A stretch of DNA of 64,000 bases from an uncultured bacterium (GTDB lineage: Bacteria; Actinomycetota; Geothermincolia; Geothermincolales; Geothermincolaceae): the NCBI GenBank assembly GCA_963814495.1, contig CAWFDJ010000011.1:193809-257808 (forward strand). Direction: 5' to 3'. The translations under genes and the position numbers were made by a program. Of this stretch, positions 1 to 64,000 are shown piece after piece; within the stretch, counting starts at the first letter, position 1; each line of letters opens with the position of its first letter. The notes beneath the pieces are model-generated. The model was not told the origin of the DNA. It made no database searches and saw only the letters and a list, made by a program, of their open reading frames with translations.

Positions 1-921
1 GAAGAGTACATCCACAAGGGCAACATCAAGGTGGGGGAGAGCATCGCCGGCCGGGTCATCACCGAGGGCCGGCCCATCCACGTCCCCGACATCACCAACG
101 ACCCCCGCCACGTCTTCTCCGTCAACGCGCGCAATGAGGGGCTGACCTCGCTGCTCAGCGTGCCCCTGAGTCTCAAGGACAAGGTCATCGGGGTGCTGAA
201 CATCTACACCAACGAGCAGCACAACTTCACGCCCCACGAGATCAACCTGTTCACCAGCCTGGCCAGCCAGGCCGCCATCGCCATCGAGAACGCCCGGCTC
301 TTCGAGAGCCTGGAGGAGATCTACCTGGACGTCATCACCGCCCTGGCTTCGGCCATCGACGCGCGGGACTCCTACACCCACGGCCACTCCCACCGGGTCA
401 CCGAGTACGCGGTGCTCATCGCGGAGGAGATGGGCCTTACGCCCGAGGAGATCGACATCATCCGCAACGCCAGCATCCTGCACGACGTCGGCAAGATCGG
501 CATCAAGGAGGAGATCCTCAAGAAACCGGGCAAGCTCACCGAGGACGAGACCCTGGAGATGCAGTACCACCCCTTCATCGGCACCCGCATCCTCCAGTCG
601 GTCAAGCTGCTGGAGCCGGTGCTGCCGCTGGTCTACCACCACCAGGAGAAGTACGACGGCAGCGGCTACCCGGAGGGGCTGAGCGGCGAGGACATCCCGC
701 TGGGCGCCAGGATCATCGGGGTCTGCGACGCCTTCGAGGCCATGACCTCCGACCGGCCCTACCGCAAGGCCCTGCCGGTGGAGAAGGCCATGGCGGAACT
801 GCGCAACGAGGCGGGCCGGCAGTTCGACCCGGACGTGGTGGACCTGTTCTTCCGGCTGGCGGAGCGCGGGGCCATCAGGATGGACATCATGACCGAGAGC
901 CAGCTCCCCACCATCGCTTAG
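1..921 (+). CDS. GAF + HD-GYP domain signalling protein (5' end outside window)
   Basis: Frame of ORF 31..921 stays open back to base 1. GAF-like N-part ends AAIAIENARLFE, followed by HD-GYP hallmarks HDVGKIGI and HHQEKYDGSGYPEGL. Confidence 0.8.
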   Translation, partial: EEYIHKGNIKVGESIAGRVITEGRPIHVPDITNDPRHVFSVNARNEGLTSLLSVPLSLKDKVIGVLNIYTNEQHNFTPHEINLFTSLASQAAIAIENARLFESLEEIYLDVITALASAIDARDSYTHGHSHRVTEYAVLIAEEMGLTPEEIDIIRNASILHDVGKIGIKEEILKKPGKLTEDETLEMQYHPFIGTRILQSVKLLEPVLPLVYHHQEKYDGSGYPEGLSGEDIPLGARIIGVCDAFEAMTSDRPYRKALPVEKAMAELRNEAGRQFDPDVVDLFFRLAERGAIRMDIMTESQLPTIA

Positions 922-1066
922 GGCCTCAGACCTCGACGCCATTTGCGGAGCTCCCTGCAACGATAGCCCGGCCCTCGAAGCCCGGAATCGAAGAGCTTCC
1001 CGGTAGAATCCGCAAGGCTCTGGGCTCGCCAGGCCTGGAAGGGGTCGGCTGACCTCGGGCGGCTCG

Positions 1067-2248
1067 TCAGTCTTCGTGGTCGATGATCTCGGGCGGCTCC
1101 ACCACCCAGGGGTCGGGGACCAGGCCGGACTCCTCCTCCATGTCGAGGACGTAGTCCTCCTCGTGCCGGGCCTTGAGGAAGCGCGGGATGACGCTTAAGA
1201 GGAAGCTGGCCAGGGTCACCAGCAGCAGCACGAAGAAGAGCTTCTTGTTGCTGGTGAACTCCAGGACCAGGGCCACCGCCGTCAGCAGCCCCGTCCACAG
1301 GTAGATCAGCAGCACCGCCTGCTTCTGGGAATGCCCCAGGTAGAGCAGGCGGTGGTGGATGTGCTCCTTGTCGGCGTGGTGGACCGGCAGGTGGCCGCGC
1401 ATCCGCCGGATGATGGCCAGGCCCGTGTCCACGATGGGGATGGCCAGGACGATGAGGGGCGGGAGGGCGGTGGCCACGGCGGCGCGCTTGAGGATGCCCT
1501 GGATGGAGATGGCCCCCAGGATGAACCCGAGGAACATGGCGCCGGAGTCCCCCATGAAGATGCTGGCCGGGTTGAAGTTGTAATAGAGGAAGCCGAGGGT
1601 CGCCCCGCCCAGGGCCGCCGAGATGACCATGGCCTGCAGTACCGCCTGGTCCTGCCCCACCTGCGTGCCGTAGATGAAGAAGGCCGCGGCGGAGATGCAG
1701 GCCACGCCGGCCGCCAGCCCGTCCAGCCCGTCGATGAGGTTGATGAAGTTGATGAAGGCCACCATCCACACCAGGGTCAGGAGGATGGAGGCCGCCGGGC
1801 TGCCGCTCAGGTCGATGAAGTCGCCGCGGATGTAGGAGATGCTGCGGATCTCCACCCCGAAGGAGATCATCACCAGCACCGCCGCCACCTGGCCGGTCAG
1901 CTTGGCCAGCGGGGAGAGCTCGCGCAGGTCGTCCCAGACGCCCAGCAGCAGGATGATCAGGGAGGCCAGGAGGATGCCCAGGAGCTCCTGGGACGAGAGG
2001 GCCTCGCGGATGCCCCGCGGCAGGCTGGACGGGTCCATGGTGCTGACCAGGATCTTGCAGGCCAGCAGGGCCAGCAGTACCGCCAGGTACATGGCGATGC
2101 CCCCCATGGTGGTGGTGGGCTTCTCGTGGATCTTGCGGTCGTGCGGCATGACCACGGCCCCCACCCGCTGGGAGAAGCGGCGGTTGATCGGCGTGAAGAG
2201 CAGGGCCAGGACCAGGGCGGTCGCGAAGGTGATGATGTAGATGAGCAC
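1067..2248 (-). CDS. MraY/WecA/TagO-family polyprenyl-phosphate HexNAc-1-phosphate transferase (glycosyltransferase family 4)
   Basis: 393-aa polytopic membrane ORF. Motifs [33 protein letters not shown] and [12 protein letters not shown] are typical of the family. Confidence 0.85.
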
Positions 2249-2257
2249 GGGGGCCTC

Positions 2258-2710
2258 CTATCCGTGCGGCAGCTGCTCGGTGCCCACGCCGGCCTCCGCG
2301 AGCAGCTGCGCGGCCATCTCGTCCGGGTAGCCCTCCAGGTAGAAGATGCGCTCGATGCCCGCGTTGATGATCATCTTGGTGCAGAGGGTGCAGGGGTGAT
2401 GGGTGCAGTAGAGGACGGCCCCCTGCACCGCCACCCCGTACAGGGCCGCCTGGATGATGGCGTTCTGCTCGGCGTGCAGGCCCCGGCAGATCTCGTGCCG
2501 CTCGCCGGAGGGGATGTTGTGCTGGTCCCGCAGGCACCCGGTCTCGGAGCAGTGGGACAGGCCCGAGGGGGCCCCGTTGTACCCCGTGGCCACGATGCGC
2601 TTGCCCAGGACGATGACGCAGCCCACCTGCCGCCTCAGGCAGGTGGATCGGGTGGACACCTGCCGGGAGATGGCCGCGAAATAGTCGTTCCAGCTAGGCC
2701 GGGTGCCCAT
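2258..2710 (-). CDS. dCMP (deoxycytidylate) deaminase, ComEB type
   Basis: 150 aa with zinc-deaminase motifs HAEQNAI and [14 protein letters not shown]. Confidence 0.85.
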
Positions 2711-2726
2711 AACCCCGCGCTTCGCC

Positions 2727-4002
2727 CTATATCTCCGGGTAGAGGGGGAAGGCTTCCAGGAACTCCGCCACCTGGCCCCGTACCCTCTCCTTGACCGCGT
2801 CGGTCCCCGATGTTGTCGATCACCTCGGTGATGAAACCGGCGATGGTGACCATGTCCGCCTCGCTCATGCCCCGCGTGGTCATGGCCGGCGTGCCCAGCC
2901 GCAGGCCGCTGGCGATGGCGGGAGGCCGCTCGTCGAAGGGGACCTCGTTCTTGTTGGTGGTGATGCTCACCTCGTCCAGGGCCAGCTGCGCCTCGATGCC
3001 GGTGACCCCCTGGGGACGGAGGTCGATGAGCATCAGGTGGGTGTCGGTGCCCCCGGAGACCAGCCGGAAGCCCCGTTCCTGCAGGGCCGCGGCCAGCGCC
3101 GCCGCGTTGTCCACGATGCGGCGCGCGTAGGCTTTGAACTCGTCACCCGAGGCCTCCTTCAAGGCCACTGCCTTGGCCGCGATGATGTGCATCAACGGGC
3201 CTCCCTGCACCCCCGGGAAGAGGGCGTGGTCCACCGCCTGGGCCTGCTCCCGGACGCACAGGACCATGCCGCCCCGCGGGCCCCGCATGGTCTTGTGGGT
3301 GGTGGAAGTGACGAAGTGGGCGTGGGGCACCGGGTCGGAGTGCGCGCCGCCGGCCACCAGCCCGGCGAAATGGGCCATGTCCACCATGAGGTAGGCGCCC
3401 ACCTCGTCGGCGATGCGCCGGAAGGCGGCGAAGTCGAGGTCGCGCGGGTAGGCGCTGCCGCCCGCGATGATCAGGCGGGGCCGGCACGACCTGGCCACCT
3501 CGGCGATCTCCTCGTAATCCAGCCGCTCGGTCTCCCGGTTCACGCCGTAATGGAAGGCCTTGTAGTGGCTCCCCGAGAGGCTCACCGGTGAACCGTGGGA
3601 GAGGTGCCCGCCGTGGCGCATGTCCATGCCCAGGATGACGTCGCCCGGCTTGAGGGCGGCGAAGTAGACGGTGGTGTTGGCCTGCACCCCGGAGTGGGGC
3701 TGCACGTTGGCGTGCTCCGCCCCGAAGAGCTCCACGGCCCGCTTGATGGCCAGCTCCTCGGCCAGGTCCACGCACTCGCAGCCGCCGTAGTAGCGCTTGC
3801 CCGGGTATCCCTCGGCGTACTTGTTGGTCAGCACGGAGCCGGCCGCCTCCAGCACGGCCAGGGAGGGGAAGTTCTCCGAGGCGATGAGCTCGATCTTGTC
3901 CCGTTCCCGCTGCAACTCGGCCTGGATGATCCCGGCTACCTCCGGATCGGTCTTCAACAAAGCGGTCATGTTCATCCGGGTCTCCTTTGCGTTCATGTCC
4001 AT
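2727..4002 (-). CDS. glyA: serine hydroxymethyltransferase, interrupted by one apparent 1-nt insertion near the 3' end
   Basis: PLP-lysine region [17 protein letters not shown]. The track ORF 2635..4002 runs on after VIDNIGD into a Gly/Pro-rich tail overlapping the next gene. Skipping one base at the C-run 2805-2808 restores [25 protein letters not shown] and a stop at 2727-2729. Confidence 0.9.
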
Positions 4003-4003
4003 A

Positions 4004-4465
4004 TCAGCTCGATGGTTGTTCCCGGCCCTCGCCCTCGAGGGACCGGATGAGCTCCAGCCGGCGCTGGTGCCGGCCGCCTTCGAAGGGGGTCTCCAGCCAG
4101 ACCCGCACTATCTCCAGGGCCAGGCCTTCCCCGATGACCCGCTCTCCCAGGCACAGGACGTTCAGGTCGTTGTGCAGCCGGCTGAAGCGGGCCGTGAAGA
4201 GGTCGTTGCAGGCGCCGGCGCGCACGCCCCGCACCTTGTTGGCGCAGACGGCCATGCCCACGCCGGTGGCGCAGACCAGGATGCCCCGTTCGCACTCCCC
4301 GTCCCGTACCGCCTCGGCCACCTGCCGGGCGAACTCGGGGTAGTCGCAGGAATCCGCGTTTCCGGTGCCCACGTCCAGGACCTCGTGGCCCTCCTCGAGG
4401 AGCCGGCCGGCGATGGCCGACTTGAGCCTCAGTCCAGCGTGGTCGGAGCCCAGCCCGATCTTCAT
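4004..4465 (-). CDS. rpiB: ribose-5-phosphate isomerase B
   Basis: [15 protein letters not shown] start and [23 protein letters not shown] active-site region. 4-nt overlap with the upstream gene. Confidence 0.9.
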
Positions 4466-5073
4466 CCCTGCACCTCCGGTCGTCCGAACAGCACCAGCAT
4501 CATCTCTTCCAGGTTGGCGGAGATATCCTCGGCTACCGTCAGGTAGGTCTCCAGGCTGCCGCCAATGGGGTCAATTATATCAGAGGACATGATCTCCGGC
4601 TCCCGCCCTTTCCCGCCCCGGCGCTCCCCGGCCAGCCAGGACTTGAGCAGCTGCAGCCGCGTATCCAGCTCGCCCTCGTCCTGCACGGCTTCCCCCCCCA
4701 ACCGTTCCAGCGCCGCCTCGCGGCGAGAGGACAGGTACTTGAGGGTGAAGGACTTCTCCAGGAGCTCCTCTCCCAGCCTTTCGATGGACAGGAGGTGCTC
4801 CCTGGCCATGGTGACGATGAGGCTCGCCCCCCGCGCCAGGCGCGCGTCCAGGGGCTGGGCGCGGTGGCGGCTCAGGTCGATGCCCCAGAGGTCCATGGTC
4901 TGCACGGCGGTCTCGGTGACGCGGTTGCCCTCGATGGCGATGGTGCCCGCCGACTCCACCTTTACCAGCGGGAACAGGAGGGGATAGCCCTTGACCAGCC
5001 GGTCCTCGAAGAGGGCCTCGGCCATGGGGCTGCGGCATATATTTCCCGTACAGACGAATAGAACACTTATCAT
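4462..5073 (-). CDS. low-molecular-weight protein phosphatase (YwlE-like Tyr/Arg phosphatase) with C-terminal extension
   Basis: CX5R P-loop in VLFVCTGNICRSPMAEALF. At 203 aa it is longer than the usual ~150 aa. Confidence 0.85.
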   Translation of the reverse strand: MISVLFVCTGNICRSPMAEALFEDRLVKGYPLLFPLVKVESAGTIAIEGNRVTETAVQTMDLWGIDLSRHRAQPLDARLARGASLIVTMAREHLLSIERLGEELLEKSFTLKYLSSRREAALERLGGEAVQDEGELDTRLQLLKSWLAGERRGGKGREPEIMSSDIIDPIGGSLETYLTVAEDISANLEEMMLVLFGRPEVQG

Positions 5074-5092
5074 GATAATCCCGGAAAGTTTA

Positions 5093-5767
5093 TCATACTG
5101 GGGGCGCCGTTTTCAGTCCGGCCGGTCTGAAGGGCTCCCCTCGCCAGGCCTTCTCCAGTTCCGGAAGGGTGATGCTGCCCTGGCGGAGGATCCTCAAACC
5201 GGAGGCGCCGGCCTCGACCACGGTGGAAGGGGCCCCCTCCCCCGGGTGGCGGGAGAAGCAGGCGACGTCCGCCACCTCCAGGATGCTCTCCGGGATGTCG
5301 GAGAAAGCCGCCGGTGTGTCCCCGCCGCTGCGGTTGGCGCTGGTCACCGCCAGGGGCCCGGTGAGGGCCAGCACCGCCAGGGTCAGGGGGTGGTCGGGCA
5401 CCCGCAGCCCCAGGGAATCCCGCCCCGGCGCCGTCAGGTCCATCCAGGCGGCCGCCTTCCGCTTGATCACGATGGTCAGCTTGCCGGGCCAGAAACGGGC
5501 CAGCCTCTTCAGGGCGTCCCGCTCTTCCTCCGCCACCAGGCCCGCGGCTTCACCTGTGCTGGCGACCATCACCACCAGGGATTTCTCGCTCTGCCGACCC
5601 TTGGCGGCGAAGATGCGGCGCACCGCCTCCGGCCGGTGGACCGAGGCGGCCAGCCCGTATACCGTGTCGGTGGGCAGCACCGCCAGGCCTCCGCCCTTGA
5701 GCGCCTCCGTGGTCAGGCGGGCGGCGGAACCGACCCCCTCCTTCTCAACGTCTATAACCGAGACCAT
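5093..5767 (-). CDS. tsaC: L-threonylcarbamoyladenylate synthase (TsaC/YwlC/Sua5 family)
   Basis: LKGGGLAVLPTDTVYGLAA and LAVTSANRSGG motifs. I place the start at the internal ATG (MVSVIDVEKEG, 5765-5767) rather than the track start at 5974. Confidence 0.8.
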   Translation of the reverse strand: MVSVIDVEKEGVGSAARLTTEALKGGGLAVLPTDTVYGLAASVHRPEAVRRIFAAKGRQSEKSLVVMVASTGEAAGLVAEEERDALKRLARFWPGKLTIVIKRKAAAWMDLTAPGRDSLGLRVPDHPLTLAVLALTGPLAVTSANRSGGDTPAAFSDIPESILEVADVACFSRHPGEGAPSTVVEAGASGLRILRQGSITLPELEKAWRGEPFRPAGLKTAPPV

Positions 5768-5906
5768 AGCTCGACTATAGCACGTGGATTTGACCTTTTC
5801 GAAGGGAGCCTCTACAATTTTATGAAATATGCTTTGAAGGAAAGTAAGGAAACGAAAAGGAATCAGTCTTTGACAAACGGAAGCGCGGCCCATGGAAGGA
5901 GGCGAC

Positions 5907-6969
5907 ATGGGCAGATATAGAAACGCCCTCCTCTGCATGTTCCTGGCGTGCATGCTGGGAATACTTCCCCTCAACCTCGCCTACGGCGACTCCTTGAGCG
6001 ACAAGCAGGAAAAGGCCAAGCAGGTCAAGGCGCAGCTCCAGGCCAACCAGTCGGAGCTCAACCGGCTGACCACCGCCCTGAGCCAGACCGAGTCCCAGCT
6101 CTCGGTGGTGGAGGTCTACATCGAACGCAACCAGGCGGAGCTGGAGGCGGCACAGGCGGAGCTCGCGCGCTACCAGGGCATCCTCAACCAGCGGGTCAGG
6201 GCCATGTACATGGAGGGCAACTCCTCCTCGCTGGAGGTCATGCTGGACTCGACCTCCTTCGACGACTTCTTGAACTCCTACGACTACATGCGCATGATCG
6301 GGGATTACGACACCGAGATGATCGACGCCACCCGCAGCCTCACCGCCCAGATAAACGACAAGCGCGCCAGCCTGGAGAGCTCCCGGGCCCAGTACGAGGC
6401 CCAGGCCGCCTCGCAGGCCTCCCAGCGCTCGGCCATCCAGGCCAAGCTGGCGGAGCAGCAGTCCATCCTGAGCGGCCTCGATTCGGAGATATCCTCCATG
6501 GTGTCGCAGCAGGTGGCGGCCAGCCGGAGCAGCGGCAGCAGCGGAGGCGGGGGCGGAAGCGGCTATTGGGACGTGGGGCCGGTGAACGGGCTCTACTTCC
6601 CGGTGGCGGGCCCGCACAGCTTCTCCAACGACTGGGGCAACCCGCGCAGCGTGGGCCGCACCCACAAGGGGACGGACATCATGGCCAACTACGGTGTCCC
6701 CTGCGTGGCCATCACCAGCGGGACGGTTGTCGCAGCATTCGGGCGGCAACCCCGGTAACTACGTCTTCCTGCACGGGGACAACGGCACCGTCTACTGGTA
6801 CATGCACCTGCAGGGCTTCGCGGCTTCCGGCCGCGTCTCCGCCGGCACGGTCGTCGGTTACGTGGGAGACACCGGGAACGCCCGGGGGTGTCCCCACCTG
6901 CATTTCGAGGTCCACCCCGGCGGCGGGGCGGCCGTCAACCCCTACCCCCTGCTCAAGGCCATCGACTGA
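5907..6969 (+). CDS. secreted coiled-coil + M23 (LytM) metallopeptidase, one apparent 1-nt insertion near 6729
   Basis: GGAGG 5-6 nt before ATG 5907. Signal peptide [27 protein letters not shown], then a long Q/A/E coiled coil. [23 protein letters not shown] lies in frame 0 and continues as [24 protein letters not shown]...[20 protein letters not shown] in frame +1 (track ORFs 5892..6758 and 6694..6969). Confidence 0.8.
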
Positions 6970-6984
6970 CGCGGACCGCCTCGC

Positions 6985-8052
6985 TCACTTCAGGCCTGCC
7001 AGGCGGTAGAACCTGTCCATGTCCACGTACATCTCGAACAGCTCGCTCAGGCGTTCCAGCTTCTTGGGCTCTCTGGAGCGCGCGGTCTTGATGACCATGT
7101 CGGTCTTCTCGGCCGCGGTGAGGGTGTCGTCGTTGACCAGGATGACCGGTACTCCCATCTCGTCCGCCTTGCCCAGGATGATGGGCGAGGGGTAGAGGTG
7201 GCCGGACAGGACCAGGCAGGGGATGTTGGCCTCCAGGGCGGCCAGCTGGATGTCCGAGCGGTCCCCGCCCGTCACCACGCACTCCCCCTTCCGCTTGCGG
7301 AAGAAGGACATGGCGTGCTCCGGCCCCATGGCTCCCACGATGACCCCTTCGACCAGGTTGTCCAGGGCCTCCTCGCCGCTCAGCACCTCGCCGTGCAGGC
7401 CGGCGGCGAGCTCGCGGATGCTGACGGACCTGAGCAGGCGGTCCTCCGGTATCAGCCCCAGCACCGGCAGTTTCACCGTCTCCTCGAGGTACTTGGACAG
7501 CATGTCATGGGCGAAGGACTGCCGCCCCGGCGAGACCAGGTTGAGGATGACGCCGATCATCAGCTCGCCCAGGACGCTCCGGGCGTGCAGTATGTTGTCG
7601 GCGATCATGGCGTCGTTGAGCCGCTCCACCATCAGGACCCGGGTGTCCAGTTCCCGGGCCAGATCGTAGCCGGAAAGGCCCAGGAAGGCGCCCTGCCGGG
7701 CCGACATGGAGCTCTGGACCAGCACTACGTCCTTGCCCTCCGAGACGCGGCCGAAGGCCCTCTTCACTATTCCCAGGTAGTCCTGCCGCTCCCCCACCAG
7801 GGCGTTGTTGACCAGCTGCGGGGTGAGGATGACCGGGCAGGCATCCTTGATCTCCTCGTCCAGCCCGAGCGTCTGGACCAGGAAGGAGGCGTCGGCGTCG
7901 GTGACCATGTCCCCGTCCTTCAGGTAGAGGTTGCCCAGGGGCTTGATGAAACCCACCTTGTAACCGTCCTTCTGCAGGCGCAGGCCCAGGCCCAGGGCCA
8001 TGGTGTGCAGGCCCGAGAAACCCTGTTCCGATATGAGATATATCGCTTTCAT
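6985..8052 (-). CDS. phosphotransacetylase N-terminal-like protein (P-loop-like BioD/CobQ-type domain + DRTGG domain)
   Basis: 355 aa, MKAIYLISEQGFSGLHTMALGLGLRLQKDGYKVGFIKPLG start. The C-terminal part with VVTGGDRSDIQLAALEANIPCLVLSG resembles DRTGG. Lies directly downstream of the ADP-forming acetyl-CoA synthetase. Confidence 0.65.
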   Translation of the reverse strand: MKAIYLISEQGFSGLHTMALGLGLRLQKDGYKVGFIKPLGNLYLKDGDMVTDADASFLVQTLGLDEEIKDACPVILTPQLVNNALVGERQDYLGIVKRAFGRVSEGKDVVLVQSSMSARQGAFLGLSGYDLARELDTRVLMVERLNDAMIADNILHARSVLGELMIGVILNLVSPGRQSFAHDMLSKYLEETVKLPVLGLIPEDRLLRSVSIRELAAGLHGEVLSGEEALDNLVEGVIVGAMGPEHAMSFFRKRKGECVVTGGDRSDIQLAALEANIPCLVLSGHLYPSPIILGKADEMGVPVILVNDDTLTAAEKTDMVIKTARSREPKKLERLSELFEMYVDMDRFYRLAGLK

Positions 8053-8059
8053 GGCCTCA

Positions 8060-10150
8060 TCACTCTCCTATGATCATCCTGGCGTCGGCCGCTATGCAGC
8101 CCTGGTCTTTATCAAAAACCCGCAGGGGGTTGATGTCCAGTTCGTGGATGGCGGGGAAGTCCGAGACCAGCTGGGAGATCCGCTGGATTATCTCCGCCAG
8201 CTTTCCGATGTCCGCGGGCGTCTCGCCCCGCGCTCCCCGGAGCAGCCAGTAGGACTTGAGTTCCTTGATCATCTCCATGGCCTCCCGCTCCCCCACCGGG
8301 GCCAGGCGGAAGCTGATGTCCTTGATGACCTCGACGTAGATACCGCCCAGGCCCACCATGATCAGCGGGCCGAACTGGGGGTCGCGGTTGACGCCCACGA
8401 TCAGCTCCTTGGAGGGCTTGAGCATCTCCTGCACCACGACCCCCCAGATCTGGGCGTCGGGCATCAGCCGCCGGGCGTTGGCGGTGATCTCCTCGTAAGC
8501 GGTGATGAGGTCGTCGGTGTTCTCGAGCCCCACCTTGACCCCTCCCACGTCGGTCTTGTGCAGGATCTGGGGGGAGGCGATCTTGGCCACCACCGGGTAG
8601 CCGATCTCCCGGCCCGCCTCGATGCACTCGAACAGGTTGGTGCCGAGGATGGTCTTGGCCACCGGGATGCCGTAGTGGCGGAAGACCTCGCTGGCCTCCA
8701 CCTCGCCCAGCTGGAAGCGCCCGTCCGCCGTCACCTTGTCCAGGACGGCCTGGACCGCGTCCCGGTCCACCGGGAACCGCGGGAAACTGTCGGAGGGCCG
8801 GTCGAGGTACTCGCGGTAGTCCACCATGGCCTTGATGGTGCGCACCGCGGTCTCGGGGAAACGGTAGTTGGGGATGCCCGCCTCGTAGAGTATCTTCTCC
8901 GCCGGCTCGATCTCCGAGCCCCCCATGAACACCGTGAAGATGCTCTTGCCCTTGCCGGCGCAGACGTCGGCCACGGCCTGGGCGGTCTCGGGTATCTGGG
9001 TCATGGCCTGCGGGGTGAGGATGATGATGATGGAATCGATGTTCTTGTCCAGCATCAGGACCTCCAGGGCGTCCCGGTAGCGGTCGGCCAGGGCGTCACC
9101 CAGCACGTCCACGGGGTTGTAGATGGCGGCGGCAGGCGGCAGGCACTGCCTCAGGGACTCGATGGTCGAGGTCCCCAGGCTGGCCAGGGCCAGCTTCTCG
9201 TGCTCCAGGGCGTCGGCGGTGATGATGCCCGGCCCGCCCGCGTTGGTCACGATGACCACGTTGCTGCCGCCGGGTACGGGCTGCTGGGAGAAACCCCGGC
9301 AGACCTGGAAGAGGTCCTCCATGGTCGCGGCCCGGATGACCCCGGTGCGCTTGAAGGAGGCGATGTAGGCGTTCTCCGAGCCGGCCAGGGTCCCGGTGTG
9401 CGAGGACACCGCCTTGGCCCCCGCCTGGGTGGTGCCCGCCTTGAAGATGATCACCGGTTTCTTGCGGGTGACCTCGGCGGCCAGGCGCAGGAACTCCTCG
9501 CCCCGGTTGATGCCTTCCAGGTATCCGGCGATGACCGCCGAGTGCCAGTCGTCCTCCAGCGCCTTGAGCAGGTCCACCTCGTCGATGTCCATCTTGTTGC
9601 CGATGGACACGAACTTGGAGAACCCCAGCCCGATCTCCCTGGACCAGCCGAGGGCCGCCGTGCACAGGGCCCCCGACTGCGAGAAGAAAGCCAGGCGGCC
9701 CGCCAGCGGGTAGATGCTGGCGAAGGTGGCGTTGATGGGGGTGGAGGTGTCGGCCAGGCCCAGGCAGTTGGGGCCGAGCACCCGGATGGGGTACTTCGCG
9801 GTGATCTCCGCCAGCTGCCGCTCCAGCCGGTAGCCCTCCTTGCCCGCCTCCTTGAAGCCGGCGGAGATGATCACCGCCGCCTCGATGCCTTTCCTGCCGC
9901 ACTCGTCCAGCACGTCGGGGACGGCCTTGGCGGGCACTATTATCATGGCCAGGTCGGGGACGGACGGTATCTCCGAGACCGAGGGGTAGGACTTTAAGCC
10001 CATGATCTCCGGGTCGTTGGGGTTGACCGGGATGATCTCCCCCGGGAATTCCGAGTTGACCAGGCTCTCCAGCACCACCCGCCCGACCTTGCCGGGTTTG
10101 TCCGACGCCCCGATGACCGCCACGGACCTCGGTTGGAAGAATTTCCTCAC
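8060..10150 (-). CDS. ADP-forming acetyl-CoA synthetase / acetate--CoA ligase (fused alpha-beta: CoA-binding + succinyl-CoA-synthetase-like + ATP-grasp)
   Basis: 696 aa. SVAVIGASDKPGKVGRVVLESL CoA-binding start, and C-terminal ATP-grasp region YPVVAKIASPQILHKTDVGGVKVGL. Confidence 0.85.
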   Translation of the reverse strand: MRKFFQPRSVAVIGASDKPGKVGRVVLESLVNSEFPGEIIPVNPNDPEIMGLKSYPSVSEIPSVPDLAMIIVPAKAVPDVLDECGRKGIEAAVIISAGFKEAGKEGYRLERQLAEITAKYPIRVLGPNCLGLADTSTPINATFASIYPLAGRLAFFSQSGALCTAALGWSREIGLGFSKFVSIGNKMDIDEVDLLKALEDDWHSAVIAGYLEGINRGEEFLRLAAEVTRKKPVIIFKAGTTQAGAKAVSSHTGTLAGSENAYIASFKRTGVIRAATMEDLFQVCRGFSQQPVPGGSNVVIVTNAGGPGIITADALEHEKLALASLGTSTIESLRQCLPPAAAIYNPVDVLGDALADRYRDALEVLMLDKNIDSIIIILTPQAMTQIPETAQAVADVCAGKGKSIFTVFMGGSEIEPAEKILYEAGIPNYRFPETAVRTIKAMVDYREYLDRPSDSFPRFPVDRDAVQAVLDKVTADGRFQLGEVEASEVFRHYGIPVAKTILGTNLFECIEAGREIGYPVVAKIASPQILHKTDVGGVKVGLENTDDLITAYEEITANARRLMPDAQIWGVVVQEMLKPSKELIVGVNRDPQFGPLIMVGLGGIYVEVIKDISFRLAPVGEREAMEMIKELKSYWLLRGARGETPADIGKLAEIIQRISQLVSDFPAIHELDINPLRVFDKDQGCIAADARMIIGE

Positions 10151-10256
10151 GCCTTCTCCTTATATTACTGCTTCGATCGCGTGATCGATCCTCACGCACA
10201 GGCAAGTATATTATAAACGGAAATCTTCAAGGGAACAGGGCCGAGAGGGTTGCCGT

Positions 10257-10285
10257 TTGCGAACCGGCCCGGCAGGCGCTAGAAT
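10257..10285 (+). promoter_or_regulatory. candidate sigma-70-type promoter for greA (TTGCGA-17 nt-TAGAAT)
   Basis: TTGCGA at 10257-10262, exactly 17-nt spacer, TAGAAT at 10280-10285. Followed by an 8-bp hairpin ACATCCAC/GTGGATGT (10293-10315) in the leader. Confidence 0.4.
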
Positions 10286-10344
10286 ATTGCCTACATCCAC
10301 TCATCGCGTGGATGTTGTCGTTGTAAGGAGAAAGACGGGAGAAC

Positions 10345-10851
10345 ATGAACGAGATGGAGCAGGAATACCGGGAAGAGAAGCCGGACGACATCGTCCTCAC
10401 CCGGGAGGGGCACGCCAAGCTGGTCGAGGAACTGGAGCACCTGAAGAACGTCAAGCGCTGGGAAGTAGCCAAGCGGCTGGAGGAGGCCCGCGCCCACGGC
10501 GACATAACCGAGAACTCCGAGTACGAGGACGCCAAGCACGAGCAGGCCTTCGTGGCGGGGCGCGTCATCGACATAGAGCGCATCCTGGAAAACGCCCGCA
10601 TCATCAAGGAGGACGACATCAAGGTCGGGGTGGTCAGCCTGGGCATCACCGTGGTCCTGCTCGACCTGGAGATGAAAGAGGAGAAGACCTACCGCGTGGT
10701 CAGCTCGGCCGAGGCCCGCGGCAGCCGCACCAGCATCTCCGACCAGAGCCCGGTGGGCAAGGCCATCCTGGGGCGCAAGGAAGGGGAGACCGTGGAGGTC
10801 CCCACCCCCGCCGGCATCATCCGCTACGAGATCCTCAAGATCGAAAGATAG
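10345..10851 (+). CDS. greA: transcription elongation factor GreA
   Basis: 168 aa. [28 protein letters not shown] coiled-coil tip with acidic residues, and a C-terminal FKBP-like part. Confidence 0.9.
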
Positions 10852-10858
10852 ACGCGGC

Positions 10859-12365
<1,507 letters not shown>

Positions 12366-12377
12366 GCGCGCCCCCGC

Positions 12378-12425
12378 TGTCATCGCGAGCGCCCCGGTGT
12401 CATCGCGAGCGAAGCGAAGCGATCT
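12378..12425. repeat. tandem duplication of the 14-mer TGTCATCGCGAGCG followed by GAAGCGAAGCGATC
   Basis: Copies at 12378-12391 and 12398-12411, immediately after the lysS stop. ATCGC...GCGAT can form a weak hairpin. Confidence 0.5.
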
Positions 12426-12582
12426 ACCTCTTGCATAATTAATCCCCCAGTGGGGATAACATCAAATAGAGCGAGTAAACGAAAGCGGAACGGATGCCGA
12501 TGTAAAAGGCCTGAAGAGGAATTGACGACAACATATGGTATATAATCTTAAAGCAAATTAACCGGACTGGAGGTTGGTAAAA

Positions 12583-15063
12583 GTGTTCCAACGATTTTCC
12601 GACAGGGCCCGACGGGTAGTGGTCCTCGCCCAGGAAGAGGCGAGGATGCTCAACCACAACTACATCGGCACCGAGCACCTCCTCCTCGGCCTGATCCAGG
12701 AGGGGGAAGGCGTGGCCGCCAAGGCCCTGGAGTCCATGGGCATCAGCCTGGAGGCGGTGCGGGAGCAGGTGGAGGAGATCATCGGCCGGGGCTCCTCGCC
12801 CCCCACCGGGCACATCCCCTTCACGCCGCGGGCCAAGAAGGTGCTGGAGCTGTCGCTGCGCGAAGCCCTGCAGCTCGGCCACAACTACATCGGCACCGAG
12901 CATATCCTGCTGGGCCTCATCCGCGAGGGCGAGGGAGTGGCGGCCCAGGTGCTGATGAAGCTGGGGGCCGACCTGGACCGGGTGCGCAACACCGTGGTCC
13001 AGCTGCTCACCGGGGTCGCCGGCTGCGGCAAGGAACCGGGTGCCCAGCCGGGAGGGGAAGCCGCTCCCGCCGGCAACCTGGTGCTGGACCAGTTCGGCCG
13101 CAACCTCACCGTGCTGGCGGCGCAGAACAAGCTCGACCCGGTCATCGGCCGGGAGAAGGAGATCGAGAGAGTGATGCAGGTGCTCTCCCGCCGCACCAAG
13201 AACAACCCGGTGCTCATCGGGGAGCCCGGCGTGGGCAAGACCGCGGTGGTGGAGGGGCTGGCCCAGTCCATCGTCTCCAACACGGTGCCGGACATGCTCA
13301 AGGGGAAACAGGTCTACACCCTGGACCTGGGAGCGCTGGTGGCGGGTTCCCGTTACCGCGGCGACTTCGAGGAGCGCCTGAAGAAGGTGGTCAAGGAGGT
13401 CCGCACCCGCGGCGACATCATCCTCTTCATCGACGAGCTGCACAACCTGGTGGGAGCCGGGGCGGCCGAGGGGGCCATCGACGCCGCCTCCATCCTCAAA
13501 CCGGCCCTGGCCCGGGGCGAGCTGCAGACGGTGGGGGCCACCACCCTGGACGAGTACCGCAAGCACCTGGAGAAGGACGCCGCCCTGGAGCGGCGCTTCC
13601 AGCCCATCGTGGTGGAGGAGCCCACGGTGGCCCACACCATCGACATCCTGAAGGGCCTGCGCGACCGCTACGAGGCCCACCACCGCGTCACCATCACCGA
13701 CGGCGCCCTGGTGGCCGCGGCCAACCTGGCCTCGCGCTACATCACCGACAGGTTCCTGCCGGACAAGGCCATCGACCTCATCGACGAGGCCGCCTCCCGC
13801 CTGCGCATCCGGGCCATGACCGCGCCCGACGACTTCCGCGAGCTGGAGGAGAAGCTGCAGAAGGTGCGCCAGGAGAAGCAGGCGGCCATCGCCAACCAGG
13901 AGTTCGAGGTGGCGGCCTCCTTCCGCGACCGGGAGAAGGCGGTCATCGACGAGATAACCGAGCGCGAGAAGGACTGGAAGATGCCCAACGGCTCGCACCA
14001 GGTCCAGGTCACCGAGGACGAGATCGCCGACATCCTCTCCTCCTGGACGGGCATCCCCGTCTACCAGCTGACCGAGGAGGAGAGCACCAAGCTCCTGCGC
14101 ATGGAGGACGGCCTGCACGAGCGGGTGGTGGGCCAGAACGAGGCTGTCAGCGCCGTGTCGCGGGCCATCCGCCGCACCCGTTCCGGCCTGAAAGACCCCA
14201 AGCGGCCCAGCGGCTCCTTCATCTTCCTGGGGCCCTCGGGCGTGGGCAAGACCGAGCTGGCGCGCACCCTGGCGGAGTTCCTCTTCGGCGACGAGTCCGC
14301 CCTCATCCAGATCGACATGTCCGAGTACATGGAGAAGCACGCGGTCTCGCGGCTGGTGGGCTCGCCCCCCGGCTACGTGGGGTACGAGGAAGGCGGGCAG
14401 CTCACCGAGGCGGTGCGGCGCAAGCCCTTCTCGGTGATCCTGCTGGACGAGATCGAAAAGGCCCACCCCGACGTCTTCAACATGCTCCTGCAGATATTCG
14501 AGGACGGGCGCCTCACCGACTCCCAGGGGCACACCGTGGACTTCCGCAACACCATCATCATCATGACCTCCAACCTGGGGGCGCGGGACATCGGCAAGGC
14601 CGCCGCCCTGGGCTTCACCACCCAGGTGGACGGCAAGATCGATTACGACAAGATGAAGGAGCGGGTGCTCTCCGAGCTCAAGCGGGCCTTCCGGCCGGAA
14701 CTGCTCAACCGCCTGGACGAGGTCATCGTCTTCCACGAGCTGACCCACGAGGAGATCCTGCTCATCGTGGACATGCTGATGAAGCGGGTGCTGGAGCAGA
14801 TGCAGTCCCAGGACGTCGAGCTGATCCTGTCCCCGGAGGCCAGGGACCTGCTGGCCAGGGAGGGCTTCGACCCCCTCTTCGGGGCGCGGCCGCTGCGCCG
14901 GGCCATCCAGCGGATGGTGGAGGACCCCCTGTCCGAGAAGGTCCTCTCCAAGGAGGTCGAGCCGGGCCAGGCCATCCGCATCGCGGCGAACGAGGAAGGG
15001 AAGGTCGTCTTCGAGAAGGTCGAGGTGCCCGAGAGCGGCGTGGAGATCGTCCCCGTCCCATAG
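12583..15063 (+). CDS. clpC: ATP-dependent Clp protease ATP-binding subunit ClpC (class III stress Hsp100)
   Basis: Duplicated Clp_N repeats ([14 protein letters not shown] twice). Two Walker A sites, [15 protein letters not shown] and [15 protein letters not shown], plus a UVR-like linker. GTG 12583 preferred over the track TTG 12574 because GGAGG sits at 12566-12570. Confidence 0.9.
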
Positions 15064-15117
15064 CCCGACACCGAGACGGGGGGGTCTGACCCCTTTAACA
15101 AAGGAAGGTTCAGGACC

Positions 15118-15900
15118 ATGTTCAACCTCTTGAAAAGCGACATCCAGGCGGTGCGCGAGCGTGATCCGGCCGCCACCAATATCGTGGAGATCCTGCTGGC
15201 CTACCCCGGCCTGCACGCCCTGTGGATGCACCGCTTCGCCCACGTCATGTGGCAGGCGGGCATCCCGGTGATGCCCCGGCTGCTCTCCCACTTCAACAGG
15301 CTCATCACCGGCATCGAGATCCACCCCGGGGCCCGCATCGCCCGGAACGTCTTCATCGACCACGGCATGGGGGTGGTCATCGGCGAGACCACCGAGATCG
15401 GCGAGGGCGTCACCCTCTACCAGGGCGTGACCCTGGGCGGCACCGGCAAGGAGAAGGGCAAGCGCCACCCCACCATCGGCCGGGACGTGGTCATCGCCGC
15501 CGGCGCCAAGGTGCTCGGGCCCATCACCGTGGGCGACGGGGCCCGGGTGGGGGCGGGCGCGGTGGTGGTCAGGGACGTCCCGCCCGACTGCACGGTGGTG
15601 GGCATCCCCGGCCGGGTGGTGGCCTGCGCCGGCGAGCGGGTGGTGGACCTGCACCACGAGAACATCCCCGACCCCGTGCAGGAGATGTTCGAGTGCTACA
15701 ACCGGCGCATCGACAGGCTGGAGGAGCACCTCATCGAGACCCAGGAGGAACTGGAGCGCACCCGCGACGAGCTGGAGCGCACCGAGGATGAGCTGCGCAA
15801 GGCCGAGGAGGAGCTGGCCCACACCGAGGTCGACCTCAAACGCACAGAGGAAGAGCTGAAGCTGACGGAGGTCAGGGTGGCCGAGGCGGAGGCGCCATGA
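15118..15900 (+). CDS. cysE: serine O-acetyltransferase with an extra ~55-aa acidic coiled-coil tail
   Basis: Left-handed beta-helix core [43 protein letters not shown]. Tail is [54 protein letters not shown]. The stop overlaps the cysS start (ATGA). Confidence 0.9.
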
Positions 15901-17415
15901 TCAAGGCCTACAACACCATGACCGGCCGCAAGGAAGCGCTCAACCCCCGCGACGAGGGGAAGATCGGCATGTACGTCTGCGGCCCCACCGTCTACAACTA
16001 CATCCACGTGGGCAACGGGCGGGCCTACCTCACCTTCGACATCATCAAGCGTTACCTGCTCTACCAGGGATACAAGGTGACCCACGTGCAGAACTTCACG
16101 GACGTGGACGACAAGATCATCAACCGCGCGGCGGAGGAGGGCACCACCCCGGAGGAGCTGGCCCGCCGCTACGAGGAGGCCTTCAAGCGGGACATGGTCT
16201 CCCTCAACGTCCTGCCGCCCGACGTCACGCCCCGCGCCACCGAGTACGTGGGCAAGATGGCGGACATGATCGCGGTGCTCCAGGAGAAGGGCCACGCCTA
16301 CGAGGTGGACGGGGACGTCTACTTCTCCATCGAGTCGTTCCCGGAATACGGTAAGCTGTCCAAGCGGTCCCCCGAGGACATGCGGGCCGGCGAGCGGGTG
16401 GAGGTGGACCAGCGCAAGCGGCACCCCGCCGACTTCGCCCTGTGGAAGAGCGCCAAGCCGGGCGAACCCTCCTGGGATTCCCCGTGGGGCCGGGGGCGCC
16501 CGGGATGGCACATCGAGTGCTCGACCATGTCCCTGGAGCACCTGGGGATGGGCTTCGACATCCACGGCGGGGGGCAGGACCTGATCTTTCCCCACCACGA
16601 GAACGAGATCGCCCAGAGCGAGGCCTACTCCGGCGAGTCGCCCTTCGTGCGCCACTGGATGCACAACGGCTTCGTCAACATCTCCGAGGAGAAGATGTCC
16701 AAGTCGCTGGGGAACATCGTCACCGTCCACGAGATCGTGGAGAAGTACCACCCCGACGTGCTGCGCATGCTGGTGCTGCAGACGCATTACCGCAACCCCA
16801 TCGACTTCGGGCCGGAGGCGCTGGACGAGGCCAAGCGGGCCTACGAGCGCCTGGAGAACTGCGTCTTCGCCCTCTCCGAGTTCCTGGGCCGGGAGGGTGG
16901 TGTCGTGGCGCCGGCGCGCTCCCAGCGGGAGGTGGAGCTGAGCGGCTTGCTCCAGGACACGGAGCGGCGCTTCGAGGAGGCCATGGACGACGACTTCAAC
17001 ACCGCCCGCGCCCTGGGAGTGGCCTTCGAACTGGTCAAGGAACTCAATACCTACCTGGACGAGCAGGCCACCTTCCCCACCCCGGCCGGCGTGATCATGG
17101 CCGGGTTCGGGCAGGAGACCCTGCTCAAGCTGTGCCAGGTGCTGGGGCTCTTCGCTCCCCTGAAAGAAGCGGAGGAAGAGGCCTACCAGTGTGAAGGCGC
17201 CGAGGGGGAGAAGGCGGGCCGTCCAGGAGACCATGGCCCACGCGGGCAGGTCGCACCTTCCCCCGGCGGAGGAACTCATCGACCTGCTGGTGGAACTGCG
17301 CTCCCGCGCCCGCGCCGCCAGGGACTGGGAGTCCGCCGACTACATCCGCGCGCGCCTGGAGGAGAAGGGCGTCAAGATCGAGGACCGCCGCGACGGCGTC
17401 CGCTGGAAGACCTGA
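15897..17415 (+). CDS. cysS: cysteine--tRNA ligase, one apparent 1-nt insertion somewhere in 17170-17265
   Basis: [16 protein letters not shown] (HIGH region) and KMSKSLGN (KMSKS). The canonical C-terminus [46 protein letters not shown] lies in frame +1 (track ORF 17191..17415), while the first frame runs into a Pro/Gly/Arg-rich read-through. Confidence 0.9.
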
Positions 17416-17418
17416 CCC

Positions 17419-17991
17419 TCAAACCAGCCCCGCCACTCTCTCCCTCACCCTGGCAGGGAACCGCTCCGCCATCTCCTCGAGGACCGGCCGGGACAGCGAG
17501 CCGAGGTCCAGCTCGTCCAGGGGCAGGGAAGCCCGGCCCAGGGATGCGAGATATGCCAGGTCGAGCAGGGCCTTCTCCGGCAGGGCCAGGTAGTATCCGT
17601 CGGCCGGCTCGAAACCGAAGAACAGGTCCTGCTTGAGTTGACTGTATTCGACCCGGCGGCCCAGCAACTCCAGCGACCTGGTCTTGCGGGAGGTGGCGAA
17701 GGTCAGGGTGTAAGGCACCAGGTTGAGGATGCCCAGGCGCGAGAGCGCCGCTTCGAAGGACAGGTAGCAAGGGAAGTAGAGCTGGCCGGCGATCCTCTCG
17801 AGCCGCGCCCCGCCGCCCGGGACCACGTAGACGCCCCGCATCACCCGCTCCAGGACGCCCCTGGAGACCCACCTGTTGAGCGATACGTAGAGGCTCTTCC
17901 GGTCCAGGCCGGTGACCTTCTCCAGGTCGGTGGGGGTGTAGAAATCCTTGCCGGCGGCCTGCAGCCTCCTCACCAGTTCCAGGTCCCTCAT
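17419..17991 (-). CDS. AbiEi-like type IV toxin-antitoxin antitoxin / wHTH regulator
   Basis: 190 aa from the internal ATG 17989-17991 of track ORF 17419..18693. The N-terminus MRDLELVRRLQAAGKDFYTPTDLEKVTGLDRKSLYVSLNRWVSRGVLERVMRGVYVV looks like an AbiEi wHTH. Start overlaps the upstream stop (ATGA). Confidence 0.65.
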   Translation of the reverse strand: MRDLELVRRLQAAGKDFYTPTDLEKVTGLDRKSLYVSLNRWVSRGVLERVMRGVYVVPGGGARLERIAGQLYFPCYLSFEAALSRLGILNLVPYTLTFATSRKTRSLELLGRRVEYSQLKQDLFFGFEPADGYYLALPEKALLDLAYLASLGRASLPLDELDLGSLSRPVLEEMAERFPARVRERVAGLV

Positions 17992-18662
17992 TGTAACTCC
18001 TCGATGACCTGCCGGTAATCGGCGGGCAGGTATTTCCCCAGGTCCCGCCGGAGGACCGTCCTGGAGACACGGCCGGTTGGAGGCCGGTAGGGCAGCTTGA
18101 GCCGCTGGCAGATATACCAGGTGTCGAAGAGGTCCTTGGGGGCGGAACGGCTCTTCAGGCACTCCTGCTTGTCGGAATAGAGCTGCTCCAGCGTGGCCAC
18201 GTTGCCCAGCGCCTGCAGGGGAGTGGCGGGTGAGGTCATCAACCCGAGCCGGTAGTCGTAGCCCCCCACGGGCCTCCGGGATATCTCCACCTTGACGCGG
18301 AAGGGCCGTGCCATCCAGGCCTCGGAAACCTTGATCTCCCAGAGATAGGTCCAGCGCCTGGCGGCGGCGTCGGTGATCGACGTCTCCGGGAAGGGCGCGG
18401 TCATGTCCCGCGCGATGCTCTCCACCTTCCCCTTGAGCGAGTCCTCGAGCAGGGCGAAGTCCAGGTCCTCGGAGAAGCGGGGGGAGCCGTAGACGAGCCG
18501 CAGGGCGGTGCCGCCCTTGAAGACCAGGTTCCTGCCGTGCGGCGATTCCAGGAGGTTCTTGAGCAAGATGACCTCCCAGTATTCCCTGACCATCTGGGTG
18601 ACGTCGATCCTCAGTTCGCCCGCCAGCCGTTCCGCCAATAATTGTTCCATAATACTTAACAT
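17988..18662 (-). CDS. AbiEii/AbiGii-family nucleotidyltransferase toxin (type IV TA)
   Basis: 224 aa. Pol-beta NTase signature FKGGTALRLVYGSPRFSEDLDF. AT-rich upstream region 18663-18690. Confidence 0.75.
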   Translation of the reverse strand: MLSIMEQLLAERLAGELRIDVTQMVREYWEVILLKNLLESPHGRNLVFKGGTALRLVYGSPRFSEDLDFALLEDSLKGKVESIARDMTAPFPETSITDAAARRWTYLWEIKVSEAWMARPFRVKVEISRRPVGGYDYRLGLMTSPATPLQALGNVATLEQLYSDKQECLKSRSAPKDLFDTWYICQRLKLPYRPPTGRVSRTVLRRDLGKYLPADYRQVIEELQ

Positions 18663-18717
18663 TAATGTTAATATAATAAGAACAAGACTGCAAGGGCGGC
18701 GGGCGCGGCCCGCGGGC

Positions 18718-20088
18718 TCAGGAACCCAGGCCGCAGGCGCGCAGGGCGGCGCGGATGTCCCCCACCCGCACCAGCTCGAAGCCCCGCCCGGGCTCCGGGA
18801 CGTCCCCGGCGTCGGGGGCCAGCATCCCTTGAAAGCCGAGGCGCTGGGCCTCGCGCACCCGCGCCTCCATGCGGGAGACCGGGCGCACCTCCCCGGCCAG
18901 GCTTACCTCGCCGAAGATGGCCAGGCCCGGCGGCAGGGGCTTATCCAGCCGGGACGAGGCCACCGCCAGGCAGATGGCCAGGTCGCACGCGGGCTCCACC
19001 ATGTGCAGGCCCCCGGCCGTCCCGCAGAAGACGTCGTGGTCGAAGAAGCTCAGGTGCGCCCGCTTCTCCAGCACCGCCAGGTCGAGGGTGAAGCGCCGCT
19101 GGTCCAGGCCGGAGGCCACCCGCTTGGGCACCGGCAGGGAGGTGGGGGTGACCAGCGCCTGCACCTCCACCAGCAGGGGGCGCTTCCCCTCCATGGTGAT
19201 GACCGGCGCGACGCCCGAGACCCCCTCTGAGCGCAGGCGGCTGAAGAGGAGGGAGGGGTCGTCCACCTCCCGCAGGCCGGCGTCGCCCATCTCGAAGACG
19301 CCCACCTCGGAGACGGAGCCGAAGCGGTTCTTGGATGCGCGCAGGACGCGCACGGAGTCGTGGCGCTCGCCCTCGAAGTAGAGGACCGTGTCCACCATGT
19401 GCTCCAGCACGCGCGGCCCGGCCAGCGCGCCGTCCTTGGTGACGTGCCCCACCAGGAAGGTGGTGATGCCCCGCTCCTTGGCCAGCGCCTGCAGGCGCTG
19501 GGCGCACTCGCGCAGCTGGCTCACACCCCCGGGGGCCGAGGCGACGTCGGGGCTGGCCATCGTCTGGATGGAGTCGACCACCACCACCTCCGGCCGCATG
19601 CTCTCGATGGCCTCCACCACCTCCTCCAGGCCGGTCTCGCAGAAGAGGTAGAGGTCGGGCGAGACGGCGTCGAGGCGCTCCGCCCGCATGCGGATCTGGG
19701 CCGGGGACTCCTCGCCGCTGACCATGAGCACCCGCCGCCCGGCGTCCGCCAGCTTTCTGGCCGCCTGCAGCAGCAGGGTGGACTTGCCGATGCCCGGCTC
19801 GCCCCCGATGAGCACCACCGAGCCCCGCACCATGCCCCCGCCCAGCACCCGGTCCAGCTCCGCCAGGCCGGTGGGCCGGCGTTCCTCTTCTCCCGTCTCG
19901 AGAGCGGAGAGGGGGAGGGGCTCGTGGCGGACGGAGCGCAGGGGCCCCTTGCGGGAAGCCGCCCCGGGAGGGGGCGTGACCTTCTCCTCCTGCATGGTGC
20001 CGAACTCGCCGCACTCCGGGCAGCGGCCCAGCCACTTCACAGCCGAGCTGCCGCACTCGTTGCAGACGAAAACGCTTCTGGCCTTCAA
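18718..20088 (-). CDS. radA: DNA repair protein RadA (Sms)
   Basis: Zinc finger FVCNECGSSAVKWLGRCPECGEFG, Walker A GGEPGIGKSTLLLQ, KNRFG motif, Lon-like C-terminal domain. TTG start at 20086-20088 is preceded by GGGAGG; the track ORF starts further upstream at 20217. Confidence 0.9.
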   Translation of the reverse strand: MKARSVFVCNECGSSAVKWLGRCPECGEFGTMQEEKVTPPPGAASRKGPLRSVRHEPLPLSALETGEEERRPTGLAELDRVLGGGMVRGSVVLIGGEPGIGKSTLLLQAARKLADAGRRVLMVSGEESPAQIRMRAERLDAVSPDLYLFCETGLEEVVEAIESMRPEVVVVDSIQTMASPDVASAPGGVSQLRECAQRLQALAKERGITTFLVGHVTKDGALAGPRVLEHMVDTVLYFEGERHDSVRVLRASKNRFGSVSEVGVFEMGDAGLREVDDPSLLFSRLRSEGVSGVAPVITMEGKRPLLVEVQALVTPTSLPVPKRVASGLDQRRFTLDLAVLEKRAHLSFFDHDVFCGTAGGLHMVEPACDLAICLAVASSRLDKPLPPGLAIFGEVSLAGEVRPVSRMEARVREAQRLGFQGMLAPDAGDVPEPGRGFELVRVGDIRAALRACGLGS

Positions 20089-20258
20089 GCGGAACCTCCC
20101 ATCCGTCGCGCCACCGGGACGCCGCACCACTCCGATTATAGGCGTGCCCCGGGACAAAACCGGACCGGCCTGCCAGGGCAAGGCCATTACGTCATGCTGG
20201 TGTGCTACAATGCACATGGATCGGGCCTGCCCGGCCGCCGAGACGAGGAGACCCCATC

Positions 20259-21698
20259 ATGACCATGGACGACATACGCGTTAGGTTCGCCCCTTCCCCC
20301 ACCGGGAACCTGCACCTGGGCTCGGCTCGCACAGCCCTCTTCAACTGGCTCTACGCCCGCCACATGGGGGGCTCCATGGTGCTGCGCATCGAGGACACCG
20401 ACCCCGAGCGCTCCTCGGCCGAGTGTGAGGCGGCCATCCTCTCCGACCTGCGCTGGCTGGGGCTGGACTGGGACGAGGGCCCGGACGTCGGCGGCCCCCA
20501 TGCCCCCTACCGCCAGAGCGACCGCCGCGAGCTCTACGTCAAAGAGGCGCGCCGCCTGGCCGAGAAGGGCCTGGTCTACTTCTGCTACTGCACCCCGGAA
20601 GAGCTCGAGGCCAGGAAGGAGCGGGCCCGGGCCGAGGGCCGCATGCCCCTGTACGACGGCTCCTGCCGCAACCTCACGGCGCAGGACCGCGAGCGCCTGA
20701 AGGCCGAGGGGCGCAAGCCGGCGCTCCGCTTCCGCGTGCCCCCCGGCGCCATCGAGTTCGTGGACATGCTCCACGGCAAGGTCACCTTCTCCTCCGAGGT
20801 CATCGGCGACTTCGTCATCCTCCGCTCCGACGGCTCGGCCGGGTTCAACTTCTCGGTGGTGGTGGACGACGCCGCCATGGGCATCACCCACGTGGTGCGG
20901 GGCGAGGACCACCTCACCAACACCGCCCGCCACGTGCTGCTCTACCGGCACCTCGATTACAGGGTGCCCCTGTTCGTCCACCACTCCCTGCTGATGGGGA
21001 CGGACGGCGCCAAGCTCTCCAAGCGGCACGGCGCCACCTCGGTGCGGGAGTTCCACGCCGCCGGCTACCTGCCCGAGGCGGTGATCAACTACCTGGCGCT
21101 GCTCTCGTGGTCCCCCGAGGAGGGGGGGCGGGAGGTGCTGTCCCTGCCCGAGCTGGTGAAGGAGTTCCGGCTGGAGACCCTCTCCCGCAGCCCCTCGATC
21201 TTCGACATCCACAAGCTCGACTGGCTCAACGGCCAGCACATCCGGCGCTCGGACCCGGCCCGCCTGGTGGAGCTGGCGAGGCCCTTCGCCGGGCCGGTGG
21301 CCGGGCATCCCCTCTTCGCCGACATGGTCATCTCCGTCCGCGACAACCTGGACAGGTTGACCGAGGTCCCCCACTACCTCGAGGTCTACACCACCTTCCC
21401 CCCGCTGGAGCAGGACATGGTCACCGAGCTGTCCAGCCGCGAGGCCATGCAGGTGATGGAGGCCGTCAGGGGGGCCCTGGAGGAGAGGCAGGTCACCGGC
21501 CAGGAGGAGGCCCGCTTACTGCTGGCCGATATCACCGGGGAGTTCAAGGAGAAGGGCCTCAAGCCCCGGGACATCTTCATGCCCCTGCGCATCGCGCTGA
21601 CAGGCCGCTCCGCCGGGCCGGCGCTACCCTACATCCTCTACATCCTGGGGCGGGAGGAATGCCTGCGCCGCCTCTCCCTCGTCCTCGAGCAGCTCTGA
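20259..21698 (+). CDS. gltX: glutamate--tRNA ligase
   Basis: RFAPSPTGNLHLGSARTALFNW (HIGH) and KLSKRHG (KMSKS). ATG 20259 preceded by GAGGAG. Confidence 0.9.
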   Translation: MTMDDIRVRFAPSPTGNLHLGSARTALFNWLYARHMGGSMVLRIEDTDPERSSAECEAAILSDLRWLGLDWDEGPDVGGPHAPYRQSDRRELYVKEARRLAEKGLVYFCYCTPEELEARKERARAEGRMPLYDGSCRNLTAQDRERLKAEGRKPALRFRVPPGAIEFVDMLHGKVTFSSEVIGDFVILRSDGSAGFNFSVVVDDAAMGITHVVRGEDHLTNTARHVLLYRHLDYRVPLFVHHSLLMGTDGAKLSKRHGATSVREFHAAGYLPEAVINYLALLSWSPEEGGREVLSLPELVKEFRLETLSRSPSIFDIHKLDWLNGQHIRRSDPARLVELARPFAGPVAGHPLFADMVISVRDNLDRLTEVPHYLEVYTTFPPLEQDMVTELSSREAMQVMEAVRGALEERQVTGQEEARLLLADITGEFKEKGLKPRDIFMPLRIALTGRSAGPALPYILYILGREECLRRLSLVLEQL

Positions 21699-21729
21699 GG
21701 CCCGGCAACAGCGCACGGAGGTCACCGGC

Positions 21730-22437
21730 ATGGAAGGGTTGATCGACGAGATCAGGGCCGACCTCGAGGCCGCCGCCGACGAGGCCGTGCGGGAAGGCGC
21801 CACGCGTTATTTCAAGGAAGGCATCACTCTCTACGGTGTCAGGACCGCCCTGGTCAACCAGATCTCCCGTACCCGCTTCGCCCAGGTCAAGGACTTGAGC
21901 AAGGAGGAGATATTCGCCCTCTGCGAGGAGCTGTTCCGGTCGGGCTACCAGGAGGAAGCCGGCATCGCCGCCGACTGGTCCTACAGGGCCAGGAAACGCT
22001 ACCAGCCGGGCGACTTCGCGGTCTTCGAGCGCTGGGTGGAACTGTACGTCGACAACTGGGCCAAGTGCGACACCCTCTGCAACCACACCGTCGGCGCCTT
22101 CCTGGAGATGTACCCCGCTTTCCTTCCGCGGCTGAAGGCGTGGACGGCGTCGGAGAACCGCTGGGTCAGGCGGGCGGCGGCCGTCTCCCTGGTCGTCCCG
22201 GCCCGCCGGGGGGAGTTCCTGGCCGACGTCTTCGAGATCGCCGACAGCCTGCTCGAGGACCCGGACGACCTGGTCCGCAAGGGATACGGGTGGCTCCTGA
22301 AGGAGGCCGGCAAGCAGCACCAGGCGGAGGTCTTCGATTACGTCATGCGCCACCGGGCCGTCATGCCCCGCACCTCCCTGCGCTACGCCATCGAGAAGAT
22401 GCCCGAGGAGTTGCGCAGGGAGGCGATGTCCAGGTAG
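21730..22437 (+). CDS. DNA alkylation repair protein (AlkD-like HEAT-like repeat family)
   Basis: 235 aa. ATRYFKEGITLYGVRTALV, NWAKCDTLC, ENRWVRRAAAVSL and DLVRKGYGWLLKEAGK are characteristic of the family. Confidence 0.75.
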   Translation: MEGLIDEIRADLEAAADEAVREGATRYFKEGITLYGVRTALVNQISRTRFAQVKDLSKEEIFALCEELFRSGYQEEAGIAADWSYRARKRYQPGDFAVFERWVELYVDNWAKCDTLCNHTVGAFLEMYPAFLPRLKAWTASENRWVRRAAAVSLVVPARRGEFLADVFEIADSLLEDPDDLVRKGYGWLLKEAGKQHQAEVFDYVMRHRAVMPRTSLRYAIEKMPEELRREAMSR

Positions 22438-22444
22438 CCCGGGC

Positions 22445-22849
22445 CTAGTAGTGGACCTCCATGGCCCGCGACGGGCAGACGCGCACGCACAGCTCGCAGG
22501 CCACGCACTCCTCCTCGTCGAAGCGGACCTCCATGCTCTCCCTGTCGATGACCAGCGCCTGGGACGGGCAGACGCCCGTGCAGGCGCCGCAGTGGGTGCA
22601 GCGCTCGTCGTTCCGCCTGATGTCCTGGGAGAGGGGCTGGATGGTCACCTGGTTCTCCTCCAGGTAGCGGATGCTCCGGTTGAAGTTATCCTCGGGACCG
22701 ATGAGGTCCAGCACCAGGATGCCTTCCTCCCGCGGGGTTATCTGGGCCTTGAGGATGTTGAAGTCCATGTCGAATTCCTTCACCAGGCGGCTGACGATGG
22801 GCTTGTCCACCTGCTCGTGCGGGAAATGCAGTACTACCTTGCGATGCAT
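22445..22849 (-). CDS. NIL domain + 2x[4Fe-4S] ferredoxin protein (partner of the COG1900 homocysteine synthesis protein)
   Basis: 134 aa. N-terminal NIL-like part (VSRLVKEFDMDFNILKAQI), then CTHCGACTGVCP and CVACELCVRVCP cluster motifs. Confidence 0.8.
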   Translation of the reverse strand: MHRKVVLHFPHEQVDKPIVSRLVKEFDMDFNILKAQITPREEGILVLDLIGPEDNFNRSIRYLEENQVTIQPLSQDIRRNDERCTHCGACTGVCPSQALVIDRESMEVRFDEEECVACELCVRVCPSRAMEVHY

Positions 22850-22851
22850 GG

Positions 22852-24039
22852 TTATTCACCTCCTCCGGACGAAAGCTCTTCCCTGGCGGGGCAGGGCAGC
22901 AGCTGCACCGCCTCGCCCAGCAGGAAGTCCCCCTTCTCTATCCAGGCCTTCAGGGCCTGAGCGATCTCCCGGGCGCGCGAGTAGCTGGAGAGGGGGGCGG
23001 CGAGCACCTCCCGGCCCTCCAGCTCGAAGGAGCCGCTCTTCAGCTGGGCGTAGCTCACCTCCCCCAGGGACTTGCCGGTGCCCTGCGGGTAGTCGTAGGA
23101 GTAGTCGACCACCGGGGCGAAGAGCTCCGCGTCGGAGACGGCGGCGGCCCGCGCCACTTCCGCGTCCAGCACCGGGATGGGGATGCCCAGGCCCACGCTG
23201 ATGGTGGCGCCGTAGCCCAGGAAGGAGTTGCCCACCAGCCAGCGGGGGCTCATCCCCTTGAGGTCGCCCAGGACCGCGAGGGTCCCCGAGGGGACGCGCG
23301 GCGCGCCCCCCGCGGTACGCGCCACCTCGGGGTGGTGCTGGGTGCCGTTCCACGCCACGTAGCCGACGCCGCCGCCCAGGAAGACGCGCGTGCCGATGCC
23401 GATGGTGCGGAAACAGGGGTCGTTGAGGAGCGGGCTGAGCTGCCCGGCCGAGCAGTAGTTGGCGTTGCCCAGGTCGGGGCGGAGCAGCCCCATGTAGGTG
23501 TAGATGATGCGGTCGGACAGGTTCACCGCCACGTTGTAGTTCTGGTAGCCGTTGCGGGGGTTGAAGAGGAAGGCCTCGTTGACGTCGGCCAGGGTGATGT
23601 CCCGCTCCCAGCGCCGGTTGGGGTAGCAGTCGGTCCCGTAGGAAAACGCCTCCATCCTGACCTTGCGCCCCGCCACCAGGTCCTCGATGACGTGCCCGCC
23701 GCCGTACTTGAACTCGCCCGGGAACACCTCGTTGAGGGGGTCGGCCTCGGGCACCTCGGTGGCCCCGAGGTAGATGTCCACCGCGGCGATGCCGGAATAG
23801 GCGGGCACCCCGTTGAGCGTGGCCCGGGAGATCCTGATGCGGGGCTTTGAGTGGCCCAGGTTGATGAAGGCGCCCGACGAGCACATGGGGCCGAAGGTGC
23901 CGGTGGTGACCACGTCCACCTTCTCCGCCACCGCCTCGGCGCCGTCGCGCTTCACCAGGTCGATGATCTCCTCCGCGGTGACCACCACCACGCTGCCGGC
24001 TTTTATCTTCTCGTTTATCTCGGCGATCGTCTTCGCCAT
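22852..24039 (-). CDS. COG1900/DUF39-family homocysteine biosynthesis protein
   Basis: MAKTIAEINEKIKAGSVVVVTAEEI...VVTTGTFGPMCSSGAFINLGH. ATG 24037-24039 lies 8 nt after AGGAGG; the track start at 24048 is a GTG inside the RBS. Confidence 0.8.
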   Translation of the reverse strand: MAKTIAEINEKIKAGSVVVVTAEEIIDLVKRDGAEAVAEKVDVVTTGTFGPMCSSGAFINLGHSKPRIRISRATLNGVPAYSGIAAVDIYLGATEVPEADPLNEVFPGEFKYGGGHVIEDLVAGRKVRMEAFSYGTDCYPNRRWERDITLADVNEAFLFNPRNGYQNYNVAVNLSDRIIYTYMGLLRPDLGNANYCSAGQLSPLLNDPCFRTIGIGTRVFLGGGVGYVAWNGTQHHPEVARTAGGAPRVPSGTLAVLGDLKGMSPRWLVGNSFLGYGATISVGLGIPIPVLDAEVARAAAVSDAELFAPVVDYSYDYPQGTGKSLGEVSYAQLKSGSFELEGREVLAAPLSSYSRAREIAQALKAWIEKGDFLLGEAVQLLPCPAREELSSGGGE

Positions 24040-24135
24040 GTCATGCACCTCCTAGGATGTCCAGGTAACCCGATGATTCCTTCCGGGAGGCACGGGCATG
24101 ATCCATGTCATCTTCACCACCACCTTCGCTCTAAT

Positions 24136-24385
24136 AAAAAAACCACCGGCGACGCACCAACCGGCGGATTCCCTGCAAGGACCGTCTCGATCAGGTGCGG
24201 CGCCTCAAGCGCGATACCTTAGCCCATGGTAACGGGGGCGTCCGTCCTCGCCTACTCGGTCACCCTTTCGACGGGAAGCTCCAGGGCCATGTTCAGCCCG
24301 TTGTCGCGCACCGATTCTCAACCTCGGCTCGGCTCTCTGTAGCGCTACCGGCGGGCCTACTCCTCCCCTTCATCGCCTTTACTCA
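24136..24385 (-). promoter_or_regulatory. T-box-like leader RNA with terminator (probable Met/AUG specifier)
   Basis: The minus strand reads GGCGAUGAAGGGGAGGAGUAG (K-turn GAUGA / AGUA), CAGAGAGCC (AG bulge) and GGUUGAGAAUCGG (distal loop). The specifier loop is UGAAC-AUG-G, closed by AGGG/CCCU (AUG at 24288-24290). A CCGUUA F-box-like element follows, then GCGC-UUGAG-GCGC competing with the GGCGCCGCACC/GGUGCGUCGCC pairing. The hairpin CCGCCGG..CCGGUGG plus U7 ends at about 24136. Confidence 0.55.
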
Positions 24386-24417
24386 AGTATTCACTTTTCA
24401 ATGTGTAGGATTTTTCT

Positions 24418-24446
24418 ATTATGGTTGGAGGGTCGGAGGATGTCAA
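24418..24446 (-). promoter_or_regulatory. candidate sigma-70-type promoter for the T-box leader operon (TTGACA-17 nt-CATAAT)
   Basis: On the minus strand, TTGACA at 24446-24441, a 17-nt spacer, and CATAAT at 24423-24418, about 30 nt upstream of the leader stem I. Confidence 0.45.
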
Positions 24447-24641
24447 GGGAGCGGCCCAGCCGGCAGGCACGAACATAATAGTAAGCTAACAAGACTAAAA
24501 GGTCATAATAGATAGCCATAGCGTAATGCCTGTAAAAACGGTATGGGAATTTCCGACAGAGTGTACTATAATTGAATAGCAGCAAAAGAAAGCTGCAAAT
24601 ACTGATGAGTCAGTATTGGTATCTACTAAGGGAGGTAGAGG

Positions 24642-25052
24642 ATGAGCGCACTATTCGAGATGATGGGTTCGATCGCCGGCACGATCACCAACCTGATGGG
24701 CAAGATGCTCTCCAGCATGATCAAGGGCATGATGTCGACGCTGGACCCCAAGTTCGTCGCCGACATCGTCAACAACAGCGGGGACTTCCTGTCCAAGGTC
24801 ATCCCCGAACTGGACGCCAGGGCCCTGGCCGGCCCCATCAACGCCAACCCCGATTTCATGACCAAGCTCATCGGGGAACTCGACCCCGCCGCCATCGCGG
24901 AGTCCGTCAACAAGAACCAGCGTTTCGTCACCAAGATGGTGGAGGGCCTCAAGCCCGACGTCTTCTCGCGCTCGATGAACGTGGTCTTCAACAAGATGCG
25001 CAAGGTCACCTACAAGCCCAACTTCCGCAACCCCGACCCGATCAAAGACTAG
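24642..25052 (+). CDS. hypothetical protein built from four ~23-aa tandem repeats
   Basis: Strong RBS AGGGAGG 7 nt before the ATG. Repeats are LDPKFVADIVNNSGDFLSKVIPE / LDARALAGPINANPDFMTKLIGE / LDPAAIAESVNKNQRFVTKMVEG / LKPDVFSRSMNVVFNKM. Followed by a terminator. Confidence 0.7.
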   Translation: MSALFEMMGSIAGTITNLMGKMLSSMIKGMMSTLDPKFVADIVNNSGDFLSKVIPELDARALAGPINANPDFMTKLIGELDPAAIAESVNKNQRFVTKMVEGLKPDVFSRSMNVVFNKMRKVTYKPNFRNPDPIKD

Positions 25053-25074
25053 AAGCGCGAAACCAGGCACGCCA

Positions 25075-25097
25075 GGCGGCCCTCCGGGGCCGCCTTT
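25075..25097 (+). terminator. rho-independent terminator-like hairpin
   Basis: GGCGGCCC-TCCG-GGGCCGCC, a perfect 8-bp stem, followed by TTT. Confidence 0.55.
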
Positions 25098-25127
25098 CGC
25101 TATTCCGGCGTGCTGTATCATGTAGGT

Positions 25128-27287
25128 ATGAACGGAAGACGTCGCGCCTGCTGTTGCGCATCGGCCCTGCTGGTAGCGGCCCTTCTCGTCTCGGCCGGTT
25201 GCGTCGAGGGGGGCCGGGCTGTCGAGGAGGCCGGTAAGACCGGGCTCGGCTTGTCCTTCCTCAAGGCACCCGTCACCCTGGAAGTGAAGAAGATGCGGGT
25301 GGACGCGCGAGGCGTCCTGTGGGTCCTGACCTACGGCAGGGAGATGTACTCCCTCGACCCCGACCTCTACCTCTCCGGGCTCTCCGTGTGCGGCGAGCGC
25401 GGTGGAGGACTTCGCCCTCGAGGGCGGGGGAGACTGGGAGGACCCGGCGGCCGGCCACGTCTACCTGGCGTCGGGGGAGGAGGGCCTGCAGCGCATGGAC
25501 CGGGCCGGCGACCGCGTCCGGGAGACCGTTTCCGACATCATGATATCCGTCTACGCGGACGGGTCGGGCGGCGTCTACGCGGGCGGCGGGCAGGGCCTCT
25601 ACCAGCGGGTCGGGGACGGCTGGGAGAAGGTATGGGAAGACGGCGGGGACCCCCCGGGCACGCCGGTCCGGATGGCCGAGGCCTCCGAGGGGCTCCTGTG
25701 CGAGATATGGGAGAACCGCCTGGAACTGCTGGTACCGGGGGAGGCGCAGGGCCTGCCCGTGGAGGTGCCGGGGGAGAAGACCTTCCGCGTGGTCGAGCTG
25801 CTGGAGATGCCCTCCGGCGAGGCCTGCCTGGTGACCGCCCAGGGTGTCTACCTGCTCGAGGGGCGGGAGTTCACCCTGGTAAAGTGGAGCAACGACCCCA
25901 TCATCAGCGCCTCCCGCATCGGCGCCTCGGACCTCCTCCTGGGCAAGAACTCCGGCGCGCTGACCCGCCTCTCACCGGCTGCCGGGACGGAGGAGGAACT
26001 GGCCTCGCTGGACGAGCCGGTGGAGCACGTCAGCTCCTCGACGCGGGAGGTCATCTACGCGCAGTGCGCCTCGGGCATCTACTTCAGCCGCGACCTGATC
26101 TACGAGCCCCCGCGCCTGGCCGCCCGCGCCGGGTTCGAGGTGGAATGCGGCTCGGGCGAGCCCGGCGGCCTCCGCCTGTCCCTGCCGGTGTCCGACTTCC
26201 TCGACCCGGAGTGGTTCTATTACAAGGTGAACGCGGACGCTGCCGGCCTGGCCTGGGAACTGGAGCACGAGGGGCTGAACGGTCTCGACCTGGACCTGCG
26301 AGGGGGTCTCGGGCCGGCTGGGGGTGGAGACGCTGGCCGCGGCCTACCGGACCGACGACTTCCGTTTCAGCCCCGGCGACCTCCTGCCCTTCCCGGAGTC
26401 CTTCCCGGAGGAGGCCCGGCCGTACCTGCTCCCCCTGGCCGGCGTCCCCGGCGACCTGCCCGAGATCACCGCGGTGCTGGAGGACATCCCCGCCGAGGAC
26501 CGGGGGGACATGCTCGCGGTCCTGCTCGGCCTGACCCGGAACAGCCTCTTCTATCTAACAGCGTCCGAAGGCCGCGACCTGCCTCCCCCGTCCCTGGACA
26601 GGCGCGCGGGCGGAGGAGTACGCGCGCGAGGCGGTGACGCGGGTACTCCAGGGGGCGGGGGGTGACGACTACGCGCGCGCCCTGGCCTTCACCGCCCTCT
26701 GCCGCGCGGCGGGCATACCGGCCCGCACCGCCCTCTCCTTCGACCACTACCTCGACCAGGTGTACCTGTACGGCGTGGGGTGGGTGCCGGTGGACGTCTC
26801 CCGCCCTGTCTACGACTTCCTGGCCCCGAGTTACCCGGCCGTGGGGTCGCTGCCCGGCGGGGAGGGCTCCTTCATCACCGGGACGGGCGGGGTGGAGGAC
26901 GGCCTCGATTATCGCCGAGGCCTATCGGCCGAGCGGCGCGGCGCGGGTGCGGCACCCGGCGAGACCACGCTCATCTTCTGCCGGCCCGGTTCCTTTCGCC
27001 TGAGGGACCCGTCGGAGGCCATTCCCCTGGGCGGGGAAGCGAGCTTCCATTTCGAGGAGCGAGGGGGCGAGGTGCTGCTGGTCCGCGACACGCCGGCGGG
27101 CCGGGAGGAGACGCCCATCTACCAGGACCTCGACTCCTTTCCCCTGGCCGAGGACCTTGAGGTCGGCCTGTACCTGGTGGAGGAGAGGTACGTCGTGGTC
27201 GAGGTGCGCGCGGGCGCTCTGAGGCCGCCCGCTCCCGCTCCGCGCTGGTTGATTTGGTTGGTTTTCCCGCGATGCTATAATTATTGA
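25128..27287 (+). pseudogene. large lipoprotein with C-terminal transglutaminase-like domain (Cys replaced by Asp), three apparent 1-nt insertions (about 25400, 26290, 26605)
   Basis: Lipoprotein signal MNGRRRACCCASALLVAALLVSAGC. Coding sense passes through track ORFs 25110.., 25402.., 26324.. and 26634..27287, each step to the next frame (+1). The TGase-like core is GGDDYARALAFTALCRAAGIPAR...DHYLDQVYLYGVGWVPVDVS. Confidence 0.6.
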
Positions 27288-27336
27288 GCGAGGGTGCGAG
27301 CCGTATTCCCGTCGATCGTGGAACAACTGGTTGGTG

Positions 27337-27615
27337 ATGAGCATGGCCATTTTCAAAGGGGGAAAGCCCGACATCAAGAAGCTGGAAGCCCAGCGCGACC
27401 TCGACAAGTTGATCGAATTGCTGTCAAGCGAGGACCGCGACCTCCAGTACGCGGTGGTCGAGTCCATAACCCGGCTGGGCGACCAGCGGGGCATCGAGGC
27501 GCTGATGGCCCTGGTCGCCGACCCCGCCACCGACGAGCTGATCCGGGCCAAGGCCTGGCTGGCGCTGGACGTCGGCTGGGAGAGGGAAGCCAAGAAGCGC
27601 TCCACCTGGAAATGA
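27337..27615 (+). CDS. small HEAT-repeat protein
   Basis: DLDKLIELLSSEDRDLQYAVVESITRLGDQRGIEALMALVADP is PBS-lyase/HEAT-like. The stop overlaps the next start (ATGA at 27612-27615). Confidence 0.55.
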   Translation: MSMAIFKGGKPDIKKLEAQRDLDKLIELLSSEDRDLQYAVVESITRLGDQRGIEALMALVADPATDELIRAKAWLALDVGWEREAKKRSTWK

Positions 27616-28856
27616 GCCCGGATTCGCCCATGGAATACCCCAGGACACGCAGGCTCGAACCCTTTCCCCTTACCCACCAGGGCCGGGAGATGATCGGCCT
27701 GCGTGACCCGGAAGGGTTACTTCAAGGACGCGGTGGTCATCTCGCCCCCGGCCTATTTCATCGCCGCCCTCTGCGACGGCAAACGCTCGCTCCGCGACAT
27801 CCAGACCGCCTACGTCCGCAGGTACGGCGACCTCATCACCACCGACCAGCTGGAAGCCATCCTCCAGCAGCTGGAAGAACAGCTCATCCTGGACGGCCCG
27901 CGCTTCCGCGAGTTGAAGGCGGGCTTCGACAGGGAGTACATGAGCCTGCCCAACCGGCCCATGATCCTGGCCGGACGCAGCTATGCCCCCCAGCCCCGGG
28001 AACTGGCCGCGGAGATCGCCGCCATGCTCGAGGCGGCGGAGGGGAGCGAGGCCGGCGGCGGGCTGCCCGCGGGCCTGGTGGCGCCCCACATCGACCCGGA
28101 GCGCGGGGCCCGCTGCTACGGGGAGACCTACGCCTACCTGGCGCGCAGCCTAGCCGAGGACGCGCGGCCCCTGGTGGTCATCCTGGGCACCTGCCACGGG
28201 GAGATGGAGGGGGCCTTCGCCCTCACTTCCAAGGACTACCTTTCCCCCTTCGGCCTGGTGCGGACGGACGCGGGCATCGCCGCGGAGGTGGCGCGGGCGG
28301 CGGGTATGGACGGCCTGGGCGACGAGCTCTCCCACCGCCGGGAGCACTCCATCGAGATGCAGCTGCCCTTCCTGACGCTGGTCTTCGGCGGCGTGTGACA
28401 ATTTCAGCATCCTCCCCGTCACCTGCAACTCGTTCCACCCCTTCATCGAGGCCAAGGCCTCCCCCGCGCTGGACCCGGAGGTCGCGGGTTTCATCCGGGC
28501 GCTCCAGGGGCTCAGGTCGGCCCTGGGCGACGGGGTGATGTTCCTCGCCGCCGCCGACCTGGCCCACGTGGGCCGCCGCTTCGGGAGCCTGCTGCCGGTG
28601 GACACGGTCATCCTCTCCTCCGTCTCCGCCAAGGACAAGGAGATGCTGGGGCGCGCGGCGGCCGGCGACGCGGAGGGGTTCTACGACTTCGTGATGCGAG
28701 GAGGAGGACGGCCGGCACGTCTGCGGCCTTTCCCCCATCTACGCGGCGGTGAGCGCGCTGGGCGGCATGGAGGGGAGGCTCATCCACTACGACTACTGGC
28801 TGGACCCGCGGGAGGGCTCGGCCGTCACCTTCGCGGGCATGGCCTTTCCCGGTTGA
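27612..28856 (+). pseudogene. MEMO1-family protein (AmmeMemoRadiSam system protein B), three apparent 1-nt insertions (about 27716, 28394, 28697)
   Basis: LVAPHIDPERGARCYGETYAYL, HRREHSIEMQLPFLTLVFGG | DNFSILPVTCNSFH, FLAAADLAHVGRRFG, FVM | EEEDGRHVCGLSPIYAAV...VTFAGMAFPG. The frames step 0->1->2->0 and the total span is divisible by 3. Confidence 0.75.
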
Positions 28857-30487
28857 GGCACCGGGCCTCTAGGGGGACCGTGACCAGGTAGACCGACTCG
28901 AAGGGCGTGTAGTCCAGGGCCGTGCGCCGGTAGTCCCCCACCCTCTCCGATATCACCCGGGAGCTGCGGGCGAAGGTCAGGGGCATGACCGGGGCGTCCT
29001 CCAGGGCCAGCTTCTCCGCCTGGCGGTACAGCTCGATGCGCTTGCCGGTGTCCGGAGTGCGGCGGGCGCGGTCCAGCGCCGCGTCCACCTCGGGGTTGCC
29101 GTAACCCGTCAGGTTGGTGGAGCCCGCGTTGCCGGAGTGGAGGAGGGGGTAGAGGAAGGCGTCCATGACCGGGTAGTCGACCTGCCGTTCCAGGCAGAAG
29201 AAGCCGGCCCCGCCGGCACGCAGCAACTCCCCGTAGGCCTCCGCCGGGTAACCCTCGATGGCCAGGTCCACGCCCACCTGCCGGATGTCCGACTGCACCG
29301 ACCGGGCCACCAGCGCCTCGCTTTCCGCCCCGTCGTAGGCCAGGGTCAGGTCGATGGGGACGCCCTGGTTGAGAGGGAAGGCCCTGGCGATGAGGTTCCT
29401 GGCCTTCTCCGGGTCGTACCTGTAGGGCATGGCGCCGGACTGCCAGCCGAAGGTGCCCTGCGCCACCAGGCCGGTGGCGGCGGAGGCGGTGCCCTGCAGG
29501 ATGGAGGTGGCGAGGTGCTCGCGGTCCACCGCCCAGTTGAGGGCCTGCCGGAAGTCCTTATTGCTCTTCCAGGGCTCCGTCTCCATGTCGAAGCCGTAGT
29601 AGAGGGTGGAGAGCAGGGGCTTGAACAGCGCCCGGTCCCCGTACTCGAAGGCGGCCGCGTCGTACTGGCCGGCGGGGATGGGGGCGTCGTCCAGCAGTCC
29701 CTCCTTGAAGTCCCGCCAGCCCGACTCGACGTCCGGGTAGATCCGGAAGGCCACCTGGTCCAGCCGGGCCTGGTCCTCGCCGTAGTAGCCGTCGAACCTC
29801 TCGATGACCAGCTCGACCTGGTGCTCCCAGCTGCACCAGGCGGAAGGGCCCGGTGCCCACGGGGCGCTCGCCCAGGTCCCCGGACGCCTCCACCGGCACC
29901 GGCGAGAAGGCCGGGTGGGCCACGCAGGCCGGGAAGTCGGCGTAGGGGTACTCCAGGGTCACCTCGAGGGTGTAGTCGCCCACCGCCCGCAGGCCGGAAA
30001 GGGTGTTCGCGGCGCCCTCCCGCACCTCGCGGTAGCCCTTGATGATGGCGAGATGGTAGGAGGCCGGGCCCGCCGTGAGCGGGTCGGCCACCCGGTTCCA
30101 GGAGTAGACGAAGTCGGCGGCCGTGCACTCCCGGCCGTTGTGGAACTCCACCCCCGGCTTGAGGGTGAAGGTCCACACGGTGGCGTCGGCGCTGGCCGTC
30201 CAGGAATCGGCCATGGCCGGGACCACCTCCATGCTCTCCGGGTCGTAGCCGGTCAGGCCGTCGTAGACCTGCCGGGCCACCTGGAGCTCCATGGGACCCT
30301 GCAGCCAGGCCGGGTCGAGGGAGGCGGGCTCCATCAGGAAGGCCTGGAAGGTGCCGCCGTCGGTCAGTTCCGCGGGGATGTCCTTCCCGCAGCCGGGCGC
30401 GAGCAGCGCGAACAGCGCGAGTACCAGGGCCAGCGCGGCGCCAGGCGCCGGCATCTTCTTCTTACGCAAGGACGGCTCCCTTCCCAT
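28825..30487 (-). CDS. ABC transporter substrate-binding lipoprotein, family 5 (peptide/nickel type), one apparent 1-nt insertion at about 29835
   Basis: Signal/lipobox KKKMPAPGAALALVLALFALLAPGC. SBP_bac_5-like DSWTASADATVWTFTLKPGVEFHNGRECTAADFVYSW. GTGPFRLV in one frame continues as SWEHQVELVIERFDGYYG in the next (track ORFs 29558..30514 and 28825..29754). The start (30487 or 30454) is uncertain. Confidence 0.8.
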
Positions 30488-30606
30488 GATCGGATGCCCA
30501 TACGTGGACGCCAAGATTATATCCGATTCGCCCCGGTGCGCGCCTCACGCCGCGCGCGCCCCGTCCCGGCCTGGGGCCGCGCCCGCCTCCCGGTTATAAT
30601 GGACGC

Positions 30607-31827
30607 ATGAAGCAGACAGGTGAGCCGGGGTTCCTCAACCCGTTCGACCCGGAACGTTGCGACCTCTGCGGCAGGTGCCTCGAGGCCTGCCCGGTGCTGC
30701 GCCTGCCCGCGGGCGAGGCGGGGCGCGAGATGGCGGGGATGGTGAGGGAGGGAAGGCGCTCCCGCGCCCTGACAGCCTGCACCTCCTGCTACGACTGCGA
30801 CTTCGCCTGCCCCAACGGGGCCAACCCCTCCGGCTTCTTCCTGGAGTCCTGGCGGCGGGAGTACCAGGCGCGCGGGAGGCCGGAGCGGGCCCGTTACTTC
30901 ATGCCCCACGACCACCCCAACTTCCGCACTTACGTGATGGAGCGCCTGCCGGCGGACGAGCGGGCCATCCTTAAGAAGTGGGCCGACCCCACCCCGGCGG
31001 AGGAGATCTGCTACCCGGGGTGCAACGTCATCATGACCCCCTACCTGACGCGCACCTCCCTCCTCGAGGGCCTGGACATCCGGGGCACCCTGGACCACTG
31101 CTGCGGCGAGATGTACTACCGCATGGGCCAGCTGGACACCATGGCGCAGGTGGTGGAGCGCATGGACACGCACTTCCGGCGCATGGGGGTGCGCAGGATG
31201 GTCATCATGTGCACGGCCGGGTACTACATGTTCACGCGGGTCCACCCCCACCTGGGAGCCGAGTACGACTTCGAGATCGAGCCTTACCTCTCATGGTTGT
31301 GGAAGAGGGTGGAGAAAGGGGAGGTCCGGTTCACCAGGCCCCTGGACCTCACGGTGACCGTCCAGGACTCCTGCTACGCCAAGTTCTTCGGGCCGGAGTA
31401 CCTGGAGCTGCCCCGCAAGCTGCTGGAGGCCGCCGGGGCCAGGGTGGTGGAGATGAGGGACCACGGGGAGACCATGCGCTGCTGCGGCATCGGGTCGGGC
31501 TTCAGCGTGGCCTCGGCCTACCACCCCCTGCGCATGACCGCCTCCATCGGGAGGAACCTGGCGCAGGCGCGCGGCACCGGGGCGCAGGCCATGTGCGTCT
31601 ACTGCTCCGGCTGCCTGCAGACCTACTCCCTGGGCAAGCTGCTGCTGCCCTTCCCCATGCCGGTGTTCCACCTCCTGGAGCTGCTGCAGAAGGCCGTCGG
31701 CGAGGAGCCGGCGCGGCGCCAGGCCTCGCGCGCCTTCGCCACCATGCGGGGGATGGTCCGCCACCAGTTCCCGGCGCTGCTGTCGAGGAAGCGTTTCCAC
31801 ATGGAGCCGCTGGGGCCGCTGGAGTAG
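30607..31827 (+). CDS. (Fe-S)-binding oxidoreductase subunit, HdrD/GlcF/GlpC-like (ferredoxin-type clusters + two CCG domains)
   Basis: CDLCGRCLEACP and CTSCYDCDFACP cluster motifs, then two cysteine-rich CCG motifs, DHCCGEMYY and MRCCGIGSG. Confidence 0.75.
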   Translation: MKQTGEPGFLNPFDPERCDLCGRCLEACPVLRLPAGEAGREMAGMVREGRRSRALTACTSCYDCDFACPNGANPSGFFLESWRREYQARGRPERARYFMPHDHPNFRTYVMERLPADERAILKKWADPTPAEEICYPGCNVIMTPYLTRTSLLEGLDIRGTLDHCCGEMYYRMGQLDTMAQVVERMDTHFRRMGVRRMVIMCTAGYYMFTRVHPHLGAEYDFEIEPYLSWLWKRVEKGEVRFTRPLDLTVTVQDSCYAKFFGPEYLELPRKLLEAAGARVVEMRDHGETMRCCGIGSGFSVASAYHPLRMTASIGRNLAQARGTGAQAMCVYCSGCLQTYSLGKLLLPFPMPVFHLLELLQKAVGEEPARRQASRAFATMRGMVRHQFPALLSRKRFHMEPLGPLE

Positions 31828-31851
31828 CTTGGGGTAGCCGGGTTGAGCCGG

Positions 31852-32320
31852 TCAGACGTTCAGGTAGCAGGCGCCGTCGACGGTGACGACGTTGAAGGAC
31901 CTCGCGTCCCCCTCGCGCACGGTGACCTCCTGCGTGGCGCCGGAGGCGTCGGTCTCCTCGAAGACGCCCCAGTAGTAGACGTCGGCGGAGGAGTCGTCAA
32001 TCCTCTCGGTCCGGTAGGATATCTCCCGGATGGCCGTGTAGGGGAACTCGAAGCGCAGGGCATTAAGGAAGACCTGGCCCAGCTCCTCCTCGCGTGGCCT
32101 GGGGCATGTCCGCTTGTATCTCCACCAGCCGCTCGGGCGGCAGGGCCTTGAGCACCGCGGCGGGGTCGCCGTCGACGATGCCGCGCAGGAACGAGTCCAC
32201 CACCAGCTCCTCGGGCGTGAGCTCGGCCTTGCCGCCCCCGCCGCACCCGCAAAGGGCCGCGGCCGACAGCAGCATTGCCAGGATGAACGTGAGCAGCCTC
32301 AAGGCGGCCTGGTTTTTCAT
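31852..32320 (-). CDS. small lipoprotein of unknown function, one apparent 1-nt insertion at about 32095
   Basis: MKNQAALRLLTFILAMLLSAAALCGC lipobox. After ...EIQADMPQAT the sense frame shifts to EEELGQVFLNALRFEFPYTAIREISYRTERIDDSSADVYYWGVFEETDASGATQEVTVREGDARSFNVVTVDGACYLNV with a stop at 31852-31854. Confidence 0.6.
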
Positions 32321-32356
32321 GCATAAGAGTATACCAAAGGTTGCCCGTGGAAGGCC

Positions 32357-33540
32357 TCAGGCGTTGAAGCGGTAGCCGTAGGAGAAGGAACCGTGCTGGC
32401 GCTCGGCCCGGGAGAACACCGGCCGCTTCCAGATGTTGGAGAGGCTGCCCGCCAGGATGCCCTCCATCAGCACCGGGTTGGAGGGGTTGTCCAGCAGTGA
32501 TGGAGCACGAGCTGCCGTCGTTGTTGAGGACGCTGGCGATCCCCATGCCCCGCAGGGGGATCTCCCGCAGCTGGCGCTCGAAATCGTGCCAGGTGGAAAG
32601 GCCGATGCCGGCGCAGTAATCCCGGACCACCCGGGTGGTGATGGCCATGGCCAGCCGGGGTATCTCCTGCCCCAGTTCCTCCTCCAGCTCCCGCAGGACG
32701 GCCTCCAGGGAGGCCACCGGCATGCAGGCCACCCGGCGCCCGGTGCGCCGGTCGCTGATGATGCCCTCGTCCAGGTTCCAGGCGTAGGTGGCGCCGATGA
32801 AGGCAGGGAGTCCGGCAGCCGGGGCAGATCTCGTAGTTCTGCTTGCCCGGCGCGTAGACCGGGTTGACCGGCACCAGGCGCCCCTCCAGGTGGGTCCGGG
32901 GCTCCCCGGACTCCTCCAGGTTTATCCTGAACATCCCGTTCTGCGGCTCTCCCCGGCAGGCCCCCTCCTTCTGCTCCAGGAACTCCCAGACCCCCAGGGA
33001 GTCCCCCATGAGCATGCCCGGGTTGTAGGGGTTGCGGCAGAGCACCGTCATGCGCTTGCGGTGCTTGTAGCTCAGGAGCATGAAGCGGCCGTACCCCAGG
33101 CCGGCCACGTGGTCGAAGATGAACTGGGACGGCGGGCCGATCAGGGCCATGGTGCGATGCAGGTGGGTCACCCCCATGCTCGCGTAGAAGCCGGGCATCA
33201 GGGTCTCGATGAAGGAGAGGCCGATGCGCCGCTCCGCCTCCACCACGATGCGCTGGATGTCGAAGCCGATGGCCTCGCTGATGCCGTCGATGATCTGGTT
33301 GAGCAGGTCCACCTCCATGAAGACCAGCCGCGTCCTGCCCTTGTCGATGCCCACGATGGTCCCGTTGGGGAACCAGCGCAGGAACCTGGAATAGGCGAGG
33401 GGGACTTCGCAGACCTTACATCGCTTGAGATGTCTCTTCAAATACGACCCCCATGTCGTCGGAGCTCGGAATTTATCGCGCTCTTGAATCCTATGCTTTG
33501 ATTCGGCAGCCTCCGCCGCTAAATGAAGGGTTAAGTCCAA
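32357..33540 (-). pseudogene. hypothetical protein (CxxC pairs; possible V4R-like C-terminal ligand-binding domain), two apparent 1-nt insertions (about 32815 and 32497)
   Basis: Three frame segments: ...KRCKVCEVPLAYSRF...NYEICPGC | GLPAFIGATYAWNLDEGIISDRRTGRRVACMPVASLEAVLRELEEELG...GMGIASVLNNDGSSCSIT | LDNPSNPVLMEGILAGSLSNIWKRPVFSR...YRFNA. The domain call is tentative. Confidence 0.45.
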
Positions 33541-33683
33541 TATTTACATGTGATAAATATTCGCTTATGATAATAGTTGAGATCCGATATGACCGGACGG
33601 TTTGACAAAGGTGCTAGAATCATCCTGTCGGGCAGCCGGCCCGATAACCACAGCAAGAGGCATACGCGAGGATGGGATAGAAG

Positions 33684-34614
33684 ATGGGAAAGACCGGAGC
33701 GAAGGAAGGGGCGGAAGGCGTTCCCCAGGCGGGCATGAGGATGAGGCAGCTCTCCAGCGCCTCGGAGCTCTCGGTGAGCACCATCAAGTTCTACATGTCC
33801 AAGGGCCTGCTCCCCTTCCCCCACAAGGTCAAGCCGAACGTGGCCTACTACGACGAGGCCTTCCTCAGGCGGCTGATGATCGTCAAGACCATGCGCTCCG
33901 AGGGGCTCTCCATCTCCAGCATCAAGAGCATCCTGGACAAGTACCCCTTCGAGATGGTCGCGGAATGGGAGAAGTTCAAGAGCGAAGCCCAGGAGAAGGA
34001 CTCCTACGAGCTGGAGGAGGAGGAGCGCCTGGCCACCCTGAGCGACGAGGAGCGCCGCACCGAGGCCATCCTCGACGCCGCCTTCCGGGTGTTCTCCATG
34101 CGCGGATACCACAACGCCACCGTCGACGACATCGCCCAGGAGGCGGGGGTGAGCAAGGGCACCTGCTACCAGTACTTCTCCGGCAAGGAGGAGATCTTCA
34201 TGGCCTGCCTGGAGAGGACCCTCGAGACCCTGCTGGCCGAGGCCGAGGCCGCCGGGGCGGGCGCGCCCGACGCCCTGACCCGGCTGGGGCTGAAGGGGCT
34301 GACCTTCATCTCCAAGTACCGCGACCTGCAGTTCATGTTCGTGGGGATCATCTCCGAGGTCATGGGGGGCAACAAGAAGCTGCAGGCCGCAGGCCGACGC
34401 CATCTTCAACCGGGTGGCCGACTTCCTCGCCGTCGACATCCAGTCCGGCATCGACGAGGGCATCTTCCGCGACATCGACCCCAAGACGGTCTCCTTCGCG
34501 CTCATCGGCATCGCCGAGATCGTGGGCAACCTCTACCTCGTCGAGGAGGAGTTCGACGTGCTCCACTTCTTCGTCTCGCTGATGGACTTCATGCAGCACG
34601 GCCTCTCCAAATAA
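33684..34614 (+). CDS. MerR-type HTH fused to TetR/AcrR-type regulator, one apparent 1-nt insertion at about 34388
   Basis: MerR-like MRQLSSASELSVSTIKFYMSKGLLPFPHKVKPNVAYYDEAFLRRLMIVKTMR, then TetR HTH ILDAAFRVFSMRGYHNATVDDIAQEAGVSKGTCYQYFSGKEEIF. The C-terminus continues in frame +1 (track ORF 34414..34614). Confidence 0.7.
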
Positions 34615-34754
34615 CCTGGCAGCTACCCCGCCGTCAAGGCATTCGACGCCGGACATGTACTCCATCTTGCCTTACGCAATATCAGCAAGTATAATAATAC
34701 CGTTAAGTCAGGATAACTATCCGATGTCGAGAAGGAGCTAGGAAAGGAGTCGAC

Positions 34755-34901
34755 ATGAAGGTGAAAGCAGGGTTGGCATTGATGGCGGTGGCCGCCGTGG
34801 CCGCCGTGGCCGGTTTCTTCACGGCCAGCGAGAGTACCCGACGTTATATAGTGCACCTGGGCAAGCAGGTCCCCTACCTGCCCTACCGTTACTTCATCTG
34901 A
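34755..34901 (+). CDS. 48-aa single-pass membrane peptide (not in ORF track)
   Basis: GGAAAGGAG 6 nt before ATG 34755. Sequence is MKVKAGLALMAVAAVAAVAGFFTASESTRRYIVHLGKQVPYLPYRYFI. It ends 21 nt before the oxidoreductase gene. Confidence 0.4.
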   Translation: MKVKAGLALMAVAAVAAVAGFFTASESTRRYIVHLGKQVPYLPYRYFI

Positions 34902-34922
34902 TCGGCCGGAAAGGAGACATCG

Positions 34923-36419
34923 ATGCACGACTACGACGCCATCGTCATCGGGGGAGGCCTGGGGGGCCTGTCCTCCGCGGCCCTGCTGCAGAGCAAGGGC
35001 CTGCGCACCCTGGTCTGCGAGAACACCGACCAGGTGGGCGGCTGCTGCTCCTCCGTGGATATAGAGGGCTACCGTTTCGATATCGGGGCGAGCATCGTCG
35101 AGCTGAGCTTCGTCATCGACGAGCTCTTCGCGGGGATGGGCAAGAAGGTCGCCGACTACATCGACTTCATGCCCATCGACCCCATCTACGGCTTCGTCAC
35201 CGAGGACGGTGACAAGTTCACCTACCCGGTGGACCCCGACGCCACCCGCGACGTCATCGAGTCCATGTCGCCGGAGGACGCCGTGAACTGGGACCGCTTC
35301 CGCAAGGTGGGCTCCGAGGCCATCAACCAGGCTTTCGGCCAGGTGATGACCAAGCCCATGTACTCCTTCCGGGACATGCTCAAGATCATGGTCGAGAACC
35401 CGAAGATGATGAAGGTCGCCCCCTACATGATCAAGAACTTCGAGATGGCGCTGACCGGCTTCTTCAAGGACGAGAAGGTGCGCTCCTCCATGAGCCTGCA
35501 GTCCTATTTCCTGGGCCTGCCGCCCGCCCTCTGCCCCGGCTACGTGTCCTTCCTGGCCTACGGGGAACACGAGGGCATCCTCTACCCGCGCGGCGGCATG
35601 ATCGGCATCCCGCGCGGCATCTGCAACGCTTTCGAGGATATGGGCGGCGAGATCAAGTTCAACACCCGCGTCAAGCGCGTGCTCACCGAGGGCAAGCGGG
35701 TGATCGGGGTGGAGCTGGCCGACGGCAGCAAGGTCTCCTCGAAGATCGTGGTCTCCGACATCAACGCCAAGACCCTCTACCTGGACCTCATCGGCCGGGA
35801 GAACATCCCGGGCTGGGCGGCCAGCGCCATGAGCAACTTCCCCGTCTCCATCCCCGCCCCCATGATCATGCTGGGCCTGGACACCAAGCCCGACCTCCCC
35901 GGCCACCACACCTTCTGCTACACCAACCTGGAGAAGATGAACAGCATCTGGTTCGACGAATACGTGCACGGCAAGATCCCCTCGGGCGGGTTCATGCTCA
36001 TCTCCTGGCCCTCCCACGCCGACCCGTCCATGGCGCCGGAGGGGCACCACTGCCTCAACCTGGTCACCTTCGCCCCCTACGACCTGGCCGAGGGGGACTG
36101 GGACTCCATCCGGGACCAGTACCTGGAGGATACCCTGGACATGATGGAAAAGAACTTCCACCTGGACCTGAAGGACCACGTCACCGTGTCCAAGGTCATC
36201 ACCCCCTTCGACCTGGAGCGGCAGCTGCTGCACCCCCAGGGCGCGGTCTACGGCCTGCAGAACGACTTCTTCTCCACGGCCATGTTCCGCCCCCGCATGC
36301 GTTCCCGCGTCTTCAAGGGCCTCTACCTCGCCGGGGCCTCCGTCCACCTGGGTGGGGGCGTGCCCACCACCATCGGTTCCGGCGTGGCCGTAGGCGGCCT
36401 GGTGGAGCAGGACCTGTAG
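34923..36419 (+). CDS. phytoene-desaturase-family NAD(P)/FAD-dependent oxidoreductase (CrtI-like)
   Basis: Dinucleotide-binding start YDAIVIGGGLGGLSSAALLQSKGLRTLVCENTDQVGG. 498 aa, with the family-typical C-terminal LYLAGASVHLGGGVPTTIGSG. Confidence 0.85.
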   Translation: MHDYDAIVIGGGLGGLSSAALLQSKGLRTLVCENTDQVGGCCSSVDIEGYRFDIGASIVELSFVIDELFAGMGKKVADYIDFMPIDPIYGFVTEDGDKFTYPVDPDATRDVIESMSPEDAVNWDRFRKVGSEAINQAFGQVMTKPMYSFRDMLKIMVENPKMMKVAPYMIKNFEMALTGFFKDEKVRSSMSLQSYFLGLPPALCPGYVSFLAYGEHEGILYPRGGMIGIPRGICNAFEDMGGEIKFNTRVKRVLTEGKRVIGVELADGSKVSSKIVVSDINAKTLYLDLIGRENIPGWAASAMSNFPVSIPAPMIMLGLDTKPDLPGHHTFCYTNLEKMNSIWFDEYVHGKIPSGGFMLISWPSHADPSMAPEGHHCLNLVTFAPYDLAEGDWDSIRDQYLEDTLDMMEKNFHLDLKDHVTVSKVITPFDLERQLLHPQGAVYGLQNDFFSTAMFRPRMRSRVFKGLYLAGASVHLGGGVPTTIGSGVAVGGLVEQDL

Positions 36420-36446
36420 GCTTCCCGGCCGTCGCGTGCTTTCCTC

Positions 36447-36471
36447 GAGGGCCCGGTCAACCCGGGCCCTC
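36447..36471 (+). terminator. strong hairpin after the oxidoreductase gene (no clear U-tract)
   Basis: GAGGGCCCGG-TCAAC-CCGGGCCCTC, a perfect 10-bp stem. Confidence 0.4.
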
Positions 36472-36512
36472 GCCCTTGCCGGCTATGGTAGAATGACCTA
36501 GGGAGGTTGACT

Positions 36513-36731
36513 ATGGCCAAGATACTTCTGGACCGCGAATTCCTGGGCAAGCTGGGGTACGTGCGCGTCAAGTTCTTCCAGCACGTCGACGGGGAGACGG
36601 GCCGCGAGATGGTCAGGATCAAGGGAAAGAAGCGGGACTACCGGTTCAACAACGAGACCTTCGACGACCTCTACGCGGCACAGCGCTACGTGGCTGACCG
36701 CATCGCGGAGATAGACAAGCGGATCACTTGA
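36513..36731 (+). CDS. small hypothetical protein (72 aa)
   Basis: GGGAGG upstream of ATG 36513. MAKILLDREFLGKLGYVRVKFFQHVDGETGREMVRIKGKKRDYRFNNETFDDLYAAQRYVADRIAEIDKRIT has no recognisable motif. Confidence 0.5.
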   Translation: MAKILLDREFLGKLGYVRVKFFQHVDGETGREMVRIKGKKRDYRFNNETFDDLYAAQRYVADRIAEIDKRIT

Positions 36732-36772
36732 GGGGCAGGTCCCACGGGTGAGCCCATGGGGGGGTACCGGCA

Positions 36773-37547
36773 TTGAAGATACTGATCATCGGCGACGCCG
36801 GCGGCGACATGAAGATGCTCGCCCGGGTGATGCAGGACGTCGGGACCTGGAAGCCCGACCTGGTCCTGTTCACCGGGGACATCGTCTCAGGGGAGGAGCG
36901 GCAGAAGCTCTTCGACGCCCGCCAGGCGGGCAAGGCGATGCCGGCCGACTGGCGGGGCAAGCTGCACAAGTCCCTGCAGGCGGACACCGAGGCCTTCCGC
37001 CTCTTCCTGGAGGAGATGACCAGCTTCCGGGGGACGGTGCGCGTGGTCCCCGGCCACCGGGACGCCCCGCTCTCCGACTACCTGCGGGCGGTCCTCAAGG
37101 ACACCTCCACCAATTCGCACGTGGGCCTGGTGCACCAGAGCTTCATCAACGCCGGGCGGGACTTCGTGCTGGTGGGTTTCGGGGGGGACATCACCGAGGA
37201 CGAGCGCGAGACCGAGCTGGTCAACCGCTTTCCGGAGTGGGAGCTGGCCTACCACCTGGAGGTGTTGGAGCACCTGCCCCAGGACCCCATCCTGCTCACC
37301 CACTACCCGCCCCTGGCCGAGACGGTGGACCTCGAGGACGGCGAACACGTGGGGAGCCCGCGCCTGAGGGAGCTGATAGAGCTGCACCGCCCGGCCTACG
37401 TCTTCTGCGGGCACGCCTGACGCCTCCCAGGGCGTGGAGTCCATCGGGCGCACGGTGGTCATCAATCCCGGAAGCCTCTCCGAGGGGAACTACGCCATCC
37501 TCAACACCCGCAAGGAGACGGTCCGGTTCAACATGCTGGAGGACTAG
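36773..37547 (+). CDS. metallophosphoesterase (calcineurin-like), one apparent 1-nt insertion at about 37417
   Basis: ILIIGDAGGD, FTGDIVSG, VVPGHRDAP, LLTHYPP, YVFCGHA. After CGHA the track ORF stops, but the +1 frame continues DASQGVESIGRTVVINPGSLSEGNYAILNTRKETVRFNMLED. Confidence 0.75.
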
Positions 37548-38022
37548 GGCCGCGGCGCTTGCCGCCCAGCTTGCGGCCGAGCGCGACCAGGCGGGCCACG
37601 TCCTTCTCGGAGGCGTCGGGCCCCGTCCAGAGGCTCAGGGGAGCTCCCGCCTTCACCGCCACGCCCTTCACCACCTTGCCGGACCCGTGCTTCTTCAGCA
37701 GCTTACGCAGGCCCTTGACGGCGTGCTTGCCCCGCATCCCGGCGTAGGCGCTGAAGCCCGCGGTGGTCTTGCCCTTCAGCTCCTTCTTGCCCATCTGCTT
37801 GAAGAACCGCTTGACCACGCGGGCCGGTTTGCCGCCGCGCGTGGGGGAGCCCACGGCCAGGATGTGGTAGCCCTTGAGCTCGTCCTTGCCCACCTCGCCC
37901 AGGGATTTGACCACGGCTCTCACGCCGGCCGACTCCAGGCCCCGGGCCACGTCCTCGGCCGCCTGCCGGGTGTGGCCGGTCTTTGAGAAGTAGGTCACCA
38001 GGGCTGTTTTCTTCCTGAACAT
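37528..38022 (-). CDS. flavodoxin-like protein
   Basis: GGGAGGAGG before ATG 38020-38022. ALVTYFSKTGHTRQAAEDVARGL and HILAVGSPTRGG are flavodoxin-like. The 3' end overlaps the convergent phosphoesterase gene. Confidence 0.65.
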   Translation of the reverse strand: MFRKKTALVTYFSKTGHTRQAAEDVARGLESAGVRAVVKSLGEVGKDELKGYHILAVGSPTRGGKPARVVKRFFKQMGKKELKGKTTAGFSAYAGMRGKHAVKGLRKLLKKHGSGKVVKGVAVKAGAPLSLWTGPDASEKDVARLVALGRKLGGKRRGPSPPAC

Positions 38023-38203
38023 GCGCGCTCCTCCTCCCGTCTTACGATGTGTAAAAACCGACCTTTCCAGCATAGCAGAAGACCGCCCCGGCGGCAAAGG
38101 TCAAGCTGCCGGTTGAGCGAATCAATTGAAGAAGTGCAACGCGAAAAACTATACTTGTTCGAGGCACGGAAAACGTCGTCAAAGGACATAGAGGGAGAAC
38201 CGC

Positions 38204-40264
38204 ATGAGACACTTTATTTCCGGCAGGGCATCCGCGGGTATCGCTTTCGCAGCAGTGTTGATCGTCGCTCTATCCTTACTCCCGTACGTCCCGGCGGCGC
38301 TGGCGCAGCCGGTTGAGGGCCCCGCCGCCCCCGGCGGGCTGCGCGTCCTCGACCGTCCCGAGGACGCCGGGAAGCGCATCGGCCTCACCTGGGAAGCCGA
38401 CCCCGTCGACTACGCTTACCAGGTCTACCGCTCCGAGGCGCCGGAAGGCCCGTACGAGGTGGTGGGGGGCAAGGCCTCCGACTCCATGCTGGACTACCCG
38501 GTATTCATGGACGACACGGCGGCGGCCGGGGTCACTTATTATTACAAGGTCACGTCCATCGACGACTACTGGCTGGAGGGGCCGGCCTGCGAACCGGTGA
38601 GCGCGGTGCTCCAGGCGGGGTTCAACGCGGCGACGGGGGCCAAGAGCATCCTCATCTCCATCACCGACCAGAAGGTCTACTACTACGAGGGCAACCAGCT
38701 CATCAACATCCTGCGCTGCTCCACCGGGGCCAGGCCGGGCTCCACCCCCACCGGCAACTTCCGCATCCTCAATCACATCCGTGTCAACGTCGGGTGCGAC
38801 TACTGGTTGAGCTTCACCGCCGGCCACGGCATGCACGGCTGGCCCAGGAACATCCCCCGCTACGAGGAGGGCCTGGGGGCCCCGGCTTCCCACGGCTGCG
38901 TGCGCGTCCACCCGCTGGAGGCCTACTGGCCTTACGGCTGGGCCCCGGACGGCACCCCCATCCACATCACCTACGCCTCCTACGCCCGGCGGGTGGTCAA
39001 CGGGTGCTCCAGCACCATCGGGTCCACCCAGCTGTCCAACGACTGGTACTTCGCCGAGGGCTGCACCGCCGACACCTTCGACACCTGGCTGCTGCTGGCC
39101 AACCCCGGGAGCGCCGACGCCTCCGTGCACGTCGATTTCCTGCTGGAGGGAGGCGCCGCGGTGCCGCAGGACTACTTCGTCGCCGCCCACACCCGTTTCT
39201 CCCTGCCGGTGGACGACCTGCCCGGGCTGGAGCAGGTCTCCTGCTCGATGAACGTCCATTCCTCCCAGCCCATCGTGGCCGAGCGGGCCATGTACTTCAT
39301 CTTCGACAACAGCAAGTCCGACGGCTCGGTGACCACGGGCGCCGTCGCGCCCTCCAGCGACTGGTACTTCGCCGAGGGCTACTGCGCCGGCGACTTCGAC
39401 AGCTACCTGCTGCTGGCCAACCCCGGGAACACCGCCGTCACCGCCCAGCTGGACTTCCTGCTGGAGGGCGGGGCGACGGTGCACCAGGAATACCCGGTGG
39501 CCCCCCGATCCCGTTTCTCCGTGCCGGTGGACGGCATCCCCGGCATGGAGGAGGCCGCCTTCTCCACCCACGTGCACGCCTCGGGTCCCATCGTGGCCGA
39601 GCGGGCCATGTACTTCCGCAAGGGTTACGTGGACGGGGGGCACGTGTCCATGGGGGCGACCCAGCCCTCATCCCAGTGGTACTTCGCCGAGGGCTGCACC
39701 CGTGATTTCTACGAGAGCTACATCCTCATCGGGAACGAGGGGGCGCAGGACGCCACGGTGGACATCGACTTCTTCCTGGGCGACGGGAGCATCCGCTACA
39801 CCTTCGCGGTGGCGGCGCGCTCGCGCGTGACCGTGCCCATCCAGGCGCTGCCCTATCTCGACTACCAGGACATGGCCTTCACCCTGTATTCCAACGTCCC
39901 GGTGGTGGCGGAGCGGGCCCAGTACTACGCCCTGGACAGCCACCGCGGCGGGCAGGCCACCATGGGCTCCCCGCAGTCCTCAACCACCTGGTACTTCGCG
40001 GAGGGGTACACCGGCGACGCCTTCGACACCTGGCTGCTGCTCTCCAACCCCGGGAGCGCCACGGCCTCGATGATCGTCAGCTTCGCGCGGGAGGACGGGG
40101 CCGTCCTGGACTACTTCTTCACCGTCGACCCCCTGCGCCGGGTATCCGTCCACGTGGACGGACTGGCGGGGCTGGAGGAGGCCTCCTTCTCCATGACGGT
40201 GGGGGCGGACAGCCCGGTGGTGGCGGAGCGGGCCATGTATTTCGTCATCCCCCGCGGCTACTAG
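38204..40264 (+). CDS. secreted L,D-transpeptidase (YkuD) with FN3-like domain and four C-terminal ~95-aa WYFAEG repeats
   Basis: Signal peptide. FN3-like GLRVLDRPEDAGKRIGLTWEADPVDYAYQVYRSEAPEGPYEVV. YkuD core ILISITDQKVYYYEGN...GAPASHGCVRVH. Then four repeats of WYFAEG[CY]..(D)F(D).[WY]LLL.NPG...............R......VAERAMYF. Confidence 0.8.
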   Translation: MRHFISGRASAGIAFAAVLIVALSLLPYVPAALAQPVEGPAAPGGLRVLDRPEDAGKRIGLTWEADPVDYAYQVYRSEAPEGPYEVVGGKASDSMLDYPVFMDDTAAAGVTYYYKVTSIDDYWLEGPACEPVSAVLQAGFNAATGAKSILISITDQKVYYYEGNQLINILRCSTGARPGSTPTGNFRILNHIRVNVGCDYWLSFTAGHGMHGWPRNIPRYEEGLGAPASHGCVRVHPLEAYWPYGWAPDGTPIHITYASYARRVVNGCSSTIGSTQLSNDWYFAEGCTADTFDTWLLLANPGSADASVHVDFLLEGGAAVPQDYFVAAHTRFSLPVDDLPGLEQVSCSMNVHSSQPIVAERAMYFIFDNSKSDGSVTTGAVAPSSDWYFAEGYCAGDFDSYLLLANPGNTAVTAQLDFLLEGGATVHQEYPVAPRSRFSVPVDGIPGMEEAAFSTHVHASGPIVAERAMYFRKGYVDGGHVSMGATQPSSQWYFAEGCTRDFYESYILIGNEGAQDATVDIDFFLGDGSIRYTFAVAARSRVTVPIQALPYLDYQDMAFTLYSNVPVVAERAQYYALDSHRGGQATMGSPQSSTTWYFAEGYTGDAFDTWLLLSNPGSATASMIVSFAREDGAVLDYFFTVDPLRRVSVHVDGLAGLEEASFSMTVGADSPVVAERAMYFVIPRGY

Positions 40265-40298
40265 CGCGCGGCTGGTCAGGGGAGGGCCCGGGGCAGGC

Positions 40299-40309
40299 TG
40301 GTCAGGCGG
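40299..40309. repeat. left copy of the 11-bp direct repeat TGGTCAGGCGG bracketing the AT-richer island
   Basis: Identical 11-mer at 54762-54772. A partial extra copy, GCTGGTCAGG, is at 40271-40280. Confidence 0.3.
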
Positions 40310-40317
40310 CTGGAGGC

Positions 40318-42145
40318 CTAGTCCCTTGGTATCTGTAATGGTTTTGACCTGTGGAGCATAAGCCAATCCCCGTTTTCACAGAGTGCCTCTTCCCCTAGCT
40401 CTACGAGCAAATTATGCATTTCACTATGGCCTGTCGTTTCGCCTTTCTCATCATTAATCCTTGCGAACTCCGCTCTCGCCCTCTGGAACAATTGCTTCAT
40501 TTTCAAAAATTGTTTGCCCTGTTCTGCATATGCCAGCTTGTCGAGGTAGTTTGATATCGCAGCAGCGCTAGAAAAGCACATTGAGATGATGACCCCGGAG
40601 ATACCGACAATGGTTCCTCTGTGATCTTCAGTCTGCGGGATCAACATAATGACCATAAGGAAAGCAGCCATTATCGCTCCTGCCCCGGAAAGGGCGTTCT
40701 TTATATATGTAAGTCTTTTAAGCGATCTTTCAAGGACTACCGATTTCTTATCGAAATACTCGTATTGATCGTTTAACCAGTATTTCTCCACAGTTTCGAA
40801 CTTGGTCCGGCCACCTGGTCCTGTCGCTTTGAGAGGTTGAGTGTTCAAGGAGATCAGGCTCCAATTCCTACGAGCGATTCTGATCCACTCAATCTCTTGC
40901 CGGTGTTTTCTTTGATAATAGTCCTCTACCGGCTCGGAGAAGCCCAGCAATGACCAGAAGAAATGTACCCTCATAGCTTCAGCGAGGCATCGATAGTCCA
41001 GGTATTTGTCTTGAAAGTCGTTCTTCTTTGCGTATCTAATCGTAGCCCAGGCTAAACAGAAGAGCACCGGATATCCCATGAACATGTACCACTCTTTATA
41101 TACACCCAGCGCCAGCCACAGAAGGATGATTGAAATAATCGCCATAGAAGACGCAGCCAACAAGCAGTACTTGTATTTCCTTTGATACGACAGGGCTAAC
41201 ACGTCAGCCATTGCATAACGCTCCAGGTTCTCCAACTCGTCTTCCCCCAGATCGTTCCGCTCCCCTTCAGGCAGAAGGCAATCCTTGCTGCTCTCCAGAT
41301 CGCTGGATTTTACCTTGAGGGCTTCTGCCGCATCTTTATTGAAGTCGTCAATAGCTTTATAGATACTCGCGTATGCCTCCTTAACGCTCCCCCCACCCTC
41401 GTCGCTCTCTTCGATAGAATACAGCTCTTTTAAATCTATACAAATCCTCCGCAATATTGATATCGCTGGCTCTTCGGACCAGCAAGTGAAAAACCAGGCC
41501 TGTTTGGGCTTGGTCTAAACGACTGTGGTGAGAATACTTATCTGGAACTCCTTTGAGCTTGAACTTCACTACATTTGAAGTGCTCCCTGTTACATCTTTC
41601 TCCGTTCCATCCCAAAGAGCGATCAGTACTTGACAGTTCGCTGCAACAAATGCGCCGACTTGCTCATATTGTTTATCGCGATTCACGCCCGGGTCCCTGA
41701 TGTCGTTAGGAGTGCTGCCCTCCACCAAGGGCAATGTGACAATCTTGATCGCTGAAGCTAACAGCTTTTCGTATTCCTGTAGCGAGTATTGATCGGTAAA
41801 ATCCTTCTTATATTCCTCTGACTCCATAGGCAGCGGGACGAATAATTTCGCTCCGAGAACCTCTTCCGCCACCTCTGCGACAATCCTGTCAGCTCCTTCG
41901 GCAAGCGGTGATATTAAGATAAACAATGCTGACGGGAAACGCTGCTTGACTTCGACAAGTTTAATCATCAGCTCTCGCCTGATAACCTCCTCGTCTTCTT
42001 TTTCAAGATCACGATGTCCCGTTACTCCCAATACGAATGGTATCCGGACAATATCATCGGCCGGCCTTTTCATCTGCTGCTTCTCCCCCCAGTCCTTCGC
42101 CGATATCGGCCTTTGCTGAACCAAGTGTATGTGCCCGTCCTTCAT
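40318..42145 (-). CDS. SLOG-like Rossmannoid domain fused to a 4-TM (2 x 2TM, SLATT/DUF4231-like) membrane module; one apparent 1-nt insertion at about 41440-41475
   Basis: N-part (track ORF 41381..42145): VLGVTGHRDL, ISPLAEGADRIVAEVA, VLIALWDG. C-part (track ORF 40318..41454) has TM pairs YCLLAASSMAIISIILLWLALGV / MFMGYPVLFCLAWATI and GAGAIMAAFLMVIMLIP / IVGISGVIISMCFSSAAAI. The two ORFs overlap by 74 nt in adjacent frames, and the combined length is 3n+1. Confidence 0.55.
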
Positions 42146-42353
42146 TGGCGTTCATACCAGGGCACTGCTATCAGATACTAATGTTCCTACCAAATCCGTT
42201 TCAAGGCAAGCTCGGCAGGGAGGGGGCAGGGCAAGCCCCGCGTTACCAGGCTTAAGCCCGATCAATAGAGAAGCAGGGGTTACTTTGCCTTGCTGTATAA
42301 TGTTGGCAAGGAAGGGGCATAGGGAAAGCGTTCGATCAAGAGGGCGCTAGCCG

Positions 42354-45302
42354 ATGCCAGAACATGGAAAGGGGCGCGAAGTGAGGATCTATCTTTCCTC
42401 CACTTACGAGGACTTGAAGGAATATCGGGAAGCTGCCGCTAAGGCCATCCGCGGGTTGAAGCACGAGTGCGTGGGCATGGAAGACTACCGGGCCAGCCCG
42501 GATTACCCCGTTGATTACTGTTTAAGGGACGTGGCCTCCTGCCAGGCCTACGTCGGGATAATCGGGATGCGCTACGGTTTCGTCCCCACGGGATACGACA
42601 GGAGCATCACCGAACTGGAGTACCGCAAAGCCCGGGAGATGAATGTCACTGCTTTATTGTTCCTGGCAGACCCCAAGGCGGATGGGCTTGAAGGGGCGGG
42701 CGAGCATGACCCGCGTCTGGACGCCCTGCGCTCCGAGGTCTCCGAGGCCCACATCTGCGGTTTCTTCACCACCCCGGAGAATCTCCGCGCCCTGGTGGCC
42801 GAGTCCCTGGGCAATATATCCGGGGATGGCATTACTGAAAGGCCCATCGTAGGCACCTGCCCGAGTGCCGCGGATATGTTCAAGGACCGCGAAGAGAAAT
42901 CGGAGGAGTTGGAGACCTTTCTCAAGGACCCCAGGGCCAAGCTCGTGTGCATCGTCGGACGCCCCGGCATGGGCAAGACCGCCCTGCTGGCCAAGGCCTG
43001 CCGTAAGATCGAGAACGGCGAGCTCAACCTGGTCCAGCTCAAACGGGAGATAGGGGCTGACGGCATAGCTTACATCTACTGCAAGGGCAGCAGGGTAACC
43101 CTCGAGTACGTCTTCGGGGAAATCGGGGAGCTCCTGGAGAAGAAGGGTCGGGCCAAGCGGGAAGAGGTCATGGACCTGTACAACCGTCCGGGAGAGAGCG
43201 TGCGCTCGAAGACCGCCAAGCTCCTGAACTACCTGCAGGGAGACTGTTACCTGCTGGTCTTCGACAACCTGGAATCCCTGCTCAACGAGGACTCTGCCAT
43301 CGCCGACGACCAACTGCGCCAGTTCTTCGAGAGCTGCGTGGAACTGAGCAGCCCGTTAAAGATCCTGGCCACCAGCCGGGAGGAAGTATTCCTGGAAAGC
43401 GGTCTTCATATCATCGAGCTGGAAGAAGGACTGCCGCTGGCTGACGCCGTGGACTTCCTGCGCGACCTCGACCCTCAAGGTAGGCTGCGCTTACGCGATG
43501 CCGACCGGGACGTGCTGGAGCGTATTGCCGAAGCCTGCCGCTGTGTTCCCCTGGCCCTTGAAGAAGGTCTCCGGCCTGATGGCGGAAAAGGGCAAGCTCA
43601 AGCTGGAGGACCTGCTCGAGAAGAGGAAGGACCTCTTCGACGAAAAGGTGGCTGAAAAGCTGGTCAAGGAGGTCTATGACAACCTGGGTGCGGATCAGCA
43701 GTCGGCCATGCAGGCGCTGGCCGTCTACAACTATCCCGTCCCGGAGGAAGCGGTGGCCGCTCTCTATCCATCCCTGGCCGATGCCGAAGACGTGCTCGAT
43801 TCCCTGGCCAAGTGTTTCTCGGTCACCTACCGGGATGACCACGATACCTATGAGCTCCACCCGCTGGACCATCATTACGCCTATGCCCAAATCCCTGAGG
43901 AAGGGGAGAACGGCCGCAGGGAGCTGGACCGGAGAGCAGCGGGATGGTGGCTGAGCAGATCGGCGGAGGTGGAATCCTCTCAGGGCTCAGAGTTGATAGA
44001 GGACTGGGCTCTCGATGCCTTGAACCGCTGGGCCGACTACGTCGGCAGAGCGACATGGCACCTGATGAACGCGGAGGCATGGCAGGACCTGGTGGGCAAT
44101 CACGCGAGGGAGCAGAAGTATTACGTTAGGAAGTTCAACTGGGGTTATATCACTGAATGCCGGCAACTGGCCCCGAAGATGATCGAAGCCGCCCGTATAG
44201 TGAGGATCAAAACTGCACGAGGGAGAATGGCTGCACGAATGGGCGGTCCTCAACAATGACCTGGGGAACTACGAGCAGGCTGAAAAGGAGGCCCTGCTGG
44301 GCCTGGAGATCGCCGAAGGGCTTGGGGAACTCGATCTGAAGGCACGGCTGCTCCACCGTCTCGGGATGATCAGCCGGGATGAGGTCGACTTCCCCCGGGC
44401 ACTCGAGTACTACGAGAAGAGCCTCGAGGTCAGGAGGGAGATGCAGGCACTCGGGGACGACGGCAAGGCCCAGGCCAAGTACAAGTCAATGAACACCTAT
44501 ATCTTTTCTCTGACATAGCTCCATAGGGGAGCTGGTCGAGGCGCGGGGCGACCTCGATAAGGCCCTTGCGATGCAGCGGGAATGCCTCGAAGGGGCCAGG
44601 AACGAACGCGATTACGAGGGAGAAGTATATTTCGGCTACCGCCTGGCCCGGGTGTTATAGAAAGCAGGGCATGTATGAGGAATCCCTCAGACACATGAAG
44701 GAGAGCATCGAGATCTCCAGGGAGCGCAACTACGCCAGTTTCCTGGCAAGGGCGCTTGGCGAGGCGGCTATGATCCATATCGGGCGGGGCGAATATGATA
44801 GCGGCGGCTGCCTCCGTCGAGGAGGGGCTGGAGTACGCGGACGGAATGGGCCGCGCGTTAGAGAAAGCCAGGTGCCTGAATGTCTCCGGGCGCATCGCGG
44901 CCCACAACGGCAGACTGGGAGGACGCTAAAGCCGCCTACTCGAGCGCGCTGGGGCTGGGCATAAAGGATTGCTCGTATAAGTCCGCGGCTAAGCTGGGGC
45001 AGTTGTATCTGAGGGCCGGGGGTCCCGAGATTGCCGAGGAGTACTTCTCAGAGAGCTGCCGTTTGAGCCGCGAGTTGCTCGAGAGGTCACCTGAGATCTA
45101 CGAGGCTCTGTTCTATCTTGGGCTGGCCGAGCTCGGCCTGGGCAAAGCGGAGGACGCTGAGAGGCATTACCTTGAGGCCTTGGGCATGTGCTCCGCTCCG
45201 GGCGTAAAGAGTGAGGTCATCAGCGATATCGATGACTTTGAGTGCTCGGACTCCAGACAGGCGGGCATCGAGAGGGTACGGGCCCTGATCTGCGGGGACT
45301 GA
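42354..45302 (+). pseudogene. STAND NTPase: DUF4062-like N-terminal domain + NB-ARC-type P-loop + TPR array; six apparent 1-nt insertions (about 43560, 44215, 44510, 44655, 44800, 44915)
   Basis: IYLSSTYEDLKEYREAAAKAI...ITELEYRKAREMNVTALLFL (DUF4062-like). Walker A GRPGMGKTALLAKA, Walker B YLLVFDNLESLL, and CRCVPLAL | KKVSGLMAEKG (GxPLAL-like). TPR-like units include LNNDLGNYEQAEKEALLGLEIAE, ALEYYEKSLEVRRE and YRKQGMYEESLRHMKESIEISRE. The frames cycle 0-1-2-0-1-2-0 and the span is divisible by 3. Confidence 0.7.
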
Positions 45303-45392
45303 GAACGACGGGGGGCGTAGCGACCTTTTCATGGCCGGGGATACGAAAAAAGATGAATGGACAGGAAAGGGAGGGGGTAAGAAACCCCGACG

Positions 45393-46752
45393 CTACGGGG
45401 TATACCCTACCACATCGTGGCCACCGGTCCAGACTCCATTGTAGTTGAAATACATGGGCCTCTCGACCACGATGGGGACATCGGAATCTACCTTGATAGA
45501 GACGTTCTTGTTCGGCCCGACCACATCGTTCACCCTGATCGTTGCCCTGGTGGAGGCCCCCACGTTCACTTCCTGGCTCTTGGCAGGTCCGTTGTTGAAC
45601 ATGTAGGTGATGTGGACATTGGCTGCCGCATCACCTGGATTCATCATACAGAGATACTCATCGAAAGTATCGGTTCCGGTGTAGCCTTCCGCGAAGTAGA
45701 AGGTGGCCTGCGGGGCAGTGGCCCCGATGACGTCATGGCCTCCTGTCCAGGTTCCCTGGTAGTTGAAGTACATTGGGCGCTCAGCAACTATGGGGGTATC
45801 CGATGCTATATACACGGACACTTCACGGTCATCCCCTACCTGATCATTGACCATGACCGATGCCCGAGAGGTGGCCCCGATATTAACATCCTGCTTCTGG
45901 GTAGTGCCGTCGGCGAACATATAGGTAATATGGGCAATGGTGTCATTATCGCTGGGGTTCATCATGCATAGCCATTCATCGAAAGTACCGGCTCCCGTAT
46001 AGCCTTCGGCGAAGTAGAATGAGGAACTGGGAGCGGTAGCCCCGATGACGTCATGACCTCCCGTCCATCGGCCGTTGTAATTGAAATACATGGGCCTCTC
46101 CGCAACAATGGGATCATCGGACGTTATCAATACGGAAACATCTCGGTTCAGGCCGACCTGGTCGTTGACCTTCACCGTAGAGCGGGAAGTGGCGTCGATG
46201 GATACGCTCTGCTTCTGAGCTGAACCGTCCGAGAACATGTAAGTGATATGAGCGGTGGTCGAGTATATATTGGGGTTCATCAGGCACAACCATTCATCAA
46301 AGGCTTCCTGACCCGTGTATCCTTCGGCGAAGTAGAAGGTCTTCTGGGGAGAGGTGGCCCCAACGACGTCATGCCCTCCTGTCCAGGAATCGTTGTAGTT
46401 GAAATACATAGGACGTTCCACCACGATCCGGGAATCCGAAGTTATCTTCACTGACACGTTCATATACGGCCTTACCTGGGCGTTGACATTCACCGTAGAG
46501 CGAGAGGTGGCACCGATGGCAATGCCCTGTACCTTTCATGGAACCATCCGAGTACATGTAGGTGATATAAGCGACTGCCAAGGAGTCCTGAGGATTCATC
46601 AGGCACAGGTACTCGGTGAAGGAGTTCTGGCTTGTATACCCTTCGGCGAAGTAGACGTTGCAGGCATCTTTTTCGTGAAGAGACAGTGATGTGGTTATGG
46701 CCAGTAAAGCTATCAGCAGGGTTGCCCCTATTGCCCAATTTGCCCGTATCAT
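45393..46752 (-). CDS. secreted protein made of four ~110-aa [FV]YFAEGYT repeats, one apparent 1-nt insertion at about 46534
   Basis: Signal/anchor MIRANWAIGATLLIALLAITTSLSL. The repeats are VYFAEGYTSQNSFTEYLCLMNP..., then FYFAEGYTG..FDE[WY]LC[LM]MNP...............TSR..V.VND.VG......V.I.SD.PIV.ERPMYFNY...WTGGHDV.G.T three times. Track ORFs 46369..46752 and 45393..46493 join as YSDGSMK | VQGIAIGATSRSTVNV. Confidence 0.7.
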
Positions 46753-46904
46753 TGATTACTCGTATACTCCTCATATGAAAACATTCGCTCTTTCTTGCAC
46801 CGCTATTCTACCATGACTACGGCAGCCATCCGCGCCTCGCGCGTTTGTCTTGCGGCATCGGACTTCTTTACGCCTCCCCTTATAAAATCATTTCTTGACC
46901 TCTA

Positions 46905-47549
46905 TTGGGAGCGGTGATCTTCTTTGAGAATAGCCGGCTGGCCTGTGGGATATTGAATCTTGGTCCCGGTACTCGTCTCGGACTGTGGCTGCAGGGCTGT
47001 CAGAGACAATGCCCGGGGTGCATGGCAGCAAGCTTCTCCGACCCCACTGGTGGCAGCTACCTCGCTCCGCTCGACGCTGCCAGGTCCATAATCTCGAAAG
47101 CCGACGGGCATATCGGGCTCACCATATCCGGCGGGGAACCTTTTGAACAAGCGGAAGAACTCAACTCGATGCTCGACTATATCGCTGAACACAGCGGGCT
47201 CGACGTGCTCTGTTATTCAGGATATACGATCGAGGATATCCGGAGCGGCACCAATCACATGGTTGAACTGCTCACGAGACTTGATATACTGATTGATGGG
47301 CCATTTCTCGAAGAAGAGCCGACCGATCTGATATGGAGAGGATCGGCGAATCAGGGAATGCATATCCTGTCCGAGCGAGCGGATGGCTACAGGTACTTCG
47401 TGGATATGACGGCGGAGGGAGCGAGGCGACTCCACATATCTATAGACCCCGATGGCAGTGTCAACATCATCGGGATACCGGCGAGGGGGGAACTCCTGCG
47501 GTTGAAAGACGAGCTTGCGGCCAGGGGAATAGATATCCATCAAGAGTAA
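46905..47549 (+). CDS. NrdG-like radical-SAM activating enzyme (anaerobic RNR activase family) with extra ~55-aa C-terminal domain
   Basis: GPGTRLGLWLQGCQRQCPGC (CX3CX2C), LTISGGEPF, DILIDGPF and DLIWRGSANQ closely parallel E. coli NrdG motifs as I recall them. No nrdD or other glycyl-radical enzyme is in the window. Confidence 0.8.
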   Translation: MGAVIFFENSRLACGILNLGPGTRLGLWLQGCQRQCPGCMAASFSDPTGGSYLAPLDAARSIISKADGHIGLTISGGEPFEQAEELNSMLDYIAEHSGLDVLCYSGYTIEDIRSGTNHMVELLTRLDILIDGPFLEEEPTDLIWRGSANQGMHILSERADGYRYFVDMTAEGARRLHISIDPDGSVNIIGIPARGELLRLKDELAARGIDIHQE

Positions 47550-47565
47550 CGCAGAGTGAGGAGCC

Positions 47566-48219
47566 ATGGGCAGGGTTAAGATATGCCCGAATTGCGGGCA
47601 CGAAAACGCTCTTCGTGAATTGACCTGTATTAATTGCCGCTTCAGCCTGGTGGCTGTGGAATTCAGGGAATCCGGCAGAGGGGAGGAGGCGCCTGTTGCG
47701 ATACCGGCGGAGACGCCTCCCTTGCCAATACCGCAAATGGAAGTCCTGTCGAAAAAGGTCAAGGTCTGTCCTTCCTGTGAACGAGACAACGACGAATTCG
47801 CCACATTCTGCGTGGGCTGCAAGCTCAATCTGATGCACGTTCAGGCAACTTCTCGTTCAACCGAACTCGTCAACGAGCCTGTAGCCGTCAGCGCAACCGT
47901 TTGCCCTGCCAGTTCTGGCCATATTGCCCGGCTTGAATGCACTACCTGCAGCGGGTTTATCCGCAAAGTGCATCCGGGTCAGACAGCCGGCCGTCAAGGC
48001 GAAGTCGACCTGAGCCCTCTTCCAGGAAGTGGATACATCTCGCGCCGGCACGCCCGTTTCGATATCGACGATAAGGGAAGGTGGATGCTGGTGAACCTCA
48101 CGGATACGACCTACACCTACGTCAACTCGAAAAAAATACAGCCGGAAGAGCAGCGCGTCATCGAGGATGGTGACCATATCGTTCTAGGAAACACCGAATT
48201 CATTTTCAGGACCAGGTAG
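47566..48219 (+). CDS. double zinc-ribbon + FHA domain protein
   Basis: GAGGAG before the ATG. CPNCGHENALRELTCINC and CPSCERDNDEFATFCVGC ribbons. FHA core GRQGEVDLS...YISRRHARFDIDDKGRWMLVNL...IEDGDHIVLGNTEFIF. Confidence 0.8.
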   Translation: MGRVKICPNCGHENALRELTCINCRFSLVAVEFRESGRGEEAPVAIPAETPPLPIPQMEVLSKKVKVCPSCERDNDEFATFCVGCKLNLMHVQATSRSTELVNEPVAVSATVCPASSGHIARLECTTCSGFIRKVHPGQTAGRQGEVDLSPLPGSGYISRRHARFDIDDKGRWMLVNLTDTTYTYVNSKKIQPEEQRVIEDGDHIVLGNTEFIFRTR

Positions 48220-48232
48220 AGGGAGTGCCACG

Positions 48233-49018
48233 GTGTTGCATATTTACGCAATGAGCGACAAGGGCCAGGTCCGGCAGGAGAACGAGGACTGCTTCTTGGC
48301 CGCTGGCCTCATAGACAAGCGTTTCATGGAGATGGGAATCTCCGAGAACGGCCTCTTTTTCAACGGCTATGGCCTGCTGTGTGCGGTGGCAGACGGGATG
48401 GGAGGTCATGCCGGAGGATCCCTGGCAAGCAGGCTTGCCCTGGAATCGCTGGCCTTGGAATCCTACTGCCTCCAGGCCTCCCTCGAGCCGCAAGAAATCG
48501 CATCACATCTTTCCGACACCTTGAAGCGTACCCACAAGATGATCAATGAACGTGGGAATCGCGAAGCCGGTTTTAAGGGAATGGGCACCACTATAGTCGG
48601 CCTCTTTCTTTCAGGCAGGCAATGCATATCCTTCCACGTAGGTGACAGCCGGCTCTATCGTTTTCGGGGAGAAGGGTTGGTCCAACTCACCACCGATCAC
48701 TCCATGGAAAATGCAAACATCCTCAATGCTCCCGGGCAGGAGATTCAGGGAAAGAGCGGTGCAATATACAACACGCTCGGAGGAGGCTCAGACCTCGAAT
48801 GTTATCCCGAGATCAACGAAGTGGGTGTTGCTGCCGGTGACGTACTGATGCTGTGCTCCGACGGCTTATCGGATATGTTGGATATCAACTCGATTGAACG
48901 TGCACTTCGCGAAAGGTCTTCCCTTCAGAATGCCGCCGTCGGGTTGATCTCAATGGCCAACCAGGCCGGCGGCCTGGACAATATCACCGTCATGTTGATT
49001 GAAAGGATCCCGGAATGA
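48233..49018 (+). CDS. PP2C-family Ser/Thr protein phosphatase
   Basis: DKGQVRQENEDCF, AVADGMGGHAGG, GMGTTIVG, HVGDSRLY, LCSDGLSDM, GGLDNITVMLIE. Confidence 0.9.
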   Translation: MLHIYAMSDKGQVRQENEDCFLAAGLIDKRFMEMGISENGLFFNGYGLLCAVADGMGGHAGGSLASRLALESLALESYCLQASLEPQEIASHLSDTLKRTHKMINERGNREAGFKGMGTTIVGLFLSGRQCISFHVGDSRLYRFRGEGLVQLTTDHSMENANILNAPGQEIQGKSGAIYNTLGGGSDLECYPEINEVGVAAGDVLMLCSDGLSDMLDINSIERALRERSSLQNAAVGLISMANQAGGLDNITVMLIERIPE

Positions 49019-51360
49019 CCTCCTGCCCCACCTGCGGCAGGGCCTGCGAGGAAGACGAAAATTTCTGCAGTAACTGCGCCGCTCCCCTGCGCGGAAGGGA
49101 ACTGCCGGGAGACAGGGGAAAAGAAACCCGTAGGCCCGATTCAGCTGAGACCATCCGCCCCTCCAGGGGCGCGCTCGAGACGCTGTCGGAGGACTTACTG
49201 GCTGGGCAGGTAGGCCTGATTGACAATCGCTATGAGGTAACCGAGGAGTTCCCTCAGCGGGGAGGGGAAGCGGACGTCTACCATTGCCGGGACCGGGAAG
49301 GCGGAGAAGAGGTAGCGGTCAAGCTCTACCGGGTCAAGGTGGAGCCCAAGCAGGCAGTACTGGACCAGCTCGTGGGCCTTTCCCACAAGGATATCGTCTC
49401 GCTCAAGGCCTACGGGACCTGGGGGGGACGCTTCTACGAGGTGATGGAGTGGGCGTGTGGCGGCAGCCTGGATAGTCATGCCCCCTTCTCGGAGGACTTC
49501 ATCGTCTCTATCGTACTGCCCCAGGCCTACAACGCCTTGTGCTTTCTGCACGAACGAAATATCATCCACCGCGACATGAAGCCCAACAACCTCTTCTTCA
49601 GGGACGGGGAGAAAAAGGACGTGGTCCTAGGCGATTTCGGGGTGTCCTCACTGGTCAAAGGCCAGAACAGCGTACACCAGTCCCGAGGCTTCGGAGGTAC
49701 GGGTACCTATGCCGCACCCGAAGCCTACAGCGGTATCTTCAACTACAAGACCGACTACTACAGCCTGGGAATAACCACCATGTACCTACTCACCGGGAGC
49801 ACCCCCTTCGACGGCATGAACCCGCAGCAGATCATGTATACCAAAGGTCAGGAGCCGGTGGAGCCACCGGCCAAGGCCTCTAAACGCCTGCGGGCCCTGA
49901 TGCGGGGCCTCACCCTGCGCAGCGTGGATAATCGCTGGGGGAAGAGCGAGGTCCGGCGCTGGCTGGCAGGCGAGGATGTCCCGGTCGAAGAGGACGATAC
50001 CCCCGCGTCACGTGACTTCTTCTACAAGCTTGCCGAAGGGCGGGAAGCCAATTCTCCCCAGGTCCTGGGCCGCCTGCTCTACGAGGACCGTGATACGGCC
50101 ATGCAGCACTACCAAGCCAAGATGTTGGTGGACGGGATCAAACCCTACGACCAGGCCCTGGCCCTGCGCTTCCAGAACATCACCAACTGCAGTAAGAACA
50201 ACGAGGCCGCCCTGGCCGAAATCATCTACATCCTGGACCCCACCCTGCCCTACCGCCTGGGGACGGGCTGGGAAGCAGCGGGCCCCGCGGAGCTGGCCGC
50301 CCTCATCGATTCGTCCCCGGAAACCTGGGAGCAAGGCAAGCGGCACCTGCAGAGCGAGCAGTTCGAGGCCTGGCTGAGGGCTACCGGCAGGACGGAGACG
50401 CTGGCAGCCTGCCAGGAGTTGCGAAGCGGGGCCGGGGGCAACGCGGATCTGTACCTGGAGGCCTTCCTGCACCTGCTCGATCCCTCTCTCGCCGCGCCCC
50501 GCCTGGAGGCCTCGCCCTTACGGTTGAGCATCAAGGGGATACGGCCGGGTAAGAGAGAGAGCCGGGAGGTAAAGGTGCTGAATGCCACCCGCGGATACCT
50601 GCTAGCCTCGGCCGCCCTGTACCCCCCTGCCATCGGTCTGGAAGTCTCTCCCGAGACCCTGTCTCTCCACACCCTATCCGAGGCGAAGGGCACCCTCGAC
50701 GTAACCGCCGACACATCCCAGGCCCTTAACGGGAAGTCCACCCTTCAGATAGAGTCCAGCGCCGGGGCTGCCCATATACAGGTATCCTTCTCCTCCATCT
50801 TCTCCTACCCCCTGCTTTACCCGTGGATCGGGCTGGTGGCCGGAGGCCTCGCCTACCTGCTCATCATCGTGCTCACCAGCGGGAGCAGCAGCATCCCGCT
50901 GACTCCCAGAAAGGGTTGGTTTGAAATCGTCTTTAACTACATGGGAGCCGGTCCTTTCGAAGAGCCTTTTACAGATAACCTGAGGACGTTTCTCGCGTTG
51001 CCCGCGTATGCCGCATTTCTCGTACTTTTCTACCTCGATGAACGGTGCAGAAACGTACTTAACGCTGTTCCCGGGTTCTTCGGAGACCTATCTGTGATAC
51101 TCAGCATGTTTCTATACGCGATCCTCTACCTCGTTCCATCCGTTGTGCTTCTCTTCTTCTGCTGGCTCCTGGGCGGACCCCTCGCGTTCACTCTTGCCCT
51201 CTTCTGCTATCTCGGATATCGCATCGGTAGCTGGATACGAAAGAGATCAGGGTTTCCTGATACGGAGGACCTGCGCAGGCAAGACCACGTTTTCGGCATC
51301 ATCTTTCCGGTTATCCTGGCCTGCCTTTTCTGCCTGAATATCTATCTTGCATTTAACTGA
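49015..51360 (+). CDS. zinc-ribbon + Hanks-type Ser/Thr protein kinase + middle domain + C-terminal polytopic membrane region
   Basis: ATGA overlap with the PP2C gene. CPTCGRACEEDENFCSNC. Kinase motifs VAVKLYR, IIHRDMKPNNLFF, LGDFGVSS and GTGTYAAPE are all intact. The last ~200 aa contain at least 4-5 hydrophobic helices. Confidence 0.9.
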   Translation: MTSCPTCGRACEEDENFCSNCAAPLRGRELPGDRGKETRRPDSAETIRPSRGALETLSEDLLAGQVGLIDNRYEVTEEFPQRGGEADVYHCRDREGGEEVAVKLYRVKVEPKQAVLDQLVGLSHKDIVSLKAYGTWGGRFYEVMEWACGGSLDSHAPFSEDFIVSIVLPQAYNALCFLHERNIIHRDMKPNNLFFRDGEKKDVVLGDFGVSSLVKGQNSVHQSRGFGGTGTYAAPEAYSGIFNYKTDYYSLGITTMYLLTGSTPFDGMNPQQIMYTKGQEPVEPPAKASKRLRALMRGLTLRSVDNRWGKSEVRRWLAGEDVPVEEDDTPASRDFFYKLAEGREANSPQVLGRLLYEDRDTAMQHYQAKMLVDGIKPYDQALALRFQNITNCSKNNEAALAEIIYILDPTLPYRLGTGWEAAGPAELAALIDSSPETWEQGKRHLQSEQFEAWLRATGRTETLAACQELRSGAGGNADLYLEAFLHLLDPSLAAPRLEASPLRLSIKGIRPGKRESREVKVLNATRGYLLASAALYPPAIGLEVSPETLSLHTLSEAKGTLDVTADTSQALNGKSTLQIESSAGAAHIQVSFSSIFSYPLLYPWIGLVAGGLAYLLIIVLTSGSSSIPLTPRKGWFEIVFNYMGAGPFEEPFTDNLRTFLALPAYAAFLVLFYLDERCRNVLNAVPGFFGDLSVILSMFLYAILYLVPSVVLLFFCWLLGGPLAFTLALFCYLGYRIGSWIRKRSGFPDTEDLRRQDHVFGIIFPVILACLFCLNIYLAFN

Positions 51361-51380
51361 GAGCTTGGGGGGATTAGGTC

Positions 51381-52568
51381 ATGAGCCACTCGAATTATTC
51401 CAGCTACAGGGTCAGGGTCTCCGTGGAAAGCGCCAGGCAGCGGAAAAGACGGCTCGAAAACGAGCGGAAACAGGCCGAGGAGCGGCAGAAGCGCGAAGCG
51501 GAGGAACGGCGTAAGCTTCAACTCGAAGAAGCTCGCAAGGGCGCTGAAGTGATGGAGAAAGCCAAAGAACTTGCGTCAAGACTCAGGGAAGCCGAAACAG
51601 CTGAACGTGACAGTACCCACGAGGAAGCCGCCTCAGCGAATAAGTCTTCAACTGCGAAGGACGATGATAGAAAGAAGCTGATGAAAGTGGAAGTCGCTGA
51701 CATCCGGGAAACAATAAGTGAGCTTCCCGAAGTCCTCAGTGCGTCATTCAAAGGTGAGCTGCTGAAGATAGAGGAATGCCTCGATAAAGTGGTTAAAAGC
51801 GGCTTCGACCCCTTTTTCCTGAACAGCTTGGAGTGGGCCAGGCGTAATACCCTGTCCCTGGTAGATCAGGCCACGGAAAAGATGCAGACCATGGAGCTCC
51901 TGTCCCGGGAGGATTATGAACTCATTGACGACATGGTGGCAGGAATGACTGCCGTTCTTACAGATCCCGTTCTTCCGGATATCGAAGCGGAAGCCAGGGC
52001 GATCATCACCAGGATCAGGGAGATTGAAGCGCGTGACGTCATGACGCAAGGGCTTGACGAACTGGGCGTGCTGCATGAAAGATACAAAGCACTGCTTGCC
52101 AGGCACATGGAAGTAATGGACAGGGATTCGGAGCGGGAATTCGTTGAAGACAATATAAAGGATATCCTGCAAGGTATGGGCTATGAAGTGCTTACAATGC
52201 AAAATAACCCAGCACTTGAGAAGGATCTCGCAGGGGGCTATTACCTTACCCCGGATGGAGAGGCCGTCAGGTTGAGTATGGGGCTTGACCGGGCATTTCA
52301 CCTGGAACTCCTGCGCCTGGAGGGGGAAGGAAACGAAGGCGCCGGATCCACTGACGACGAGATGACCTCAAAGAGCAGACGATTCTGCGGAGATTACGAC
52401 CTGCTGCTGGAACGCTTGCGCGAAAGGAACATAGAGATAGATGAGGCATGGAGGGTCCCTCCGGAAAAGGCGGAATTCGATACCTGCGTCGTAAGAGACC
52501 TTGAGGAAATTGACCGCCGTAGTATCGCCCAGGCCGAGCGCGAACATCTTAGAAGGGAGTTGGAATGA
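51381..52568 (+). CDS. hypothetical protein: K/R/E-rich coiled-coil N-terminus + unknown alpha/beta C-terminal part
   Basis: 395 aa with no motif I can assign. N-terminus RQRKRRLENERKQAEERQKREAEERRKLQLEEARK. Stop overlaps the AAA+ start (ATGA). Confidence 0.6.
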   Translation: MSHSNYSSYRVRVSVESARQRKRRLENERKQAEERQKREAEERRKLQLEEARKGAEVMEKAKELASRLREAETAERDSTHEEAASANKSSTAKDDDRKKLMKVEVADIRETISELPEVLSASFKGELLKIEECLDKVVKSGFDPFFLNSLEWARRNTLSLVDQATEKMQTMELLSREDYELIDDMVAGMTAVLTDPVLPDIEAEARAIITRIREIEARDVMTQGLDELGVLHERYKALLARHMEVMDRDSEREFVEDNIKDILQGMGYEVLTMQNNPALEKDLAGGYYLTPDGEAVRLSMGLDRAFHLELLRLEGEGNEGAGSTDDEMTSKSRRFCGDYDLLLERLRERNIEIDEAWRVPPEKAEFDTCVVRDLEEIDRRSIAQAEREHLRRELE

Positions 52569-54661
52569 ACGGTGGTGGAAGCCCGCAACCTCGATGGGTC
52601 AGGGAGATACAACGCTACCTCCAGATAAAGTCACTCTTCATCGTATACGGTAACATCTACGACCAGCTCTCCTACATGGAGAAAGACGAAGACGGGCCCC
52701 ATTGGTCATATTGGCCGTTGGATGAGTTGCTCCACAGTTTGCTGCATAAAGAAGGCTACGAGATAGTCCTCTTCTATGATATCGTCGATGGCGTGCGGTT
52801 TCTTACGAAGAAAGAGGAAGAGGACTTCCATACCATCCTGCAGTCAGACGGCCGCCCGCCGTCGGCTGTGACGTCACAACAGGATACCGCCGGGGACGAG
52901 AGCAGCAGTGACGCATCAGATCCTTCAGGTACAAGCGATGGCAGGGGGACCAGGACGAACCTGCGCAATCTCGATGCAGCAATGGGGGCTGTAAGAACAT
53001 TGCTGAGGAACCAGAGACTTCCCTTTGCTGCCGTGTTCGGCTTCTCCTCCCGCCTCCTTACAAGCCCCACTCTCCTTGATGCCCGTGAAAGGTCCCAGTT
53101 CGTGCGCATTTTCAAATCGGCCAGGGATTCAGCCTGGGCAAGAAGAGAAAAACCCCAGGGGGACGCCCTTCCCCTTTTGAGGAACAGTATCTTCCTGGTC
53201 TGCGACAAACCTAATGACCTGCCCTTCTGGCTCTATTTCGACAATCCCATAGCGCAGATCATCGAGGTGGACCTGCCCACTCGCTCCGAAAGGGCCCGTT
53301 TCTTCGAGTTGATGGCAAGAGGCTTCTACCACCCCGAAGGTGCGGATGGGGCTTACACCAAAGAGGAGATAGATAAGTTCGTGGACCTGACGCACGGGTT
53401 CAAGCACTTCGAGCTGGAAGGGCTGCGTATGCTCTCCAACCGGGCCAGGGAGAGCGATCCGAACAGCATCGTTCAGATGTACAAGTTCGGGGAGACCGTG
53501 AATCCCTGGGACGAACTGGGGCACGAAAAGATGTCCAAGGCCGAGGAATCCTTGCGATACAGGGTCAAAGGCCAGGATGCCGGGATAAGGGCAGTGGCGG
53601 ACATCCTGAAGCGTTCCGCTGTTGGCCTGACCGGGTCCAGTCCGGGTTCCGCTCATCACCGGCCGAGGGGAATCCTCTTCTTTGCCGGGCCTACCGGGGT
53701 AGGAAAGACCGAGCTGGCCAAAGCACTGGCGTCCTTCCTTTCGGAAACGATGAGGCTTGCAGGCGTTTTGACATGAGTGAATACAATATGGAACATGCGG
53801 ATCAACGCCTTCTAGGAGCACCCCCCGGTTATGTCGGCTACGAAGAGGGCGGCCAGTTGACCAATGAGGTCAAGCGCAATCCCTTTTCGGTGCTACTGTT
53901 CGACGAGATAGAGAAGGCCCACCCCAAGATCCTGGACAAGTTCCTCCAGATCCTTGACGATGGTCGCTTGACTGACGGCAGGGGGGACACCGTCTATTTC
54001 AGCGATTGCGTGATCATCTTCACCAGCAACCTCGGTTTCTACCGCGACATCCCCCTGCCCGACGGGCGAACAGCGAGGGTCCCCAACGTTCTCCCCTACT
54101 GCTGGAAGTGTAAGAGCTGCGAAGTCTGTGTGATTGAAGAGATACGTTCCCGAACACTGCAGTTGCGGGAGTAATGAGCTTGAAAAGGTCGAGACCCCTT
54201 ACCCCCTGGTGAAGAAGAGGATAATGGAGGCTATCGAGGAATACTTCAAGTTCACCCTGGGAAGGCCCGAGATATATAACCGCATGGGCAATAATTTCGT
54301 GGTCTTCGACTACATCCGGCCTGCAATAATCGGAGAGATACTAGACAAGCAACTGGTTGGATTGGCGGAAGAGGTGCTTGAACTCAAGAACATCGAACTG
54401 GTCATTCGAGATCAAGTCAGAAGCTCCCTGCTCGAGAGAGCAAGCGCCAACCTGGACATGGGCGGGAGGGGAGTCCGGAACCAGGTTGAGACGTCATTGT
54501 TGAACACGCTGGCGAGAGTCATCTACGATGAACAGATAACAGACTGCACGCTGGTCATTGAGGGCATAGAAGAAGTGTCCGAGGGGGGCAGCACCTGGTA
54601 CCGGCTAAAATGGAGCAAGACCGAAGGTGATCCTGTCGAGCCAATACCCGATAAGCAATAG
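52565..54661 (+). CDS. AAA+ ATPase with ClpA/ClpB D2-type module, degenerate N-terminal domain and Cys-rich insert; two apparent indels (1-nt deletion at about 53740, 1-nt insertion at about 54134-54150)
   Basis: [21 protein letters not shown] | [99 protein letters not shown] matches the Hsp100 D2 consensus. The insert is [11 protein letters not shown]...[10 protein letters not shown]. The N-terminal ~330 aa ([12 protein letters not shown]...) lack a Walker A. Confidence 0.8.
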
Positions 54662-54705
54662 CGGGTTCCAACTATATGTCCTCGGCGCCGGTTCAATAAA
54701 CCCCG

Positions 54706-54736
54706 CCTAAAATTGGGGTCAGGCCCCAATTTTAGG
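54706..54736. terminator. perfect 13-bp-stem hairpin between convergent genes (bidirectional terminator candidate; right edge of island)
   Basis: CCTAAAATTGGGG-TCAGG-CCCCAATTTTAGG. Confidence 0.55.
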
Positions 54737-54761
54737 ACGCGGACGCCGGGGCCGCGGGTGA

Positions 54762-54772
54762 TGGTCAGGCGG
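54762..54772. repeat. right copy of the 11-bp direct repeat TGGTCAGGCGG
   Basis: Identical to 40299-40309. Overlaps the stop codon of the lipid kinase gene. Confidence 0.3.
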
Positions 54773-55707
54773 TACGGTTCCTCCAGGTGAAGACCTCGCC
54801 GTCCAGGGTGTAGCCCTCCCGGTTGTCGATGACCAGCTCGGAGCCGCGGCTGTTCCAGTATTGCTCCCGGGGGAACGGGGACCGGTCTCCCCGCACCCAC
54901 AGCAGGCGGTCCAGGCGCGACACCATCCTGCCGAAGGGAACGCTGGTGGCCAGGACGTAGAAGTCGCCGCCGCCGCCCTCCCGGAAGGGGTTGAAGGTGA
55001 GCACCACCCGCTTGAGGGAGACGGCCACCACGATGGTGAAGCTGGAGCCGGGCATCTCGCAACCGTCCACCGCGACCCGCATGGGAGTTGAGCCGAAGAC
55101 GTCGGCGTAGCGGGTCCTGCCGGTGGTCCCGCCCGCCACGCACTTGCAGAAGAGCCCGGCCGCGGCCACCGGCCCCCCATCGGTCTGCCGGTAGTAGACC
55201 CTGTCGAAACGGTAGAGGGCGCCGTTGCCGAAGAAGAAGCCGTACTCCAGGTCGCTGGAGTCCGCGAAGTCCCGCTTGAGGCGGAGGGTGGGCACGGTCA
55301 CCCAGGGAAGCTCCCCGCCCCGCTCCACCAGCCTGACCACCCGGCCGGCGAGCTCGTCGGGCCTGCCCTTGATGCCCAGGTTGGCGGCGAGCACGTTGAG
55401 GGTGCCGCCGCGCAGGGGGAAGAGCAGGGGCATGGAGTCGCTTCCTTCCCCGAAGTCGGTTGACCAGGTGGGTGAGGACGCGCTGGACGGTGCCGTCGCC
55501 CCCGTTGAGACAGATTACCCCGGCCCCTTTTTCGATGAACCCGTCGACGGCCGGGGATATCTCCTCCAGCGTCTCCGTCTCCACCACCAGGCCGCGGCCG
55601 CCGATTATGCCCGGCAGATCGAAGGCGTGAAACTTGCCGCGCCGGTTCTTACCCGATTCGACGTTGGTCAGGACCGCGATGGGCGCGGAGCTGCCCCTTG
55701 CGTGCAA
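54765..55707 (-). CDS. diacylglycerol/lipid kinase family protein (DAGK catalytic domain), one apparent 1-nt insertion at about 55460
   Basis: IAVLTNVESGKNRRG...ICLNGGDGTVQRVLTHLV in one frame continues DFGEGSDSMPLLFPLRGGTLNVLAANLG in the next (track ORFs 54523..55707 and 54765..55433). Confidence 0.8.
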
Positions 55708-55728
55708 GCTCGCCCTCGTCCGGCCCGG

Positions 55729-56583
55729 TCACCCCGCCATGCAGACGATGCTCCCGACCGTCCCGCCCAGTGACCCGACGAGGAACAGGTACATCCCGGC
55801 TCCCAGGCTGAACCCCTCGATGGTCAGGAAGGAGAAGGTATTGATGCCCGCGATGACCAGCGCCGCCAGCGAAAGGCAGAGCAGGAACCCCGCCAGCCCC
55901 TTGGACTTCAAGAGCAATGCGAGCAGGCCGAAGATGAAGATGGCGCCGCCGACGATGACCGAGCACAACCCGGAGAACATGAGCTTGGACCCTTCCGGCC
56001 CCAGGTCCGCGGTGTTGACGAAGGGGTTCTGCCCGCCGTCCTGCATGTCCTTCATCAGCTCCCAGCCGCTCTCGGAGAACCCGGGTACTCCGTACCAGGC
56101 CATGAAGGACGAGACCAGGATGAGGATGCCGCACAGCAGGACGATGACGGCTCCGACGTAGAAAGCGTTGCTTCGCTGCGACCCGGCTGCCCCGGCTGTT
56201 GAGTAGGCAGGTTGCTGGTAAGCGGGTTGCTGGTAGGCAGGTTGCTGGTAAACGGGAGGTGCCGGGGCGTAGGGTTGGGGCTGGATGGGCTGGCTGTAGG
56301 GCTGAGCGGGGGGGACGTAGGTCTGCGCCGGAGGTGTGTAGGCCGGGGCGGGAGGAGTGTACGCCGGCGCCGGAGGCGTGTAGGCGGGGGCGGGAGGGGT
56401 GTAGGCCGGGGCCGTGTTGGGCGTGACCGTGGGCAGGCTGGTGGTGGGCGCGGTGGAAGGGTCGGGGGCCGGCGGTTGTATCACCGTCGCCGAAGAAGGC
56501 TGGGTGATGGTGATCCCGCAAGACTGGCAGAACCTGGCCCCGTCAACGTTCTCCCTGCCGCATCCCGGACAGTTAAAAGCCAT
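55729..56583 (-). CDS. zinc-ribbon + Pro-rich tandem-repeat linker + 4-TM membrane protein
   Basis: MAFNCPGCGRENVDGARFCQSCG. APAYTPP x4 and QQPAY x3, then hydrophobic helices. Confidence 0.7.
   Translation of the reverse strand: MAFNCPGCGRENVDGARFCQSCGITITQPSSATVIQPPAPDPSTAPTTSLPTVTPNTAPAYTPPAPAYTPPAPAYTPPAPAYTPPAQTYVPPAQPYSQPIQPQPYAPAPPVYQQPAYQQPAYQQPAYSTAGAAGSQRSNAFYVGAVIVLLCGILILVSSFMAWYGVPGFSESGWELMKDMQDGGQNPFVNTADLGPEGSKLMFSGLCSVIVGGAIFIFGLLALLLKSKGLAGFLLCLSLAALVIAGINTFSFLTIEGFSLGAGMYLFLVGSLGGTVGSIVCMAG
56204..56414. repeat. in-frame coding tandem repeats (15 nt x3 at 56204-56248; 21 nt x4 at 56331-56414)
   Basis: GTAGGCAGGTTGCTG-like units, and GGAGGNGTGTAGGCSGGGGCG-like units that encode the APAYTPP and QQPAY repeats. 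Confidence 0.7.
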
Positions 56584-56618
56584 CTCGAATCCCCCCTTGT
56601 AGTCGTAATGCCCCGTAT

Positions 56619-58105
56619 CTAGTTGCCGGCGGGTCGCTGGTCCACGATCCGCAGCTCCTTGGCGTGCGTGTCCATGCCCAGCCGGTCCAGCAGCTTATCC
56701 AGGCTCTGGAAGGTGATCTTGGTCGGTGTGACCTCCAGTTCCCTCTGGATGATCTCCTCGAGTTCCTGCTTGAGGGCCCGTTCCTTGAAGCCCTCCATCG
56801 GCGTCACGTAGAGATAGATCTCGTCCAGGTCGAAGGGGTCGTTGTTGCGCTTGTCGATGACCAGCTGCCATTCCTGCACCCCCGGGTGGCCGGAGAGGAT
56901 GGGGTAGAGCGCGTTCAGGTCCACCAGGGTCCCCTTGACCTTGGTCATCTGGAATTCCTTGTAGTCGGAGAGGCGGTTGATGGTGGGCCCGAGCCGGGGC
57001 ACCGTCCTCTTACAGTAGGGGCAGGGCTCAAAGGTCAGCCCCTCCTTGACCACGTCCCCGGTGCGGTAGCGCAGCAGCGCGCTCCCGCGCCATCCCAGGG
57101 AGGTGTAGACGATCTCGCCCTCCTCCCCCTCGCCCACCGGCTCCCCGCTCTCGGGGTCGAGCACCTCGATGAGCTCCCGGTCCGGGTAGAGGTGGTAGCC
57201 GGAGGACTCGCCCTTCTCCACGGCTTCCCGGCACTCCATCCAGGCCACCCTGCCTTCGGTGAAGGCGTAGCTCCCGAAGATGCGCACGTTGCCGGCGTTC
57301 ATCTGCCGGAGCAGGTCCTGCATCTTCGCCCGCATGCCCGCCGGGGCCCGCTCGCCGCCCAGGATGATGATCTTGATCGCGGACAGGTCGCGGTTGTCCC
57401 TGGCGGCCTGGCGCAACAGGTAGTAGCAGTAACCGGGCGTGCCCGCACAGTACCGTGGCCTTGAAACGCTCCAGGGCGTCCAGGATCCTCGCGGAACCCA
57501 GCACCTTGCCGCCCCCGGTGTGGACGGCGGCGGCGCCCATCACCTCCGCGGTGAAGTAGGCCATCCAGAAGGAGAGGTGGGGGGCGAAGGGGAAGGCGTT
57601 GACCATGGTGTCCTCGGTGCGCAGGCCGATGACCTCGGCCATCCTGCGGCCGCACTCGCGGGTCAGGGTGAGGTCGTAAGGGGTGTAGAAGATGGGGGTG
57701 GGCAGGGCGGTGCGGCCGGTGGTGAAGTGGACGTGGCTGGGATTGTATTCGAACAGCAGCCGCTGCCGGTACTTCTCCTGGCCCAGCACCATCCTGGACC
57801 ACTTGACCCCCAGCGCCTGCGCCTTCCTCATATCCGGGCCCGCCTCGGGTGGCTGCAGTACCAGCTTGAGGGGGCGCCCCGGGTCGTCGGCGGCGGGAGC
57901 GATGTCCGCCTTGCAGGAGAACGGCAGCTTGCCCAGATCCTCGCGGCTGCGGAAGTCCTTCAACCCCAGTCCCTGCCCTTCCATCAGCTCGCGGTAGTAG
58001 GGGCTCAGCGGCAGGACCGAGCGGCGCAGGTAGTCGATGAGCTTCTGCTTCCTGGGCCAGCTTTATCTGCTTGGCTGGAAGCGTGTCCCAGTAGGTCTTG
58101 GCCAT
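56619..58105 (-). CDS. phenylacetate--CoA ligase-like adenylate-forming enzyme (PaaK / coenzyme F390 synthetase family), two apparent 1-nt insertions (about 58050 and 57443)
   Basis: Segments are MAKTYWDTLPAKQIKLAQE | QKLIDYLRRSVLPLSPYYRELMEGQGLGLKDFRSREDLGKLPFSCKADI...FTTGRTALPTPIFYTPYDL...ATVLCG | TPGYCYYLLRQAARDN...LLRYRTGDVV. The span is 3n+2. Confidence 0.8.
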
Positions 58106-58250
58106 GTATCCTCCCAACCTCTCCGGGGGCCGTCTTGATCGCTAGCTATTATATCAGAGTATGACGTACCCGCGGGCATCCGGGGAAGACGGAGGGCGGG
58201 TTGCTCACCCGCCCTTTACGTCGCTTCGATGAGCCTTTTAAAGGACCTGC

Positions 58251-58313
58251 TCAGGTCCGGCCGGGGCAGCCCTCGGAGCAATGGGCCACGCGGGGAATGC
58301 TGTAGCGTTTCAT
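58251..58313 (-). CDS. possible 20-aa peptide MKRYSIPRVAHCSEGCPGRT (not in ORF track)
   Basis: GGAGGGA 7 nt upstream of the ATG (58311-58313), TGA at 58251-58253. Lies between the Cys-rich hypothetical gene and the PaaK-like gene. Coding status unproven. Confidence 0.25.
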   Translation of the reverse strand: MKRYSIPRVAHCSEGCPGRT

Positions 58314-58386
58314 CCTGGTGTCCCTCCTTTCCGAAAGATCTGTCATTTATCGTCTCCCTAGATTATACCCAATGGGGCTCGGTTCT

Positions 58387-58821
58387 TCACTGCAATGTAT
58401 AATGGATGGTGCACTCACCCACCACGCCGTTCTTGTCCACGCCCTTCAGGGCCGCCTTCTTCCCGTGCACCTTGGACATGGACTGCAGGCCGGTGGGGAT
58501 GATCGGGCACATCACCTTGAGTTCCTGCTTGCGCAGCTCGTCGTTGCCGAAGCAGATGTGGCACCCCTTGATGTCCACGGAAAGCTCCTCGCCCGTCTCC
58601 TCCGCCTTCACCGTGTCGCACAGGCACAGGTCCTTCTCCAGGTAATCCTCGAGGCCGCGGCAGAAATCCTCGCTTCCCTCGATCTTTCCGGCCTTGCCCT
58701 GGAAGTCCGAGGCCCATTCCGACCCGATCTTCGCCTTGAGCTTCTCCACGTTGTCCTGGTTCGACTTGACCACCGCGACGTGGTATTTCTTGAACAGTTC
58801 GCGGTCCATCTTCTCCGCCAT
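58387..58821 (-). CDS. Cys-rich hypothetical protein
   Basis: GGGAGA before ATG (MAEKMDRELFKKY...). Cysteines in FCRGL, LCLCD, GCHICFG, VMCP, GECT. No confident family call. Confidence 0.5.
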   Translation of the reverse strand: MAEKMDRELFKKYHVAVVKSNQDNVEKLKAKIGSEWASDFQGKAGKIEGSEDFCRGLEDYLEKDLCLCDTVKAEETGEELSVDIKGCHICFGNDELRKQELKVMCPIIPTGLQSMSKVHGKKAALKGVDKNGVVGECTIHYTLQ

Positions 58822-58857
58822 CCTATCTCCCTTCCGCCAGTTCCCGAATGACATCGC

Positions 58858-59067
58858 TCATATCATCTTCACCGCGCCCAGCTCGCAGGCGTGGGCGCAT
58901 TCGCCGCAGCGTTTGCACTTCTCGTAATCGATGCCGATGCGGCAGCCCTTCTCGTCCGTGACCACCTGGAAGGAGCCGTTGACGCACAGGCGGGCCGCCT
59001 TGCAGTCGCCGCACACGTCCTTGACGTTGCATTTCGTCGCGTCCACCCAGGGCATCTTGTCGACCAT
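58858..59067 (-). CDS. small ferredoxin-like 4Fe-4S protein
   Basis: 69 aa. CNVKDVCGDCKAARLC and CKRCGECAHAC cluster motifs, with GAGGTGA RBS. Confidence 0.7.
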   Translation of the reverse strand: MVDKMPWVDATKCNVKDVCGDCKAARLCVNGSFQVVTDEKGCRIGIDYEKCKRCGECAHACELGAVKMI

Positions 59068-59083
59068 GTCATCACCTCACATC

Positions 59084-59105
59084 ATTATACCCCTATGGGT
59101 ATAAT
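59084..59105. promoter_or_regulatory. perfect palindrome ATTATACCC-N4-GGGTATAAT upstream of the ferredoxin gene (operator and/or -10 region)
   Basis: 9-bp arms with a 4-nt spacer, 17-38 nt upstream of the start codon on the minus strand. Each arm end reads TATAAT. Confidence 0.35.
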
Positions 59106-59298
59106 ATGGGAAATATGATGTGGAACAGGCCGGGGCCGGGGATAGGATCTGGAAAAAATGTCAGCTCCCGAGTAAAGCCTTTATCTGTCTTGGCGGAGAT
59201 CCCCGCAATCTCGCTTATATCCTCGGGAGCTAAGTGCGCACTTATAATATAGCACAGGGCCGCGTGAATTGAAAGCAAAGGGTACAAGGGCGCCCCTC

Positions 59299-60453
59299 CT
59301 AGAGGGCTGACCGGAACACCCCGACGATGTCGTTGAGGACCGTCTCGCGGGGGTTGGACGAGCGCAGGCGGGTGTTGAGGAAGGCCTCGGAGGCCAGGAC
59401 CTCCAGGCTGGAGGGCTTGATCCCCACGCCCTCCAGGGAAGCCGGCAGGGGCAGGCGCGCCACCAGCGCCCGCACCGCCTCGACGCTCTTCTCCCCGGCC
59501 GCCGCGGCGGGCAGCCCGGAGACGTCCTCCCCCATGGCCTGGGCCAGTTCGCGGAAGAGGGCGGGGCGCGCCTCCAGGTTGAACTGCATGACGTGGGGGA
59601 GCAGGAGCGCATTGGCGGTGCCGTGGGGCACCCGGAAGAAGCTGCCCAGGACGTGGGCCATGGCGTGCGCCAGCCCCAGGCCGGCGTTGGTGAAGGCGAT
59701 GCCCGCGATCATGCTGGCCAGGCTGAGGTTGCCGCGCGCCTCCAGGTCTTCCCCGTCCGTGCAGGCCTGTTCGAGGTTGGCCGCGATCAGCTGGACCGCC
59801 CGGTAGGAAAGGCCCTGGGTGGGCGCCCAGGCGCGCCTGGCCACGTAGGATTCCACGGCGTGGGTGAGCGCGTCCATCCCCGTGGCGGCGGTCAGCTCGG
59901 GGGGCATGCCCACGCTGAGCAGGGGGTCCACCAGGGACAGGGTGGGGTAGATGTTCTGGCTGACGATGGACATCTTCTGCTTCTTCTTGTGGTCGGTGAT
60001 CACCGCGATGGAGGTGGCTTCGCTTCCCGTCCCCGCGGTGGTGGGCATGCAGATGATGGGCCTGGCCCGGTTGCGGACGGCTCCCACCCCGGACCAGTCG
60101 GTCACCGGCCCCTCGTTGGTCAGCCGGGCGGCGATGGCCTTGGCGGCGTCCATGGGGCTGCCGCCCCCCAGGCCGATGACGAAATCGCAGCCGGCCTCCC
60201 TGGCCGCGGCGGCCCCGGCCTCCACCGTCTCGGTGTCGGGGTCCGCCTCCACGTCGTGGAAGTGGGTGCAGCCGATGCCCTCCGAGGAGAGGATATCCTG
60301 GACGGACTGGACCGCGTCCAGCCGGCTGGTGGCGCCCGACCCGGTCACCAGCAGCGCGTGCTTGCCGAAGTTGGAAACGAAGGTCTTCAGGTCCTCGACA
60401 CAGCCCTCACCGAAGACCAGTTGCACTGGAAAACGGAAGATGTTCGACCCCAC
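59299..60453 (-). CDS. iron-containing (group III) alcohol dehydrogenase
   Basis: 384 aa. GLGGGSPMDAAKAIA, and His-rich metal site AHAMAHVLGSFFRVPHGTANA. Confidence 0.9.
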   Translation of the reverse strand: MGSNIFRFPVQLVFGEGCVEDLKTFVSNFGKHALLVTGSGATSRLDAVQSVQDILSSEGIGCTHFHDVEADPDTETVEAGAAAAREAGCDFVIGLGGGSPMDAAKAIAARLTNEGPVTDWSGVGAVRNRARPIICMPTTAGTGSEATSIAVITDHKKKQKMSIVSQNIYPTLSLVDPLLSVGMPPELTAATGMDALTHAVESYVARRAWAPTQGLSYRAVQLIAANLEQACTDGEDLEARGNLSLASMIAGIAFTNAGLGLAHAMAHVLGSFFRVPHGTANALLLPHVMQFNLEARPALFRELAQAMGEDVSGLPAAAAGEKSVEAVRALVARLPLPASLEGVGIKPSSLEVLASEAFLNTRLRSSNPRETVLNDIVGVFRSAL

Positions 60454-60633
60454 TTCTCCACCTCGCTCGATGCCGCGCGCGCCGCCCCGGGACCGTTCGT
60501 CCTCAAGTTTAGACGGAGTGGAGGTAAAGCGTCAAATAAGGCCGAAATAGTATACGACAGGACGTGGAGGGTGGTTAAATATATGCAAACACATAGGCAA
60601 ACGAGGCGCGCGACTTTTTAGAAAGGGCATGCG

Positions 60634-62526
60634 GTGAAAGAGCCACTTATCTCCTCCACCTTCATCCTCGACTCCGATGAGGTCATCCTCGAGGCCATGG
60701 GGGACGCGGAGGCATTCTCAGGCGGCGACGCGCAAGGCGCGTTGAACCGCCCCCTGTCCGAGGTCAACCCGGAGCTGGGCCGGATGCTCAAGGGGCTCCT
60801 GGAAAAGGCCGGGCGGGGCAGGGGAGTGGAGAACTACGCCCTGGCCTACAGGTTGGGCAAGCGGCTGGTGGCGCTGCAGGTCTCCGCCATCCCCTATCCG
60901 CTGGCCGCCCTGGGCAAGACGGGCATCCTGGTGACCCTGGTGAGCCAGGAGGAGAAGGCGACGCGCTCCTCCGCCCAGCCGGAAGAGCGCGAGATGCCGC
61001 TTCCCCTCCCGGGCATGGCCGAAGTACGCGAGGTGTACAGGGAGGAAGACCTCGCGGCCTTCGCGGACCCCCTGTTCATCCTGGACCCGGACGGCAACCT
61101 GACCTTCGCCAACCTGCCCTTCCAGAAACTGCTGGGCGCGGGGTGGGAGGAACTGCGCTCGAGCCACCTCTCTTCCTGGATGGCCTCGGCCGAGCCCAGG
61201 AAGGTGGTGGAGCAGATCATCGAGACGGTCCGCCTGGTGCCCTGGCGGGGCGAGCTCGAGATGCGCGCCCGCGACGGCAGGGAAGTGCTGCTCAACGTGA
61301 CCTTCAGCGCGCTGAAGGAGGGGAAGGGGAAGCCCGGGGGCTTCCTGGGCTGCGCCAAGGACTTCACAGAGCTGCGCCGGCTCTGGCGGGAGAAGGAGAG
61401 CGAGAAAGCGAGGGCCGCGGCCATCCTGCGGAACGCCCCCTGCGGGCTCATCGCCTTCACCGGCGACGGCAGGGTGACCCTGTGGAACCGGGCGGCGGAG
61501 AAACTGCTGTCGGTCTCCACGGAACGCGCCGTCGGCATGTCGCTGGAGGATTTCCTGGGGACGGAGAACCAGGAGAAGGTGCGGGAACTCGTGGAACGGG
61601 CCTCGGCCGGGCAGGCCGAGGCGGAGACCGCGCTCTCCCTGGCCGGCGCGCACGGCCTCCAGCGCCTGCTGCGCCTGAGGGCAGCCGCGCTCGACAGGGG
61701 AGGGCGGAAGGAGACGGAATGCGTCGTCACGGTGGAGGATGTCACGGAACTGGAGGCCGCCAGGGAAGGCGCGGAGAGGTCGGACCGGGCCCTGGGGTTC
61801 CTGTCCCGCTGCGCCGCACTGGGCCTGCAGGCGGGACCGGGGGAGGAGACCCCCGACGCCTTCCTGCGGGAGCTGGTGGATTTCACCGAGGCCATGGCGG
61901 GGGCCCTCTACGCCCTGGGGGAGGAAGGCGCGGAACTCCGGTCCTTCCAGGGCTTCTCGGAGGATTTCGCCATCAAGGCCGCCCGCTTGCGTATCCGGCC
62001 GAACCGGCTGGACATGCTGGAGGCGAAGGCCGGCGAGGTCCTGGACCTGGGGGAGTTCCAGGCCCCCGACGACACCACCAGCCTGAGGGTGCTCTTCCGG
62101 GACTGGGACGCCTACCGGCAGGCCAGCCTGGAAGAGGGGCACGACCTGCAGCTGCTCCTGCCCCTGAAGGATGGAGACGCGGTAGTGGGCATGCTGGTAC
62201 TGGCGGGGTTCCCGTCAACCCGGCTGAGCGAAGAGCAGCTGCTCGCGGTGCTCAAGGCCCTTCCCTGGCTGCAGCTGGCCCCCCGTGGGGAGGAGGCAGG
62301 CGGGCCGGCGGCGCCGGCCTTCGACGACGAGGCCATGCGGCGTATGGCGCACGAGATCTCCAGCCCCCTGACCTACGTACGCGGCTTTGCCCAGCTGCTC
62401 GCGGACGAGATGGACCAGCTCGACCCGGAGATGCTGCGGGAGGCTATCGGGAATCTCGATACGGGCACGGCCCGCCTGGTGGAGATCGTCGGCCGCTACC
62501 TGCCGCAGCCCCCTCCCGACGAGTAG
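60634..62526 (+). CDS. multi-PAS sensor protein ending in a DHp (HisKA-like) helix but lacking an ATPase domain
   Basis: 630 aa with PAS-like segments (e.g. FADPLFILDPDGNLTFANLPFQKLLG, LIAFTGDGRVTLWNRAAEKLL). The C-terminus MAHEISSPLTYVRGFAQLLADEM contains an H-box. The ORF stops 60 aa later with no N/G1/G2 boxes. Confidence 0.65.
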   Translation: MKEPLISSTFILDSDEVILEAMGDAEAFSGGDAQGALNRPLSEVNPELGRMLKGLLEKAGRGRGVENYALAYRLGKRLVALQVSAIPYPLAALGKTGILVTLVSQEEKATRSSAQPEEREMPLPLPGMAEVREVYREEDLAAFADPLFILDPDGNLTFANLPFQKLLGAGWEELRSSHLSSWMASAEPRKVVEQIIETVRLVPWRGELEMRARDGREVLLNVTFSALKEGKGKPGGFLGCAKDFTELRRLWREKESEKARAAAILRNAPCGLIAFTGDGRVTLWNRAAEKLLSVSTERAVGMSLEDFLGTENQEKVRELVERASAGQAEAETALSLAGAHGLQRLLRLRAAALDRGGRKETECVVTVEDVTELEAAREGAERSDRALGFLSRCAALGLQAGPGEETPDAFLRELVDFTEAMAGALYALGEEGAELRSFQGFSEDFAIKAARLRIRPNRLDMLEAKAGEVLDLGEFQAPDDTTSLRVLFRDWDAYRQASLEEGHDLQLLLPLKDGDAVVGMLVLAGFPSTRLSEEQLLAVLKALPWLQLAPRGEEAGGPAAPAFDDEAMRRMAHEISSPLTYVRGFAQLLADEMDQLDPEMLREAIGNLDTGTARLVEIVGRYLPQPPPDE

Positions 62527-62528
62527 AG

Positions 62529-64000
62529 ATGGACAGGACGACATACCTCCCCGCCTTCCTCGAGCTCCTGCAGAGGACGTCAAACCTGGAAGAGATGCTG
62601 CAGGGGGCGCTCCGGCACATCGTGGACAGGTTCGGTTTCTCCTGCGGGCTCACCATCCTCTTCCAGCCCTTCTCCCGGCACGCCGCGTACCTGCCGGCCG
62701 GCCCGGGGCCCGCGCCGGACGCGGCCTGGATCGACGAGATCTGCACGGGGCTGGAGCGCATAGGGGACTTCTCGGCGCTGCTCGACGGCGAGAGCGACCA
62801 GCGGTTCGACCTGGTATTGGAGAAGATGCTGGGCCGGCGGGTGGAGGAACACCTGCTCTTTCCGCTGGTGGTTAAGGGCGAGGTGGTGGGCCTCCTCGGG
62901 TTCTGCCTGGAGCGGCGCCCGCCCCTGAGCGAGGAGGAACGCTCCTTCCTGAGCATCATGGTCAGGCAGGTCCAGATGGAACTGACGCGCGAGCTGGTCC
63001 TGGAGCAGGAGCAGCAGCTGGCGCGCGAGGGGGCCTCCCTGCTGGAGGTGGGCAGGCTCATCACCTCCGACCTCGACCTGTCGATGGTCCTGTCCCGCAT
63101 GGTCAACACCTCCCTGGATATGACGGGAGTGTCCCGCTGCATCGTAGGGGTCCTGGACGACTCCGGCGAGCGCCTGGAGATGTTCTTTGCCAGCGACACG
63201 GAGAGCCCCACAGTCAGCGCCTTCTTCAGTCTTGAGCCTACAGTGGAGGACATGCTGGAGGGAGGCAGGATGGTCCTGCGGGAGGGAAAGAGCATCGTCA
63301 TCGAGAACTGCCAGGAAGACCCGCTGATAAACAACGAGCTGGCCAGGGTGCTCAACCTCGTCTCCATGCTCGGGGTACCCATGCATTACCAGGGCGGTAT
63401 CATCGGCGGCATCCTCATCGACGAGCCCGGGCAGCACCACCGCTTCACCGACGAGGACGTCCGCATCATGGAGGGCATCGCCGCCTTCGCGGCCATCGCC
63501 ATCGAGAACGCCCGCCTCTACCGGGAGAGCCGGGAACAGCAGGACAGGATGGCCGACCTGATGCTGCGGCTGGCCCGGGCCCGCGAGGACGAGCGCTCCC
63601 GCATCAGCCGCGAGCTGCACGACTCCATGGCCCAGACCCTGCTGGAGATCATCTACCGGGCGGAGGGCCTGCTGGGCTCGGGCCCCGACGAACACCTGCG
63701 CCAGGAGCTTTCGGGCATGCTCATCGAGCTCCCGCGCCTCCCTGACGGAGCTGCGCCGCATCATCACCGACCTGCGCCCCTCCTCGGTGGAGGTGCTGGG
63801 CCTGACCCGGGCGCTCACCAGCCTGCTGGACCGCTTCGCGGTGACCTACGGGCTCGAGGTGGACCGGGACATCGAGGAAGGGCTGGAACCGGGCAGCCTC
63901 TACGAGAACTCCATCTTCCGCATGGTGCAGGAGGCCCTGACCAACATCTCCCGCCACGCCTCGGCCGGCCGGGTGCGGGTGAGCCTGCGCCGGGAGGGCG
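62529..64000 (+). CDS. GAF-GAF sensor histidine kinase (HisKA_3/NarL-partner type), 3' end outside window, one apparent 1-nt insertion at about 63730; absent from the ORF track because it has no stop in the window
   Basis: ATG 62529, 2 nt after the previous stop. Second GAF ends AAIAIENARLYRES. H-box RISRELHDSMAQTLLEI. After the shift, SLTELRRIITDLRPSSVEVLGL and FRMVQEALTNISRHA (N-box). Confidence 0.8.
   Translation, partial: MDRTTYLPAFLELLQRTSNLEEMLQGALRHIVDRFGFSCGLTILFQPFSRHAAYLPAGPGPAPDAAWIDEICTGLERIGDFSALLDGESDQRFDLVLEKMLGRRVEEHLLFPLVVKGEVVGLLGFCLERRPPLSEEERSFLSIMVRQVQMELTRELVLEQEQQLAREGASLLEVGRLITSDLDLSMVLSRMVNTSLDMTGVSRCIVGVLDDSGERLEMFFASDTESPTVSAFFSLEPTVEDMLEGGRMVLREGKSIVIENCQEDPLINNELARVLNLVSMLGVPMHYQGGIIGGILIDEPGQHHRFTDEDVRIMEGIAAFAAIAIENARLYRESREQQDRMADLMLRLARAREDERSRISRELHDSMAQTLLEIIYRAEGLLGSGPDEHLRQELSGMLIELPRLPDGAAPHHHRPAPLLGGGAGPDPGAHQPAGPLRGDLRARGGPGHRGRAGTGQPLRELHLPHGAGGPDQHLPPRLGRPGAGEPAPGG

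Follow-up and report, generated by a model that had tools for sequence, protein, structure and literature searches.

A horizontally mobile operon that joins an Hsp100-like ATPase to a radical-SAM protein and a phospho-threonine switch may represent an undescribed conflict or stress system

The window (the whole 64,000-nucleotide stretch of DNA that we analysed) contains a run of six genes on the forward strand, within a low-GC island. The features are as follows.

40318-54661, no strand assigned: island holding the operon, a 4-TM SLATT-like gene, a 254-aa unknown, a fragmented DUF4062-STAND-TPR gene and a DUF5719/ASRT repeat protein
46905-47549, + strand: radical-SAM (rSAM) gene, ORF; NrdG/PflA-like protein of 214 aa (Fer4_12, 7e-30)
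47566-48219, + strand: FHA gene, ORF; double zinc-ribbon (aa 7-85) and FHA (aa 142-208) phospho-threonine reader (FHA, 2e-12; DZR, 3e-7)
48233-49018, + strand: PP2C gene, ORF; Ser/Thr phosphatase of 261 aa (PP2C_2, 1.4e-15)
49015-51360, + strand: STK gene, ORF; Hanks-type Ser/Thr kinase of 781 aa (Pkinase, 1e-31, plus Zn_ribbon)
51381-52568, + strand: UNK gene, ORF; 395-aa protein of an unannotated coiled-coil family (no family match)
52565-54661, + strand: AAA+ gene, ORF
52565-53569, + strand: AAA+ N-terminal region, predicted to be a degenerate D1-like AAA module (AF2 pLDDT 78.7, pTM 0.69; Foldseek)
53570-54661, + strand: AAA+ D2 module of the ClpB type with a D2-small domain (AAA_2, 6e-33; ClpB_D2-small, 1e-8)
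54100-54166, + strand: CxxC...CxC zinc-ribbon-like insert between the sensor-1 (FTSNLG) and Arg-finger (GRPExYNR) motifs

A preliminary description of this DNA proposed that the six genes (46905-54661) form one operon, and the junctions bear this out: three of them are gaps of 16, 13 and 20 nt, and the other two are ATGA start/stop overlaps at 49015 and 52565. The AT-richer island that it described is also real, as GC3 is 0.52-0.77 across 40318-54661 and 0.9-0.98 in the flanking host genes. The operon was acquired horizontally. As for the neighbours, the STAND NTPase is there, though its gene is fragmented, while the SLOG/2TM gene could not be reproduced: we found only weak, sub-threshold SLATT matches and hydrophobic segments.

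Three of the genes make up what had been called a complete phospho-threonine switch, and the translations contain all of the expected motifs. The kinase has an N-terminal zinc ribbon, a kinase domain at about aa 60-330 (with VAVK, HRDMKPNN, DFG and APE) and, by hydropathy, about five hydrophobic segments within aa 599-781; no PASTA domain was detected in it. The phosphatase has DGMGGH, GDSR, SDG and DN, including the metal-binding Asp motifs, and it matches Stp1_PP2C_phos at 4e-50, under the model's cut-off. The FHA protein has GR...SxxH...N. We did not find a phospho-acceptor signal in the disordered insert of the AAA+ protein's D1 module, where S/T content does not follow the presence of a kinase (p = 0.07).

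Domain matches also agree with what had been proposed for the flanks of the switch: an orphan NrdG-like activase on one side and a ClpB-D2-like AAA+ protein on the other. The rSAM gene is intact. Its translation contains the cluster motif C32-x3-C36-x2-C39 (46998-47021) and, as in the family alignment, GGEP and RGSxNQ, followed by a C-terminal extension of about 55 aa. The NrdG model TIGR02491 scores 89 bits, under its cut-off of 126 bits, and the best solved relative of the family profile is the PFL-activating enzyme (3C8F/8FO0, 1e-13). No glycyl-radical enzyme accompanies the system, and the Gly_radical, NRDD and PFL-like models found no match among the proteins.

UNK had no match in Pfam, NCBIfam, PADLOC or PHROGs, nor in the PDB by sequence or by fold. 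It begins with an MSHSNY tail, continues in long helices as far as about aa 265, and ends in a four-strand-plus-helix domain that bears an MGY motif and a near-invariant Cys336 (52386-52388); its AF2 model, which was built on a shallow alignment of 4 sequences, has a pLDDT of 72. It has 519 representative relatives. A Met-Ser(-Gly) N-terminus is near-universal in the family, which evolves fast (about 15% identity); locus L010 has three tandem copies.

These two proteins together raise the idea of a cryptic glycyl-radical system. UNK would most plausibly be a new minimal glycyl or thiyl-radical protein that is activated by the NrdG-like enzyme, opened or recycled by the AAA+ protein and timed by the kinase. 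Indeed, profile matches and the family alignment group the rSAM protein with NrdG and PflA, its best matches, which are activases directed at proteins, and not with the small-molecule radical-SAM enzymes; RGSxNQ fits this too, and in UNK a Gly-Tyr and the Ser-Gly N-terminus are conserved and the Cys is near-invariant. The glycyl-radical signature is RVxG[FYW] (PROSITE PS00850), however, and UNK's motifs do not fit it. Besides the missing matches to glycyl-radical models, UNK's N-terminal motif and Cys are kept even at loci without an adjacent rSAM gene, and the carriers of the system include aerobic Bacilli, in which a glycyl radical would not survive. We consider this idea improbable.

The AAA+ protein had been described as a single-ring unfoldase. 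It is not, because its N-terminus of about 330 aa is, according to the structural model, a degenerate D1-like ring. A Foldseek search with this model finds two-ring ClpA/ClpC/ClpB chains (E 2e-6, probability 1.0), and the sequence reads GN(I/V)xD where a Walker A motif is expected; roughly aa 95-135 form a disordered insert. By sequence the region has no match in the PDB and no family in NCBIfam 2026 or Pfam. The D2 module has Walker A at 53687-53710, Walker B at 53902-53907 and the pore loop GYVGYEEGG; the AAA+ motifs were read straight from the translation (18 protein letters, not shown), and the D2 motifs and pore loop are conserved in the family alignment. The zinc-ribbon-like insert that was noted before is present, but the alignment restricts it to one subclade of the family, the window's.

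It had also been asked whether the AAA+ and rSAM genes are degraded, and the sequence as given answers differently for the two: the rSAM gene is whole, whereas two compensating frameshifts break the AAA+ gene into three ORFs. The first moves the frame by -1 within a run of T near 53738-53741, and the second is near 54125-54141, within the CxxC...CxC insert; we placed them by tblastn against the proteins P0002 and P0005 and by reading the sequence. The three pieces jointly span residues 3-676 of a homologue that is 686 aa long. The system is probably inactivated in this genome, unless assembly errors account for the frameshifts. The island could then be a relic that was acquired horizontally, whose NTPase genes have since been inactivated, leaving an operon that no longer functions here. 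The adjoining STAND gene is disrupted in three or more places, and the database copy of the AAA+ protein has the same 403-aa truncation. The five other genes of the operon (5.66 kb) are undisrupted, which argues against a uniform assembly error. On the other hand, the first shift is in a homopolymer run, which is a typical sequencing error, and beyond the two shifts the AAA+ gene has no internal stops and every catalytic motif is intact. We would put a relic at slightly less than an even chance. A relic here is compatible with any view of what the family does.

A profile of the AAA+ N-terminal region finds relatives in 273 of about 185,000 species-level genomes, scattered sporadically across many phyla. 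We examined 34 loci that had 6.5 kb or more of sequence on either side, and counted a gene as a partner if it shared the strand and was no more than 9 kb away. The rSAM gene was a partner of the AAA+ gene at 29 of these loci, STK at 28, FHA at 27, UNK at 26 and PP2C at 24, and all five were present at 19 of 34. At least seven complete gene orders occur, in two cyclic permutation classes, and independent Pfam-annotated contexts show the same gene set in Pelotomaculum, Niallia, Parageobacillus and metagenomes. So homologues of these genes do cluster in unrelated genomes.

This recurrence bears on whether the operon could be a fragment or chance juxtaposition of a type VI secretion (T6SS) PpkA/PppA/Fha/ClpV locus, a PknB/PstP/FhaA division locus or NrdDG. 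There is a likeness, at the domain level only: the kinase matches PknB_PASTA_kin, the phosphatase Stp1, the rSAM protein NrdG and the D2 module ClpV. But all of these matches are far under the curated NCBIfam cut-offs, these six families are found together repeatedly with their gene order changed, and neither the scanned ORFs of the window nor nine annotated homologous contexts contain T6SS, NrdD/PFL, PASTA, RodA or PbpA genes. We give this explanation almost no credence, and the Pfam-annotated contexts, missed cut-offs and co-occurrence data rule such a fragment out.

The switch is not a fixed part of the system. UNK-AAA+-rSAM triads exist without it, so it is dispensable for the family; it appears that UNK, AAA+ and rSAM are the core and that the phospho-switch is a common add-on. 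On some plasmids, a Mokosh-type helicase and a PIN protein apparently replace the switch: on Moellerella and Acinetobacter NDM-1 plasmids, a tight operon encodes an MkoA-like helicase (7e-102), a PIN_4 protein, a 381-aa protein, the AAA+ protein and the rSAM protein. The 381-aa protein corresponds to UNK in position only (hhalign probability 1.5%).

The AAA+ gene is on 19 plasmids, of which 11 are typed as conjugative by PLSDB. An Aristaeella plasmid (L093) carries the full six-gene set beside a DUF4011 helicase (PDC-S37, 1e-264; Hhe, 8e-111), and large helicases related to this one adjoin the system at L003, L054, L055, L062, L063 and L069. The closest relatives adjoin Tubulin_2/vWA, HerA-like, HD and NYN genes. 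One locus comes immediately after terminase and portal genes and has a TIR gene downstream. In viral data, the system is on only 2 of 2.9 million IMG/VR contigs, and no GenBank phage carries it.

Not every setting is of this kind, and the genes might instead be a chromosomal stress or proteostasis module with no part in immunity. A membrane kinase would sense envelope, redox or other stress, FHA and PP2C would switch on the Hsp100-like unfoldase, UNK would be an adaptor and the rSAM protein would repair or modify a client. In Parageobacillus and some Proteobacteria, the genes are amid ones with housekeeping roles, including dnaK/grpE/hrcA, fur and spoIIM. Also, the D2 ring is nearest to the ClpB disaggregase, STK/PP2C/FHA triads commonly regulate physiology, and in PADLOC only generic domains match, with no system. 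Against this, we weigh the sporadic phyletic spread, the members on plasmids and in a low-GC island, the recurrent Hhe/PDC-S37-like helicase neighbours and the operon with the MkoA-like helicase and PIN protein, and the rapid divergence and tandem duplication of UNK; furthermore, the host already encodes a canonical ClpC. Overall, a pure stress module seems rather unlikely.

Judging the role from context, we lean slightly towards the view that the operon belongs to an undescribed multi-gene system that moves horizontally and whose role is most likely in biological conflict (against phages or plasmids) or in acute stress. That the combination matches no described system was suggested before, and PADLOC, NCBIfam and Pfam agree, as does the openly searchable full-text literature, where we found nothing describing it. 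The core ATPase is Hsp100-like; its D1-like ring is predicted to be dead, and its ClpB-type D2 ring, which has kept the pore-loop tyrosines, to be live. In most members, including the window's, the kinase, PP2C and FHA proteins look to be an added, reversible phospho-threonine gate. In such a system, the membrane-anchored kinase would sense a cue and phosphorylate a component; the FHA protein would read the mark and license assembly of UNK with the AAA+ hexamer, and PP2C would reset it. The D2 ring might thread either the N-terminal tail of UNK, with the tail serving as adaptor or pseudo-substrate, or a client that UNK delivers, and the polypeptide thus exposed might undergo radical chemistry by the open-barrel rSAM protein. 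Given that aerobes have the system too, a transient H-abstraction that leads to a stable modification or cleavage seems likelier than a stable glycyl radical. In some lineages, the effectors could be operonic or adjacent genes that target nucleic acids, namely the Hhe/PDC-S37-like helicase or the MkoA-like helicase with the PIN protein.

How does this compare with known systems? The rSAM protein shares its small size, its CX3CX2C cluster, the GGE SAM motif and the C-terminal RGSxNQ motif with the NrdG and PflA activases. Unlike these activases, it falls under the NrdG equivalog cut-off, carries the 55-aa extension, has no NrdD, PFL or other Gly_radical protein nearby and is found in aerobes. 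Hhe and PDC-S37 are DUF4011 SF1 helicase-nuclease defence genes, and the helicase that matches them at L093 is a neighbour outside the six. Neither the window nor most loci have it, and its link with the system may be functional or may reflect no more than a shared island. The TerY-P triad (Gao_TerY) and Mokosh type I (the MkoA kinase-helicase) likewise have an STK, with or without PP2C, in a mobile defence context. The window's kinase matches the kinase part of the MkoA model, and the MkoA-like plasmid helicase is operonic with the AAA+/rSAM pair. However, both systems lack UNK, AAA+ and rSAM components, while ours lacks both a vWA TerY protein and a PLD nuclease, and the window has no helicase.

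In the T6SS pathway, PpkA, PppA and Fha1 are likewise a Hanks kinase, a PP2C and an FHA protein encoded with an Hsp100-family AAA+ protein (ClpV), giving reversible phospho-threonine gating of an ATP-driven machine. Yet no T6SS structural genes are present at any examined locus, the window's AAA+ protein has a dead D1 ring and lacks the Clp_N/ClpV N-domain, and this system has a radical-SAM enzyme and UNK as well as a core that exists without the switch. Finally, the ClpB-D2-type AAA_2 core is common to the window's AAA+ protein, Dodola DolB, PDC-M37B and human CLPB/Skd3; the PADLOC matches (DolB, 1e-22; PDC-M37B, 2e-29 to 3e-32) cover the AAA core only. As in Skd3, a single ring of the D2 type is active in this family. 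The partner genes of Dodola and PDC-M37B (DolA and PDC-M37A) are absent here. Where that group has ankyrin repeats or DUF6414, the N-terminal half of the window's protein is a predicted pseudo-AAA D1, and its family has rSAM and UNK partners of its own.

The six genes of the operon at 46905-54661 all lie on the + strand, and they are as closely coupled as the preliminary description had stated: three junctions have gaps of 16, 13, and 20 nt, and in the other two, at 49015 and 52565, start and stop codons overlap (ATGA). The genes are:

46905-47549, +: NrdG/PflA-like radical-SAM protein (rSAM); Pfam Fer4_12, 7e-30
47566-48219, +: zinc-ribbon-FHA protein (FHA); Pfam double zinc ribbon and FHA
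48233-49018, +: phosphatase (PP2C); Pfam PP2C_2
49015-51360, +: Ser/Thr kinase (STK); Pfam zinc ribbon and Pkinase, 1e-31
51381-52568, +: 395-aa coiled-coil protein (UNK); no Pfam family
52565-54661, +: ClpB-D2-type ATPase (AAA+); Pfam AAA_2, 6e-33, and ClpB_D2-small, 1e-8

The catalytic or binding motifs that had been claimed for the kinase, the phosphatase, and the FHA protein are all found in the translations, and the C-terminal end of the kinase has about five hydrophobic segments (residues 599-781). On HMMs that we built locally for each family, with the window sequences themselves among the seeds, the window proteins score 189 bits (rSAM), 94 (FHA), 254 (PP2C), 510 (STK), 259 (UNK), and 414 (the N-terminal region of AAA+). 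The locus contains the whole six-gene set as we define it, i.e., an AAA+ with a D1-like N-terminal region, UNK, an NrdG-like rSAM, STK, PP2C, and FHA.

Co-localization, which had been proposed as a check on the operon, holds well beyond this genome: the same six families travel together in unrelated genomes. A profile of the AAA+ N-terminal region, run over 185,579 species genomes, found the family in 273 of them, and we fetched 80 loci; these come from Clostridia, Bacilli, Nitrospirota, Hydrogenedentota, Desulfobacterota, Gamma- and Zetaproteobacteria, Binatia, Verrucomicrobiota, and others. For the 34 loci whose flanks reach 6.5 kb or more on both sides, we used the local HMMs to count partners on the same strand and within 9 kb. 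The AAA+ is accompanied by rSAM in 29 of these 34 loci, by STK in 28, by FHA in 27, by UNK in 26, and by PP2C in 24, and all five partners are present together in 19 of the 34. The partners recur in the Pfam-annotated contexts of eight homologues, which come from Pelotomaculum, Niallia, Parageobacillus, and several metagenomes. Homologous operons that are intact include those of Niallia endozanthoxylica (VYKL01000018) and Parageobacillus sp. G301 (BSDB01000002). There are at least seven complete gene orders, which make up two classes by cyclic permutation: the rotations of STK-UNK-FHA-rSAM-AAA-PP2C, and those of UNK-AAA-rSAM-FHA-PP2C-STK, to which the window belongs. The two classes hint at rearrangement via circular or tandem intermediates, and the retention of gene content while the order is scrambled is a classic mark of functional linkage. 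Many loci have reduced sets (UNK-AAA-rSAM, AAA-rSAM, or UNK-AAA), some of them on short contigs, where the absent genes may lie off the contig. The gene set is conserved and mobile. At its core are a dead-D1/live-D2 Hsp100-like AAA+, UNK, and an NrdG-like rSAM, and the full STK/PP2C/FHA module usually joins the core. The versions from Bacilli (L003 12674-13711 and L085 12658-13947) encode an extra protein of 345-429 aa between PP2C and STK, which Pfam assigns to no family and for which no relation to UNK could be detected.

The AAA+ had been described as a single-ring unfoldase of the Hsp100-D2 type. The D2 is indeed of the ClpB type: both the AAA_2 core motifs and the ClpB_D2-small domain are present, which places the protein in the ClpB-D2 clade of Hsp100/Clp, and in our alignment of the family (A1), the D2 keeps Walker A and B, sensor-1, the arginine finger, and a GYVGYEEGG pore loop. 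The ClpB model outscores the ClpA, ClpK, and ClpV models on this D2, with all of them far under cut-off. Given a score of 259 bits against a cut-off of 1232 for the ClpB equivalog, the protein is not ClpB itself; it has no match to Clp_N in Pfam and does not have the class-1 architecture. The single ring did not survive. The N-terminal region of about 330 aa has no Pfam family and no PDB match by sequence, and its AF2 model (pLDDT 78.7, pTM 0.69) superposes on chains of the two-ring proteins ClpA, ClpC, and ClpB (about 430 columns, E 2e-6, probability 1.0 in Foldseek). This fold match identifies the region as a D1-like AAA module. In alignment A1, an invariant GN(I/V)xD replaces its Walker A, and there is no lysine. 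Judging from the model, AAA+ has a dead D1 followed by a live D2 and is not single-ring. The zinc-ribbon-like insert that had been noticed in AAA+ is present, between sensor-1 and the arginine finger, but alignment A1 shows that it is confined to the window's subclade. Because ClpA has its ClpP-docking IGL loop at the matching position, the analogy suggests that the insert may be a partner-docking site.

Whether the genes of this copy are whole had been raised as a concern. The rSAM gene is intact, but two frameshifts that compensate each other break the AAA+ gene into three ORFs. A T run near 53738-53741 holds the first, a -1 shift, and the second lies near 54125-54141, within the CxxC...CxC insert. 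Jointly, the three pieces align to residues 3-676 of a homologue of 686 aa and show no further defect, and the 403-aa N-terminal ORF has more than 4000 relatives in the database that are 620-700 aa long.

The core chromosomal genes in the window (LysS, ClpC, CysS, RadA, GltX, and SHMT) have a GC3 of 0.9-0.98, while the island at 40318-54661 has a GC3 of 0.52-0.77, and this stretch is clearly foreign. Since the host has its own canonical ClpC, the AAA+ of the island is an extra, specialized Hsp100 relative. The ClpC gene and the island genes outside the operon are:

12574-15063, +: canonical two-ring ClpC; Clp_N twice, AAA, AAA_2, D2-small
40318-42145, -: 378-aa protein, 4-TM, with hydrophobic segments; SLATT_1/SLATT_3 sub-threshold; no PADLOC match
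42354-45302, +: DUF4062-NB-ARC/STAND-TPR gene; at least four ORFs; frameshifts or stop, at least three breaks
45393-46493, -: DUF5719/ASRT-like protein; three to four tandem 318-nt repeats

The STAND gene that had been reported beside the operon is there, though broken, but the SLOG call for its neighbor was not reproduced; the matches there are to SLATT models and sub-threshold. The gene for the 378-aa protein overlaps a 254-aa ORF without a family. The host YkuD-DUF5719 gene on the flank (38204-40264, +) is related at its C-terminus to the DUF5719/ASRT-like protein, and this kinship accounts for inverted repeats I1 and I2. No integrase was found, the island's flanks contain no convincing direct repeats or att sites, Rfam finds no element in the island, and scans for promoters and terminators were at chance level. 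Disruption within the island is limited to its two NTPase genes (AAA+ and STAND); the remaining five genes of the operon, 5.66 kb in all, are undamaged. Uniform assembly error seems a less likely cause of this pattern than genuine inactivation. In either case, this copy lies in a decaying or error-bearing island, with its AAA+ disrupted as sequenced.

The rSAM has the motifs GPGxR, CX3CX2C, SGGEP, and RGSxNQ and a C-terminal extension of about 55 aa. It scores 89.3 bits against TIGR02491 (NrdG), whose cut-off is 126.1. Its closest solved relative is the PFL-activating enzyme (PFL-AE; 1e-13), a match that appears with the family profile and not with the single sequence. By its sequence, rSAM is a true relative of NrdG and PflA within the superfamily of glycyl-radical-enzyme activases. 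NRDD and Gly_radical domains are missing from the partner proteins, the scanned window ORFs, and the nine annotated contexts, and the search turned up no candidate substrate that bears a Gly_radical signature. Because the system persists in Bacilli genera that we take to be aerobic (Brevibacillus, Ureibacillus, Niallia, and Parageobacillus), a stable glycyl radical is unlikely to be the output; it seems more plausible that a transient radical leads to covalent modification or cleavage.

Word-indexed searches for homologues of UNK gave just three proteins each, probably due to its charged low-complexity region, so we relied on an exhaustive profile search, which found 519 representative clusters (E ≤ 1e-3). 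No Pfam family was consistently matched among the 40 members that we scanned, the profile found only coiled-coil noise in PDB, and Foldseek found nothing in PDB or BFVD at E ≤ 1e-3. The structural model, built from a shallow alignment (pLDDT 72), has long helices followed by a C-terminal domain of four strands plus a helix. Almost no variation is seen in an MGY motif and in Cys336 (64/64 across the fetched loci, 143/151 among representatives), and the remainder of the protein has about 15% identity across the family. The other conserved feature is an N-terminus of Met-Ser(-Gly): of about 134 full-length representatives, 79 begin with MSG and about 40 more with MS. The start is MSGPK[YT] in Firmicutes and MSG[EH] plus a hydrophobic stretch in Gram-negative lineages. 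This extreme N-terminus recalls the N-terminal extension of ClpS, which is engaged by ClpA. In a Hydrogenedentales MAG (L010), three tandem UNK paralogues (5963-9727, -) lie divergently upstream of AAA-rSAM-FHA-PP2C-STK, which suggests that UNK has diversified.

The AAA+ is also found on nineteen plasmids, of which PLSDB types eleven as conjugative. On a plasmid of Aristaeella lactis (L093; NZ_CP069422, 23.3-28.6 kb), the full six-gene set directly adjoins, on the same strand, a DUF4011 helicase whose PADLOC matches are the candidate PDC-S37 (1e-264) and Hhe (8e-111); the helicase is cut at the start of the locus (L093 1-4625). Related large helicases adjoin the system in six other loci (L003, L054, L055, L062, L063, and L069). 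DUF6273 proteins recur in L003 and L093. A different, tight five-gene operon is found on plasmids of Moellerella and Acinetobacter:

1478-11431 of L095: Moellerella pW18-2-a
1719-11438 of L094: Acinetobacter pNDM1_010055

It encodes an MkoA-like SF1 helicase (7e-102), a PIN_4 protein, a 381-aa protein, AAA+, and an NrdG-like rSAM, and the phospho-switch (STK, PP2C, and FHA) is absent. The 381-aa protein resembles UNK solely in its position, its size, and its MS..RYR N-terminus; with an hhalign probability of 1.5% against the UNK profile, homology is not demonstrated. On the Acinetobacter NDM-1 plasmid, the operon is followed by a thymidylate-kinase-like gene and a Radical_SAM gene, which is possibly a viperin-like candidate. 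A Clostridia variant of AAA+ (L075 9983-15356, L083, L076, and L077) is missing all five partners and has a conserved 287-aa unknown protein instead. In L075 and L083, it is also followed by MotA/ExbB-like and MotB/OmpA-like genes, which are reminiscent of Zorya.

One full system (L089 2315-22022) lies right downstream of terminase and portal genes and is followed by SLT, HNH, and TIR genes; the contig is classed as viral in IMG/VR (L091). IMG/VR has just two such loci, and the GenBank phages that we searched have no match, so the system is rare in viral collections. The closest relatives of the window's system adjoin Tubulin_2/vWA, HerA-like, HD, and NYN genes. From this context, we infer a role in biological conflict. 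There are counter-examples: the Parageobacillus locus and some proteobacterial loci sit among housekeeping genes. The rival explanation is a role in stress or proteostasis.

From what is known of these families, the kinase would write a pThr mark, the FHA protein would read it, and PP2C would erase it. The mark would license a UNK-AAA+ complex, the D2 ring would thread a polypeptide, and a minimal, open rSAM of the glycyl-radical-enzyme (GRE) activase type would act on exposed polypeptide. When we looked for a phospho-acceptor by comparing the S/T content of the disordered D1 insert between loci with and without the kinase, there was no significant difference. A bolder reading, which we consider rather unlikely, is that UNK, AAA+, and rSAM form a protein-directed radical machine: the unfoldase would feed a polypeptide to a ring-docked rSAM, backbone radical chemistry would be the effector step of immunity or suicide, and the Ser/Thr switch or the helicase/PIN modules would time the firing. 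The threaded polypeptide could be the Met-Ser-Gly tail of UNK, or else an invader or host client. If so, two things would be firsts: an AAA+ translocase coupled to a radical-SAM enzyme, and a GRE-activase homologue that is active outside of glycyl-radical enzyme metabolism.

The set brings together three elements that are not known to act jointly: a phospho-threonine switch of eukaryote-like type, an unfoldase of the Hsp100 type whose first ring is dead, and a GRE-less homologue of glycyl-radical activases. If functional, this would be a widespread system (at least 273 species genomes spread over many phyla, besides conjugative plasmids and an NDM-1 plasmid) that is undescribed in the libraries and papers that we searched. 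Such a system would bring two families that have no annotation so far (UNK and the D1-like N-terminal part of AAA+), possibly a new reaction for the NrdG/PflA clade, and a test case for Ser/Thr signaling that gates bacterial conflict systems. The present orphan annotations of these genes as "NrdG" and "ClpB" are misleading in what they suggest.

Our searches bear out the view in the preliminary description that this is not a described system, and its interpretation was essentially right. PADLOC, NCBIfam, and PHROGs gave only generic domain matches for the six proteins and their homologues; PADLOC v2, NCBIfam (June 2026), Pfam, and PHROGs have no model for UNK or the D1-like region; and the RefSeq names are "AAA family ATPase", "4Fe-4S single cluster domain-containing protein", and "hypothetical protein". 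Full-text searches of the openly searchable literature found no description of the gene set. A 2020 paper in eLife on conflict systems mentions each of the domains but not this system (PMC7159879).

Nor is the set a fragment of any of the three known loci that had been named as a check, as each has a defining feature that is lacking here. In its regulatory logic it resembles the PpkA/PppA/Fha1-ClpV pathway of the T6SS, but AAA+ scores 198 bits against VI_ClpV1 (cut-off 885), and no T6SS family in Pfam, such as those of TssB/C, Hcp, VgrG, or TssM, appears in the scanned window ORFs or the nine annotated contexts. For the PknB/PstP/FhaA division locus, the kinase scores 122 bits against PknB_PASTA_kin (cut-off 450) and has no PASTA domain, and the neighbors are island genes. 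The rSAM resembles both NrdG and PflA, but for an anaerobic ribonucleotide reductase operon (NrdDG), the NrdG score is under the cut-off and no NrdD with a glycyl-radical domain appears in those same ORFs and contexts. The kinase-based defense systems TerY-P and Mokosh type I are also alike in regulatory logic. The operon has no vWA domain, and no TerY-P model is among the PADLOC matches listed (for the kinase, the best 25 of 34), which argues against the TerY-P triad (Gao_TerY). As for Mokosh, the window's match to MkoA is in the kinase domain only (6.5e-27), with no helicase and no PLD; the MkoA-like helicase is restricted to the plasmid variants. The ATPase core of AAA+ is similar to those of DolB, PDC-M37B, and Skd3, which is a D2-only disaggregase. 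With Dodola and PDC-M37, the AAA core alone aligns (positions 307-425 of a 518-position profile), and the DolA (DUF6414) or PDC-M37A partner was not found. Each described system that we tested fails on a defining feature, and this family merits experiments as an apparently undescribed system.
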